Shown: positions 1-64,000 of the stretch, piece after piece
Numbering within the stretch: the first letter of the stretch is position 1
Layout of the letters: each line of letters opens with the position of its first letter
Source: Jimgerdemannia flammicorona
Lineage: Eukaryota
Assembly (NCBI GenBank): GCA_003990765.1
Contig: RBNJ01000002.1
Span: 1-64,000 of the forward strand
Direction: 5' to 3'
DNA length: 64,000 bases
Program-made: the position numbers and the translations under genes
Notes under the pieces: generated by a model
Told to the model about the DNA's origin: nothing
Database searches by the model: none
Seen by the model: only the letters and a program-made list of their open reading frames with translations

Positions 1-2369
1 CCATATCTAGACAAATTCATTGTTGTCTACATTGATGACATCCTAGTCTTCAGCAAAACCCTGGAGGAACATCTTGAACACCTTGAACTAGTACTACTGA
101 AACTCTGAGAAAACCAACTCTTTGCAAAACTCAGCAAGTATGAATTTCTCCTGAAAGAAATTCAATTCCTTGGATATATTATCATGCCAAATAGAATTAA
201 AATAGACCACAGCAAAATCTCTACAATCAAAGATTGGCCCAGACCCAAGAAGCTGAAAGACCTCCAGTCATTCCTGAGATTAGTAAACTATTACAGGCAA
301 TTTGTTGCCAACTTTGCTAAAATTGCTACTACCCTTACCCAAATGACCAAGTATAGCAAGAAACAAGAATAACCCTGAACCATGAAACAAGAGAAAGACT
401 TCAACAATCTTATAAATTGGGGACCCGAGCAAGATACCACCTTTCAAGTACTAAAAGATGCCCTGATAACCACTCTAGTACTTCAAGCAGTGAATTCTGC
501 CCTACTATATGAAGTTACTACTGATACCTCTGACCTAGCTCTTGGAGCAGTACTTATGCAAGAAGGACACCCTGTGGCCTATCACTCCCATAAGTTCAAT
601 GATGCCAAAATTAACTATACAATCCATGAGAAGGAAATGTTAGCCATTGTAGACACTCTGATCAAATGGCAACCATACCTAGAAGGAGTACACTTTACTA
701 TATTGACTGATCACAAATCATTAGTTAATATCAAGACCCAGGCTATCCTTTCTTGAAAGCAAGCCAGATGGATAAAAGTCCTCACCAACTTTGACTATGA
801 AATTCAGTATTGCCCTAGTAAGAAAAATATTGTTGCTGATGCAATCTCCAGACCACCTATTGAAGAAGTTATCTAAATCTCACCTTAGTTACCAATACTA
901 TCATAGAGCAGATTATTACAGCATGTGCCGATGACAAGGAAGCTCAAGCACTCCGAGAAATCCTGAGCAGTGATGATGCTAACAAATATACCCAGTACCA
1001 TCAATACCAACTGAAGGACAATACTATCTACTACAAAAACAGATTGTATGTTCCAAACAACTGAGACCTCTGAAGGAGTATCCTATTTGAATGTCATAAT
1101 GCCCCAATAGCTGGATATTTAGAATTTGACAAATACTATGAAGTTATCTCCTGAAACTTCTATTGGCCCTGTATGGTAGATCAGCTCAAGACCTACATTA
1201 CTTCCTGTGATGCCTATCAATGGAATAAGTCCTCAACACTAGCAAAACCTGGCCTACTCTACCCTATCCCAGTATCATCTGCAAATTGGGAACAAATCTC
1301 TATAGACTTCATTGTACAACTATCCCAAACCAAGAATGAGAAAGATGCAATTGTTGTCTTTGTAGATTATCTCAGCAAACAAGCCTACTTTGTGTCTACT
1401 ACCACTACTGCAACAGTACCAGACATAGCCACACTCTTATTTGACAACATCTTCTACTATCATGGTCTTCCTAAGATCATCATTAGCAACTAAGACCCGA
1501 AATTCACCAGCCATTTTTGAAAAGCCCTCCATGCACACCTTGGAACAAAACTTGCACTATCCACAGCCTTTCACCCAGAAACTGATGGCCAAACTGAAAG
1601 AATGAACTGAACTCTAGAACAAATGCTAAGGAACTATGTTTTCTACAGACAAGATGATTGGCATGAACACCTGATCGCAGTTGAGTTTGCTTATAACAAT
1701 AGCAAGCAAGCCTCCCTGGGAATGATCCCATTCTTTACTAATACTGAACAAAACCCAAACACCTCTTTGACACTTATTCAAACCACTGAAGAACTCTCTA
1801 CAGTCGAAGCTGTTGAAGAATTCTTACTCTGAATGCGCAATCTAAGCCAGATTACCATCAAGAATTTATCACAAGCTCAAGAACAACAGTCACAGTATGT
1901 TAACCAATACCGCTGAGAAGAAACCTTTGATATTGGAGAAAAAGTTCTACTGGATATCAGAGGATACCGAGTTGACAACCTCAAGCACAGATCATCTACA
2001 AAGCTGAACAGCAAGTTCATTGGACCATTTGAAGTCATTACACAAGTTTCTCCAATCTCCTACAAATTGGCACTACCAGACACTATTAAGATTTACCCAG
2101 TCTTCAATGTCCAACATCTCAAGTGATATAATGAGAATGATGATAAACTATTCCCTAACCAAACCCTGAAACCACCTGCACCTATCATTATTAAGAACCA
2201 AAAAGAGTACAAAGTTGAACAAATCTTCAACAAATATGGTCACAAGAACCACCCTGAGTATCTTGTTAAATGGAAAGGTTATCCAATCTATGATGCAACC
2301 TGGGAACCTAAGACCAATCTCCAGAATGCTACTAACTTAGTTCAGAAATATGATTTCTTGAACAACTAA
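1..2369 (+). pseudogene. pol: pol (RT C-terminus, RNase H, integrase, chromodomain) with stops and frameshifts
   Basis: YIDDIL; TDTSDLALGAVL..NYTIHEKEMLAIV; WEQISIDFIVQL; HPETDGQTER; KFIGPFEV; EYKVEQIFNK..EYLVKWKGYPIYDATWEP. Confidence 0.93.
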
Positions 2370-2783
2370 AACCAAATACTCCACACCTATCCATACATAC
2401 TATATATTATCCTCCTGAATACTATAATTATCAAAAAATCAAGAACTCAGCAAAACAAGACAAGAATACTGACTCTCTAAAAAAAAAAAAATAGCAAAAC
2501 TGAAAGCCAGCCTATTCTCTCCATACCACTGATGGGAAATAAGGCATAGACATTTAAGAAGATTCTATAGAGGAAATTCTCTAGCAGTGAATGACATCAG
2601 AATCACTTCTGACACATGGTATTGAATACATAACTCTTTAATGTGTGAATACAACATGTTAGACAACTGTACTACAAGCATGCCACTTTCTGAAAAAATA
2701 GACTTTACTGGACTTTTGATCTCCCAAACAGTGTAATAATACTAGAACAAAATTAGAAGGCCCTGATGAGGATATCAAAAGCT

Positions 2784-2796
2784 AAGAAGGGGAGAG
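2784..2796 (+). promoter_or_regulatory. polypurine tract of copy A
   Basis: AAGAAGGGGAGAG directly upstream of the LTR TG. Confidence 0.85.
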
Positions 2797-2797
2797 T

Positions 2798-4766
2798 TGT
2801 AAGCATATAACCTCCAAGCCACTGAAATCACACACGACCTCCAAACAAATCTGGAAATCACCTGCTTGATCACAAAGCTGAGTCAAACCAAAGTCACAGT
2901 ACATAAAGCTGAGTCAACATAAAGTCACAGAACACAAGATTCACATAAATGGAATCTTACCAATCAGGACCAAATGTATATATACCAAGTACTGAGACAC
3001 ATCGAAACAGAGAACCAAAACAAACAATAACTACAACTTCCAAACACACAGACATGACCACTGAGATCTACAACCATATTCACGCTGATATTTGGAATGC
3101 CATTATCAACTGAGCCACACCTCCTCTATCTCTTATGAATATCCATAGCCTAGCACCCCTCTACTTCATGAAAGCCCAATAGAATGCTCTGAACATACTT
3201 AGCGAGGCCTACTGAATCAGACAAATCTCAAGCTACTACCAGATCGGCCACCTCCTAGAAGACATGGTCGAATACTACCATGATACAGATATTACCCAGA
3301 TGTCTCAACACCAGAAGCTCATCACCTACAAACATCAAGAACTCTTCTACAAGTATAGCACCATTATCCCTGCCTCTGAGTTACCATAGCCGAAATGATT
3401 GCTACTCTGTCCTATAGCCAAATTGACAACATAATACAAGAACTCAACCACAAGTACCTCGAGTATATCAAAATCACAGACAGAACCTTACCCCAATGAT
3501 CATATTCTGTAAATGCCCCAAGTTAGATACACTATGAAGGACATCTATAATATAATCCACTTCGACAAAGATGAAGCAGAAGACAATGATCCCTCTGATG
3601 CCAACATGACCTCAAGCTAAGGATCTCTGCCAACTCTGATCATACCACCAACCTTGTTGATGAACTTATAATAATTCATAACAGCATATAAGACTTATTG
3701 GGACAATGACCACTAGCATGAATACCAACCTGCATTCACCCCTGATTACTTCAACTACAATGAAGAAACTGGAGAACACAACCTATACCTCCAGACAAAC
3801 CTCAAGATCAAACCAACCACTCCACTACCTAAGTATGAGTGATATGAACCACAGCTACCAGCTTACTACAACTCTATGACTTATAGTACTGTAATCTATA
3901 GAAGTATATGAGACAGATGATGCTATCCTGTGGGACAGTGACAAAGTTCCAATGTATTATTACCTCAGCGAACAAGGAGAAGTAATCCACAAATCACTCT
4001 TTCTAAACAACTATTTTATCAGAGATAATGCAATCGATGGTGATATCATTGAAGACTATCCAGACAGTGTCTAAATCTATAAATAGCCCAGCAGTCATAG
4101 TATAGTTAGATTAGCCTTATACGATATGACTGTGAACTAACTCAGCAGTCAGATGATCTCTTGACATATCAGATCACACTTGTACTATGTGACTGCATTC
4201 TGACTCAGCAAGGCACTTAGTACTACATATATCCATATCTAGCATAGTCTAGATAGCCCCTCACTAGTATAAATACCCCCTCCCCCAGACCTCAGAATCT
4301 CAGATTTGAAAGACTTAAACAATCTAAACACAACTCCTGAGTACTTCCCCACAATATCCCTTTATACAACTACTCCTAATATAGTAATATCATGAATAGC
4401 GAATAAACCTATTTAATAATCTATAAACCACTCTTAAGTAAATCTACTCCCTGTTAGGTCCTACTCTTAACTCTATCACGAAATTTCCAAATTGGGTATT
4501 GTCTATAGCAATATGCTGATTCAACTAAGCTGGTCTTAGTTTCTTGAACTTCCTGAAATATGGAAAATCCTGAATATCCAGAACTAGTCCAAAAAAGGAC
4601 TTTGGTTGAGATGTCAACCTGAACTTGAAATCAATAAGCATAGAGGACATACTCCATATGAAATTGATCTTGACCATAAGAAAATGGTCTTTCAGAATAT
4701 CTAGAATTTCTAGAAAACTTTTCTAGAACTATATAATGGTTACTCTAAAAAAGCAACCCTCTTACA
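2798..4766 (+). repeat. family 1 long-type LTR (3' LTR of copy A)
   Basis: TGTAAG/CTTACA terminal inverted repeat; homologous to 22863-24904 and 31216-33262; TATA-like TATAAATA at 4268-4275. Confidence 0.93.
3054..4074 (+). pseudogene. U3-encoded accessory ORF of family 1 LTR (disrupted; ~70-bp deletion near 3905)
   Basis: MTTEIYNHIHADIWNAII...YYQIGHLLEDM...DGDIIEDYPDSV*; same protein as 31877-32974. Confidence 0.7.
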
Positions 4767-5096
4767 AGTATATAATAGCTAATTTAGATAATTCTTAATA
4801 AAATATAATATATATATATTATTAGACAATAGCTCTCTATATATCTTAGCAAAATAGTATGACTGAGTAATTTAACCATATAGCTATAGAGGTGATATAT
4901 AATAACTAATATTACTAAATTAAAATATTTATATTAGATAGAAGTAATTAATATTACAGTATATATATAATTAGTGAATCTCTCAATTATTAAATAAAAA
5001 ATATAGTAATAATGAAGATAAATATTATAGAGATATTGATCATATCTCTGAGGAGTTATAGAGTAAATCTAAGCTAGATATATATATCTTATCTAT

Positions 5097-6677
5097 TATT
5101 ATATACTGGTCACTGAGTCCTTCAAATATGTCAGATTCCCTTTAAGATATATATATCTCTTAGACTAATCATAAGTTTGTTATAAGCAAGTTCTTATTGG
5201 AGTATCTTTCTAAGATCTTATAGTCTTTAAATTTATCTTTAAACTGTCTTATTATCTCTTTAGATTGCTTGTGTAGAATTAAGTATAAGTGAACTTGACT
5301 GACTTTATTTTAAAGGATAAGAGGGATATTTATATAAAATATAATTCAATAGTTACTAAGATATAAAGCTAAATATAAATTCCAATAACTAAATAAAATA
5401 CTGAAATATAGAAAACTTTGGTTGTAAGTATAAATTTGAGTATCTGTACAAATAGTCACATAAGTTCAGAATGTCAGTAGATTTTGATAGTATAGGAAAA
5501 GAATGCTGGTAGAATTTAGTTATATAGAAAAAAGATACCAGAAGATTTCAGTATTACTAAGAACTTAGAGCAAAAAGTTCAGAACTATAGAGGCTTCATC
5601 TTTGCTACTATCATTAAGGCTAGAGGTCAGAAATAGAATATCTTTAAAGGAAATGAGATTGGTGAATATTTTATCTATTTTATATATTTTGTATATATCA
5701 CCAATTAGCAGGATGATATCATTGCTGATGATGTCATTATAGATAATATCATCTCATTTAGTGGCAGAGAAAGCAAGAAGATCTGAGGCTCTCCAATCTA
5801 TGAGGTTCTCTTTTATAAAATAAGAGACAAATATGGGATCTTGAGGAGGTCTAACCTGGATGCTAGAGTTTTAGAATACTGAGATCAATTTCTTATAGAA
5901 ATTAATCTGGATTGTTCTGGAAGATAGGATTCCAGAACTCTTCTACCTCATTACTATTGAGGGTGATAGTGGACTGAGCTTTTGTGGCCACTATAGTCTC
6001 CAGTATATTAGTATGATGAGCTGATAGTTCTTTAAAGTCTGAGACTTTAGTATACTCTAAGTTGGAAATTGACTACAATATATATCTGAAGACCTGATAA
6101 ATCTTCTTCACTATCCTTATTTTATGTACATCTATGGGAGTGGTATCTTGAATCTCTTGGGAACTGGTCTGAGAGAATTCCCAGCAGAGAAGGTTTCCTA
6201 TTTCATACTTCTATCATATCTAGAGATATTCAGTAGTGATAGTAATCCTTGTTTCTATTTTATAGTGATTGAGAATATAATGATAGAGATCATTAGTACT
6301 CAGATTGAGGCTAGAAGTTCTTCTTATATAGATTCTCATGGCTCTTCTAATGTCTTGAAACATTTTTTCCTAGACTGAGAGGTCTTGATGGTTCCTGGAT
6401 CTTGAGGTTTGGTAAGTGGCAGGAATTTTATTTGTGATAAGTCTTTTGAACTATTTCTGTGAGCCTTATTTGAGTTACTGCTACTACAGTTTCTTGATCC
6501 TTTTTATATTTCTCAAGATATCTGTCTTGTAGTCATAATGACTCATGGTTGATCATCATTATTCATATTGTAGTCTGAGTATATTATGCTATATAATCTT
6601 CTTATACTCTGATCTAGTAGCTTATAAGGAAAGGCTATCTCCTGTGATAATATCATTATTCTGAAGTTACTGTTATA
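5097..6677 (-). repeat. family 3 LTR (3' LTR of copy B), carries degraded accessory ORF ~5563-6363
   Basis: Homologous to 12359-13930 and 47095-48572; minus-strand YEIGNLLCWEF motif. Confidence 0.9.
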
Positions 6678-7030
6678 TCTTTCTCCTGAATAAGAATCTT
6701 CTCTTGAATATTCTTATTCATTAATCTAGTCTGAAAAATTTACTGATCCCATAACTTCTGACAGGAGGTTAAAAAGTAGTATTTATGGGCTGACATCTTC
6801 CTTATGTATTTTGGTATGATGGTGAAGAGTTACTCCCTTTATATAAAGCAAGGATCTAATTCTGATCTTAACCAATCAGTTTATAGTTCAAACTCTTCTG
6901 ACTTCAAAAGTCTCATGAATGAGTAATTGCTGGTACTATATCTCTTAGAGAATAGTCTAGACAGATTGCCTGCTGATCATAGGATATGCTGTTATGATTC
7001 ATGGACTAGAACCTCATAGATAGTCATCAT
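6660..7030 (-). pseudogene. possible extra ORF between integrase and 3' LTR of copy B (~120 codons, unknown)
   Basis: ATGATG a few bases after the integrase stop, same position as ORF3 of copy F but no visible similarity; several stops; only one copy to judge. Confidence 0.35.
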
Positions 7031-7042
7031 ATTTTACTTCTC

Positions 7043-10000
7043 TTATATAGATTTATGGTACTTCTTGAGTCTGTTTCTATATACCATAGTAGGCAGTATA
7101 GTTCTTGAGAGTTTTCTAAGCTAGAAAGTAGTTTCCTTAATATCTTATATATAGATGAGTCCTTTCTATTTGAGCTTCAGTTTTTATAACTATGAGGCTT
7201 CTATCATATTTCAATATAGTAGAACCTTTTCTCTAATTTGAATGGGTTCTAGAGCCTTGTGATTCTTTTCCATATTCTTTCTTTTTAGTGTTTATGACTT
7301 GATAATATAATCTTCTGCCTTATTTCTAATTTGATATAGTCTCTAGATTTCTGAGTCAATCTATCTCCAAGTTAGGTCTAGATTTATAATTGAGGTTCTA
7401 TTGGAATCTTCTTCTGCAAAGAGCAGTTCTCTTAGAGTAAAATATATATTCTATGACTATATATCTCATAGAATAGAGAGAGCAGTTGAGAGGTAGTTAT
7501 CCCAATTGTCATATATATCTGAGATCTTTGCTAGGATATTTTTAAGAGTCTTATTAGTTCTTTCTGTCTATCTAATTTCTTGAGGATAGTATGTAGTGGT
7601 CTTGATATGCTAAATCTTGTATTTCTGATATATTATCTTATAGAATCTATTAATAAATTCTGTGCTATAGTCTGTGGTAATTTGCTTTGGTATCTTATAG
7701 CAACAGATAATTTCTTGGTATAGGAAGTTAGCTATAAAGAGAGTATTGGCTTCTTATAATGCTCCTACTTCTATCTATTTAGTAAAGAGATCTACAATAA
7801 CTATAATATAGTGATTTCTTGATAGTGTTACTGGTAGCAGTCTAATGATATCTATTGTAATATAGTGGAAGGAGATAGGCTCAATTCTTGATAACTTAGA
7901 TGCCTGATCTTACTGATCTTATTTCTATTTTTGACACTTGTCACATTCTTTGACAAATTAGTATAAGTTTTCTTCTATCTTAGGCTACCATATAGTTCTT
8001 CTTATCTTATTATATGTATTGATTCCTTTTAAGTATCCTTGTTTATATACTTTCTTCATTACTTGATACTTCTTATATTCAGGTATTATAAGCTTTTCTC
8101 CTTTTCTAAATATAATATTGTTTAGTTCAAATTATTTCCAAGTCTAGTTGATGATGGTAATAGTCCAGAGTTCAAGATGGTTGGACATCTTCTACTGTCC
8201 AAGATAGCTGATTAATCTATAGTATAGCTCTTTATTCATATTGAATAGTCTTAATGGGAGTATTCTTGAGAGTGTATCAGCATTGGCATTAGTTCTTCCT
8301 GAGTAGTGCTTAATAGTACAGTCATACTCTTGCAGTCTATATATCTATCTGGCATATATTCTTTTAGGGTTCAGAGTGTGGAATAGTCAGATAAGAGTAT
8401 AATGGTCTGTTTAAATAGTAAAGTATTTTCTGGCTAAGTAGTAGTAGAACTTATCTACTGCCCAGACTACTGCTAAGCATTCAAGCTTATATGACTCATA
8501 GTTCTGTTCTGCTCTATAGGTGCCTCAGCTTATATAGAAGATAATATATTCATATCTATCTTTCTTCTAAGCTAGAACTACTCTAAGTTCTATAATACTT
8601 GCATCTGTCTACAAGATGAACTCTAGGTTCTAATCTGGTCTTCTGAGGATGAGTGCTTGGGTCAATCTAGTCTTGAGTTCATTGAAGGTTTTTTTTATAT
8701 TTCTTAGTCTATTTAAATTTAGTCTTCTTCTTCAGTAGCTTGTAGATAGGTGCTATAATATTATAGTATCTTTTGATAAATTATCTATAGTAGGAGGCCA
8801 GTCCAAGGAAGGCATAGACTTCTGTAGTTGTTCTGAGTCTTAAGTAGGCTGCAATAGCCTCAATCTTCATGGGGTCTATGTGAATTCTAGTCTGGTTGAT
8901 GATGTGTCCTAGGTAGATAGTTTCCTGAGCTACAAACTTGTACTTCTTGGACTTGATATAGAGGCCATGCTCCTTGAGCTTCTTGAGAGTCAGCTGTATG
9001 TAGTTAATATGTTTCCATATAGTATTGCTGAAGATAATTACATTATCAATATAGATAAAGAGCTATTTTCTAATTTTATTACTGAAGACTTGGTTTATCA
9101 TTTACTGAAAACTTGTTAGAGTATTATACATTTCAAATAGTATTTACAGATAGACATATGTAGTGTCAGATATGATGAAGGCTGATTTCTCACTGATATC
9201 TTAAGTAAGACTAATTTGATAGAAGTCTGAGAATAGATCCAAGGTGGTATAGTATTTGACTTTACTTCTAAAGATGATAAGAATTTCTTGAATATTTGAC
9301 AAGGACTGTCTATCCTTCTTGATGATTGTATTGAGCTTTTTGTAATAAATACAGAGTCTTAGAACAAACTCTCCAGGCTTACTTCCTTTCTTTGAGGTGA
9401 GGATAATGAGTAAAGCCTAGAAGCTAATAGCTTGCTTAATAATATTGGCTTCTTCTATTTCCTTGAGTTCTGCTCACAGCCATTCTCTATAGACAGGTGA
9501 TATAGGTCTGACTTTCTGATAGATGGGCTTGGTATTGCTGGTGTCAACTTTGTAGTAGTACTTGAGTTCTTGATTATGGATATCTCTAAAGTCTGTAGTG
9601 AGTACTTCTTCATTCTGGTATAGAATCTTGAGAAGTTGTTCTTCTAGGGGAAAGTTTTCTCTAATAGTATCTATATACTTATTCTGGTTCTTATCTTTCT
9701 TGTGCTCAAGTTTGATAATCTTGGTAACAGCATAGGCTTCTCTTTCAGTAGATCCAAAGTCTTATTCTTCTCTCTTAGTCTTGATAAGTTTGATGGCTTC
9801 AGTGATCTTAAACTTCTTGACTTTATAGATCAGCATCTGGCCAATTCTGTCATACTTCTTAACTTTGAATAGAGTGATGAAGTTGTAATTCCTAACTATA
9901 AGAAAGATCTCACCAGTATAATCAAAGTCAATTACTCTCCCTTTGACTGAGATTTTGCTTTTGACCAGACTGCTCTTGATCTTGATAATTCCAGTATAGT

Positions 10001-12280
10001 TCTCTGGCAACTTGACTTTAATTCTAGTACCAAGTAGAGTGGTAGTTTGTGGTTCAAGAATAGTATCTTAGATACTGGTAAGATATATTCCTATAGCTCT
10101 TTCAGTCTTATATTCTGGGATCTTGGCTTCAGGATGAAACTTCTTGATCTTGAGAGTGATGTCTGGTTCTTATTTCTCCTCATCATCACTATCAGCTTAA
10201 AGCTCTGGGAGCTGGTTATCTTTTTTGGCTTTTCTTTTTGCTTCAGCAGCTTCTTGTTCATACTTTTATTGATAGATTTTCCTAACTTCACTGATATAGA
10301 ACCAGTAGTCATTCAGATGTTTAGAGCAGTATATTCTAGTATCATGGGGGTGTCTTCCTCAAGATACATAGCTATTAATGATTTTATTATACCACTGCTC
10401 ATCTATGAGCTTGGTTGTCTTACTCTTATTCTTATATACTAAGTACATAAAGACTTCTGTGTCCTCTTCATCTTCTTTCTCTATGTCTGGTAGTACTTCT
10501 TTATAGACATTGATAGAGATTCCTCTATAGTTGATCTGCATCTTTTGGATATTGAGGTCAATGATAGTCTTGGCCTTGTGAAGCCATTGGTTGCCAATAA
10601 GGATATCATAGTTAGTAATACTTGTAATAATCATATGTATCTACTAAGATGGTAGCTCCTCCTATCTTGATGGAGACTTCTCAGATCTTACCTAAGAGGG
10701 TAGCTTATATACTATCTGCTGTGATATAGATCATTTTGATAGACTCTTCAATGTTCCAGCCTAGGCAGTCAATTGTCTTCTTACTTATAAGGTATTCTCT
10801 AGTACTGGTATCAATGAAGTATCAAAGATATAATCTTCAATCTAATATAGAGTATAGGCTGATGTCTTGTACTGGTCTTCAGATTCTTTATCTGAGTTCT
10901 CAGATTCTTCTTGTATATTGTGAGCTTCTATGATCTTATACTCTTGGTTCTTGATAGTAGTTATAAGTCCTACTATTAACTGCTGTCTGAAGGCAGGGAC
11001 TTTGGCTAGTTGTCTAAAAGTAGCATTGATCTTCTGTTTCTTAAAGTTCTTAGAGATATCATACTGGTGAATCTTGGTCTTGTATAGCTTCTGTTCTTCT
11101 TGCTTTCACTTTCTCTTGAGACTAGAATAGTGCTTTCAATAATTTGGTAGGCAGCTTCATCTAACTCTATGTCTTGATCAATCTCCTCAAGTTGGATCTT
11201 ACTTTAAATAATAATAGTTGGAGTCTTCTTTGGTCTTCTAACTGACTTACTGTTGCTCTTCTTATTATAGAGCTTAGACTGGATTCTAGTACCTTCAGTA
11301 ATAGGGTAGAATTCAGACTCCTCATAGTATTCTTCATCATTAGTATCACCAATCTCCTTGATGACTACTGTATTGGTTTGTTCTCTAGTTCTGATAGTAT
11401 TACTTAGTTGGGCTTTATATTTTGTTTTGATTATGCAACTCTTTACATAGTGGCCTTCTTCTCTATATCTGAAGTATATAACATTGCATTCTTCTATAGT
11501 AATTATAAATCTCTGTACTAGTCTCCTGTTGGTACTTCAGACTTCTTTAACAACATTACTAAGGCATATAGTTATCTTGGTAAACTGCTTGGTAAGTTCC
11601 TCCACTAGATCAGCTTTGGCTATCTTGGGGGTAGGTGGGAATAATTGTCTGTTTACAACTATAGTGAGTATAATACTGATTAGCTTTTATAACTCTATCT
11701 TGATGTCAGTTATTTTCTCTATTAAGTATTCAGCAGGGTATCTAGCAGTCTAATATCTCTATACAAAGATCACTTTCTGGTTAAAGGTCAGAGCAGTTGG
11801 GGTAGACCAGATTGCTAGGGCAATTTTAGAGTAAACTCTTTTAAGGAAGATTAAATCAGCTATTTGTTCCTTGAGAGCATTATTATAGTCAGCCAAGACA
11901 ATCTGGTAGCAGATTCAGATATAGAATAAGTTGGAGTCTTTACTAAGTTCTTGGCAGACAGTGTTGAGTTGATCCTTGAGAGCTTGCTTGATATCTTCAG
12001 TATAGTATATAGTTCTGAGGAAGGTCTTCATATTGGCAAGTTTGGCTGCACCAGCATCAGCAATAGTGGCTATATTGAACTTATCTCTAGTAGGTCCTCT
12101 GAGGCTAACTGGTAGAAGGACCAATTATACATCTACAGCAAGAGCTTGTATGGTAGTGAATTTTTCAAAGTCTTTAATGAAGATCAGAATTAACTCTTCA
12201 GTAATATATCTATAGAATGTAAGAGAATATATTTCTATCTTATCTTGAATTCTTATAGGCGTAACTCTTGTAGTCAGGGT
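7043..12280 (-). pseudogene. gag-pol of copy B: gag, zinc knuckle (~11440-11490), protease (~10560-10850), Cys/His module (~10295-10410), dUTPase (~9750-10150), RT, RNase H, integrase
   Basis: YDILIGNQWLHK; KSSL..GRVIDFDYTGEIFL..DRIGQMLI; domain-by-domain colinear with copy F 53521-58692. Confidence 0.88.
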
Positions 12281-12358
12281 AGTTATTGTGGTAGTTATTT
12301 ATTTTTTAGCTTGAAAGTGAAGAATTCATCTTGAATCACTAGTCAATAGGCACCAAGT

Positions 12359-13930
12359 TGTCATATACTAGTTACTGAGTTCTTCAAATATGTCAGATTC
12401 TCTTCAAGATATATCTCTTAGACTAACCACAAGTTTGTTATAAGTAAGTTCTTATTAGAGTATCTTCTTAAGATCTTATAGTTCTCAAACTTCTTATCTT
12501 TAAACTGTCTTATTATCTCTTTAGATTACTTATATAGAATTGAGTATAAGTAAACTTGACTGACTTTATTTCAAAGAAAATAAGAGGAGTATTTATACAA
12601 AATATAATTCAATAGTTGTTAAGATATAAAGCTAAATATAAATTTCAATAACCAAATAAAATACTGAAACATAGAAAACTTCAGTTATAAGTATAAATTT
12701 GAATATCTGTATAAATAGTTATACAAGTTCAAGATGCTAGTAGATTTTGGTAGTATAGGAAAAGAATGCTGGTAGAATTTAGTTATATAAGAAAAGAATA
12801 TCAGAAGATTTTAGTATTATCAAGAACTTAGAGCAGAAAGTTCTGGACTATAGGGACTTTATCTTTATCACTATCATCAAGGCTAGAAGTTGAGGACAGG
12901 ATATCTTTGAAGGAAATAAGATCAGTAAATATTTTATCTGTTTCACATATTTCATATATGTTACTAATTAGCTGAATAATATTATTACTGATGATATCAT
13001 CATGGGTAACATTATCTTATTTGGCAGTAGGGAAAGCAAGAAGGTCTAGGACTCTCCAATCTATAAGATTCTCTTTCACAAAATAAGAGACAAATGTGGG
13101 ATCTTGGAGAGGTCTAACCTGAATGCTAGAGCCTCAGAATACTGAGATTAATTCTTATAGAAATTGATCTGGATTATTCTGAAGAATGGGATTTCAGAAC
13201 TCTTCTATCTTATTACTATTGAGGGAAATAGTGGACTGAGCTTCTGTAGCCTCTAGTACATTGATATGGTAGGCTAATAGTTCCTTGAAGTCTGAGACTC
13301 TAGTATACTCCAAGTTGGAGATTGATCATAGTACATACCTGAAGACCTGATGAATATTTTTTGCCATCCTTATTTCATATACATCTATAGAGGTAGTATC
13401 TTGAATCTCTTGGGAACTGGCCTGAGAGAATTCCGAGTAGAGGAGGTTTTCTATTTCATACTCCTGCTATATCCAAAGGTATTTAGTAGCAATAGTGATT
13501 CTTATATCTATTTCACAGTGATCAAGAATATAATGATAGAAATCACTAGTATCCAAATTGAGGCTAGAAGTTCTTCTTGTGTAGGTCCTTATGGCTCTTC
13601 TGATGTCTTAGAATATTCTTTCCTAGACTGAGAGATCTTAATGGTTTCTAGACCTTGAGATTTGATGAGTGGTAGGTATTTTGTTTGTAATAAGTCTTTT
13701 GAACTATTTCTGTGAGTCTTGTTTGAGTTGCTACTACTGTGGTTTCTTGATTATTTTTATATTCCTTAAGATATCTGTCTTGTAGTTATAATGACTCATA
13801 GTTGGTCATTATTACTTATATTATAGTCTGGGTAAGTTATACTATATACTCTTCTTGTACTTTGATCTGGTAGCTTATAAGGAAAGACTGTTTTCTGTAA
13901 TAATGTCATTATTATGAGGTTACTGTTACA
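12359..13930 (-). repeat. family 3 LTR (5' LTR of copy B), carries degraded accessory ORF ~12826-13620
   Basis: TGTCA...TTACA termini; followed on the minus strand by ACT-TGGTGCCTATTG PBS. Confidence 0.9.
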
Positions 13931-14399
13931 CTATATATATTTAGTTATAAAGCTTATATTCTTAACAAAAGTAATAATTAATATAAGTTTGAGCCTAAGA
14001 TAGATGAGTATATATTTCTTAGATATAATAATAAATTATATAGACTGTGGAATCTATATAAGTATTAAATAGTAATCTTATATAATATTATATTTAAGAA
14101 AGATAATAATAAAAAGATCTATATATATATAAACATCTGTTAAAATATCTATATCTCAGTCAGTACAAATTCAGTAGTTAGCACAATTATATATTATTTA
14201 TATCTCTAACTGCTTTAGTAGTAAAGGAAAATATTTTTCAAATATAGCTAGTTGAAAATTATTTATAGTTACTAGAATTGCCTGAGCTAAGAATAATAGA
14301 AATCAATAATATAAATAATAATAAAGTCTCTAGTAATGAGAGATCTATTAAGAGTAAGGACAAGTAAAAGCTAAAATATAAGCTTAAAAATAAGATACA

Positions 14400-15307
14400 T
14401 TTCAAGAGAGGAGGGTGAGTGAATACTACTGATGCAGAAGGTCTAGAAGATGAGGTTTTCTCCCAGAGACTCTTTGAGTAATCTGCTATCATTGATTAGA
14501 TTGAGTGATAGTAGATACTTATGATATAAAGACTTCTAGTAGATAGTATATATCATATTGAACTATACTAATAGAGTGCTGAGAGGGAGATATATTGGAG
14601 TCTGGTGATATAGAGATAAGATAGACTACTGTTGAGTAGTTCCATACTAATAGACTTTGATATTAGTACTGAGATAGAGTACTAAAGAAGAATGGAACAA
14701 AATTTATAGCCCATAGGCTAGCAGATAGCTGGAATTGGTAAAGAGTAGAACTGAGCAGATATCTGGTCCTGAAGTACTAAGGTGCAGTAGTGGCTTCCTC
14801 TAAAGTTCTGAGTAGTATGGTGATATTTTTTGAGAAGAAATATTATATTGAACTTTTGGTCAGATCACTTGATAGATAGTAGGCTCTTTAATTATAAAGA
14901 GTATTATAATATAGAGCAGAAGGGGAACTTTATACAGATATCTGAACATTGACTAAGTGAGTGTGAGATACTTGGTAATTTCTAAATAGTGGTTGAAAAA
15001 TACCTAAGAGTAGTAAGGAGAGAGAATGATGAGAGGAGTAGGTAAGATGATTTTAGAGAGAGATTAGTGAGTTATATTAATAATAAGTAACTTACTATTG
15101 AGTGAATTTTGGCAGTATAGATGAGACTAACTAAACATTGGTTATATATATTTGAGAAGAAGAGACAGATGAGTTTGGAGGAGTATTTGATGAGATAAAA
15201 GAGTTGTTGAGAGATGTTATGTCTGACTGATAAGTGGGGTGGAGTATCATTACTACTATCTAGTAGAGGAAATTTATGAGTAAAGAGAGAGGAGAGTTAT
15301 GATAGTT
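14400..15307 (+). mobile_element. L1/Tx1-like LINE ORF2 3' fragment; its last ~120 bp and poly(A) lie inverted at 36861-36990
   Basis: Closely similar to 43810-44310; C-terminal Cys/His region (EH.LSECEI); broken at the inversion breakpoint. Confidence 0.75.
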
Positions 15308-16715
15308 GATTACCTGGTTATACAAAATATATCAGTAAGTATAAGAACTTACTGCTAAGATATAAAAATACCAGAAGAAGTACTACAACTATAAGACTGA
15401 CTCTGAATCTCTACTCATTAAGACAATCAGTCTTAGTATACTGTACTATTATAAAAGGAAACTGAAATATCAAACTCAAACCAAAATGAGAAGAACTCTA
15501 TCTTGTCTATCAAAGATTCATAAACCATACTTATCAACTCAAGACCCAGATATATCACAACTATATAAGACCTTATTACTTAGCAGAAGTAAAATACATT
15601 TGAATAACTCTATTCACTCTATCTGTATCACCTCTATTGGAGAATGATAAATACTTCATCTGAACTTAAGAAAGCCAATATTGTTAAAACCAATCTCAAG
15701 TCTATCCATATGATAGATATTATTACTAGAAATTGCCTCAGATTATAGAAAATATCATTTCTGAGAGGTTTGAACCCCCAGCTATAATAATGGAAGCCCT
15801 CATCTTAGACAAGGATGGCCAGTCCTTACAAATATACTAGCAGTTCAAAAAAAAAGAGAACCAAGATCTGTTATTCTTGTACAACCACTACTACTAGAGA
15901 TAGCTTTAAATTGTAAAAGATAGATATGATGATATCTTTGAAACTAATAATATCAGAAGTCAGAAAACTGCTTAGATATCATTAGAGATGATGTTATCAA
16001 AGGTGATATTATCAAAGACTACCTAGATAGTATCTAAATCTATAGATAGCCTAGCAGTCATTAGTATAATTAGATTAGCCTCATATAACATAGCTGTGAA
16101 CTGACTCAGCAGTCAGATGATCTCTTGATATGTCAGTTCACACTTATACTATGTGACTGCATTCCAACTCAGTAAGGTACTAAGTACTATATCTATATTT
16201 AGCATAGTTCAGATAGCCTTCTATTAGTATAAATATCCCTTCTCTCAGACCTCAGAATCTCAGACTCAAATAGATAAGAACAACTTCTGAACACTTTCCC
16301 ACAATATCCCTTTACACAATTACTCCTAGTATAGTAATATCATAAATAGTAAATAAATCTATTTAATAACCTATAAACTACTCTTAAGTAAATTCACTCT
16401 CTATTAGATCTCACTCTTAACCATATCATGAAATTTCCTAATTAGATATTGTCTGCAGTGATATGCTAATTCAACTAAGCTGGTCTTAGTTTCTTAAACT
16501 TTCTGAAATACAGAAAATCCTGAACATTTAGAACTAGTTCAAAAAAAGACTTTGGTTAAGACATCAATTTGATTTAGAAATCAATAAGTATAGAGAATAT
16601 TCTCTATACAAAATTGATCTTGACCTAAAGAAAACAGTCTTTTAGAATATTCAGAACTTCTAGAAAACCCTTTCAGAACTATGTAATAGTTATCTTAATA
16701 AGTAACTCTCTTATA
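15308..16715 (+). repeat. family 1 short-type LTR, major part of the 3' LTR of copy E displaced by inversion
   Basis: Reverse complement of 40473-41880; ends CTTATA followed by CTCCT (revcomp AGGAG, matching AGAAG at 41976-41980). Confidence 0.88.
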
Positions 16716-18157
16716 CTCCTATTGAGAGCCCCTTATAGTTCTAATAAGCAATCTGCAACCCAATGTCTCTAATCTAAGTATCTCACAACTCCTTCTCAGC
16801 TAGTAAGGAGAAATTGAGTTGCCAATATCTAGGCTCATCCTTATTCTCTTCAAACTAACTATATCTTAATAAATTACAATAATCTAACCATAGGTACCAC
16901 TTGACCTCTAAATTCTTCCAAATATCTAACCCTTAGCAATCAGCTGTCAGTATCTAGTCAATCCTCATTCTAAGTCCATTTATTCAATAGATATAAATCT
17001 GATAGTCACTCCATATTACCCTGCTAGTATCTATTAAGAAGCTGAGTCTCTCTACTTTCTCTTAAAGATTCAGACCTCCACTATGATCTCTAGTACTTCT
17101 CTCTTAATTAGTTCTATTCAATACCATATTTCTGACTATATTGAAATCTCTCTTAAGCATATTAATCCCTATCTCAGCCAGCACACTATAATTAAGAAGT
17201 CTATCTAGCTATTCAATTTAATCACCTTATACTGCTAGATAGTAATATGAGCTAATAATAATAGTCTTTTACTCTGGCCTTCACCACTCCTCTCAAACCA
17301 ATTGATCACTCCAGCTCCCAACTTTACAAAGTTCACTCTTGCTACACTATATCAGAATTCCAACTCTGTTCCTCCAAATAGCTACACTATCCCACTTTCT
17401 TATCTACTCTTATCTATTTAAGTTCTTCTCTTACTATATATCCTGCAACAGAAAAAAATCTATATCCAGTTCTTTCAGTCAAGCAAAAATATTCTAACAC
17501 CTCTCAGAGTTTCTCAGACTATTTACATTCAATGAGAAAATATTAGTTGTACTATTCATATTGAATAATAGTATAAGAGTCTCAGTCTCTTTAAAGCTCT
17601 ACACTTATCTCCTCCTGGGCTAGGTTCAGTTCATATTCTACAATAGCCTCCTCATTCTCAACTCTCTTAGCCTCTAGTCTAACTAGAAGCTCAGTCAATG
17701 CCTTATAATCTTTCTCCTCTATCTTCTCCTTATATATTAGATATATTTTCTACTAAAGTAGTAATCTATATCACTTTTTTCATCAGAAGGTAGCCCATTC
17801 TCCAGCAGCCATAGCTAATTCTATCTCTCTTATAACATCTATCTCATAACTCTCCTCTTTCAGATATACTACCAATATCTCAGTCTTTAGAGTTTTCACT
17901 ATACTATCATCTTACAGATCTCTCAGTACTTCTTGCTGATCACTCTCAAGTCTATCTTACTCAACTCCTCTGTTATCAGATTATATATTATTATTCATAT
18001 CTTTGTAAATTGTCAATATTCTTCTTCTCAGGAGTATCAGACTACCTTTCACCCAATATCTTAGTATCAGTCCTGGTATTTACAGACTCATCTCATACTT
18101 TCTCTAGAATATCAACAAACTTATCTATCTTGATATCAATCACCTAACCCCCTTTCA
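16716..18157 (-). mobile_element. LINE-B middle segment (ORF1 end and endonuclease region)
   Basis: Homologous to LINE-A ~20400-21600; joins 41976-44310 across the copy E TSD and 34861-36385 across the LINE-A TSD. Confidence 0.75.
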
Positions 18158-18703
18158 TAGTGCTCTGAATGAGTCAATTTAATCTAGATTGGATTTGAAT
18201 TAGATTTGGATTGAATCCCATCCAGATCAATTTGAATCAACCATTGTTTTGATTTCTAAATTAGATAATTAAATATTTATATCAATAACTTGATGAATAA
18301 TTATCCAATTTTGATGATCTTGGTGTTATTTGAAAGCCCTCAATAAGGCCTTTCTAATGATACCAAGAATATTAAAATAGGATTATGTATTGTCAAGCTA
18401 TTAAGAAAAATGTTCTTTTGAAGAAATTTTCAAAATTGATAAGTCAGATGTTTTTCTTAATAACTCAGCAATGAAATATCAAATTTTAATATTATTAATA
18501 TCATTAGAAAGACCTTATTAAGAGCTTTCAAATGACATCAAAATTATCAAAATTGGATAATTATTCATTGTAAACATTTAATTGTCTAATTTGGAAATCA
18601 AAACAATGGTTGATTTAAATTAATCTAAATGGGATTTAAACCTCATCTGAGTTGATCCAGATGAGATTTGAATCTGATCTAGATCAACTCATTCAGAGCA
18701 CTA
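18158..18703. mobile_element. MITE, probably hAT type (~546 bp, near-palindromic)
   Basis: TIRs TAGTGCTCTGAATGAG / CTCATTCAGAGCACTA; GATTY-like subterminal repeats; degenerate 8-bp TSD CCCTTTCA/TACTTTTA. Confidence 0.8.
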
Positions 18704-18986
18704 TACTTTTACTATATCAGATATCTCAATTGATTCTTTCTCTAATAACATTTGAGTTATACATACTTCTAGCAATACTCATAACATTGTTTTTGAAGAA
18801 TAGATCTTAGAAATATAGTAACCAATAAGTACATATTCTGAGGTATATGCTGGACAGAGCAATCTTAGTGCATTTGACTAGCAGTATGTGGAGAGGAGTC
18901 ATAGTTTGGGAGAAAGTATGCAGGACTTACTGGCTAGAGAATATAGAAGAGAAGAAAGTAGTACTGAGAGATAGGGGACTGAGAGA

Positions 18987-20740
18987 ATGAGCTTTACTGA
19001 CAAGGTGAAGGAGGGACATCCATCAACTAGATTAAAGGGTTGGCTGAGAAAGAGCAAGGAGATAGCAAGGACTGTGGGGTCTGGTGAAGTAGTCTATAGT
19101 AGTGAGAGTAGTGGGGTTGGGGGAGTAGTAGCTGAAGGGAGTAAGACTGCTGATGGTAAAGAGACTACTAATCTGAAAAAAAAATCCAAATATAATAGTT
19201 GATGGTGGATCTGGACAGAGAGTGGGCACAAGGCCTAGAGACCTGACAGATAGTATAATAGATCTGGTAGTAGCACTATTACTTAAGAAATTAAGATCAA
19301 AATTTACTATTATATTGTATTTCTAGGGCTTAGTAGTTATGGTGAGGATGATTCTGGAGCTTCTGGCTCAGGAGGTGAAAAGAGTAGCCTCAGTAAAATT
19401 TTGAAGGATTTGAAAGAGATAGAGATGAGCTTTGAGACAGAGGATATATAGCTGAGAGTAATGGAGAAGAGAGTAGTAGTGAGAGGAGTAGTGATCTCTA
19501 TAGCTTGATACTTATGCTGGAACCCCTAAGTGATGTAGTTGATAGTAGTGGATATATCTATAGTATCAAAGAAGACAGCCAGGGAGTTGATTGTGGAGGC
19601 TATCAAGAAGTATGGAGATATCATAGATATTATATTTTGGGTCTGAGAAGGCATAGATTTCAGGATAGAGAATGTGGACATCAGAGTATAATTAGCAGAT
19701 AAGGAGAATACAGAAAAAGTGAGAGATTGGCCAGTGGTCCTCAAATGGAGATCTGTAGAGTATAAAGTTTCAAGAGTGAAAGAGATGCTAGAGGAAGAAG
19801 AGGACTTACTAGAGATATTAGAAAATCTGGCTGAGGCTATTGAGAGAAGGAGATTGGTCTGAAAAGAGTTTGAGATCAAGATAGTAGTAGATATTGTGAA
19901 TGGTAAGAGGGTGTGGCTAGATTGGGCAGCCTGGAAGAGGGTACAGAGGAGATATATTCAGAAAGATCTATTGACAAAGTTGGGAGGGGGGATAGAGAGA
20001 GAGACTATTACTGTAGATATTAGGTTAGGGATAAGTGTCTGGGTAGGAAAGAAGGAAGCAGTACCAGAGGAGACCTCAGGGGAGAGCAGAGACTCAGAAC
20101 AGAGTGCAGTAGTGGAAGATAAAGTGATGAGCAAGGAGGACCACTCATAGCATAGGATATCAGCAGGGTCAGAGGAGATAATGAACTGTAAGATATGCTA
20201 GAGGAGAATTGGGATGAGTCAGCAAGGATAAATAGAGAGGAAGAGCAGGTGGAAGGAGGAAAAGAAGTGGCTCAGAGAGTGGAGAAGGCAGTTGATAAGG
20301 AGAAGTGGTTGTGAAAAATGCTGACAAATGTGGTGGCTGAGGAGCTGGGGGAGAGGACTTTTGGATACTTAGTAAGAGATACTAGAGAGAAATCCTACAA
20401 GATGAGAAAGTACTGTAAAAACTCTAAGATGAGATAATGGCAGCTTTGCTGGAAGCTGAGACATATCAAGTAGATAATGAAAGGGAGGTAGTACTTTGGA
20501 TAATTGTAAATAACTAAGCTACATATCTGTGGGATCTGAGAAAGGGGTAGATAAAGTAGCAAGTGGTGTGTGAGGAGTATAAGACAGATATTGAAGCTGT
20601 GGATAGTGTGAATTATCAGGAGATCTTAGAGACATTAGAGACTTAGCAGGAAGAGATGGATGAGCTTAAGACAGAAAAAAACCTAGATATTACTAGTGAT
20701 GTGGTGAGTATAGAATTATAGAGTAGGCAGTTGTCATTTA
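18987..20740 (+). pseudogene. LINE-A ORF1 (degraded)
   Basis: Starts MSFTDKVKEG, same start as 36120 (-) and ~62085 (-); lies between the 5' UTR and the endonuclease region. Confidence 0.7.
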
Positions 20741-22862
20741 AAAAACATTATTCAATATGAATAATATAACTAGAATCTTCTTTTTGAATATCAATAGGCT
20801 ATAAGTAGCAGTGAGGCATAAAAATATCTTCAGCTGACTAAAGAGACTGAATATGGATTTGTTCCTACTATAAGATATTGGATATAATAGAAATTTAGAT
20901 ATTCTGGACTGGATGAAGAAATGGGGTAGTGTGGCTATTTGATATGAACATATGGGTATTCTGGTTAGAAAGAGCAAGGAGAATATTGGAAACATTAGAC
21001 ATTAGGGGAGCAGGATAGTGTGAGGAGTTTGGAAGAGACCAGGCTAGAGACCATTGACTGTTGGGTCAGGTTATTGTCCAGTGGAAAGGGGAGAGAGAGT
21101 AGAATAGATTTGAGGGCTACAAGAGTCTAGAGCATTGGTGGAGGCAGAGATTGACTGTCTAGATAGAGACTTTAACATAATATATAATAGAAAGATAGAC
21201 AGAACTAATGGAGAAAGAGGAATAGCTAGTAAGAATAGTAGTATGGAAGCCTGAGAGAAAGTCAAACATCTGAGTTCATTAGTAGATACTGAGAGACTTG
21301 GATGGGGGAATTGTAGGGTCTATACTCACTGGATAGTAGAGTTGGGCTTAAGGATTGACTGAGTGTTAACTGCTGAATGCTAGGGAGTTGATATCTAGAG
21401 AACTTTGGAAACTGTTTAGTATCTGTAGTCAGATCACTAGAGCCTTTTAGGAGGGGGGATATTTTGGGGGAAGTAGGGAGAGATCTGAATATTAGCACTT
21501 AAATACCTCATTGCTAGGAGAGGCCTCTTTATAGAATATATGAGTGATAGATATTAGCTCTAGAATACTTAGCTAGAGAGTAAAGAGACTGGTGATTGGG
21601 GATCACTGAAAGAGATTGAAATTAGATATACAACAGTACTGAGGAGAGGCAGAAAGGATGTGTGATGCTCAGAGGAGAAAGTAAGTAAGGTAGACCTTCC
21701 AGAAGTTAGTGAGGTTGTTGGTATCTTGGACAGATCTGTTGAATGATAGTGAGGAGAGAGATTGGAGGATACAGTGAATCAGGCTAGAGGTGGCAGAGTT
21801 GAAGGGTATGCTGAGGCAAGAGGAAGATCTATAGATAAAGAATATAGTAGCCCAGCTGATGTAGTAGAGATTAGAGAAAGAGAAGAGGCCTACAAAATTT
21901 TTGTCACAACTTCTGTAGGTAAAGAGAGTATAGTAGAGATGAGAGGGAGTATTGGATGAGATAGGAGAGTTAGTTGTTAGGACACTAGAGATTTTGGACC
22001 AGTTGAGCAAACAGTGGGGGTAATTATAAAGTGAGGAGAAAGGGAGGGTGGGGGGACTGGACATTCAAAGACACCTAGAGGGCTGACACTCTGATCTAGT
22101 AGAGGGCTTAGGACCTTGGCACTTCTGTTGAGGAGAGATTCAGCAGATACTAATGATGACAAACTTAGGGATAGTACTAGGAGAAGATGGCTTACTATGA
22201 GATTTTTGAAAAAAGATGGCAGAAGTTGAGTTAATTTAAAGAAAATGACAGCAATATATGAGGAGATCATTAGTTCAGAAGAGTGGATTAGGGGGCAGTA
22301 CTTAGGTCTTGTAACTCTGCTGTTTAAGAATAAGGAGAGAAGAGAGGAGTGTAAAAACTAGAGGCTAATCATACTTCTGGATATAGATCACAAGCTTATC
22401 ATAAAGATACTAGTGGCTAGGCTATAAGATGTGGCTCAGCAAGTACTGGGAGCTGAGTAGTAAGGATTTGTAGGGGAATATCTAATCAGAGATGGGATGG
22501 TCTGGATGTATGATATCATTAAAGAGACTTATACTACTGAGGTAGATAGATGACTGATTTTTCTAGACCAGGAGAAGACCTATGATAGAGTTCAGTAAGT
22601 ATAATTAGAAGGAGTGCTGAAGTATATAAGAGTTCTCTCAGGGGTCCAGCAGGTCTTAGTCAGGCTGCTAGAAGAGAGTCAGATAGTAATTTTAATAAAT
22701 AGTCATAAAGGGGTTTTATTCTCTCTAGGCAGGAGAGTGCTGCAAGAGGATCCACTATTACTGATCCTATATATACTGTCTCTGGAGCCACTTTTGGATC
22801 AGATTTGATAAAGGGTGGGGAGGTTGGATATTCTGGAGATTAATTGGAAGGTGGAGGTCTTT
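20740..22862 (+). pseudogene. LINE-A ORF2 5' part (AP endonuclease and RT up to the catalytic motif); continues 33263-~34780
   Basis: RLIILLDIDHKLIIK, FLDQEKTYDRV, WKVE(A/V)F|xDxIVVGL split by the Gypsy insertion. Confidence 0.85.
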
Positions 22863-24904
22863 TGTAAGAGGGTTGCTTTTTAAGATAACTGTTACATAGT
22901 TCTGGAAAGGTTTTCTGAAAGTTCTAGATATTCTGGAAGACTGTTTTCTTATGGTCAAGATCAATTTCATATAGAGTATGTCCTCTATGCTTATTGATTT
23001 CAAGATTGGGTTGATGTCTCAACCAAAGTCCCTTTTCAGACTAGTTCTGGATGTTCAGGATTTTCCATATTTCAGGAAGTTCAAGAAACTAAGACCAGCT
23101 TAGTTGAATTGGCATACATATTGCTGCAGACAATACCCAATTAGGAATTTTTGTGAGGGGGTTAGGAGTAGAATTTACTTAAGGGTGGTTTGCAGGTTAT
23201 TTGAATGGGTTTATTTGCTATTCATGATATTGCTATACTAGGAGTAGTTGTGTGAAGGGATATTGTAGGGAAGTGTTCAGGAATGTTCTTGTGTATTCGA
23301 GACTGAAATTCTGAGGTCTGGGGGAGGGGGTATTTATACTAGTGAGGGGCTATCTGGACTATGCTGAATATGGATGTAGCACTAAGTGCCTTGCTGAGTC
23401 AGAATGCAGTCATATAGTACAAGTGTGATCTGATATGTCAAGAGATCATCTGACTGCTGAGTCAGTTCACAGTCATATCATATAAGACTAATCTAACTAT
23501 ACTATGACTGCTAGGCTATTTATGGGTTTAGGCACTATCTGGGTAGTCCTTGATGACATCACCATTGATTGCATTATCTCTGATAAAGTAGTAGTCCAGA
23601 AAAAGTGGTTTGCAGATTACTTCTCCTTGTTTGCTAAGGTGATAATATATTGGAAACTTCATCTCCATCCCACAAGATGGCATTGTCTGTCTCATATGCT
23701 GGATAAGATATTGGTGGGCAAAGGAGGGGTGCATCATTTTCACTTTCATTGGATTCACTGTCTGCATACCTTCTATAGGTTACAGCACTATGAGTCATAG
23801 AGTTGTAGTAGGCTAGTGGCTGTGGTTTATGTCACTCGTACTCAGGTGGTGGAGTGGTTGGTTCAATCTCGAGGGTTGTCTGGAGGTACAGGTTGTGTTC
23901 TCTGGTCTCTTCATTGTAGTTGAAGTAATTGGGTGTGAATGTGGGTTGATATTTGTGCCAGTGGTCATTATCTCAATAAGTCTTATATACTGTTATGAAT
24001 TATTGTAAGTTCATCAGCAAGATTGGTGGTATGATCAGGGTTGGTAGAGATCCTTGGCTAGAGGTCATGTCGGTGTCAGAGAGATCATTGTTTTCTGCTT
24101 CATTTTCATCAAAGTGGATTATATCATAGATGTCCTTTATGGTATATCCAACTTGGGGCATTTGCAGGATATGATCACTGGGGTGTGGGAAGGTTCTGCA
24201 ACATACTCAAGGTATTTGTGGTTGAGTTCTTGTATCATGTCATTAATTTGGCCATAGGATAGGGTAGCAACCATTTCGCTGGTGGTAACTTGGAGGCAGG
24301 GAATAATGATACTGTACTTGTAGAAGAGTTCTCGATATTTGCAGGTGATGAGCTTCTGGTGTTGAGACATCTGGGTAATGTCTGTATTATGGTGGTGTTC
24401 AACCATGTCTTCCAGGAGGTGGCTGATCTGGTAATAGCTTGAGATTTGTCTGATTTGGTGGGCCTCACTAAGCATGTTCAGAGCATTTCATCAGGCTTCC
24501 ATGAAGTAGAGGGGTACTAAGCTATGGATATTCATGAGGGGCAGAGGGGGTGTGGCTCAGTTGACAATGGCATTCCAAATGTCAGCATGGATATGGGTAT
24601 AGATCTCAGTGGTCATATTTGTGTATTTGGAAGTTGTAGTTATTGTTTGTTTTGGTTTTCTGATTCGATGCATTTCAGTACTTGGTATATATGTATTTGA
24701 TCCTGATTGGTAAGATTCTGTTTATATAAATCTTGTGTTCTGTGACTTCATATTGACTCAGCTTTGTGCGCTGTGACTTTGGTTTGACTCAGCTTCATGA
24801 TCAAGCAGGTGATTTCCAGATTTGTTCAGAGGTCACATGTGATTTCAGTGGCGTGTTCAGAGGGTGACATGTAATTTCAGTGGCTTGGAGGTTGTGTGCT
24901 TACA
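22863..24904 (-). repeat. 3' LTR of copy D (2042 bp) with U3 ORF remnant ~23528-24617
   Basis: TGTAAG...CTTACA; adjacent PPT; ORF fragments 24137-24475 and 23528-23767. Confidence 0.95.
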
Positions 24905-25119
24905 ACTCTCCCCTTCTTAGCTTTCGACATCCTCATCGGAGTCTTCTAATTTTGTTCAGTAGTATAGGGAGAATAGGCTTACTTTCAGTTTTGCCATTTT
25001 TCCAGAGAGTCAGTATTCTTGTCTTGTTTTGCTGAGTTCTTGGTTTGGTTTGTAATAATTAATATATTCAGGAGGATAATACATATATAGTATATATGGA
25101 TAGGTGTGGAGTATTTGGT

Positions 25120-28100
25120 TCTAGTTGTTCAAGGAATTATATTCCTGAACTAGGTTGGTAGCATTCTGGAGATTGGTCTTGGGTTCCCAGGTTGCATCAT
25201 GGATTGGGTAACCTTTCCATTTGACAAGGTACTCAGGGTGGCTCTTGTTGCCATATTTGTTGAGGATTTGTTCAACTTCGTATTATTCTTGATCATTAAT
25301 AATAACAGGTGCAGGTGGTTTGGTGGTCCAGTTTGGAAATAGCTCATCATTATTCCCATTGTATCACTTGAGATGTTGAACATTAAAGACTGAGTGAATC
25401 TTAATGGTATCTGGTAGCGCCAATTTGTAGGAGGTTGGAGAAACTTATGCAATGACTTCGAATGGTCCAATGAACTTGCTGTTCAGCTTTGTAGATGGTC
25501 TGTACTTGAGGTTATCAACTCAGTATCCTCTGATGTCTAGTAGAACTTTTTCTCCAATATTAAAGGTTTCTTCTCGGCAGTGTTGGTTAATATACTGTGA
25601 CTGTTGTTCTTGAGCTCATAATAAATTCTCAATAGCAATCTGGCTTAGATTGCACATTCGGAGTAAGAATTCTTCAACAGCTTCAACTGTAGAGGATTCC
25701 TCAGTGGTTCAGATAAGTGTCAAAGGGGTGTTTGGGTTTTGTCCAGTATTGGCGAAGAATGGGGTTATTCTGAGAGAGGCTTGCTTACTATTGTTATAGG
25801 CAAACTCAACTGCGGTGAGGTATTCATGCCAGTCATCTTGTCTGTAGGAAACATAGTTCCTTAGCATTTGTTCCAGAGTTTGGTTCATTCTTTTAGTTTG
25901 GCCATCAGTTTCTGGGTAAAAGGCTGTGGATAGTGCAAGTTTTGTTCCAAGGTGTACATGGAGGGCTTTCCAAAAATGGCTGGTGAATTTCAGGTCTCAG
26001 TCACTAACAATGATCTTGGGAAGACCATAATAGTGGAAGATATTATCAAACAAGAGTATGGCTATGTCTGGTGCTGTTACAGTAGTGGTAGTAAGCATGA
26101 AGTAGGCTTGTTTGCTGAGATAGTCCACAAAGACAATAATTGCATCTTTTCCATTCTTAGTTCAGAGTAGTTGTACAATAAAGTCTATAGAGATTTGTTT
26201 CCAATTAGCAGATGGTACTGAGATAGGGTGAAGTAAGCCAGGTTTTGCTAGTGTTGAGGACTTGTTTCATTGACTGGCATCATAGGAAGTGATGTAGGTT
26301 TTGAGCTGATCTGCCATATGGGGCCAATAGAAGTTTTCGGAGATAACTTTATAACATTTGTCAAATCCTAAATGTCCAGCTATAGGGGCATTATGACATT
26401 CAAATAGGATAGTCCTTCGGAGGTCTCGGTTGTTTGGGACATACAGTCTGTCCTTGTAGTAGATAGTATTGTCCTTCAGTTGGTATTGATGATACTGTGT
26501 ATGCTTGTCTGCATCATCACTATTCAGGATTTCTCACAGTGCTTGAGCTTCCTTATCATCAGTACATGCTGTGATAATTTGTTCTATGATAGAGTTTGTA
26601 ACCAAGGTGAGAGTTTGGATAACCTCTTCGATTGGTGGTCTGGAGATTGCATTGGCAATAATATTTTTCTTGCCAGGGTGGTACTGGATTTCATAGTCAA
26701 AGTTGGTGAGGACTTTCATTCATCTGGCTTGCTTTCAAGAAAGGGTAGCCTGTATCTTGATGTTGACTAATAACTTGTGGTCAATCAATACAGTAAAGTG
26801 TGCTCCTTTTAGATAGGGTTGCCATTTGATCAGAGTGTCCACAATGGCTAGCATCTCCTTCTCATGAGTTGTATAGTTTATTTTGGCATCATTGAACTTA
26901 CAGGAGTGATAGGCCACAGGGTGTCCTTCTTGCATAAGTACTGCCCAAGGGCTAGGTTAGAGGCATCAGTGGTAACTTTATATGGCAGTATAGGGTTTGC
27001 CGCTTGTAGTACTGGAGTGGTTATCAGGGCATCCTTTAGTGCTTGAAAGGCAGTATCTTGCTCAGGTCCCCAAGTTACAAGATTGTTGAAGTCTTTTTCT
27101 TGTTTTATGGTCCAGGGTTATTCTTGTTTCTTGCTGTGCTTGGTCATTTGGGTGAGGGCAGTAGTGATTTTAGCAAAGTTGGTAACAAATCACCTGTAAT
27201 AGTTTGCTAATCCCAGGAATGACTGGAGGTCTTTCAGCTTCTTGGGTCTGGACCAATCCTAGATTGTAGAGATTTTGCTAGGGTCTACTTTAATTCCATT
27301 TGGAGTGACAATGTGTCCAAGGAATTGAATTTCTTTCAGGAGAAATTTGCACTTGCTGATTTTTGCAAAGAGTCAGTTTTCTTGGAGTTTCAGTAGTACT
27401 AGTTCAAGGTGTTCAAAATGTTCCTCTAGGGTTTTGCTGAAGACTAGGATGTCATCAATGTAGACAACAATAAATTTGTCTAGGTATGGATGCAGAATGG
27501 TATTCATCAGTGTCTGGAAGGTTGCTGGAGCATTAGTTAAGCCAAAGGGCATAACCAGGAACTCAAAGTGTCTATAGCGAGTTCAGAAAGCTATCTTGTA
27601 GATGTCTTCTTCTTTCATAGCAATTTGCCAGTAACTATTTCACAGGTCGAAGGAGCTCATGAATTGCAGGTTGGTAAGTCTATTGAATATTTCATTGATC
27701 CTCAGTAGTGGGCAACAGTTCTTGATGGTCTGTTCATTGAGATCATGGTAGTCAATACACATTCGCAGGTCTCCTCCTTTTTTAACAACAAAGAGAACTG
27801 GTGTGCCATAGGGTGATACACTGGATCTGATGAATCCTTGCTCTAGGAGTTCATCAATTTCTTTCTTGAGTGCATCAATTTCTCTTGGAGACATGTGGTA
27901 GATTGACTTGAAGGCTGGTTTGGCATCTGGGATAGTCTTGATGGCATGGTCTACTACTCATTTAGAAGGTAGGCCTTTCAGGAGTTTCTTTGAGAATATG
28001 TCTCGAAATTTCTGGAGTAGTGGTCTGACATGGCTGTCAACTTTGGAAAAGTCTTCTTCAGAGTTCTCAGGTTCTCCTTTGGATAGACAGATGGAGATGG

Positions 28101-28570
28101 CAAAGAGAGGGCATTTCTTGGCCAATTTCTTGAGTTGTAGCTTATTGATGTGGGTGATCTTTGGTCCAGGATCACCAGAATTAAGTGGATCCTTTTCACC
28201 TTACAGTTTGAAGTTGTGGTGTCCTTTCTTGATGGTCAGAGAATGGTTTACCCAGTCGATCATAGGGTTCTCTTATTTTAACCATGGAGTTCCAAGGATG
28301 ATTTCATTGTCAGGAAGTGGTATGATTTGGAGGGTAACATGTACTTAGTAGTCACCAATTCGGAGGGGTAGATTGTGGACTTCTTTGCTAATAACATGTG
28401 AGGTTCCATCAGCTGTAGCAACTGCTTGAGTTTGCTGTACTGGAGAGATAAAGACCTTGAGTCTGTTGGCTGTCTCTTCATTGATGAAGTTACCTGAGGC
28501 ACCACTGTCTATCATAATCTTGACAGATGCTCGGTTGACAAAAGCCTTAAGTGTGAGCAGTTTGTCTGAT
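25120..28570 (-). pseudogene. pol: pol of copy D: protease, RT, RNase H, integrase, chromodomain
   Basis: [77 protein letters not shown]. Confidence 0.95.
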
Positions 28571-28637
28571 CCAATGGTGGTGATTTCAGTTGTAGGAGCT
28601 TTCCTTCTGTTGGTTCTTCTTTGAGCCAGTTCATTAA

Positions 28638-28755
28638 CACAAGAGAAGTAATCATCAATTATTTGGGAAGAGTACATTCCAATGCCATGGGGATATCAGC
28701 CACCTGGTACATATCCATCTTTGATTTTCTTGTAGAATTGTTCTTCTTTGTTCAT
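28638..28755 (-). other. Cys/His module between dUTPase and protease (unknown function)
   Basis: EEQFYKKIKDGYVPGG*YPHGIGMYSSQIIDDYFSC (DNCFSC in copy E); homologous to 55329-55445. Confidence 0.75.
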
Positions 28756-28777
28756 GGTAGGTTGGGCTGGGGCCTTG

Positions 28778-29190
28778 TTTGATGAGCTAAATCTTTTGGA
28801 TCCTTGGATGGTGGGCAGTAGTTCAGGAACTTCCTTGACTATCAGGGTTGACTTGATTTTTTCAAATAGGATCTGGGTGATGCAGAAACCAATAGGGATC
28901 TTGAAGGGTGTCCAACTGTAGTTTCAGATGAGGACAATAATTTCATCTATATAATCCTCATCAATGACTCCTCTTTCTACTGAGAGTCTTTTCAATGCTA
29001 GGCTGCTGTGACAGTATATTCTTCCAACATGTCCTTCAGGGATATGGATGCTGATTCCTGTGTAGACTTGTTTGACTTCTCAGTTGGAGACTATAGCTTC
29101 TTTGGCTGCATACAGGTCATATCCAGCTACTTTCTGACTTCCTTTGGTTGGGGCCTGAGCAGTTTGTTTTAACTTGACAAAGTCTAGTAT
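28778..29190 (-). pseudogene. dut: trimeric-type dUTPase domain between Gag zinc knuckle and protease
   Basis: AGYDLYA, HSSLA, GVIDEDYIDEIIV, ITQILF, QGSKRFSSS, i.e. degenerate dUTPase motifs 1-5. Confidence 0.9.
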
Positions 29191-29199
29191 TCTGGTGAT

Positions 29200-31215
29200 C
29201 AGGTTGTTGAGGTGGTGTAGAGTGGTAACAGTTGCTCATATTGCTATTTGGGGTTTTCGGTTAGGGTAGGCACTGGTCATGTGTCCTATCTTTCAGCAAT
29301 AGAAGCATGCTCCGCTTCTTCAAAGTTCATTCCTTTCGCCTTCAGTAAGTTTCTTGAAGGGACTTGGCTGGGTGGGTTCATGATTTCTGGGTGTCCAAGA
29401 GGTGGATGTGGAGGGAGCTCAAGATGCTTTATGCTTGGGTTCTTCTTTCTTGGTCCAAGTCTTTTCCTTGTTGTTAAATTGCCTTCAGGGCAGAATTGGT
29501 CCAGCTGTTAGGATTCGCTTGATCATGGTCTTGATTCTTGCCAGACACCATTGTTGGTGATCACAACTAACTGAGCAGCCTTGTTCTCAGATTTTTCTAG
29601 TAAGCCATTCAGGCAGGGCATCAAATAAATGGTCTGCTCTTGTACCATTTCGTGCTTCATCATTGGTAATGTATCCTAGGCCAACAGTGTTCAGGAGTGA
29701 CTCGAGTTTTGTACAGAAGGTTTCAAATTCTTTCTTGCCATATACATCAAATTTGAGGTTGTGGAGTTTTACTCAAGATTTGGTAATCATGGTTTTGCTG
29801 CAGTATTGAGCAATCATAAGTTTTTTGAGTCCAGGGGCTGCAGGATGGGCTCCATATCCTGGGGCATTGTTTGCTACATTCTGAGCAACTACTGCAGGTT
29901 GGGTATCCCATGTGAGGGCTTTTTCAGAAAGAGTTCACCACCATTCTTCGGCAGATCCTCGGAAGAATGTAACAACTCAGTGGACATAGGCTGTAGTGGT
30001 GGCAAAGAGTTGTTCCAGTGTGTGGTCTTGATTGTTTGTCAGAACATGGTTAGCAACTCACTCATTAGTCTATTGATTGGCTTCAAAGTTGGTGTCAACT
30101 ATACTAATGAAGCTTTGGACTTCTTGTGCAGTACCATTAAAGGTAGGTAGGCTCAGATTTTTCATAGGTTGGGTCTGTTCAGCTAAGGCAGTAATGGTTG
30201 CTACCATTATAGCTACTTGGGCTGTGAGATCAAGAATCTGTTGGTTCGCCATATTATTTACTGGAGGCAGTTGGACTGCTGGTAGTAGTGTTACTGGTAC
30301 TACTTGAGGTACTGGTGCAGAGTATAATGGGGTTCTTTGGGTCTGGGTAAGTTGCTAGAGTAGTAGTTGTGGATCTGAAGTAAGGGCTTGATAGATAGCT
30401 GTTTGTTGTTGTGTAGGTGTATTCTGTCCTAATGGGAGTGTGTCTCCTTCAGTAGTGTATCTGGGATTGAATTCAGTAAGATACTTCTCCTCCTCTTCAG
30501 TTTGGTCCCTGTATAATTGGGTTTGCTCGGTGTCGAAGTAGACAGAATCAGTTGTATATCTGATTTCAGAGGGACTTAATTCAAGGTCAAGTTCAGGTTC
30601 AGTGTTGGTTTTGGATTCAGGTAGGGCTGTAGCAGGGCCTGCTTCAGGTTTCAGGGTCAGGTAGTTGATGAAGAGTTTCTCTCACTTCTTCTTTAAGAAT
30701 ATGGTGGGCCTTGCTGTTCTGGAATCGGTAGTATAATGTAGTCTTGGTCCTGGTATGGTGAAAGTCAGTAGAGTTGAGCCACTTGGCTATAGAGGCTTGG
30801 GCTTCCTGAGGAACTAAGGCTAGAAAGACTACTGCTGGTTGTCCTAGATCACTCGGATTTATAGAGCTGACAAAACTCTTGTTGAGAAGAGTAAAGAAGG
30901 CTTCAATAAGACCTTCTTCATCTTGACTTACTGGGTGTAGTGCAAGGAGTTCAGTGAATAGGGTTTCATCTATTTGCTGGTTTAACTGGAGTACTTCTTT
31001 CTTTGAATGAAGTTTATCCCACTTGTTGCAGGTGTGGAGGTCAAATTGTCCTTATACATTAGGTTCAATTCTCTCCAGATTGTCAGATAGTTCAGGATAA
31101 ATTCCAGTTCAGAGGTTGGGCTTTATACCAACTTATAGAAATTCTCAGAAGGGTTTGTAGTGGGGTGAGGAAGCATCTTGAAGTGGAATTGGATTGTAAA
31201 CCACTGCTACCAAGT
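29200..31215 (-). pseudogene. gag: gag of copy D with long N-terminal extension and CCHC zinc knuckle (~29260-29310)
   Basis: LSLPTFNGTAQEVQSFI; FFRGSAEEWW; GACFYC*KIGHMTSAYP; frame continues ~320 codons upstream of MANQQ (30252). Confidence 0.85.
31201..31212 (-). promoter_or_regulatory. primer binding site, compatible with initiator tRNA-Met
   Basis: TGGTAGCAGTGG 3 nt after the LTR; TGGTAGC matches the 3' end of initiator tRNA-Met (host tRNA not available to confirm). Confidence 0.7.
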
Positions 31216-33262
31216 TATAAGAGGGTTGCTTTTTAAGATAACTATTACATAGTTTTGGAAAGGTTTTCTGGAAGTTCTGGATATTCTGGAAGACTGTTTT
31301 CTTATGGTCAAGATCAATTTCATATGGAGTATATCCTCTATGCTTATTGATTTCAAGATCAAGTTGATGTCTCAACCAAAGTCCCTTTTTGGACTAGTTC
31401 TGGATGTTCAGGATTTTCTGTATTTCAGGAAGTTCAAGAAACTAAGACCAGCTTAGTTGAATTGGTGTATTGCTGTAGACAATACCCAATTAGGAATTTT
31501 CATGAGGGGGTTAGAAGTAGGATTTACTTAAGGGTGGTTTGCAGGTTATTTGAATGGGTTTATTCACTATTCATGATATTGCTATACTAGGAGTAGTTGT
31601 GTGAAGGGATATTGTGGGGAAGTGTTCAGAAATGTTCTTGTGTGTTCGAGACTGAGATTCTGAGGTCTGGGGGAGGGGGTATTTATACTAGTGAGGGGCT
31701 ATCTGGACTATGCTGAATATGGATGTAGCACTAAGTGCCTTGCTGAGTCGGAATGCAGTTACATAGTACAAGTGTGATCTGACATATCAAGAGATTGTCT
31801 GACTGCTGAGTCAGTTCACAGTCACATCATACAAGGCTAATCTAACTATACTATGACTGCTAGGCTATTTATGGATTTAGGCACTATCTGGGTAGTTCTC
31901 GATGACATCACCATTGATTGCATCATCTCTGATGAAGTAGTTATCCAGAAAAAGTGGTTCACAGATTACTTCTCCTTGTTCACTGAGGTAATAATATATT
32001 GGAACTTTGTCTCTGTCCTACAAGATGGTCTCATCTGTCTCATATGCTGGATAAGGTATTGGTGGGCAAAGGAGGGGTGCATCATTTTCACTTTCATCAG
32101 ATTCGCTGTCTGCATATCTTCTGTAGGTTACAGCACTATGAGTCACAAGGTTGTAGTAGGCTGGTGGCTATGGTTCATGTCACTCATACTCAGGTGGTGA
32201 AGTGGTTGGTTCAATCTTGAGGGTTGTCTGGAGGTACAGGTTGTGTTCTCTGGTCTCTTCATTATAGTTGAAGTAATCAGGGGTGAATGCAGGTTGGTAT
32301 TTGTACCAGTGGTCATTGTCCCAATAAGTCTCATATGCTGTTATGAATTGTTATAAGTTCATTAGCAAGGTTGGCAGTATGATCAGGGTTGGCAGAGATC
32401 CTTGGCTAGAGGTCATATCAGTATTGGAGGGATCATTGTCTTCTGCTTCATTTTTATCGAAGTGGATTATATTGTAGATGTCCTTTATGGTGTATCCAAC
32501 TTGGGGCATTTGCAGGATATGATCATTGGGGTATGGAAAGGTTCTGTCTGTAGTTTCAATGTACTCAAGATATTTGTAGTTAAGTTCTTGTATCATATCA
32601 TCAATTTGGCCATAGGACAGGGTAGCAACCATTTTGCTAGTAGTAACTCAGAGGCAGGGAATAATGGTACTGTACTCGTAGAAGAGTTCTCGATGTTTGT
32701 GGGCGATGAGCTTCTGGTGTTGAGACATCTGGGTAATGTCTGTATCATGGTGGTGTTCAACCATATCTTCCAGGAGGCAGCTGATCTGGTAATAGCTTGA
32801 GATTTGTCTGATTTAGTGGGCCTTGCTAAGCATGTTCAGAGCATTCCATTGGACTTCCACGAAGTAGAGGGGTGCTAAGCTATGGATATTCATGAGGGGC
32901 AGGGGGGGTGTGGCTCGGTTGACAATGGCATTCCAAATGTCAGTGCAGATACGGGTATAGATCTCAGTGGTCATGTTTGTATGTTTAGAAGTTGTAGTTG
33001 TTGTTTGTTTTGGTTTTCTGATTCGATACATTTCGGTGCTCAGTATATATGCATTTGATCCTGATTGGTAAGATTCCATTTGTGTAAATCTTGTGTTCTG
33101 TGACTTCATATTGACTCAGCTTTGTGCACTGTGACTTCAGTTTGACTCAGCTTTGTGATCAAGCAGGTGATTTCCAGATTTGTTCAGAGGTTGCATGTGA
33201 TTTCAGTGGCTTGTTCAGAGGGTGACATGTAATTTCAGTGGCTTGGAGATTGTGCACTTATA
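31216..33262 (-). repeat. 5' LTR of copy D (2047 bp)
   Basis: Direct repeat of 22863-24904; both termini mutated TG>TA/CA>TA; TATA-like box near 31680. Confidence 0.95.
31877..32974 (-). pseudogene. U3-encoded accessory ORF, 366 codons in one frame (extendable to 33109), few internal stops
   Basis: ORF-track pieces 32813-33109 and 32351-32632 share a frame that runs on to DYPDSA*; several stops are sense codons in other LTR copies. Confidence 0.75.
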
Positions 33263-34780
33263 CCTTTACTGATAATATAGTAGTTGGGTTAGGGTTAGTA
33301 GAGAATGTGATAGTACTGTGAGATATAGTAGAGTAATATGAGAGGTACTCAGATACTAAGCTCAACTGGCATAAGTGTGAGACTTTGGTATTGAGAGGAG
33401 GAATAATAGGTGGGGATGTGATTAGAATAATTATCTCTACAAGAGAGACTATTCATTATCTGAAGATCTACTTCTCAGTATAAAGCTCCTTGTTACCTTA
33501 CAGATAGTGGAAGCAGTAGTTAGCAGAGTGGAGAAGTACTCTCTTGAGGTGGGGTGGTCATTATACATATATCTCTGACAGAAAGGGTGATAGTGCTAAT
33601 GTATACTAGTTATCTAAGCAATGATACCTGAGATATCATTTAGACTTTCTGGCATAAGTGGTCAAGAGATTATTAAAGATAGATAGGACCTGGATATGAG
33701 CAGGATGATAGAGTCAGATTAGCTAGGAAGTGTTGACCTTACTAGTAGACTAAGGAGAACTGGGTCTGGTAGATTATTTCAAGTACCTTCATTACTTATA
33801 GATATGATGGCTAAAGTGAGCTAGTGAGTTAAGGGACAGTAAATGAGTTCCCCTTATACAGAGAGTATGGGAGGCCTGGTTCTTCTTCTATGGTACAACT
33901 GGGGACCTACTATCTCTAGTAGCTTTGGAGAAGAGTCAGAGGATGTACTTTTGAGAATTCTGGTGAAGGGTGGTTGATGGGGCTCATTATATTGGTCTCT
34001 AATATTGGGGTGATAAGGGAGAGAAGAAATGGGGACCTCAAATATAGAGGTGAGACCACCTTCTGCTAGGTGGGGCACCAGTGGAGGACTTTAGCTTAGA
34101 GGATAGTATGGAGTATCTGCAGGAGCATAGTATGGCCTGAGGTATAGCAGGGGGTAGGGATTGGAGAAAAGTAGGATTGGAATGGTATTTGATTGTAGAG
34201 CAAGTGGGTAGTGAGATGGATTCCTCCCAAGCTCTGGGTAGTATAATGGAGACTTCTTTAATATAATGTAATATTGAACTACCAGTTGGATTATTTGGTA
34301 GAAAGAGATACATATCTGGGAGTATAAGGAGTACCTGAATGTTAGGCAGGAGGAGAGAGTGGTATAGATATCTGAACATTGGCTAAGAGAGTGTAAGATG
34401 ATGAGAGTCTTTTGAAGCATAATTGAGGTGTGGCTGAAAATGTATCTATCTGAGCTAATAATGGGAGGGAGGTAGAGTGATCTCCAGAGAAGATTGGTAG
34501 AGGGAGGGTGAAGGATGAGTGACTGATACTGAGATGAGTGCTAGCTATTTGGATTGGACTTGCTAGATATTGGTTGTATGTATTTGAGAAAGGTTGGCAG
34601 TTGATACTAGGAGTAAGGATTACTAGATAGAAGTAGTTGATATTGGACTTATTAAATAAGTGGTAGAGGGGGTGGGGTACTAGTCAGAGATATCAGTGGT
34701 AATTAGTAGAAATAATTTGTAGAAAAAGTGGAAAGAGGATCAGGGTAGTAAGGGGGATAGCAGTATTTTGGAGAAATAGT
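33263..34780 (+). pseudogene. LINE-A ORF2 3' part
   Basis: xDxIVVGL, KLNWHKCE, YLKIYF, C-terminal C..C....EHWLREC, then 3' UTR and poly(A). Confidence 0.8.
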
Positions 34781-34860
34781 ATGAGAAGAGTTATATTTAT
34801 ATTAATATAATATAAATAGTTTGATAATAAAGTAGAAGTCCTTGAGACTATAAAAAAAAA

Positions 34861-36385
34861 ATCAGACATCTCAAACTAAACTTTATAAGTATCTTTTATC
34901 TTAATGTCTTTATCAATTCTCTACTCAGGAGCTATGATTCTCACTTCACTCACCTCCTTCTCCTTCCATACTTCAAGCATACTATCATCATAAAGCCTCT
35001 GATCACTCATTTCTCTACTCACTCCTATACTCTTCACCAGCCTCTCCATATTACTAGCAGCCTAGGTACTCTTTAATACTCTCTCTAAACTCTTCTCTGA
35101 TCCAGTCACTAGTAACATCTTTATTCCAGCCAGTAAGTCTCTCTGCCTCTTTCTCTTTGGAGTCTTCTCCTATAGTATCTTATTTATTTAAATATATTTT
35201 TTATCTACTATCTCTAAGTAGGTTGAAGCTATATATTTCCTCTATACTACTGCTCAATGTTCTATTATCTTACTTAAGTTCTCCAGTACCTCTAGTAGGT
35301 CCTCTTTCTCCTTCTTACTCTCCTCACTCTCCTTTATCCTTATTATCTTACAAATGAAAGTATCTCACATCATTACTGAGGACTAGTTCTAGGCCTTTCC
35401 AGTAGCATTTCTCTTAGCCAATTTGAGTCTAATATTGATATCTTCAATTTGGAAAGAGGTCTTCTTCCAGACCCAGAATCTAATATCTATAATATCACCA
35501 TATTCTATCATAATCTCTGCTATCCTCTGTCTCATCTCTATAGTTATTACTATGAGCACTCCTTTTACCAGAAACTAAACCACCCCGAGGTTTCACCTCA
35601 AGTAGTATGCTATTGGCATCACTATCTCTCTAACAGTCTTTAATATTTCCTTCAGTGGCCCTGTCTTCTCAAAGCTTACCTCAATTCTCTCCAGCTCCTG
35701 TAAGAACTTTACTGAAGTTGCTTCAGCCATCTACTTTAAGATTAGTCTCAGAATCTTCTTTGTAGTTACTGCTAGTCTTCAGAAGTACAATATGATAGCA
35801 AATTCTGAGATTGACTTCTTGAGTAATAGTGCCACTATTAGGCCCATCATACTATCCACCAGATCTCTTTATCTTTTTTAATCTGTCTGCCCAGTCCTAC
35901 TATTAGCTATTACATCTGAATTTTTTTCCAGATCTTCAGTTACATCACTATTAGTAATTACTTTCTCTTCTCTAGTCATGGTCCCTTTAGCCTCTATACT
36001 TACTCTCCTAGACAGAGGACTCTCAGTCCTCTCCTGACTTAGTCTGTCTCTATCATTAGCCCCACTAGCTCTAGTATCTACCAGCCAGCCTCTCTCCTTT
36101 ATCTTATCAGTAAAGCTCATAGGTCTCTGCTTACTTCCACTTCTGCTAGATACTAGTCATTCTCCAGACCCCCCCCTAACTATTCACTCTGCCAAAAGAG
36201 CTCATCTTTAGGCTATATCATCTTCTAATATGCTGCTACTCAAAGGCTTCAGATCTGCCTAACTCAGTACACTCATCAGAACTCTTACTAGTTGATACAT
36301 TTCTATCATCTTTTTTCCAAAAACTATGTTGAAAGTATTGCTAAAAGTTTATATCACTTGAATTGTATCAGAGAAAGATATCTGA
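34861..36385 (-). mobile_element. LINE-B 5' segment (5' UTR and ORF1 start)
   Basis: MSFTDKIKERGW at 36120; UTR similar to LINE-A 18730-18900; ends in the LINE-A TSD. Confidence 0.8.
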
Positions 36386-38039
36386 CTGACAAAATATAAC
36401 TCTATATCTATATTACTATTAAGAAAGACTGTCTTTATATCTATTTGATAAATTTTTAGATTATATAATATATTGAATATTAGAGAAAATATCTTATTAT
36501 AGTCAATACCAAAATCTTATAAATAATTCTTATTAATAAAATATACTTTGAATTATTTTATACTTCTATTACTCTTATATTTAATCTTATAGATCTAATA
36601 AGATTCAATAGTCCGTTGATTGGCCAGAAGAAGTACCAGATCTTATATATCATTCTTGATAAGTAAATTATACTCTTTATCTATAGCTTATTTCTATTTC
36701 TTATTATCAGAAGAGGTTGTCACTTATCATATATACTTGACTTATTAAAAGTTATAATAAATACACATTTATATACTTCAGCATAGCTCATATAATCCTT
36801 ATATTACTATTAAAAACTTGCTGATATATCTCAATAACTTTTTAATTTAGAATATATCTCTTTTTTTTTTTATAGTTACTTAGACTTTGATATTTATTAT
36901 TAAACCCTTCTATAATACAGTAGCCCCACCTCTAACCAATCTCTCTTAAGAGATTACTCTCTACTCCTTTATGATTAAAGACTACTAGACAATCTCTTTA
37001 GTAACTTGTTTTGTGATCTTATATGTGGTTTCTAAATTAGTTCTAAGAGTAACATGTGATTTTGGTAGCTTGGAGATTATATACTTATAACTCTCTCCTT
37101 CTTAGCTTTTGACATCCTTATTGAGATCTTCTAATTTGATCTAGTGTTGTTATACTATTTGGATGGTTCTTGTGGCTATATTTGTTGAGAATTTGTTCAA
37201 CTTTTTATTCTTTCTGATTATTAATAATAACAGATATAGGTGGTTTTGCAGTTTGGTTCATGGAATTTCTAGAGTAAGGGTCTGATACAGCTGTCAACTT
37301 TGGAAAAGCCTTCTTCAAGATTTTCAGATTCTTCTTTGGATGGGTGAATGGAGATAGCAAAGAGAGGGTATTTCTTGGTCAGTTTCTTAAGTTGTAGCTT
37401 ATTGATATAGGTAATATTTGTTCCAGAGTTGCTAGAACTGAGTGGGTCTTTTTTATCTTATAGTTTAAAATTGTAGCATCTCTTTTTGATAGTCAGGAAA
37501 TGGTTTACCTAATTGATCATAGGGTTCTCTTATTTTAACCATGGGGTCCCAAGGATGATTTCATTATTAGAAAGTAGTATGATCTAGAGAGTAACATATA
37601 CTTGATAGTCACTAATTCAGAAGGGTAGGTTGTAGATTTCCTTACTAATGATATGAAAGATTCCATTAGCTATAATAACTACTTGAGTCTATTATATCAA
37701 AGAGATCAGGACCTTGAGTCTGTTGGCTATTTCTTTATTGATGAAGTTGCCTGAGGCACTACTGTCTATCATAATCTTGACAGGTGCTCAGTTGACAAAA
37801 GCTTAAAGTGTAAGCAGTTTATCTAATTAAATAGTAGTAATTTTAGTTATAGGAGTTTTTCTTCTATTGGTTCTTCTTTGGACCAGTTCATTGATACAAG
37901 AGAAGCAATTATCAATCATTTAAGAAGAGTACATTCCAACACTATGGGGGTATTGGCCACTTGGTATAAATCCATCTTTAATTTTCTTATAGAATTATTC
38001 TTTCTTACTTATGATAGGTTAGACTGGGACCTTGTTTGA

Positions 38040-38450
38040 TGAGCCAAATTCTCTGAATCCTCAGATAGTAGGCAGTAGTTCAGGGACTTCCTTGACTGTC
38101 AGAGTTGATTCAATTTTCTCAAATAGGATCTAGATAATACAAAAACCAATAGGGATCTTAAATGGTATCCAACTATAGTTTCAGATAAGGACAATGATTT
38201 TGCCTATATAATCTTCATCAATGATTTCTCCTTCTATTGAGAGTCCTTTCAATGCTAGGCTACTGTGACAGCATATTCTTCTAATATATCCTTTAGGAAT
38301 TTGAATACTAATTTCTATATAGACTTGCTTAACTTCTTGATTGGAAACTGTAACTTCTTTGGCTATATAGAGATCATATCTAGCCACTTTTTGACTTTCT
38401 TTAGTTGGGGCCTTAGCAGTTGGCCTTAACTTAACAAAGTCTAGTATTTT
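38040..38450 (-). pseudogene. dut: dUTPase domain of copy E
   Basis: ARYDLYIAKE..CHSSLALKGLSIEGEIIDEDYIGKIIVLI. Confidence 0.85.
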
Positions 38451-40472
38451 GGTAGTCAGATTATTGAGGTGATACAGAGTGGTAATAGTTGCTCATATTG
38501 CTGTTTGGGGTTTTCAGTTAGAGTAGGCACTGGCCATATATCCTGTCTTTTGGCAATAGAAGTATGCTCCACTTCTTTGAAGTTCATTTCTTTCTTCTTC
38601 TGTGAGTTTCTTGAAGGTACTTAGCTGGATAGATTCAGGATTTCAGGGTATCTAAGAGGTGAATATAGAGGGAGCTCAGAATGCTTCATGCTTGAGTTTC
38701 TCTTTCTTAGTCCAAGTCTTTTCCTTATTGTTAAATTGTCTTTAAGGCAGAATTGGTCCAGCCATTAGGATTTGCTTGACTATAGTCTTGATTCTTAATA
38801 GGTACCATTGTTGGTAATCACAATTAACTAAGTATCCTTATTCTCAAATTTTTCTTATAAGCCATTCAGATAGTATATTGAATAAATAGTCTGCTCTTAT
38901 ACTATTTTGTGCTTCATTATTGGCAATATATCTTAGGCCAACAGTGTTCAGAAGTGACTCAAGTTTTATATAGAAGGTTTCAAATTCCTCTTTACTATAT
39001 ATATCAAATTTGAGGTTGCAGAGTTTTACTTAAGATTCAGCAATCAGAGTTTCACTATAGTATTGAGTAATTATAAGTTGTTTGAGTCCAGGGGCTGTAG
39101 GATGGGCTCTATATTCTGAGGTATTATTTGCTATATTTTGGGCAACTACTGCAGATTGGGTGTTCTATATGAGGGGTTTCTCAGAAAGAGTTTATCACTA
39201 TTCTTTGGCAGGTTCTCAGAAGAATGTAATAACTCAGCAGATATAGGCTATAGTGGTAGCAAAGAGTTGTTCCAGAGTGTGGTCTTGATTATTTATCAGA
39301 AGGTGGTCAGCAACTTACTCATTAGTCCATTGATTAGCTTTAAAGTTAGTATCAACTATACTAATAAAGCTTTGGACTTTCTGTATAGTACTATTGAAGA
39401 TAGGTAGGCTCAGACTTTTTGTTGGTCAGGCTTGTTCAGCTAGGGCAGTAATGGTTGCTGCCATTATGGTTACCTGGGCTGTAAGGTCTAGAATCTGTTG
39501 GTTTGCCATATTATTCACTAGAGATAGTTGGACTACTGGTAGTAGTATTACTGATATGACTTGAGGTACTGGTGCAGAGTGTGATGGTATTCTTTGAGTC
39601 TATATAAGTTGCTAGAGTAATAGTTATGGGTCTGGAGTAAGGGCTCAATAGATAGCTGTCTGTTGCTGTATAGGTATATTTTGTTCTAATAGAGGTATGT
39701 CTCCTTTGGTGATATCTCTGAAATTGAATTCACTGAGATACTCCTCCTTCTCTTGGCTTTGGTCTCTGTGTAGTTGGGTTTGCTCAGCATCAAAGTAGAT
39801 AGAATTAGTTATATATTCAATTTCAGATAGACTTAATTCAAAATCTGGTTCAGGTTCAGTATTGATCTCAGTTTCAGATAAGATTATAGCTAGATCTACT
39901 TCTAGTTCAGGGTCAGGTTATTGATAAAGAGTTTCTCTTACTTTTTCTTTAAGAATATGGTGGGCCTTGCAATTCTGAAAGCAGTAGTATAAGGTGGTCT
40001 TGGTCCTGGTATAGTGAAAGTCAGTAGAGTTAAACTACTTAGCTATGGAGACTTGAGCTTTATGAGAAACTAAGGCTAGAAAGATAGCTACTAATTATTC
40101 TAGATCACTCAGATTTGTAGAGCTGACAAAACTCTTATTAAGAAGAGTAAAGAAGGCTTCTATAAGACCTTCTTCATCTTGACTTGCAGAGTATAGAGTA
40201 AGGAGTTCAGTATATAGAGTTTTACCTATCTATTGATTTAATTAAAGTACTTCTTTTTATAGATAAAGTTTGTCCCACTTATTGTAGGTGTAAAGGTCAA
40301 ATTATTCTTATACATCAGGTTCAATTCTCTTCAGATTGTCAGATAGTTCAGGATAAATTCCGGTTCAGAGGTTGGGCTTTATACCAACTTGTAGAAATTC
40401 TTATAGAGTTTTATAGTGGAGTGAGGAAGCATCTTGAAGCAGAATTGGATTATAAAACCACTACTACCAAGT

Positions 40473-41975
40473 TATAATAGATTGCTTATTAAGGTAATAA
40501 TTATATAGTTCTGGAAGGATTTTCTGGAAGTTCTGGATATTCTGGAAGACTGTTTTCTTTAGGTTAAGATCAATTTCATATAGAGTATATTCTCTATGCT
40601 TATAGATTTCTAGATTAGATTGATATCTCAACCAAAGTTCTTTTTCAGACTAGTTCTGGATATTCAGGATTTTCTATATTGTAAAAATTTTAAGAAACTA
40701 AGACCAGCTTAGTTGAATTGACATATCACTGTAGATAATACCCAATTAGGAAATTTCATAATATGGTTAGGAGTGAGATCTAACAGAGAGTAGATTTACT
40801 TAAAAGTAGTTTATGAGTTATTAAATAGATTTATTCACTATTAATAATATTGCTATATTAGGAGTAGTTGTGTGAAGGGATATTGTGGAGAAGTATTCAA
40901 GAGTTGTTCTTATCTACTCAAGTCTGAGATTCTGAGATCTTGAGGAGGGGATATTTATACTAATAGGAGGCTATCTGAACTATGCTAAATATGGATGTAG
41001 TACTTAGTACCTTGCTAAGTCAGAATGCAGTAATATAGTATAAGTGTGAACTAATATTTAAGTGATCATCTAACAGCTGAGTCAGTTCACAGTTATATCA
41101 TATAAGGCTAATCTAATTATACTAATAACTGCTAGACTATCTATAGATTTAGATGCTGTTTGGGTAGTCTTTGATAACATCACCTTTGATGATATTATCT
41201 CTGATAATGTCTGAGTAGTTTTCTGACTTCTGATATCATCAGTTTCAAAGATATCATCATATCTACCTTTTGCAAATTTATAGCTATTCTTGGTAGTAGT
41301 AGTTATATAAAAATAATAAGTCTTAGTTCTTTTTTTTTTTTAAACTGCTGGTACATTTGTGAGGACTGGCCATCCTTGTCTAGAGCAAGGGCTCTCATTG
41401 TTATAGCTGGGGGTTTGAACCTCTTAGAAATGATATTTTCTATAATCTGAGATAATTTCTAGTAGTAATATCTGTTATATAGATAGACTTGAGATTGGTT
41501 TCAACAATATTGGCTTTTTTGAGTTCAGATGAAGCATCTGTTATTCTCTAATAGAGGTAACACAGATAGAGTGAATAGAGTTGTTTAAATGTATTTTGCT
41601 TCTACTAAGTAATAAGGTCCTATATAGTTGTGTTGTATCTAGGTCTTGAGTTAATAAGTGTAGTTTGTGAATCTTTGATAGATAAGATAAGGTTCTTTTC
41701 ATTTCAGTTTGAGTTTAGTACTTCAGTTTCCTTTTATGATAGTACAGTATACCAAGACTGATTATCTTAATAAGTAGAGATTCAGAGTCAGTCTTATGGT
41801 TATAGTACTTCTTCTGATATTCTTATATCTTGGTAGTAAGTCCTCATACTTGCTGATATATTTTGTATAACCAGATGATCTCTTTAGTAACTTGTTTTGT
41901 GATCTTGTATGTGGTTTCTGAATTGGTTCTAAGGGTAACATGCAATTTTGATGGCTTGGATATTGTGTGCTTACA
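40473..41975 (-). repeat. family 1 short-type LTR (1503 bp) with alternative U3 ORF
   Basis: Shares the U3 tip and the ~750-bp TATA/R/U5 part with the 2-kb LTR; the middle is a different sequence. Confidence 0.88.
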
Positions 41976-44315
41976 AGAAGTCTACTGGGTGAGGATGAAA
42001 GAAGCTATTAGGATATATTAGAGAAAGATTAGTTGATTTGCTGGAAAGGAGTAGTGAAGGAGAGTGAGGTAGACTTTTGACTGGTTGATCCAGTTATAGA
42101 TAGAATGGGCTGATTTATTAGGCCAGAAGATAGTGGATGATTAGAGGTTAGTATGAGTTAAGTTGGAGATAGTAGAGTTGTAGAAAGTATTGAAGATTCA
42201 TAAGAGAGATAGTAGTCTGGTTGAGATAGTAGAGACTTAAGAAAGGCAAACAACCTTCTAAGTATCTGTTATGATTGCTTTGGACAAGAAGGGTGAGATA
42301 GTGGTAGGATAGAGTATTAAATATAGAGAGTATATATACTAGTATATGGTACTCAGTAGATCTTGAGCTCTCTGAAGAGAAGGTGGGAAGATCTGTAGAG
42401 TGAGGAGGAAGAGAGTACTGATACTATAGCTATAGAGTACTCTCTGGAAGATTGGTAACCTCCACAGGTAGATGGTCTTGGTGATTTAGTTCTACTGGTC
42501 AAAGAGAAGGAGATTCTGTAGGTTCTGGCTATCACAAAATTGAACATAGTATCAGATAAGGATGGTCTGCCCTGGGACTTCTGGAAGAAAATAGTGGGGA
42601 TCTCAGGGGTATTAGAGGAGATAGCAGTGCTTATGATTATGTTCTCACATCTAGAGAGTAGGTTGGAGAGCAGGATCTTAGTCTGGTAGTACTACTGTAT
42701 AAGGAGAAAGATAGACAAAAAAAATTGAAAAAATTGATAGCTGATTATACTTCTGGATATAGATAGGAAGCTGGTCACAAAAGTGATTATTGTATAGCTA
42801 TAGAGGGTGACCCAACAGATATTAGATGAGAAGTAACAGAACTTTGTTGAGGGCTGACTTATTTAAGATAGGATAGCTTGGATACATAATATAATTGAGA
42901 GGATAAGAACTAGTGAGCTGGATGAGATATTGGTCTTCCTAGATCAGAAGAAGGTCTATAATTATATCTAGCAGATGTGGTTAGGGAAGATACTGGACAG
43001 AATTGGTATTTTTTAGCAATTTTGAGTTTTGATAATTAGTCTGCTAGAGGGTAGCTAGATAGTACTTTTGTATAATAGTTATTATAGTATTATATTTCTA
43101 TTAAAGAGAGGGGTTCCTCAGAGGGACCCATTGTCTTCTATTCTGTATACTCTATTGTTAGAGTCATTGATGGACAGAATTCATTATAAGATAGCTAGGC
43201 TCTTAGTTTTTGGAATAGTATGGAAGGTTTGGGCCTTTGCTGATAATATAGTAGTTAGTCTTAGCTCAGTTACTGATATTTAAGTACTAAGAGAGATAGT
43301 GAAATAGTATGAGAAGTATTCTGGAGCAAAGCTTAACTAGCATAAATACAAGACAATAGTATTGAGAAATAGGCTAGTGAGTGGGGACATTATTGAAACA
43401 ATTGTCCCTATGGGAAGCTATGTGGTATCTGGATATTTTTTTATTGATATATAGATCTCTCTTACTCAGAGTATAGTAAGAGAGAAAGGTAGTTGATTGG
43501 GGAATAGTTCTTCAGAGCTGGGGAGGGCATTATATCTCTCTAGTAGAGTAGATATTGATATTGAATATTTACTGATTGCTAAGATTGTAGTATCTAGCTT
43601 ATTACTTAGACTTTTTAGTATAGGTAGTGAAGAGATTATTGAAGTTGGCTAAGAAATGGATCTGGATAGGAAGATGGTATCAGATTAGTTGAAAGATTTT
43701 AGCAATACTGATAAACTAAGGAGATCTTAATCTGATGGACTTCTCTAAGAAGTTATATTATCTGAGAGCTTGGTGATTGAAGAGAGCTATTGAACTATAA
43801 GATAGTAGATGGATGTCACTGATGCAATTGGTCTGAGAGATGAGGTTTTCTCCTAGAGACTCAGGTAATCTACTATTATTAATAAGACTAGATGACAGTA
43901 GGCATTTACAATATAGGGACTTCTGGTAGAGAGTAATAGATAGTATATACTATATTAGGCTATACTGATATAGTACTAATAGAGAGATATATTAAGATCT
44001 AGTGATGTAGTAATAGGATAGATTACTATCAGATAGTTTATCACTAGTAGACTTTGATATTAGTATTAGAGTAAAGTACTAAAGAGAGATAGGACAGAAT
44101 TTATAATCTATGGGTTGATAGATAGCTGAGATTAGTGAGAAGTAGGACTGAGTAACTGTCTAGTTCTGGAGTACTGAGGTGTAGTAGTGACTTTCTCTGA
44201 AGTTCTGGATAGTGTAGTGGTATTTATTGTAGAGGAATATTATATTAAACTTTTGATCAGATTACTTGGTAAATAGCAGGTACTTTGATTATAAGGAGTA
44301 TTATAGTATTAGATA
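41976..44315 (+). mobile_element. LINE-B ORF2 segment (RT and downstream)
   Basis: GVPQRDPLSSILYTLLLESL; WKVWAFADNIVV; FLDQKKVY. Confidence 0.88.
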
Positions 44316-44319
44316 GAAG

Positions 44320-46385
44320 AAGTCCTTTTCAGTCTTTTTAGTAGTTCCTTCAATAATCAGAAAATATGCAATTACTAGGAATGTATTTTGTTAATATATT
44401 TGCCAAATATATTTAAAGAGATTGTTAATAGAAATATATAGTAGATATATTTTGATACATTCAAGTAAATTATAATATATTTAGTCAATCTTAAGTAATA
44501 TCAGAATTACTATTATACTAAGTAAGAGTTTCTTCTATAGTTTGAAAAAAGAATTATAGTTTATGAACAGTGAGTATACTGATTGATCACCTGTAAACTT
44601 AAAATTAATTATTATTTTACCTATATTTGCTACTAAAAATCACTTTAATATATCTTAGAATACTTTCATATATCATCTGTAGTATAGTATTTCTCTGCTT
44701 CAAATTTCATATTATTTTTAAACAAAGTATTTAATATTAGCTTATATAGAATAGTAAGTAGATCTTGATAGAACAGTATATATTTACTAGTCTAAGTTTT
44801 AGACATATGAGTGATGTTAAAAACTTTGCAATTAAAGGACTAATTTGAAAAAGAGAATTACTAAATATTCATTAATTTAACAGAAATATTAACTATTTAA
44901 TTATATACCACTCTGTTTTCAGCTACTATATCTAAAAGTTTTATCATCTCTTTTGAGTTTATAAACTAGAGGGACCTATTCACTTGAAATTCTTCTATTT
45001 ACAAATAAAATAAGAAGTTTATCTATATATATTTCTACTTCAAAACAATAGATTCATGAGTCAAATTTCTTTATCATTCTTCTAAAGACATAAAGATTAT
45101 TTATATCAGTTATAGGTATCTATCTGAGTTTAGAAATAAATTCATTATTATATAAGTGTTTTCTTGCTATTGATAATCTGATTACTAGTTAGTTTGTAGA
45201 TAATATGATTTTTTTGCTCCTTTCTCCACTACCTTACTGGTTACAAGGTTTGGTAGGCAACCTTCTAAGTCTCCTTTTCCCTAATATTCCTCTCTCTACC
45301 TTGGGTTGGTTTGCTGTGCCTGCAGAGATATAGTGAGAGGAGAGCAATGGTGATGAGTTGCCCCTTTATTGATGTCAGATCAGTACTTCCTCCACTTTTT
45401 CAGGGGTTCTGGTGCCTTCAGCTGTATCTGGAGTGTACTCATTTTGATGCGGCACCTTCTTCCTTTTGCCATCGCCAATAAGGAGATGTCTTGATATATC
45501 TCGGACTATGTAGGGAGTTGGCCAACCTTGGGCATCAAGTGCTCAGTGTAGATTACCTGCTGGTCCTCGGTACCTGTGGTGGGGCCCTCTGGCTTTGGCG
45601 AGCTTTCTGGTGAGCATAGTTCTGGCATAGGTGACTGCTTTTTGGGTGTTGTCGGGATGGGAGGGGAGATGGCCATCACAGATAGGAGAAAGGGTGATAA
45701 CAGTGGACCAGTAGGGTGCCAGGCTGGGGGTGGTCATTGGGGCTGGGGTGGATGCTGCATTGGTGGGGCCTTTTGATTGGTGTGGTGTAGTTAGATGGTA
45801 GGTGTTACTCTCAGCTTCTTTGGGCAATTCATGGGGTTGGGCCCCAGTCATTTGGGGGGGTTGGGGGGCCCGAGGCTACCTATTTCAGGCATCTTGGCTG
45901 CACTCAACTGGAACTAGGAGCTGACACAGTAATGTGATTGAGATCTATAGGCTTGAGTAGTGGGGTATTGGGGGTCTCCTCCCACCTCACATATAAGTCC
46001 TCTACTTACCTTGACTGGGAGAACCAGGCCCTACCCACCATATTGTGCTTTGATGAGGGTTTTTTCTTTGTCTGTTATTCTCTTTGGGGTGGTAGAGACT
46101 ATTCTATTCAGCTCGGACATGGCCTTGTATATATGTTGGGTTCTCAGGTATGCACTTTTGGTCATTGGTATATGGCTGGGTTTCCCCTGGTGGTAGAGAG
46201 AGCATGGTGTACAGAATGAGGTGTGGGCTACTTTGCCCTGTTGTGCCTAGTATGGTCGAGCTGCTGGACAATAGCTAGCCTAGGTTAATGAGGGGCAGTG
46301 CTTGATGGATGGTGGGGGAGGGTTTTGGCCTATATAGTCTAGGTTCCCTTCCAATAAAAATCTGCAGGACATAGAGTCTGTTAAA

Positions 46386-46445
<60 letters not shown>

Positions 46446-46930
46446 TAATATGATTTTTACTGAACTCCAATATAGTATAAACTTCTTTAATCTTAAATTA
46501 AATTTTCATTCTCCTTGAATGATTGTCTTTTCTCTTAAATTGAATTATTATTTTTACTAAATAATGTGTTTTTCTATTCTTAAATTGAAGATAGACCATT
46601 ACTACTGATATTATCTTAAATTAAATATATATATTTAGTATAATTACCTGAAATCTTCCAAGTTCATTTATGTGAGTTACTCAAACCTAAAATATATATA
46701 GAATTCAATATTAACTTATAAATTATAGATGGATTTATAGACAATAGTAGTGTAATTTTAAAGTTACTAAAATCTTGAACTATAAATTCAAGAATAGACT
46801 TATCATTCTAATATCATATAAGTATATCATATATCTTACAGATATATTGAGTCAATCTTAAGACAGATTTGTACTTTAGATTACAATATGAGCAAGAAAG
46901 CTTTATATTGATATTAGTTTGAAGTAGAGA
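44320..46930 (-). pseudogene. Plavaka-like transposase relic with N-terminal C2H2 finger, interrupted by a retroposed insert
   Basis: CSYCNLKYKSVLRLTQ (~46830-46900); FYQDLL..NTLFKNNMKFE..KYSKIY*SDF**QI*; KIYLLYISINNL..LVIAYF, matching the YRD/YSE..DWW..Q/YPLY.SIGN pattern. Confidence 0.55.
45214..46442 (+). mobile_element. retroposed poly(A)-tailed insert of unknown origin (~1.17 kb plus ~56 A)
   Basis: Perfect 16-bp TSD AGATAATATGATTTTT (45198-45213, 46443-46458); AATAAA at 46353-46358; poly(A) from 46387; GC-richer than flanks. Confidence 0.9.
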
Positions 46931-47399
46931 AGAATTTGAAGAATAATATAAATTTTAATAGTAAGTTTATAATTATGAAAAATACTAGCCTAAAACTGAA
47001 TTCTTTATCTGATTGACTTTATACTTTTGCCCTTACTTAACATGCTTGCTTGCTTATTTAGTATACTTACTTAATATATACTTATTTAATATACTATAAT
47101 GATGACCTCAGAATGATGATATCAGCATAGGAGACAGTCTTTCCTTATAAGCCACTAGATCAGAGCATAAGAAGATCATACAGCATATGAGATGAGCAAT
47201 GATGTCCAACTGTGAGTCATTGTGACCACAGTACAAGCATCCTGAAGAATATAAAAGAAGGATTAAGAAACTGCAGTAGCAGTAACCAATAAGAACCACT
47301 AATCCCAAAATAGCTCAAAGACTTACTACAAACAAAATACCTGCTGCCCACCAAACCTCAAGGTCAAGGAATCACCAAGGCATCTCAGTTGAGGAAAGG

Positions 47400-47921
47400 A
47401 TGTTCCAAGACATCAGAAGAGCCATGAGGACCTGCTCAAGAAGGACTCCTAGTATCAATCTGGGTACTGCAGATCCCTATTACTTTATTCTCTACCACTA
47501 TGAAATGGAAACAAGGATCACCATTGCTACTGAATGCCTCCAAATATGGCAGGAGTATAAAATAGAAAATCTCCTCTGCCAGGAGTTCCCACAGGCCAGC
47601 ACTCAAGAGCTACAAGATGCCACTCCCATAGATATATGCAAAACAAGGATAGCTAAGAAGATTCATCAGATCTTCAGGTATGCATCATGGTCAATCCCCA
47701 ACTTGGAATATGTTAGAGTCTCAGATTTCAGAGACCTGTCATCTCACTGTATCAATGCACTAGAAGTCAGAGTGGCTACAGAAGCCCAGTCCACTATCAC
47801 TCTCAATAGTGATAAAGTAGAAGACTTCTGGCACCTCATTCTCCAGAACAACTCAGACCAATTCCTACAAGGATTGATCTTAGTATTTCAAGGCCCAAGC
47901 ATCCAGGTTAGACCTCCCTAA
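47400..47921 (+). CDS. LTR-encoded accessory protein (173-aa open stretch; homology extends both ways), function unknown
   Basis: Long stop-free stretch inside an LTR; conserved frame in both LTRs of copy B; similar to family 1 U3 ORF and family 2 ORF3. Confidence 0.7.
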   Translation: MFQDIRRAMRTCSRRTPSINLGTADPYYFILYHYEMETRITIATECLQIWQEYKIENLLCQEFPQASTQELQDATPIDICKTRIAKKIHQIFRYASWSIPNLEYVRVSDFRDLSSHCINALEVRVATEAQSTITLNSDKVEDFWHLILQNNSDQFLQGLILVFQGPSIQVRPP

Positions 47922-48102
47922 GACCCCACATTTGTTTCTTACTTTGTGGAAGAGAACCTTATAGATTGGAGAGCCCCTGATTTCCCTGTGTGACATCAAA
48001 GTATGCAAAAATGATGAATTCATAGATCTCATCTTCTTCAGTGATGATAATGATGATGATGAAGCCCCCATGATCCTGAACTTTCTACTCTAAGTTCTTT
48101 GT

Positions 48103-48240
48103 TACACTGAATAATGCCAGTACTAGTATTTTGATGTAACACTGAATAATACCAGCACCAATATTCTGAGGTGATATGAAATTGTTCTAGTACCGGTATT
48201 CTGATGTGATACTGAATTATACCAGTATCCTGAACCTGTA
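48103..48240 (+). repeat. ~35-bp imperfect tandem repeat (about 4 units) inside family 3 LTR
   Basis: ACACTGAATAATRCCAGYACYRRTATTYTGA units; also ~60970-61095 and fewer units in copy B LTRs. Confidence 0.7.
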
Positions 48241-48896
48241 CAATCATCAGTGTCAACCCTAGAACTTAGTAGTTTTAGTTATTGGAATTTATATTTAGCT
48301 TTATATCTTAGCAACCATTGAATTATATTTTGTATAAATACTCCTCTTATTTCCTCTGAAATAAAGTCAGTTCTATCTAGTTTACTTACATACTTCCTTG
48401 CAAGCAATCTAAGAGATAATAAGATAGTTTAAAGATAAGAAGTTTGAGAACTATAAGACCTTGGGAAGACACTCCAATAAGAACTTACTTATAACAAATT
48501 TAAGTTAGTCTAAGAGATATACCTTGAAGAGAATCTGGTATATTTGAAGGACTCAGTGACCACTATGTGACAATACTTATATTTTATCATATTAACTAAA
48601 CTCATTATATTATTATATTAACCAAACATAAGTAAGCAAGCTCTACATCCACTTATTAGACTTTTTGATAACATATATATATATATAACCATTATGAATA
48701 TTATAGATATACATAAAAAGAGATCTTTATCTTAAAGAATTATATATTTTCTTATTTCTCTTACCATAATCTTTTCATACCTAAAAAGAACAGATTATAT
48801 TCTAAGACAAACAAAATATACTCCAATATAAATAATAAGTATCAAGTTATGAATAATGTATACTAAGCCATGAACAAATGATATCAGTTCTGTAAA

Positions 48897-49017
48897 AACC
48901 AAAGAGCAGTAGATTATAGATAGACTATAGACTGTAAAGGTATACAAAATCAAGGAGCAGACTATAGATAGACTACACTAGATTATAAAGATATATGAAA
49001 CCAAGAAGCAGACTATA
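48897..49017. repeat. ~50-bp imperfect tandem repeat (2-3 units)
   Basis: AACCAARGAGCAGACTATAGATAGACTA..AGAYTRTAAAG recurs. Confidence 0.55.
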
Positions 49018-50399
49018 TCATGCCTAGATAAGGTCAATATCAGTAAGTTATAGCTTCTAACTTCAATAAGAGAGTAGCCAAATAGCAAAAGATTGTATAA
49101 GATCAAGATGAAGGCAGAGTTGGTAAATAAGATAGGAGTAGTAAATAAAGTAGAGATAATGAATGATCCAAGTTTATAATTCAGAATAATAAGATGTTTC
49201 TATATAGTAAGGTGCTTTCAGATAATAAGAACTTCTAGATGATAAAGTACTTTTAAATAATAAGATACATACTTCTAAATAATGAGATACTTTAGAATCA
49301 TGATATAGAGACTTGTTTGGTCAGATATATAGGATAAATAGTTAAGTAAGATAGAAAAAGAAATGGGTAAATTGTTTTTAGAAATAAGTTTATAAATTAT
49401 AGTTTGTATATTATAACTTATTTGTAAATGTGAATTGAATTTTCATATTATAATTTAGTAGATCCATAGATAGCAGAGACTTCTATTAGAAATATAAGAT
49501 TAATGAAGTAATCTGGAAACTTGTAGTAAAAATCTTATTCTTGAAGATCTTTTTTCAAAGTATAATAGTAATCTAAAAATAGACATTATTGTTAAAATTT
49601 TAAAGAATATGGGCTTAAAGACCAAAAACAGTGATGGTTTAATTTATATTATAGTGAGTATTTCATTTATATTCTATTCATATATTTATTTAGTAGTTCA
49701 TAAACTCAACTATTTTCATTTTTATTAAAAAAAATAGCTATACTATCAAATTATAATCTGCTATTCCCACATTCATAAAGTTTTTGACAAAAAGTTTGAT
49801 TAAATCTTCTCTAATATAAACTAGCTAAGATTTATAGCTTTTGTAATAATTGTACTTTTTTGTATCTTTTTTCTAGTCTTTTCTTATTCTTTTTTAAATA
49901 TTCTTCTATATTTCAGTATATATCTTTTAAATACTTAGAAATCTTCTCTTGATACTAAGACATTACTAGAACATTCTTGTTTTTTCTCAATACTAAGTAT
50001 CTTGTCTTAACTAGTCATAAAACCTTTTGAAATATTGTAAAATTCTATTAGTCATCTTTATCAAGAATCTTTTTCTTAGCTTTTCTCTTCTTTTCTAAGA
50101 TTCTTCCAAATCTTTCTTTTAGATCTTATATAAATATCCTTATTCTCTACTTAAATAAAGCTCAGAATATTTTCTCTCAGAATTCCTTTAAGAATACTTA
50201 AATCTATAAGTATCTCTTTAAGCTATTTTAGGTCTATTATAACTACCAGATTTGGCAACTTTCTCTTAAAGAAACTAGAACTATTATTTTTGATAGCAGT
50301 AGTATTATTGTATTTTACTTTATTAAAAAATATTACAAAATTTGAAAACTAGTCACAACTAGTCATATAAGCTCAAAATGAATTATAGAGAATTAGCTT

Positions 50400-51430
50400 A
50401 TCATTCAGACTCCTCTGCTACAGAAGAAGCAGAAAATACAGAACTATAAGTCAATCTAGAGGAAATGATTACTACTATAGTCTATTAGATTTAACTACTT
50501 CAAGTACAAGTAGAATATCAGAAAACAAAAACTATAGTCACATTATACTCTACTACTATACTAGTTAGCTTTAAGCCACTTAAGCCAGATATCTTGAGGA
50601 CGACTGACTACAGATGTATGGGTCTTTTAGTTGGACCAATACTTTGAACTCATAAGAATAGAAGAAGATATATAAGTCCAATTTGCCACTATACTTCTCT
50701 GAGAAAATACAGCTATTTGATAGTATAATAATATTATGACCACTATTACCTATTTGAACATAAGAATCCAAGATTGAAAATCCTTCAAAGAGACCCTTCA
50801 CTAGTAGTTCAAGCCTATTAATACTACTAAGCTAGCTAGAGATAAGCTAGTAAACATCAAGCAACTCAAGTTTATATAAAGTTATAATATATAATTTCTG
50901 TCAATTCTACTTAAACTACTAGTAATATCTGAAGATAAAAAGATAGATCACTATATCTGAAGTCTGAAAAGAAATATATAAGTTAAGGTTGAGCTAAAAG
51001 AGCTACAGACTCTCAATAAAGCCATGAAAATTACCAATAAATTTGATGTTATTACCTTTGGTAACTACTTTAAACCAGAATACTGTAAGAAGAACTATTT
51101 TAAAAACTGTTATAAGAACTAATCCAAAGTAGTTGACTCAGTATATAATAGATCTAAATACTATGAATAAAAAGAATACTAAGCTTATTCTAAAAGAAAA
51201 AGATTGCTTAAAGAATTCTAGAGCTTATTTCTTCTATCACTAAACAGAATATATTGTAATCAAATATATATTCTAAGAAGACCAGTAAACCCTCAAGACC
51301 AGTCACTGTATTGTCCAAAGATATATCTGTCAATCTCACTACTAGTTAATCTGAACTTAAGATCAAGAAGCTTCATCTAAAGGCCCAGATTCCTTAATAT
51401 CAATCAGAAGAAGTTATTGATCTTAACTTA
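50400..51430 (+). pseudogene. Gypsy-type gag relic of another family
   Basis: KVELKELQTLNKAMKI; DLNTM..KLILKEKDCLKNSRAYFFYH*TEY, a degenerate PMDL..KL..E...L...GACF.C..GH pattern. Confidence 0.5.
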
Positions 51431-52951
51431 TACTCTATCAAGCAGGTCACTATTCTAGTCAAAGGCTGAACTCTGATACCTACTGAAATTGCAGTCTAAT
51501 GTTCTAAAGAATATTATATCAGAATTATACCATATCAGGACTCAAGTATTAGTACAATCTATATATATATCAATGAGGCTATCAGAGCCAAGAATTACAG
51601 AAATTATGGATAAGGATAATAATAAGGATACCTCTTCAAAAGATAAGAAAAAAAATAAATCTAGACTATAAAATAAAGTTAAAGCAAATTTAGGAGGATA
51701 TTGAGATCTGTCTAAGATATCTCATTATAACCATAAATATTATATAAATTATACTAGTACTTATAAGTATACTTATATTATAATAACTAATAAAAAGAAG
51801 TAGAAAAAGACTATAGATGAGAAATACAATTTACTTATCAAGAATGACATCTGAGATCTAGTCTCTCTCTTAGTAGATAGATAAACTATAGGATTAAAAT
51901 AGATCTATAAGATCAAATATAAAGCTAATAGAATAATAGAGTAGTATAAAGCTTAATTTGTAATAAAAGAGTATTTACAAGAATATAGTATAGACTATAA
52001 TAAAACCTTTTCTCTAGTATTCAAGCTTACTTTACTTAGATAGAGCTAAATATGACTATGAAATCCACCAAATAGATATTAAGATAGTATTTCTAAATAG
52101 AGATATAGATACCAAACTATATATATTATTTATAGAGATACAAACTATATAATAATAAACAAAAGAGCTCATATGTAAATTATATAAAGGTCTTTATGAT
52201 ATCAAATAAACAGTAAGACTATAGAATTAAAAAATCAATAAATACCTCTTAGATAATAAATTTAAGTATTGTAAAGCTGATTCATATATATATCTGGCAT
52301 ATATCCTCAGAAATAGTATTAGATAATATCATTCTAGTTAGAATAATGAGTGAAATCAATAATATAAAAACAATACTATAATAGAAATTTAAGATGATAA
52401 ATATGAGTAATATATTCTCTCTTCTTAGAATATTAATTATATATAATAGATATGAATATACTATATATCTATTATAAGCTATATATATTTGAACTATACT
52501 TGAACAATTTAGTATAAGTAAATACAAATCTGTTGGAATACCAATAGAGATATCTATAAGACTAAAGAAGTCCAGTGATACTATATTCAAAAATAACAAT
52601 ATCCTCTATTAGCAAGTTATATAATCTCTCATATATCTTATGCTTGAGATGAGACCTGATATATCATATATAGAATAAAGTAGTATAGTACTTATCTTAC
52701 TATAATAATATCTATTAGATTACAATTAAGTATATTTTTAGATATATCAAAGATATAGTATACTATATACTATATTTAAGTAGTAATAGATCAAATAAGA
52801 GTGCTATAAGACTAACTAGTATATATGATATAGATTGGGTTAAAGATCTTAATGATTAGTACTTTATAATTAAATAACTCTTCCAAATTAGTAAAAATAA
52901 AACTATTTTATAGTAAATATATAAGCAATCTTAAGTAGTAATATTATCTAT

Positions 52952-53418
52952 TATGATGGTATAGCCAGATTCAGAAGAAGGAAATAGAGAATAGATACTT
53001 GATCACACCTAGTCTCAAAGTAGTATAGCTGTATAGTTAATAGTCCTCGATTTTGCAACTTGCTAAATATTTTGCAAAGTGCAAGATTGAGCTCCCCGAT
53101 ATAGTATAGCATTTCGCAACTGGCAAAACATTTTGCAAAGTATTAAATGACTCATAACTTAGCCATGTAATCTAGTAACCATCTCATAGCTAGCAAACTT
53201 GTATAAATAACCCAGTATCTTTGAGTGAATAAACCTCAGATCAAAATAGTTCAAAGCAAAGAGATAGCAAAGGAACTAGTAAGCCTGTGGGCAGATATAC
53301 TTTGAACTCACCCACCCTCCCCTGCAATTTCAAGAGACTCTGCAAGAGTCAGAACAGTCAAGTCTTCAAGATACAGAAATCTGACATACTTTCAAGAGTA
53401 AGCATCTGCTATGTTATA
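52952..53418 (+). repeat. 5' LTR of copy F
   Basis: Direct repeat of 59184-59650; TATA-like TATAAATA ~53202. Confidence 0.95.
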
Positions 53419-55328
53419 ACTTGGTGCCCATTGGCTGGTGATTCAAGATGAATCCCTCACTTTCAAGCTAAACAATGAACAACTGTCACTACCCAAACCA
53501 AGCCCCAATACCCAGACAAGATGGATATGAGACCACCAGTATTCCACGGATATACCTCAGATGAATCGATCATCACCTTCATTGACGATTTCGAGCAGTA
53601 TGCTGCTGTAAGGACCCTGACAGCAGCACAGCAAGTAGCCCTCATGCCCTTCAGCCTATGAGGCTCTGCCAGAGCAGCATTCACAGCTGCAACCTATGCA
53701 GGAAATGATGCTGATACTATACTGATAGCACAGAAGACCTGGCTCTGAAATACATATTACACAGATGAGATCAAGCAAGCCCTGAAGGATCAGCTCAATA
53801 CAATATGCCAAGGAATGAGCAAGGATCCAAACACATTCTATACCAGAATTCGATATCAAATAATCTTTGCAGATTATGCTGCTGCTATCCAAGATCAAGT
53901 AGCCGAAGCAACCTTCATGAAAGGAGTCCATCCAGAAATAGCCATAGCCATCCACTTATCACCAGTAATTCTGGATCTGCCACAGAAGGTCACCTATGCT
54001 CAGTGATACTGGATAGCCAGACATCCACAAGACCATACAATGGAAAGGATCACAGAAGTCAGAATCAAGGCACCCAAGGCAACCAGTATGATCCCTACTA
54101 TAATGATCAATCGAAACACACCTCAGCCAAAAGCTACAGAGCAGCAAAAGAACAGTGAGCCTATGGAGGAACTCACCAAAAGGTTTGCCAAAATGACTGT
54201 CCACCTGGGAGACATGGTAAAGGAAATTTGAGGAAGAGACTGTCGCCCTGTTCAGAAGTTCGCTGCCACCTCAGACAAGAAGAAAGGTACCTGCTATACT
54301 TGTGGAGAAGAAGGCCACTACTCCTATGAATGCATGAGTGAAACCAAGCACAAGGCTCAACCAAGCAATGCTACATGAAACAAGGAGCAGGCTAATATAA
54401 TTACCTTTAAGGAGATTGGAGATTCTGACAAAGAAGAATGAGAGGCCTATCCTGCTCAGACCACTAAGAAGGATGCTCGCAAAGAGCCCTACAAGAGACC
54501 ACCAGGAAGATCCAAGAAGAACTCAGTAGAAAAGCAGATGGAAACTGCCATGGAAAGCCAAGCCAAAGAGATGGACCAAGATACAGAGCTGGAGCAAGCA
54601 GTTCAAGATATCATCTGAGGAACTACTCCAGTCAGTGAAGGAGAAAAAGAAAAGAAGCTGTGCAAGACCAAGACCTTCAAGTATGATATCTTCAAGGATC
54701 TCAGTCAACAAAAGGTCAATGCAACCTTTGGGCAGCTTGCAGAAATCCCAACATTCAGACAGCAAATGAGATTTGGACTTGCCAAAACAACCAAGAAACA
54801 AAGATAGAAGATAACCAAGGCCAATAACATTCAAGAGGACTCAGGAGAAGAAAGTGAGGACAATCACAAAACCTCTGCATATGCAACATGCCAAATCGAA
54901 GATAGAATCTTCGAGGCCATCATTGATATGGGAGCAGGAGGATGTCTCCTCAGCAAGAAGGCAGCAGACTGCCTAGGTTGGGATGTAGAGGAAGCAACTA
55001 AGCTGGTGTTCGTCACAGCTGATGGCACAAGAGCTATATCTCTAGGAAAGATTCAAGACATTCCCATCAAGATTGGAGGAGCAACCATCCCAGTAGATGT
55101 AATCATAATCAATGCCACCAACTATGATATCCTCATTGGCAATCAATGGCTTCACAAAGCCAAGACAGTAATTGATCTCAATGCCCAGAAGATGCAGATC
55201 ATCTACTGGGGACAGAAGATATGAATTCCCATCAATGTCAACAAAGGAGTTCTTCCTGATATGGAGGAAGAAGAGAGTGAGCAAGAGGAAGCTTATATGG
55301 TGACTACTCCAAAGAAGAAGTCGGATAG

Positions 55329-55445
55329 ATGAGTGAAGAAGAATGGTGCAAGAAGATGGCAGAAGGCTATGTACCACAAGGAGTCTGTCCTCATGGGATT
55401 AAGATGTACTGCATGGAGCATGTCAATGATTGCTACCAGTGCACC
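55329..55445 (+). other. Cys/His module between protease and dUTPase (unknown function)
   Basis: EEEWCKKMAEGYVPQGVCPHGIKMYCMEHVNDCYQC. Confidence 0.8.
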
Positions 55446-55571
55446 ATTGGAATCAAGAAGATCCACCAGGAAAAAAGGCAGAAAGCTCTCGAAAAACAGA
55501 TCAGAAAAGAAGAGAAGGAGGAAGATGACGAACCACCAGCTTTCCTGGAGGACAGTGATGATGAAGAAGAA

Positions 55572-55988
55572 ATCAAGGTCAAGATTCAAAAGATCCACCC
55601 TGATGTAGTCTTGCCAGAATACAAGTCAGAAAATGCAGCCAGAATGGACATCGCTACAGTAGAAGAGACTGTACTAGAACCCCAGACAACTACTCTACTT
55701 GTAACTGGACTGGAGATGATCATCCCAAAGGATCATATCAGGATTCTCAAGACAAGAAGCAGTCTAGCTAGAAGCAAAATTACAATTGAAGGAGGAGTCA
55801 TCGATTCAGACTATACTGGAGAAATTCTACTCATTGCTAGGAATCACAATCCTACAATCCCATTTCCAGTCAAGAAGAAGAACTGATTGACGCAAATGTT
55901 GATCTTCCCGATCCTATAACCAAAGATCATAGAAGTTAAAAAGCTAGAGGAAACAAGAAGAGGAAAGAAAAGATTTGGATCCATAGGA
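55572..55988 (+). pseudogene. dut: dUTPase domain between protease and RT
   Basis: AARMDI, KTRSSLA, GGVIDSDYTGEI, LTQMLI, RGKKRFGSIG (motifs 1-5). Confidence 0.93.
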
Positions 55989-58705
55989 AGAGGAGTATTC
56001 GCCAATACCAAGATCACCGAACTTGAGCATAAGAAGGAGGAAAACACAAGCAAGCACAGCTACACCATCAGAAATGAATTTCTACTCAAGAAAGAACTCA
56101 AGAAAATACTCCACAAATTCGAAGATGTCCTTGCTACAGATTTCAAGGATATCAAAGGAAAGATCCCATACTACTATCATGAAGTAGACACTGGAGACAC
56201 CAAACCAATTTATCAGAAAGCAAGACATGTCCTGCCAGCCTACCAAGAATAGCTCAGAGAAGAAATCAAGCAGATGGAAGAAGCCGGCATCATTAAAGAA
56301 GCCAGCAGTCCCTGGTCCTCACCTGTTGTACTAGCCCCGAAAAAGGGTAGCAAGTCTGGAGAATTCACTCCAAGACTCTGTGTTGACTATAGAAAACTCA
56401 ATATGGTTACCAAGAAGGATTGCCAACCACTGCCTCTCATCAATAACATCCTCATAATACTGAGAGACAAAGTACAGTACTACAGCACCTTGGACTTATA
56501 CTCAGGATTCCACCAAATCAGACTCACAGACATGGCAAGTAAAAAGTCAGCTTTCATCACTCCAGATGGAACCTACGTCTACCAACAAATGCCATTTGGA
56601 ATGTGCAATGCACCAGTAAGCTTCCAGCAAATGATGAACAAAATCTTCTGCTATGACATGGGAAGATAGATGATGGTCTATGTCGATGATGTAATCATCT
56701 ACAGCAAGACACCTGAGGAACATCTGCAGCACATACAGCAGATAATGGAAAGACTAAGACAACATGGCCTTTACATCAAACCCAAGAAGTGCAAGTTCGC
56801 AAAAATTGAGATCTCCTATCTCAGCCACATCATCAACCAAGACGGAACACACATGGACCCTCTCAAGATACAAGCAGTGGCAGCATACCCAAGACCCACC
56901 ACTGCTATGGAAGCCCAAGCCTTCATGGGACTCGCCTCCTATTATTGCAGATTTATTAGAGGATTTTCTAATATTGCAGGACTAATCTATGAACTTAACA
57001 AGAAGGATATCAAGTTCCAGTGGACTGGCAAACAACAAAAGGCATTTGATGAACTCAAGGTCAGACTGACCCAGGCACCCATCCTCAGAAGACCTGACTG
57101 GACTCAAGAATTCATCCTACAGACTGATGCAAGTGTACTAGAACTAGGAGTAGTCCTAGCTCAAAAGAAAGATAAAGTGGAGTATATCATCACATACCTC
57201 AGCTGTGGAACCTGAGGAGCTGAAAAAGAATATGAATCCTACAAGTTGGAATGCCTCGCAGTCATCTGGGCCATAGAAAAGTTCCACTACTACTTGGCTG
57301 GAAGACACTTCACCATCCAAACAGACCACTCAGCTCTCACCTAGCTACTGACAACTGGACAACCCAAAGGAATCTATGCCAGATGGATAATGAAGTTGCA
57401 AGCTTATGATGTAACCATCATACATTGCTCTGGAAGAACCAATGCCAATGTAGATACCCTCTCACAGACACTCCAAAGGACCCTACCCCCACAAAATCAC
57501 CATGAATAAGGAGCTCTACTATGGAATTATCACATACCTGGGACAGTGAAGGATGTCCCAACATCTGGAAGAATGGACACAAACAATTATCAACAGAACA
57601 TGGAAACAATTCGAAACTGATGGAGAAACACTGAAGAAAGAAAAACTACTAGTCATACCAGAACACAAGAAGGAGCAAGTAATGAAATCAGTACATAAAC
57701 TTGGCCATCTAGGAGGAACGAATACATATGACAAGGCAAGGAGAACAATATGGTGGCCAGAGATAGAGGAAGATATCAGACAATTCATCAAGACCTGCAA
57801 CAAATGCCAGAAACAGAAATAAGACCAATGAAATCAAGCCCCAGGATCAGCACACATAGAACCAGTACCATTTGCCCACATTGCAATAGATATAATCAGC
57901 CCCCTATCCTTGACCTTGACTGGCAACTGATATATTATCGTTATTGTAGACCTTTTCACAAAATGGATAGAAGTGGGACCTCTTATGGAAGCCAATATAC
58001 AGTCAATTGCCAATTTCTTCCACAAGGAAATCATCTGCCAGTTCAAGACCCCAATACAAGTAACTACAGATAGAGGAACAGAATTTGTGAACCAGTTCTT
58101 TGAAGTTCTCTACAAGAAGTACAAGATCCAGCATATTTGGACTACAGCATATCACCCTCAAGGAAACAGACAAGTAGAAAGGATCAACAAAACCCTCAAG
58201 AATGTTATTGCCAAGATCTACAATAACTATGAGAACTGGGATCACTATCTGCCAATAGCATTATCTGCTCTCCAGGATATCTGATCACAAAGTACCCACT
58301 TTACCCCTCGAGAAATGCTGTTTGGAGAAGAATGTTTTCAGGGAATCCTGTCATCCAATGGAGATGCTGTATGGAAACATGTGGACATGGAAATATGGAG
58401 ACTACACCAAATCAGGAAGAAGGCTGAGGATTACATAATGAAGGCACAGACACTATAACAGAGGAATGCAGAAAAGACCCACAAACCCTTGGAGATTATC
58501 AAGATAGGAGATAAAGTCCTGGTGTATTAGAATATGGTTGAAGCTTCATGGTCACGAAAACTGGAGCCCAAGTGGGAAGGACCTTACCTTGTGCAAGATA
58601 TAAAAGAAACCACCTTTTGGCTATGAAAACTCTCAGGTACAATAATTCCCACCACCATTCATCAAAACTGACTCAAGAAATATTATAGCTAGTAACAAAA
58701 GTACT

Positions 58706-59146
58706 ATGATGGTACTCAAGATCACTAGTGCCACCCAAAGGGCTATTGAGAGACAATGGTGCACCACCGAGCCCCTGACTATAGAGGAGTCTTATGACAG
58801 TATCCAAAGCATCATGCAGATTCATCTCTCTTGGATCTCACACTTCAAGGTCTATTAGCATCAGAATGAATTCTAAGAGTACTTCAAACTTGGCCAAGTA
58901 CTCAACTAAGACCCAGAAATGACTAAAGAAAATTGGATTGCAGAATGCCAGCTCTCCTATTCCCAGATCACTATTGCTAAGAGAATCCACAAGCTATTCC
59001 GAGAGGATGAATCAGCACTAGCCTACCTGTGAGGAGTGACTCCCTCAGACTTTGACCGAGTCAGGCGACATCATTGGGAAACAGTAATGCAACAAATCAT
59101 GCAATACAAGACCATACAGACCATTAAAGCTTGGGAGTTTAAATAG
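58706..59146 (+). pseudogene. ORF3 of copy F (147 codons, 4 internal stops), accessory protein
   Basis: MMVLKITS..EYFKLGQVL..ITIAKRIHKLFREDESALAYL*GVTPSDF..WEFK*; begins 13 nt after the integrase stop. Confidence 0.7.
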
Positions 59147-59183
59147 ATGCTTTAGGGACAAGATCATCTATTTAGGAGGAAGT

Positions 59184-59650
59184 TGTGATGGTATAGCCAG
59201 ATTCGGAAGAAGGAAATAGGGAATAGATACTTGATCACACTCAGTCCCAAAGTAGTATAGCTGCATAGTTAACAGTTCTCAATTTTGCAACTTGCTAAAT
59301 ATTTTGCAAAGTGCAAAATCGAGCTCTCTGATATAGTATAGTATTTCGCAACTAGCGAAACATTTCGCAAAGTGTTAAATGACTCATAACTTAGCCACGC
59401 AACCCAGTAACCATCTCATAGCTAGCAAACTTGTATAAATAACCCAGTATCTTCAAGTGAATAAACCTCAGATCAAAATAGTTCAAAGCAAAGAGATAGC
59501 AAAGGAACTAGTAAGCCTGTGGGCAGATACACTTTGAACTCACCCACCCTCCCCTGCAATTTCAAGAGACTCTGCAAGAGTCAGAACAGTCAAGTCTTCA
59601 AGATACAGAAATCTGACATACTTTCAAGAGTAAGCATCTACTACATTACA
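59184..59650 (+). repeat. 3' LTR of copy F
   Basis: TGTGAT...ATTACA, preceded by PPT, followed by TSD CTAT. Confidence 0.95.
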
Positions 59651-60147
59651 CTATATAAGAAGAGTACCAAGTACTGTCTATAATAATTAAGGAAGCTATT
59701 TAACTCTGTAAGCTATTAAAGAAGTTAAGATATAACAATAGTACTCTATACTACTCTAGCAAGACAACTAGTCTATAATTACTTTAGCAAAGAACTCTAT
59801 ACATTATGTTAGAATGAAGATAGTATTATTTTATATATATATAAATATATGGAAAATATCACTATATATCTGAGTATACTCTGATAGGATATATAATAGT
59901 AGATTTATTAACTAAAGTTCTTATAAAGATAAAGTTTAACTTATATATATAAGGAATAAAACTTATAGGTAATTTTATACTAGTAAGTAATAAGTAATAA
60001 TAATAATATAGTAATAATAGAAATTCTTTTAGAGTATTAATAAGCCTCTCTAATATTACTAGTTTCATCTAGCTATGGAAGATCTTCTATTATATTTTTT
60101 ACCTATTTTCATACTTATAAGCAGGGAATTCAGATATTTTTTAATAT

Positions 60148-61218
60148 TATCATATAGTGGTTGCTGAGTTCTTCAAATATGTCAGATTCTCTTTAAGGTA
60201 TATCTCTTAGACTAACTTAAGTTTGTTATAAGCAAGTTCTTATTGGAGTAGTACTCCCAACAAATCAAATCAAATCAAATTTGGCCCAAACTCGATTTGA
60301 TTCAATCGAATCAAGGGTCTAATTCAATTCGATTCAAATCAAATCAAAGGTCCAATTTAATTTGAAGTTCAATTCAAACCTTAATTTTCAAAATGTAATA
60401 ACTCGACGAACACTCATCCAAATTTAACATATTTTAGCTTGTTAGATTCACCATATTAATGTGATTCTAATAAGCTAAAGTATGTTAGATTTGGATGAGT
60501 TTACGCTGAGTTATTGCATTTTGAAAATTAGGGTTCGAATCAGACCCTCAATTCAATTTGACTTTTGATTCGATTCGAATTGATTTGAATTGAAAAATCC
60601 CCAATTCAATTCGACTTGTTTAACCCTCAATTCGATTCAACTTGTTTAACCCTCAATTCGATTCAATTCAAATTGATTTGACTTGTTTGGGAGTACTATA
60701 TTGGAGTACCTTTTCAAGATCTTATAGTCCTCAAACTTCTTATTTTTAAACTGTCTTGTTATCTCTTAGATTGCTCATAAGGAATTTGTATATAAGTGAA
60801 CCAGAACTGACTTTATTTCAGAGGAAATAAGAGGAGTATTTATACAAAATATAATTCAATAGTTGTTAAGATATAAAGCTAAATATAAATTCTAATAACT
60901 AAAATGAAATGTCAGAACAAGAAAAACTACTAAGTTCCAGGGTCAGTACTGATAGTTATATAGGTTCAGAATGCTGGTATAATTTTGATAGTACAGGAAA
61001 ATAGTGCTGGAATAATTCAGTGTTATCTCAGAATATCAGTGCTGACATAATTTGGTATCATATCAAAATACCAGTACTGGTATAACTCAGTGTAACTAAA
61101 GAACTTCAGAGCAGAATATTCAAGACTATAGGGGCTTCATCTTTATCAGAGGTCAGAATGTCTTTGAAGAAGATGAGATCTGCAAATTTATCATTATTGT
61201 GTACTTCATGTATATTGT
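60148..61218 (-). repeat. truncated family 3 LTR containing a MITE
   Basis: Reverse complement of ~47990-48572; cut by LINE sequence at ~61220. Confidence 0.85.
60249..60698. mobile_element. hAT-type MITE (450 bp)
   Basis: Perfect 8-bp TSD TATTGGAG (60241-60248, 60699-60706); TIRs TAGTACTCCCAA / TTGGGAGTACTA; ATTCR pentamer subterminal repeats; central hairpin. Confidence 0.92.
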
Positions 61219-61219
61219 A

Positions 61220-62290
61220 TAGGATAACATCATCTACTCAGCTCTTCTAGTACTTCTAACAAATCCTCCTTCTTCTCCTCCTCACTTCTCTTCACCCTTA
61301 TTATCTTACATATAAAGGCCCCCCACACTATTACTGATGACCAATTATAAGTCTTCTCAATAGCCTCCCTTCTAGTCAGCTGAAGCCAGATATCAATATC
61401 TCTTATTCTGAATGAGATCCCTTCTCAGATTCAAAACTCAATATTGACTACTTCCTCATACTCAGCCATAATCTCCTCTACTCTTCTCCTCATCTCTATA
61501 GTAGTTACTATGGATACTCCTTTTATCAGAAGTTGCACCATCCTGAGATCCTATTTTAAGCATCATACCATCAGAATATATATCTCCCCAACAGTCAGCT
61601 CTGCCTTCAGTATAACCTCTAATAGCTTAGCCTCTTTAAAACCCACCTCTACTCCTTTCAAACTCCTTAAAAACTTCACAGATACTATATTATCTATCTG
61701 CTTAGCAATTAGCTCCAAGACTATTTTCACTATCACTACTAAGCCTCAGAAGTACAGAGTGACTATAAACTCCAAGATTGACTTCTTAAGTAATGAGACT
61801 ATTACCAGGCCTATCACACCATCTACCAGATCCCTCATTCAGCTAGGCCCTATCTTCCTAGCCTTACTATCAGTAGTTATATTTGGATTTTTTTTTTTCA
61901 AATTACTAGTTACTACTCTATTAATAGTTATGCTCCCAGTTACTATACCATCAGCCCTTCTATCAGATACTTCCAAGAGAGTCTCTTCTAGCCTCCCAGC
62001 AGCAGCCTTCCCCTTACCACTCTATAGCTATCCATCTAGTCTAGCCACCAGACCCCCCTGCTTAATCTTCTTAGCAAAGCTCATCTGATTTCTCCCTGGC
62101 TGTATATTACCTCCTCCTCTACCACTACTGACCTCTCTTTCACTTACCAAAGTACTTGACATCTCCAACCCTACTCTCTGACTCCTCTCTACATGCTGCC
62201 AGCTAAATGCACTAGGGCTACCCTATTTAGTATACTCCATAGAACTCTAATTTGAGAATATGTTCTTAAGATATTTCTCCAAAGAATGGT
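61220..62290 (-). mobile_element. LINE 5' fragment (UTR and ORF1 N-terminal half)
   Basis: MSFAKKIKQGG at ~62085; similar to 18850-19850. Confidence 0.8.
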
Positions 62291-63319
62291 ATAAAAGTAG
62301 ATAATATATATTTATATAATATAAAGTATATCAGAAAGAGTTGCTGCTTAAATAATATCTTTAATTATTTACTCAAGCTCTATATCTTGATCTATTTTCT
62401 TAGATATAGTTTTACTTTCTATAGTTACTTCTCTCTATTCTTCTATAGACTTTTCTACTATATTCTTTTTGAGTCTTTCTAGTAGTCTTTTATACAGCTT
62501 TTTGTAGATATTCTTTTTAAATATTAGAGTAGAATAGACATCTTATTTCTGCTCTTTCTCTAAATCTTCAATCTCTTTAAAAGATATAGTAAAAGATATT
62601 AGAGAAAGAGATCACTGTCTAGTCTGAAAGTTTATTATCACTATAGATAAAAAGAGAGATACCTACTATACTTATAGAGAAGAAGATTACTACTCCTATA
62701 AATATATAAATAAGATCAAGCATAAGGCTCAGTTAAGTAATATTATTACAAATTATAAATAGACTAATACTATTACTTCTAAATATAGTTATTTAAGTAA
62801 ATTTTTTAATAAGTTTCTTTATAAAATCACTATTCTTCTACTACTCTATAGCTTTTGACTGAGATATATTTTAGTTAATTATAGTTATAGAGATTATACT
62901 AGTTATCTTAGATACTTCTACTCTGACTTTAGTAACTTTCTCTATTATATAGTTTTGAAAATATTTGATTATCTAATATTACTAAGTATAAGTCACCTTT
63001 TGTAATAAATTTAGAACTATTAGTGATAATTAAATTACTATAACTATCTCTAGGTAAATTTCTTTTATAAAAATTACTTTAATTACTTAATTTTTGATAA
63101 TCTTAGTATAATCTACTAAAATTATCTAATAGTAAATTTAGATATAGTATATATATTTAGATCTTTATTTATTTTTTGATAAGTTGTATTGAATTAGTCA
63201 TTCAGAGTCTACTTAATTTTATCTATATAGTATATAGTTTATAGCTAGACCTTCTATACTATTAGTATTATATCATCATTATTTCTAATATAGTTTATAG
63301 CTATTGTTAAATATACAGT

Positions 63320-64000
63320 CTCTCTTCCACTATCTGATCCCCATAGGGGGGCCCCTCCCTACTCCTATCCAAGCAAAGACTATCTTCTCTCCCACTACTC
63401 CTACCCTTCTCCCACTCTGCCTATAAATTTTCTCCATCAATTGATGCCTCTGATCCCCCTGTATCTCCCAACCAAGCCACCAGCCTATCAATATGTCTTC
63501 TATAAGGCTATGCCATCACAGCAGCCAGACCTCCAAGCCCAGTCTCCTCTTATCCTTGAAAACAAATAACCAGTATCTGGCCAATCCTACCCAAATGGCC
63601 AGAGTCCAGCCTAGCATGAGTCATTCCTTTCTCACCCCCCCCACCAGTCTGTCTCTCAAATCCTCCCACCACTCCCATATGCCAGTTCCCCTGTACCTTA
63701 CTCCCAAATAATCTCCAACAGTCTGCCAAAAGTCACTAAGTACCTCACACTCCCCTAGCCAATGTTCAGGCATCTGCATATAACCCCCTACCTGTCTTAC
63801 ATTATAGTACTTCTCACATTCGAAGCAACCTCCCTCAACAAGGTGACCCAAGCAGTAATTGAACATGACATTCCTCCTCAGCATATACCACCAAGTCACC
63901 CAGTACTTCAGCAGCATCCATCTTCTCACCTCAGCACTCCATGTCCAAATGCTATGCCAGTCCTACTCCTTGCCAATTCCTACACCTTGCCAACCACTGG
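63320..64000 (-). mobile_element. LINE ORF2 3' fragment (continues past window end)
   Basis: CFECEKYYNVRQVGGYMQMPEHWLGECEV C-terminal Cys/His region as in LINE-A 34330-34400. Confidence 0.8.

Follow-up and report, generated by a model that had tools for sequence, protein, structure and literature searches.

Four decayed Ty3/Gypsy chromoviruses in the window, by which we mean the whole 64,000-nt stretch of DNA analysed here, each hold a copy of a small Cys/His module next to dUTPase. Two copies are in the order dUTPase-module-protease (family 1) and two are in the mirrored order protease-module-dUTPase (families 2 and 2b). Wherever proteins are long enough to show both enzymes, the module sits between dUTPase and protease in either order. 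Within the reach of the data, only dUTPase-bearing elements carry it, and it matches no family or solved structure in the libraries searched (Pfam, PDB and BFVD). Our tentative reading, which we hold to be a real possibility somewhat short of probable, is that the module is a genuine, independently folding Gag-Pol domain of ~45-60 residues in one dUTPase-encoding chromovirus group, where it would be a putative zinc-stabilised handle kept on dUTPase.

Module copies and their host elements

The window has a G+C content of 35% and consists mostly of decayed Ty3/Gypsy elements. A Pfam scan of all 147 stop-to-stop frames of at least 70 codons located pieces of protease, dUTPase, RT, RNase H, integrase and chromodomain, and direct-repeat families delimited four elements with LTR pairs. 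Family 1 element A (22873..32856, minus strand) was outlined by repeat families D1, D2, D4, D5 and D6 with a spacing of ~8349, and carries RT, RNase H and integrase domains; its LTRs, at 22873-24498 and 31226-32856, are each at least ~1.6 kb. Family 1 element B was placed by direct repeats at about 33.8-41.1 kb, also on the minus strand. The family 2 element occupies 52951..59482 on the plus strand and contains protease, dUTPase, RT, RNase H and integrase; its terminal repeats begin at 52951 and 59183 (repeat family D3, spacing 6232, 92% identity). The family 2b element, on the minus strand, has LTR starts at 5317 and 12580. RVT_1, RT_RNaseH, Integrase_H2C2 and rve follow one another in this order in both family 1 and family 2, LTR pairs are present, and a chromodomain was found at 2127-2366 in an incomplete family 1 copy. 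Together these features place the host elements among the Ty3/Gypsy chromoviruses.

The motif is present at all four sites named in the first-pass annotation, and the Pfam domain positions agree with the mirrored order described there. In family 1 copy A, the module occupies 28621..28752 on the minus strand (44 codons), with one in-frame TGA and Tyr at two Cys positions. Its motif, at 28746-28639 on the minus strand (28638-28755 in the earlier annotation), reads EEQFYKKIKDGYVPGG*YPHGIGMYSSQIIDDYFSC. The dUTPase lies upstream in the same frame at 28780..29160 (minus strand, PF00692, E 2.9e-26), and an aspartyl protease with a DSGA motif lies downstream at 28351..28569 (minus strand, gag-asp_proteas E 5.1e-8, RVP_2 E 5.9e-4). 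A read-through translation of 28348-29220, with X at stops, has dUTPase at residues 21-147, the module at 157-200 and the aspartyl protease at 218-290. Copy B shows the same order on the minus strand, with dUTPase at 38037..38417 (PF00692, E 6.4e-21), the module at 37878..38009 (motif 38003-37896, two stops, E 8e-26 to copy A) and a protease remnant (DSSA) at 37659..37796. The remnant was read from the translation, and its gag-asp_proteas match (E 3.5e-4) is below the cut-off.

In family 2, on the plus strand, the aspartyl protease at 54844..55203 (RVP_2 E 6.8e-11, residues 13-132 of ORF 54808-55221) lies upstream of an intact module at 55329..55460, in which C20, H22, C35 and C38 are all present. 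The motif, at 55335-55442, reads EEEWCKKMAEGYVPQGVCPHGIKMYCMEHVNDCYQC. The dUTPase follows at 55611..55982 (plus strand, PF00692, E 2.9e-13), a tblastn match taking it on to 55982. Within ORF 55329-55883 the module forms residues 1-44 and dUTPase residues 95-174, with an acidic linker between them. The family 2b module (10278..10415, minus strand, motif 10409-10269) is a decayed copy that contains one stop and has lost Cys at several positions. A single frame carries the protease tail, the module and dUTPase in this element. The C-terminal part of the protease and an acidic linker, at 10416..10640 (minus strand), lie upstream of the module and match the protease tail of a database relative, P0018; this short piece has no Pfam match. 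The dUTPase at 9771..10130 (minus strand, PF00692, E 5.5e-17) is downstream of the module in the same frame. In a tblastn comparison within the window, the family 1 and family 2 modules are 38% identical over 58 columns (E 1.3e-9).

In family 2, protease and module are read in frames offset by one base (window 55309-55332). The break falls in an AAG run near 55312-55320, and an in-frame TAG stands just ahead of the first codon of the module. We considered a programmed frameshift at this site and rejected it. The equivalent region is continuous in the relatives P0003 and P0020 and in family 2b, and the frame break therefore represents damage in one copy.

Relatives of the module in protein databases

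A first profile (A2), made from the four window copies with X at stops, was scored against 1,835,955,588 representative proteins and gave 13 matches at E<=1e-3. Eleven are real, with E values of 2.8e-18 to 6.8e-5 and the whole module covered. The other two, P0008 and P0011, were dropped as repeat proteins whose many matching stretches cover no more than 13-16 profile positions and which do not have the Cys/His pattern. Because 11 real relatives were found in a set of this size, with E values reaching 2.8e-18, the similarity of the modules is beyond chance. An alignment of the real matches (A3) was then compared with a set of 5.8 billion proteins in a search aimed at longer proteins. It gave 17 matches at E<=0.01, eight of them new, and the union of both searches comprises 19 relatives. 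Two of these are close to window copies: P0019 and family 1 copy A share 90% identity along 537 colinear residues, and P0018 is 72% identical to family 2b over 10634-9105. A word-indexed search of longer proteins, in which the query was the part of the family 2 ORF that carries the module, gave no candidate, which is weak evidence, and the same kind of search with the dUTPase region of P0018 returned the query itself alone.

The first-pass annotation described the module as travelling with dUTPase. In keeping with that description, Pfam detects dUTPase (PF00692) in all four window copies and in 14 of the 19 relatives, and none of the other five relatives is long enough to prove that dUTPase is absent. 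Three of the five are simply too short (P0009, 82 residues; P0010, 63 residues; P0020, 107 residues, which stops inside the module). P0007 (157 residues) has neither dUTPase nor protease in the 56 residues before or the 57 residues after the module. P0021 (140 residues, E 8.3e-5) contains the C-terminal half of the module only, with nothing recognisable in the 95 residues upstream. P0007 and P0021 share 33% identity and may be fragments, or may represent a different setting for the module. Neither profile search yielded a demonstrable dUTPase-less element with the module.

Both domain orders are also found outside the window. In eleven relatives dUTPase is followed by the module (P0001, P0002, P0004, P0005, P0006, P0012, P0014, P0015, P0016, P0017 and P0019). 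All four of these that are long enough have protease after the module, identified by Pfam in P0006 and P0019 and by a DSG motif, read at truncated protein ends, in P0002 and P0015. A CCHC knuckle is located upstream of dUTPase in P0002, P0005 (residues 242-258) and P0015. The order protease-module-dUTPase is seen in P0013 and P0018. P0003 has the module followed by dUTPase, with the protein starting just past the protease, and P0020 has a protease tail followed by the module.

The segments joining the three domains differ in length. When dUTPase comes first, the gap between it and the module ranges from about 7-8 residues after the dUTPase GFGST motif (P0012, P0004) up to ~35 residues. The linkers between module and protease are ~20-35 residues. 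In the protease-module-dUTPase order, ~45-90 residues separate the module from dUTPase, and this linker is strongly acidic and contains D and E runs (window 55461-55610; P0018 residues about 130-165; P0013 residues about 185-270). The protease-to-module linker of this order is acidic as well.

Conserved residues and decay of family 1

Family 2 and 16 relatives were combined in a 17-row alignment (A4), from which P0010, P0016 and P0020 were left out. The consensus pattern is (E/D)E-x-(W/F)-Y-x2-(I/L)-x2-G-Y-x-P-x-G-(R/K)-C-P-H-G-I-x-M-Y-x6-(D/E)-C-x2-C, followed by a mildly basic helix. C20 and C38 are present in all 17 rows, with no exception. H22 (Y in P0006), C35 (Y in P0003) and P21 (L in P0012) are each present in 16 of the 17. 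The C, H, C, C set that was earlier taken to bind zinc is therefore conserved. It does not include the middle Cys of family 2 (C28), which is Cys in only 9 of 17 rows, with Ser in seven and Ala in one. In the rows left out, P0016 has Gly at C35, P0010 has Tyr at both H22 and C38, and P0020 ends within the module. Other well-kept positions include W/F6, Y7 and I/L10 in the first helix, as well as G13, Y14, P16, G18, M26 and Y27. Across the two domain orders the module is 42-62% identical, compared with 38-51% for dUTPase and 36-37% for RT in the same proteins. The net charge of the module core ranges from -5 to +3, that is, neutral to slightly acidic, and the helix after it is mildly basic.

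Three oddities of family 1, namely the stop, the Tyr before PHG and a Y/C polymorphism, are not traits of the family, as R, C and C stand at these positions in P0019, which is intact (GRCPHG...DDCFSC in the module; wider stretch DRYVPSGRCPHGIGMYSSRMIDDCFSC). Compared with P0019, copy A (window 27385-28995, minus strand) has 8 stops and no frameshift. A single unambiguous base change accounts for 44 of the amino-acid differences, and 41 of these are G>A or C>T; five further differences are ambiguous and three require two or more changes. The G>A/C>T class includes the stop ahead of YPHG, the Tyr that stands for the first Cys, and the Y/C position. Judged from this comparison, the odd residues of family 1 are the product of G>A/C>T decay. 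The changes in copy A, together with the 35% G+C of the window, look like cytosine deamination or RIP-like repeat decay. P0010 resembles a P0001-like sequence that has decayed in a similar way.

Predicted fold

Structure prediction yielded a confident small fold. AlphaFold2 was run on 60 residues of the family 2 module (55329-55508) with the 17-row alignment, and gave a mean pLDDT of 93.7 and a pTM of 0.73, with all five models at 91 or above. The predicted elements are a helix (3-11), a β-hairpin (18-19/25-26), a second helix (29-34) and a long helix (36-59). C20-P-H22-G lies in the predicted hairpin, and C35 and C38 are at the start of the predicted long helix. In treble-clef zinc fingers, two ligands come from a zinc knuckle on a β-hairpin and two from the first turn of a helix. 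The predicted secondary structure of the module fits such a layout, and the module may be treble-clef-like. One zinc would then be held by C20 and H22 in the CPHG turn of the hairpin and by C35 and C38 where the long helix begins.

A model of P0002 (320 residues) shows the same pattern in the module with a pLDDT of 82-86, while the dUTPase core scores 80-93. The flanking segments of the module (residues 186-208 and 271-320) score below 50, suggesting that the module is autonomous and held on flexible tethers. A prediction of the complex of the P0002 dUTPase trimer with one module and Zn gave a score of 0.00 and a mark of 0.34, values that carry no verdict since the run had no controls and the fold of the partner is uncertain.

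Comparison with known domains

The first-pass annotation did not recognise the module as a standard domain of Gypsy elements, and no Pfam family reached its cut-off when 11 modules were scanned at E<=10. The best match, zf-C5HC2, scored 16.8 bits against a cut-off of 22 and occurred in 1 of the 11 modules; DUF1451 matched three, with a best E value of 0.047. Sequence searches of the PDB with a single sequence and with a profile returned nothing below E 1, and neither did a Foldseek comparison of the module model with the PDB and BFVD. Among ESM Atlas look-alikes of P0007 and of the module part of P0018, none had a score of 0.9 or more. Literature searches found no published description of the module.

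Three known parts of retroelement polyproteins were considered as identities for the module and rejected. The nucleocapsid zf-CCHC knuckle (PF00098) has no match among the 11 modules at E<=10; its C-x2-C-x4-H-x4-C spacing spans ~14-18 residues, and the module has C-x-H-x12-C-x2-C over ~45. The HHCC domain of integrase (PF17921/PF09337) likewise has no Pfam match in the module, and hhalign against the HHCC domains of the window returned a probability of 0.1%. The motif V arm or a C-terminal extension of dUTPase was the third candidate. The dUTPase matches stop at profile position 128/129, before the module; a low-confidence linker separates the two, and the module is N-terminal to dUTPase in the protease-module-dUTPase order.

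Possible functions of the module

The proposed handle on dUTPase is modelled on the nucleocapsid-dUTPase fusion of betaretroviruses. In either order, gag-dUT-module-PR-RT or gag-PR-module-dUT-RT, predicted flexible linkers would join the module to both enzymes. After protease processing, by analogy with the betaretroviral protein, the module would remain joined to dUTPase and could hold it on nucleic acid or on partner proteins inside the reverse-transcribing particle. The conservation of the module, its confident predicted fold and its co-occurrence with dUTPase are in favour of a handle on dUTPase, and so are the linker lengths, the shortest dUTPase-module linker being ~7-8 residues and the protease linkers ~20-35. 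The neutral to slightly acidic core speaks against a handle that binds nucleic acid. With this core and a helix that is only mildly basic, the module is expected to be a weaker nucleic-acid binder than a nucleocapsid-like domain. P0007 and P0021, which have no dUTPase or protease nearby, are also difficult to accommodate, as are the single rows that break a ligand (P0006 and P0003).

Adjacency alone cannot choose the partner of the module, because it adjoins protease as constantly as it adjoins dUTPase. It may therefore serve the protease, as a zinc-stabilised appendage that aids retropepsin dimerisation or times its activation, which we consider unlikely. The N- and C-termini of the retropepsin monomer lie together at the dimer interface. 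A module on either end of retropepsin would thus occupy the same place, and both domain orders would work. All four window copies of the module adjoin protease, and so does the module of each relative whose length allows a judgement: it is upstream of the DSG motif in P0002, P0006, P0015 and P0019 and downstream of the protease in P0013, P0018 and P0020. However, Gypsy polyproteins with protease and without dUTPase far outnumber those with dUTPase, and neither profile search produced a demonstrable element with protease and module that lacks dUTPase. The protease linkers (~20-35 residues) are also longer than the shortest dUTPase linkers.

The co-occurrence with dUTPase may reflect shared ancestry within one clade. 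The module could then have no specific partner: one dUTPase-bearing clade would have inherited it as a folded spacer or as a stretch that carries cleavage sites, and the association would be phylogenetic. Its narrow distribution, with 11 real representatives among 1.84e9 proteins, is consistent with such an inheritance, and so are the similar degrees to which RT, dUTPase and module diverge between the two orders and a dUTPase tree compatible with one split between them. However, the module is at least as conserved as the enzymes and its Cys/His set is near-invariant. It also stayed between the two enzymes in a rearrangement that cannot be produced by moving one domain. On balance we doubt that the module is such a spacer.

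A more specific proposal is that the module represents a zinc finger with an undescribed fold, which would either link dUTPase physically with the reverse-transcription complex or tune the flexible C-terminal arm of the enzyme; we regard this as rather improbable. We give virtually no credence to the possibility that the similarity is a chance or compositional artefact of Cys-rich, low-complexity sequence in decayed repeats: 2 of the 13 first-profile matches were repeat proteins (P0008, P0011) and the weak sub-threshold Pfam zinc-finger matches reflect Cys content, but the eleven full-length matches with E 2.8e-18 to 6.8e-5 among 1.84e9 proteins, the colinear conserved positions over 17 rows and the confident fold prediction are all against it.

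Origin of the two domain orders

By simple reasoning, the order dUTPase-module-protease cannot be turned into protease-module-dUTPase by a single move of one domain, or by a tandem duplication followed by a deletion. Moving dUTPase alone would give module-protease-dUTPase, and moving the protease alone would give protease-dUTPase-module. In a dUTPase tree of 13 rows with no outgroup, the 10 sequences from the dUTPase-module-protease order and the 3 from the mirrored order are parted by a single branch whose support is weak (72/40). In the module tree, built from 17 rows and 47 columns, the two orders are intermixed without supported conflict. Forcing the four modules of the protease-module-dUTPase order together costs 12.8 log-likelihood units (AU p 0.075), and a single origin of this order is neither supported nor rejected. 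One origin of each order is possible on these trees, and neither tree lends support to the shuffling between lineages that the first-pass annotation proposed.

Relation to other retroelement zinc domains

Accessory zinc domains of retroelement polyproteins are already known as a class, to which the module, as predicted from its sequence and model, would add a member. The closest parallel is in betaretroviruses, whose dUTPase (MMTV p30, M-PMV NC-dUTPase) is described in the available part of one source as a mature nucleocapsid-dUTPase fusion encoded beside protease (PMC4531489). In both cases a retroelement dUTPase has a Cys/His domain beside protease, and in the betaretroviral case the excerpted text has the two joined covalently in the mature protein (PMC4531489). 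The CCHC knuckle just upstream of dUTPase in P0002, P0005 and P0015 also recalls the betaretroviral fusion. The betaretroviral zinc domain is the Gag nucleocapsid, which has CX2CX4HX4C knuckles, is N-terminal to dUTPase only and is joined to it by a frameshift. In contrast, the module is a 45-residue C-x-H-x12-C-x2-C unit with predicted helices, occurs on either side of dUTPase and is unrelated to zf-CCHC in sequence.

In Juno LTR retrotransposons of bdelloid rotifers, dUTPase is located between protease and RT and is followed by an extra Zn knuckle, as stated in the available extracts of their description (PMC5408684). On that account Juno is also a Gypsy-like element with a zinc motif beside dUTPase (PMC5408684), although it belongs to another element lineage in a host of another kingdom. 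Neither profile search returned a rotifer-like protein among the module matches, and homology with the Juno knuckle is therefore not indicated.

In fungal chromoviruses, the available passages of a further source report that the position of dUTPase varies, being at the Pol N-terminus, between protease and RT, or at the Pol C-terminus (PMC2864245). PosPlaTy3 of Postia placenta, elements of Phanerochaete chrysosporium and Tmt1 of Tuber are, like the elements studied here, chromodomain Gypsy elements with dUTPase (PMC2864245, in those passages). The passages, which allow a comparison by description only, mention no Cys/His module in these elements (PMC2864245). The giant, Ty3-rich genome of Entomophthora muscae is reported, in the part of the preprint available, to be enriched in dUTPase and retroviral protease domains (bioRxiv 10.1101/2023.09.13.557621).

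The elements that carry the module have another small helical zinc domain in Pol that ends in C-x2-C, the HHCC domain of integrase (Integrase_H2C2/zf-H2C2). The HHCC domain follows the pattern H-x(3-7)-H ... C-x2-C, and the module differs from it in the order and spacing of the ligands.

Accessory domains of retroelement polyproteins reveal needs of reverse transcription beyond the core enzymes. Should the module indeed be a zinc finger that couples dUTPase to reverse transcription or tunes its arm, the union of a zinc domain with dUTPase would have arisen in retroelements three times or more, as seen in the betaretroviral NC-dUTPase, the Juno knuckle and the module. Such recurrence would suggest that the enzyme has to be tethered in order to function at the site of cDNA synthesis. 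In that case, the mirrored order would mean that the partner site can be reached from either end through flexible linkers. A role of the module as a zinc-dependent tether or regulator would help to explain the frequent fusion of retroelement dUTPase to a Cys/His domain, and would provide a new annotation marker for this chromovirus group. The mirrored order is also a natural experiment on the importance of domain order in polyproteins. The value of these results is chiefly for specialists in transposons and retroviruses.

Other features of the window

The two longest open frames outside the recognised elements, 47286-47918 (plus strand, 211 codons) and 61384-62085 (plus strand, 234 codons), have no significant Pfam family; the latter has a weak DUF2301 match only (E 0.0021, below the cut-off). 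A third family 1 copy at 1-2366 (plus strand) is interrupted by the window start. It retains RNase H at 379-753, an integrase zinc domain at 1155-1490 and the chromodomain at 2127-2366, and residues 503-524 of P0019 match window 1-66 in this copy at 95%. The family 1 LTRs are unusually long (at least ~1.6 kb). Open frames of 80-116 codons recur in them, for instance at 24137-24487 and 32351-32647, and match no Pfam family.

The Gag of elements with dUTPase first (type 1) has a small conserved Cys/His feature of its own. Near residue 160 of both P0015 and P0005 it reads C-P-H-x3-W-C, and the window copy, at about 29503-29739 (minus strand), has C-D-H-x3-W-C. The feature loosely recalls the CPH turn of the module.

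Follow-up and report, generated by a model that had tools for sequence, protein, structure and literature searches.

An accessory open reading frame (ORF) encoded in or beside the LTR is common to three Gypsy families in the 64,000-nucleotide stretch of Jimgerdemannia flammicorona DNA analyzed here (hereafter the window), and comparison of the encoded proteins confirms that this sharing is real. As an explanation for the whole, we consider it reasonably probable that the ORF is a previously undescribed accessory "ORF3" gene of fungal-type Ty3/Gypsy elements with dUTPase, old in origin and encoding a putative trans-acting regulator.

The three carrier families are Ty3/Gypsy (Metaviridae) elements, with paired LTRs, a PBS, a PPT and Pfam domains in the order RVP, RVT_1, RT_RNaseH, Integrase_H2C2 and rve. 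Family 1 is a chromovirus with the domain order gag-dUTPase-PR-RT-RH-INT-chromo, where the Chromo match (E 3.1e-15) follows SH3_Tf2-1. Families 2 and 3 have the order gag-PR-dUTPase-RT-RH-INT, and a chromodomain search of these two families, both represented by degraded copies, gave no match at E<=0.01 in any frame. The proposal that the ORF is common to a chromodomain lineage and two others is borne out, in the sense that no chromodomain was detected in those two. Target duplications of 4 bp were seen for the Family 2 element (CTAT), the Family 3 element (ATAG) and, as a possible duplication, a solo LTR of Family 3 (ATAC on both sides); the Family 1 element has no recognizable target duplication. 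Each of the seven ORF copies in the window has the same orientation as the element that carries it (sense strand), and each is mutated. The ORF lies 3' of pol, as the last gene on the genomic RNA. Other long frames of the window matched no family.

Copies of the Family 3 gene, with their surrounding features, are as follows:

47089..48575, plus strand: Family 3 solo LTR, ~1.49 kb, recognized by its self-blastn match to the LTRs of the element at 5101-13928
47250..47257, plus strand: TATAAAAG box, 150 nt 5' of the ATG that begins MFQ and ~87 nt 5' of the codon corresponding to the MPA start of outside homologues
47400..47921, plus strand: Family 3 ORF, ATG at 47400, stop at 47919-47921
47965..48096, plus strand: remnant of the gene's acidic C-terminal end, out of frame, reading ...DDNDDDEAPMILNFLL and then a stop
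12363..13928, minus strand: 5' LTR belonging to the complete element at 5101-13928, with the PBS TGGTGCC... after it; ORF copy at 13700-12831
5101..6675, minus strand: 3' LTR of the same element, with the purine tract AGGAGAAAGA just 5'; ORF copy at 6447-5568, frameshifted
61109..61237, minus strand: Family 3-type ORF fragment, acidic C-terminal part, in the LTR fragment 60699-61206

In a three-copy alignment the solo LTR runs from a TGTAA-type start to GTGACA. It is the single solo LTR in the window, and it holds the least broken copy of the ORF. The ORF at 47400..47921 lies inside a stop-free frame of 211 codons (47286-47921, plus strand) and represents the N-terminal 173 codons of a gene that was originally ~247-270 codons long. 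The TAA that ends it is CAA in the two other Family 3 LTR copies of the window and Q in the outside proteins. Near the C-terminal remnant, the solo LTR has a deletion relative to those two copies, and the remnant itself is covered by matches of the A2 profile described below (windows 47701-48240 and 47881-48420, frame +0, E 3e-4). The LTR pair of the full element is 83% identical, and no ORF remnant was found in the 370 nt separating its pol from the purine tract.

The Family 1 gene is present in three LTRs:

31215..33260, minus strand: 5' LTR of the element 22862-33260, ~2.04 kb, followed by the PBS TGGTAGCAGTGG
31877..32974, minus strand: ORF of that LTR, ATG (MTTEIY) at 32974, stop ending at 31877, 365 codons
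22862..24904, minus strand: 3' LTR, with the PPT AAAGCTAAGAAGGGGAGAGT just 5'; ORF copy at 24616-23531, with frameshifts
2736..4767, plus strand: LTR of a third Family 1 copy; ORF copy at about 3054-4071

The LTR pair is 90.8% identical. The frame of the 365-codon ORF has six stops (TAA, TGA, TAA, TGA, TAG, TAG), five of them counted in the span and the sixth at 32813-32815, and a TATAAATA box is located ~190 nt 3' of the ORF stop. A variant Family 1 LTR (40473-41880, 15308-16715) is missing most of the ORF, from which it follows that the gene is dispensable in cis.

Family 2 has a different layout:

58706..59146, plus strand: ORF3, ATG at 58706, TAG at 59144-59146, 147 codons with four in-frame stops
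59174..59182, plus strand: purine tract AGGAGGAAG, directly 5' of the 3' LTR
59183..59643, plus strand: 3' LTR, 461 bp, 94% identical to the 5' LTR at 52951-53411

The Family 2 ORF3 begins a few bases 3' of the pol stop, in another frame, and is a shortened gene that consists of the shared N-terminal domain only. It ends 27 nt before the purine tract, so that the gene is 5' of the tract and single-copy. In Families 1 and 3 the PPT is instead 5' of the gene, and the whole gene sits in U3, between the LTR start and the TATAAATA box; the gene therefore belongs to the part of the element that is copied into both LTRs. In position, which says nothing of homology, Families 1 and 3 fall into the class of retroviral U3-embedded accessory genes, and Family 2 does not. 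The first-pass annotation had described an accessory ORF in or beside the LTR of three Gypsy families, and all three ORFs are where it placed them; they are on the sense strand, inside U3 in Families 1 and 3 and before the PPT in Family 2. The peptides it quoted are also present; the G that it took from copy B is in the copy at 6477-5896 (EIGNLL), and for Family 1 the G/H occurs in the copy at 2913-3902.

A window self-blastn (E<=1e-10) joined no ORF region to the ORF of another family, in agreement with the earlier statement that the ORFs have no nucleotide similarity. Smith-Waterman scores for Family 3 against Family 2 were reached by 0 of 500 shuffles in all three pairs. For Family 3 against Family 1, the scores were reached by 3, 361, 18, 136, 34 and 9 of 500 shuffles, and for Family 1 against Family 2 by 20, 209 and 79 of 500. 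Because the comparisons with Family 1 are mostly not significant, single degraded copies prove only the link between Families 2 and 3.

Additional evidence came from a profile (A2) built from eight intact outside proteins, with no window sequence, which was searched against 2118 six-frame windows. The profile found the Family 2 ORF3 at E 2.6e-4 (17.4 bits) and the Family 1 copies at E 0.0098 (12.2 bits), 0.035 (10.4 bits) and 0.96 (5.7 bits), with 4.2 bits for the best unrelated window. Among decoys, the best reversed sequence outside the Family 3 windows scored 2.7 bits, the best shuffled sequence overall 4.1 bits, and reversed Family 3 windows 6.3 bits. An intact outside protein of the Family 1 type, P0011, scored 16.3 bits, against 9.5 bits for the top of 2000 shuffles. 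Profile-profile alignment with hhalign gave a score of 27.9 over 118 columns (P 0.0011), which was reached by none of 300 column-shuffled controls (mean 12.6, maximum 20.2); the hhalign probability was only 4.5-20%, though P was 0.001-0.009. When MAFFT was left unaided, the shared motifs fell in the same register. These data uphold the earlier claim of protein-level conservation across the three families.

A narrower reading is that the gene is common only to Families 2 and 3, as sister lineages, and that the Family 1 ORF is unrelated, its likeness reflecting chance or the convergence of helical-plus-acidic proteins. This would fit the reciprocal search, in which a profile of the Family 1 N-terminal region gave nothing significant against the window and the outside Family 3-type proteins (9.4 bits for Family 3 versus 8.9 bits of noise). 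It would also fit the low hhalign probability and the single-copy comparisons between Families 1 and 3, four of six of which were reached by at least 18 of 500 shuffles. Moreover, Family 1-type and Family 3-type proteins cannot be aligned in their C-terminal halves: in five comparisons, 45 to 836 of 1000 shuffles reached the score, and the marginal motif pair DPTFV-YFVEENVID / EPLFIDNYFIRDDVID belongs to the single comparison with 45. These observations are countered by the window-free profile, which ranks two Family 1 copies as the best of the 2118 windows outside the family, by the score of P0011 and by the hhalign controls. The alignment is colinear over ~120 residues, and the Family 1 and Family 3 genes share their place and orientation in U3. 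We therefore regard a gene confined to Families 2 and 3 as fairly unlikely, and the sequence comparisons give moderate support for a link of Family 1 to the other families.

With one gene in all three families as the preferred reading, its distribution can be considered. The first-pass annotation had suggested that the ORF was exchanged between lineages, a suggestion that the divergence data do not sustain. Between Family 1 and Family 3, the ORF domain is ~22-23% identical and pol is ~32-35% identical; because the ORF is more diverged than pol, nothing points to a transfer later than the split of the elements. By pol, Family 2 is closest to Family 3 (50-67% identical). Weak colinearity was seen between the Family 2 LTR and the final ~480 nt of the Family 3 LTR (TATA region E 0.016; LTR end E 0.12). 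In length, too, the Family 2 LTR is similar to what follows the ORF in the Family 3 LTR, an agreement that was counted in favor of a shift of the LTR boundary. The layout is explained equally well by common descent, if the polypurine tract moved in Family 2. Most likely, the gene was inherited from an old common ancestor or acquired by an ancient exchange, not a recent one.

Evidence that the ORF is a gene came from intact relatives outside the window, which have identities of 29-85% and lie on contigs of <=1.6 kb, too short to give the element context. Matches among intact outside ORFs numbered 4 of 47, 1 of 1027 and 1 of 63 candidates. Proteins P0001-P0004 are 72-85% identical to the Family 3 ORF and extend to ...LNFLL. 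P0011 is an N-terminal fragment of the Family 1 type (80% identity) that also starts with MTTEIY, and P0006 provides the C-terminal 247 amino acids of a Family 1-type protein (62% identity). Among 1.84 billion representatives, five small clusters were found at E<=0.001, down to 29% identity, and no cellular homologue. A metagenome scan returned 93 stretches matching the pattern, one of which was confirmed (locus L001, from soil) as an ORF of 291 codons; compared with the window copy, its pN is 0.40 and its pS, which is saturated, 0.70.

Repeats in the host genome are subject to heavy mutation through C>T/G>A transitions. At positions where the window copy has A or T, other copies in public sequencing runs carry G or C (in X1, for example, A>G 331 and T>C 190 versus G>A 199 and C>T 108), and for this reason the stops in the window copies fit decay by transitions. 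The runs that match the window include soil metagenomes, each match making up a small share, and none of the runs listed is RNA. Contigs from four public runs, all of them DNA or of unrecorded kind, showed no joint into the ORF that resembled splicing, and long joints that "go back" were only the expected LTR/internal junctions.

It could be argued that the ORF is a passenger that was retained through LTR copying, either a piece captured from a host gene or a frame in decay that does nothing for the element. The variant Family 1 LTR without most of the ORF and the retention of only the N-terminal domain in Family 2 are consistent with this view. Against it stand the five small clusters with no cellular relative among the representatives searched, the frames that are still open in relatives at 29-46% identity, and conservation at the level of protein, not nucleotides. 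We consider a passenger very improbable.

The encoded protein has a helical N-terminal domain of ~120 amino acids, the sole part common to all three families, and a C-terminal tail that is strongly acidic, rich in bulky hydrophobic residues and probably disordered. The Family 1 and Family 3 types are alike in this respect, with N-terminal halves near neutral and C-terminal halves with a net charge of -19 to -24; the Family 1 tail has a net charge of -21 and a pLDDT of 0.39 in an Atlas model. The last 70 residues contain 12-21 D+E, with a net charge of -8 to -17, in six of seven proteins. The seventh is P0011, an N-terminal fragment without the tail, whose last 70 residues contain 10 D+E. In all seven proteins this stretch has 16-27 F/W/Y/L/I/M/V residues. 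The composition of the tail fits that of an acidic transcriptional activation domain, as far as composition can suggest it.

Searches for a related domain or fold brought nothing that rose above background. Pfam returned no family at E<=10 for seven intact homologues, and a search of PDB sequences with profile A6 returned none at E<=10, so a match to an already described domain was not encountered. When the open pieces of the window ORFs of Families 1, 2 and 3 were searched, Pfam gave only two matches, both at chance level, well short of the cut-off (E 0.048 and 0.098) and confined to a single Family 1 piece. As had been proposed, the protein is not env-like, having neither a signal peptide nor a membrane segment: the highest 19-residue Kyte-Doolittle mean is 0.57-1.05 in the seven intact homologues, and the N-terminus is not hydrophobic. 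Two AlphaFold2 runs, with alignments of 8 and 13 rows, gave models with mean pLDDT of 50.7 and 53.7 and low confidence outside the helical core; with these models, Foldseek at E<=0.001 found no match in PDB (model 1) or BFVD (model 2). VIA-align of model 1, whose pLDDT is low, against 48,161 chains gave a best Z of 4.5; some helix-turn-helix repressors are among its weak rows, but their Z of 3.2-3.9 does not exceed background. In ESM Atlas, the best feature score for P0001 was 0.86, under the bar of 0.9, and points to Basidiomycota clusters as a lead only; P0006 had no usable feature match, with structural rows at TM <=0.30.

Given its place in U3 in Families 1 and 3, the gene is copied into both LTRs by reverse transcription and is retained in solo LTRs. 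In the mechanism we propose, the protein would act in trans as a regulatory adaptor. The form of this that we favor, tentatively, is a putative transcriptional activator of the family's own LTRs, with a logic comparable to that of foamy-virus Tas or HTLV Tax. If the gene also had its own TATA promoter in U3 and used the LTR polyadenylation signal, each LTR could be a small expression unit. In its fullest version, each LTR, solo LTRs included, would be an autonomous gene, with a TATA ~85 nt 5' of the start codon, a conserved leader, an ORF of 250-400 codons and its own polyadenylation signal. The product would be a putative family-specific trans-activator acting on all LTRs of its family, for which solo LTRs, in their hundreds, would form a dispersed reservoir, in a fungal counterpart of the circuits of complex retroviruses. 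We regard this version as unlikely.

Evidence for a dedicated promoter came from the TATAAAAG box, which is equivalently spaced in three Family 3 copies and L001. The box is at -145 in both other Family 3 copies of the window and 80 nt 5' of the ATG in L001. The nucleotides surrounding the start codon are conserved, and L001 and the window are 83% identical across 41 nt at the upstream start. Against a promoter of the gene's own, TATA-like words are common in AT-rich DNA, and the upstream start of the outside homologues is ATA or ATT in all three Family 3 copies of the window, the MPA start codon being ATA at the solo-LTR locus. In Family 2, the TATA-like box falls within the pol coding sequence.

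Two further proposals accept a real gene and assign it a different role. The protein could handle RNA in the manner of Rev or CERV, its helical domain binding unspliced genomic RNA for nuclear export or packaging and P-x-[IV]-L-N-F-L serving as the export signal. The gene is at the 3' end of the genomic RNA, like the regulatory genes of complex retroviruses, and in Cer1, also an LTR retrotransposon, a spliced mRNA is described as the source of a factor of this kind, CERV (PMC10309623). The Family 3 clade conserves a leucine-rich motif at the C-terminus, and some members have arginine-rich N-termini. However, P0008, P0009 and Family 1 do not conserve the arginine-rich stretch, Family 2 lacks the terminal motif, which is also not demonstrable in Family 1, and splice joints were not seen among the contigs of DNA or unrecorded kind. 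We consider an RNA-handling role improbable. The protein could also oppose host genome defense, as a suppressor of RNAi, heterochromatin or repeat-induced mutation, in line with the anti-silencing role suggested in the first-pass annotation. The elements reside in a genome that heavily mutates its repeats, and the family is fast-evolving and lineage-restricted, a pattern typical of conflict genes. The absence of similarity to any known suppressor or fold and the mutation of all seven window copies weigh the other way, and such a role is more improbable still. A trans-acting regulator is the reading we favor.

Fungal LTR retrotransposons are usually treated as gag-pol machines, and regulatory genes are regarded as a hallmark of complex retroviruses. 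A conserved coding gene located wholly in U3 and common to a chromovirus and a non-chromodomain lineage would mean that long fungal LTRs can owe their length to a carried gene, that solo LTRs can remain coding, and that a protein family is concealed whenever annotation pipelines mask LTRs. Should the protein be a trans-acting regulator, it would offer a handle on how bursts of a whole element family, non-autonomous copies included, are switched on. With five clusters among 1.84 billion representatives, the family is also a clean case of a protein for which no relative of known fold can be detected.

Retroviral accessory genes in or overlapping U3 of the 3' LTR include MMTV sag, HIV nef and foamy-virus tas/bet, the last with an internal promoter. 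The gene described here resembles them in being on the sense strand, 3' of pol and at the 3' end of the genomic RNA, and in Families 1 and 3 it is wholly inside U3; a possible dedicated promoter 5' of the gene would parallel the foamy-virus internal promoter in logic. Unlike the retroviral genes, it is carried by fungal-type Gypsy elements without env and gave no match in Pfam, PDB or BFVD.

In the literature covered, which includes subscription journals only thinly, no paper was found that describes an ORF inside a fungal retrotransposon LTR. Some fungal Gypsy elements have been reported to have an "add. ORF" of unknown function and a dUTPase whose position in pol varies (Novikova et al. 2010, PMC2864245). 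As in those elements, the dUTPase here is N-terminal of PR (Family 1) or between PR and RT (Families 2 and 3). The "add. ORF" appears in the text of that report, in the part available, without sequence, position or family, and the comparison is by description only. Boty-like (BcGypsy1) elements of Botrytis cinerea carry brtn, an antisense gene of unknown function (Zhao et al. 2011, as cited in PMC8365987). Both are extra genes in a fungal Gypsy element, but the ORF described here lies in U3 and is read in the sense direction; the two are set apart by the description in the citing paper, not by sequence, and a brtn-type antisense gene was ruled out by the orientation of all seven copies.

A parallel in distribution is offered by LTR retrotransposons of bdelloid rotifers, where extra ORF3 types occur across different Gypsy-like lineages, several with dUTPase (Rodriguez, Kenefick and Arkhipova 2017, PMC5408684). 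The likeness is in one type of extra ORF being carried by different Gypsy-like lineages. In contrast to the rotifer products, which can be recognized as enzymes or env-like proteins (GDSL esterase, DEDDy exonuclease, fusion glycoprotein), the protein here has no recognizable domain, and its gene has a U3 location. CERV of the Caenorhabditis elegans element Cer1 is a novel regulatory protein with a role in RNA export, and its mRNA is spliced (Sun et al. 2023, PMC10309623). The spliced mRNA and the export role are features of CERV; like CERV, the ORF described here would add to an LTR retrotransposon a protein besides gag and pol.

Three Gypsy LTR retrotransposon families in the window carry a sense-strand gene, 3′-terminal or embedded in U3, that is conserved at the protein level and whose product is a soluble, two-part protein. 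Nested, decayed LTR retrotransposons make up nearly all of the window, which is AT-rich (26-43% GC per 2 kb) and has strong local strand asymmetry. The three families were delimited by self-blastn of the window, and tblastn located three copies of the accessory frame (the ORF) in Family 1, three in Family 3 and one in Family 2. The coordinates that the first-pass annotation had given for all three ORFs proved exact throughout, and its statement that ORFs of different families lack nucleotide similarity was confirmed by the self-blastn.

Elements and ORFs in the window
22862-33260, minus strand: Family 1 full copy, LTRs ~2.04 kb and 90.8% identical
1-4767 and 37264-41205: further Family 1 copies
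52951-59643, plus strand: the single Family 2 copy, 461-bp LTRs 94% identical
5101-13928, minus strand: Family 3 full copy, LTRs ~1.5 kb and 83% identical
47089-48575: Family 3 solo LTR
32974 (ATG) to 31877, minus strand: Family 1 ORF, a single frame interrupted by six stops
58706 to 59146, plus strand: Family 2 ORF
47400 (ATG) to 47919-47921 (stop), plus strand: Family 3 ORF, inside a 211-codon open stretch

Domains in Family 1 pol run dUTPase, protease, RT, RNase H, integrase, SH3 and chromodomain. The Family 2 order is gag zinc knuckle, protease, dUTPase, RT, RNase H and integrase, and a domain search of the element found no chromodomain. Families 1 and 2 have ~35% of pol residues in common, Families 2 and 3 50-67% in longer segments; the internal part of Family 3 is 66.7% identical to Family 2 in DNA. 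The dUTPase precedes the protease in Family 1 (24903-31214, minus strand), an order that is swapped in Families 2 and 3 (Family 2: 53412-59182, plus strand). The two types are ~29% identical, in line with the independent acquisitions suggested in the literature; the position of the dUTPase varies among fungal Gypsy elements (PMC2864245). Three insertions have 4-bp target duplications on either side: CTAT for the Family 2 element, ATAG for that of Family 3 and ATAC for the solo LTR. A long homopolymer tract at 46375-46505, whose translation is poly-K from the plus strand and poly-F from the minus strand, closely precedes the solo LTR.

The Family 1 LTR starts with TGTAAGC, adjoining the purine tract AAAGCTAAGAAGGGGAGAGT, and the ORF starts ~290 nt into it; ~190 nt past the ORF end comes a TATAAATA box and then AATAAA. 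The Family 3 LTR is preceded by AGGAGAAAGA and has the ORF at approximately positions 250-1005 of its 1487 nt, with a TATAAATA box and AATAAA downstream. This layout makes the ORF U3 sequence in both families, so that the genomic RNA has it at the 3′ end but not at the 5′ end, and reverse transcription passes it to both LTRs. The Family 2 ORF begins a few bases past the pol stop in a different frame; its 147 codons comprise the shared domain only and end 27 nt ahead of the purine tract AGGAGGAAG, which is followed by the 461-bp LTR. In length the 461-bp LTR is close to the stretch that follows the ORF in the Family 3 LTR, and the two show weak colinearity (E 0.016 and 0.12). The simplest reading of these arrangements is a single 3′-terminal gene, with the polypurine tract on one or other side depending on the family.

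Evidence that the ORF is coding came from outside the window. The Family 3 ORF has four intact outside homologues (four matches among 47 candidates) of 174-271 residues and 72-85% identity, which show that the original gene extended via an acidic stretch to ...LNFLL. In the window this C-terminal end lies out of frame at 47965-48096, after the TAA and a deletion; at the TAA, the other two Family 3 LTR copies of the window have CAA and the outside proteins have Q. A profile made from these four proteins matched only five of 1.84 billion cluster representatives at E<=0.001, among them intact proteins at 46%, 40% and 29% identity. A metagenome contig scan gave one confirmed locus from 93 pattern matches, with an ORF of 291 codons. 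Compared with the window copy, its pN is 0.40 and its pS 0.70 (saturated), values compatible with constraint, weakly so because one partner is decayed. For Family 1, there is an intact outside C-terminal fragment at 62% identity (1 match among 1027 candidates) and an intact N-terminal fragment at 80% (1 among 63) that starts at the methionine chosen in the first-pass annotation. Judged from these outside data, the ORF is a gene, and the claim of an accessory gene is upheld by intact homologues, open frames and protein-level conservation.

The contigs of four public runs mostly have G or C where the window copy of the Family 1 element has A or T, so the in-frame stops are compatible with a frame that was once open and has decayed by transitions. 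Across 22862-31214, compared with X1 from the public runs, the window has A for G at 331 places and T for C at 190, the opposite directions being rarer (199 and 108); the pattern is transition decay biased to one strand, resembling repeat-induced point mutation or deamination. The longest stop-free frame of the window, 61384-62085 on the plus strand (234 codons, rich in S/T/I/L), matched no Pfam family above cut-off; a stretch related to it at 65% identity lies at 35308-35927. A frame that arose by chance in T-rich DNA mutated by transitions seems likelier here than a gene.

Homology of the three ORFs is of unequal strength. Degraded copies taken singly prove the Family 2-3 link only: none of 500 shuffles reached the score in any of the three pairs, compared with 3 to 361 of 500 for Family 1-3 pairs and 20 to 209 for Family 1-2 pairs. 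When a profile of eight intact outside Family 3-type proteins, built without window sequence, was searched against 2118 overlapping six-frame windows, Family 2 scored 17.4 bits (E 2.6e-4) and the Family 1 copies 12.2, 10.4 and 5.7 bits (E 0.0098, 0.035 and 0.96); the top unrelated window reached 4.2 bits, reversed decoys at most 2.7 (Family 3 windows left out) and shuffled decoys at most 4.1. The intact Family 1-type N-terminal fragment scored 16.3 bits, compared with a maximum of 9.5 among 2000 shuffles. Aligned by hhalign with the Family 1 N-terminal alignment, the outside profile scored 27.9 over 118 columns (P 0.0011), which 0 of 300 column-shuffled controls reached (mean 12.6, maximum 20.2); two further runs gave P 0.0091 and 0.0032. 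The Family 1 link is strengthened by the like place and orientation of the ORF in U3. Counting against it are low hhalign probabilities (4.5-20%), noise-level scores when the search was reversed, with the shallow Family 1 profile as query, and the lack of significant alignment between C-terminal halves. Families 2 and 3 almost certainly have homologous ORFs, and that of Family 1 is probably homologous to them. The common part is an N-terminal domain of ~120 residues with, in order, W/Y-x-Y-[EQ]-I-G-x-x-L, A-[KR]-K-x-H-x-[IVL]-F and I-P-x-L-x-x-V-x-V-x-x-x-x-x-L-S; MAFFT placed the motifs noticed at first pass in the same register unaided. The exchange of the ORF between lineages, also proposed there, was not borne out as a recent event, leaving the first-pass interpretation partly supported.

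The N-terminal halves are near neutral and the C-terminal halves carry a net charge of -19 to -24. Within the final 70 positions, acidic residues number 12-21 in the six tail-containing proteins, and bulky hydrophobic ones 16-27 across the seven proteins tested; the Family 1 tail is alike in character (Atlas model pLDDT 0.39). AlphaFold2 predicted a helical core (pLDDT 64-89) and little beyond. Pfam, PDB sequences, Foldseek and VIA-align gave nothing above background for the protein, and, as first described, it has no membrane-like segment.

The Family 3 ORF may possess a candidate promoter of its own. A TATAAAAG box lies 145-150 nt upstream of the methionine of the MFQ start in all three copies, and ~85 nt upstream of the MPA start of the outside homologues. 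At the metagenome locus (47% GC), the upstream 375 nt contain a single TATA-like word, which precedes the MPA start by 80 nt; around this start 41 nt are 83% identical to the window; the remaining coding DNA is not alignable. Interpretation calls for caution since AT-rich DNA often contains TATA words and the upstream start is ATA or ATT in all three window copies. Upstream of the Family 1 ORF, in the ~290 nt that open the LTR (33000-33200, minus strand), a ~32-nt motif is duplicated in tandem (GCCACTGAAAT[TC]ACATG...CTCTGAACA); two LTR copies carry it twice and copy 2736-4767 carries it once, and it may be an enhancer-like repeat. Positions 10-57 of the metagenome locus (48 nt, upstream of the ORF) are 79% identical to window 41392-41346 (E 1.6e-4), in a variant Family 1 LTR.

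This variant, ~1.4 kb long, occurs in two copies.
40473-41880, minus strand: variant Family 1 LTR without most of the ORF
15308-16715, plus strand: variant Family 1 LTR without most of the ORF
With the 2-kb LTR it has no more in common than the terminal ~740 nt and the C-terminal ~18 codons of the ORF; in place of the remainder of the ORF there are ~670 nt of other sequence containing no detectable relative of the protein. Its existence fits a trans-acting factor, dispensable in cis. The ORF would be transcribed from its own U3 promoter through to the LTR polyadenylation site, and its protein would act in trans. Given the acidic, hydrophobic-studded tail, which resembles acidic activation domains, and the position of the gene, the leading guess, albeit a tentative one, is a Tas/Tax-like protein that activates the family's LTRs; service in RNA export or packaging, or suppression of host defence, are alternatives ranked after it.

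Genes embedded in U3 are known from retroviruses. No description of such a gene in these elements was found in the literature searched, whose coverage is incomplete; what is new is the protein family and its location wholly within the LTR of fungal-type Gypsy elements, in two deep lineages. Extra ORFs as such have precedents: the rotifer ORF3 types, common to several LTR retrotransposon lineages (PMC5408684), brtn of a Botrytis LTR retrotransposon (as cited in PMC8365987), CERV of Cer1 (PMC10309623), and, in fungal elements, an ‘add. ORF’ that is not specified further (Figure 3 legend of PMC2864245).
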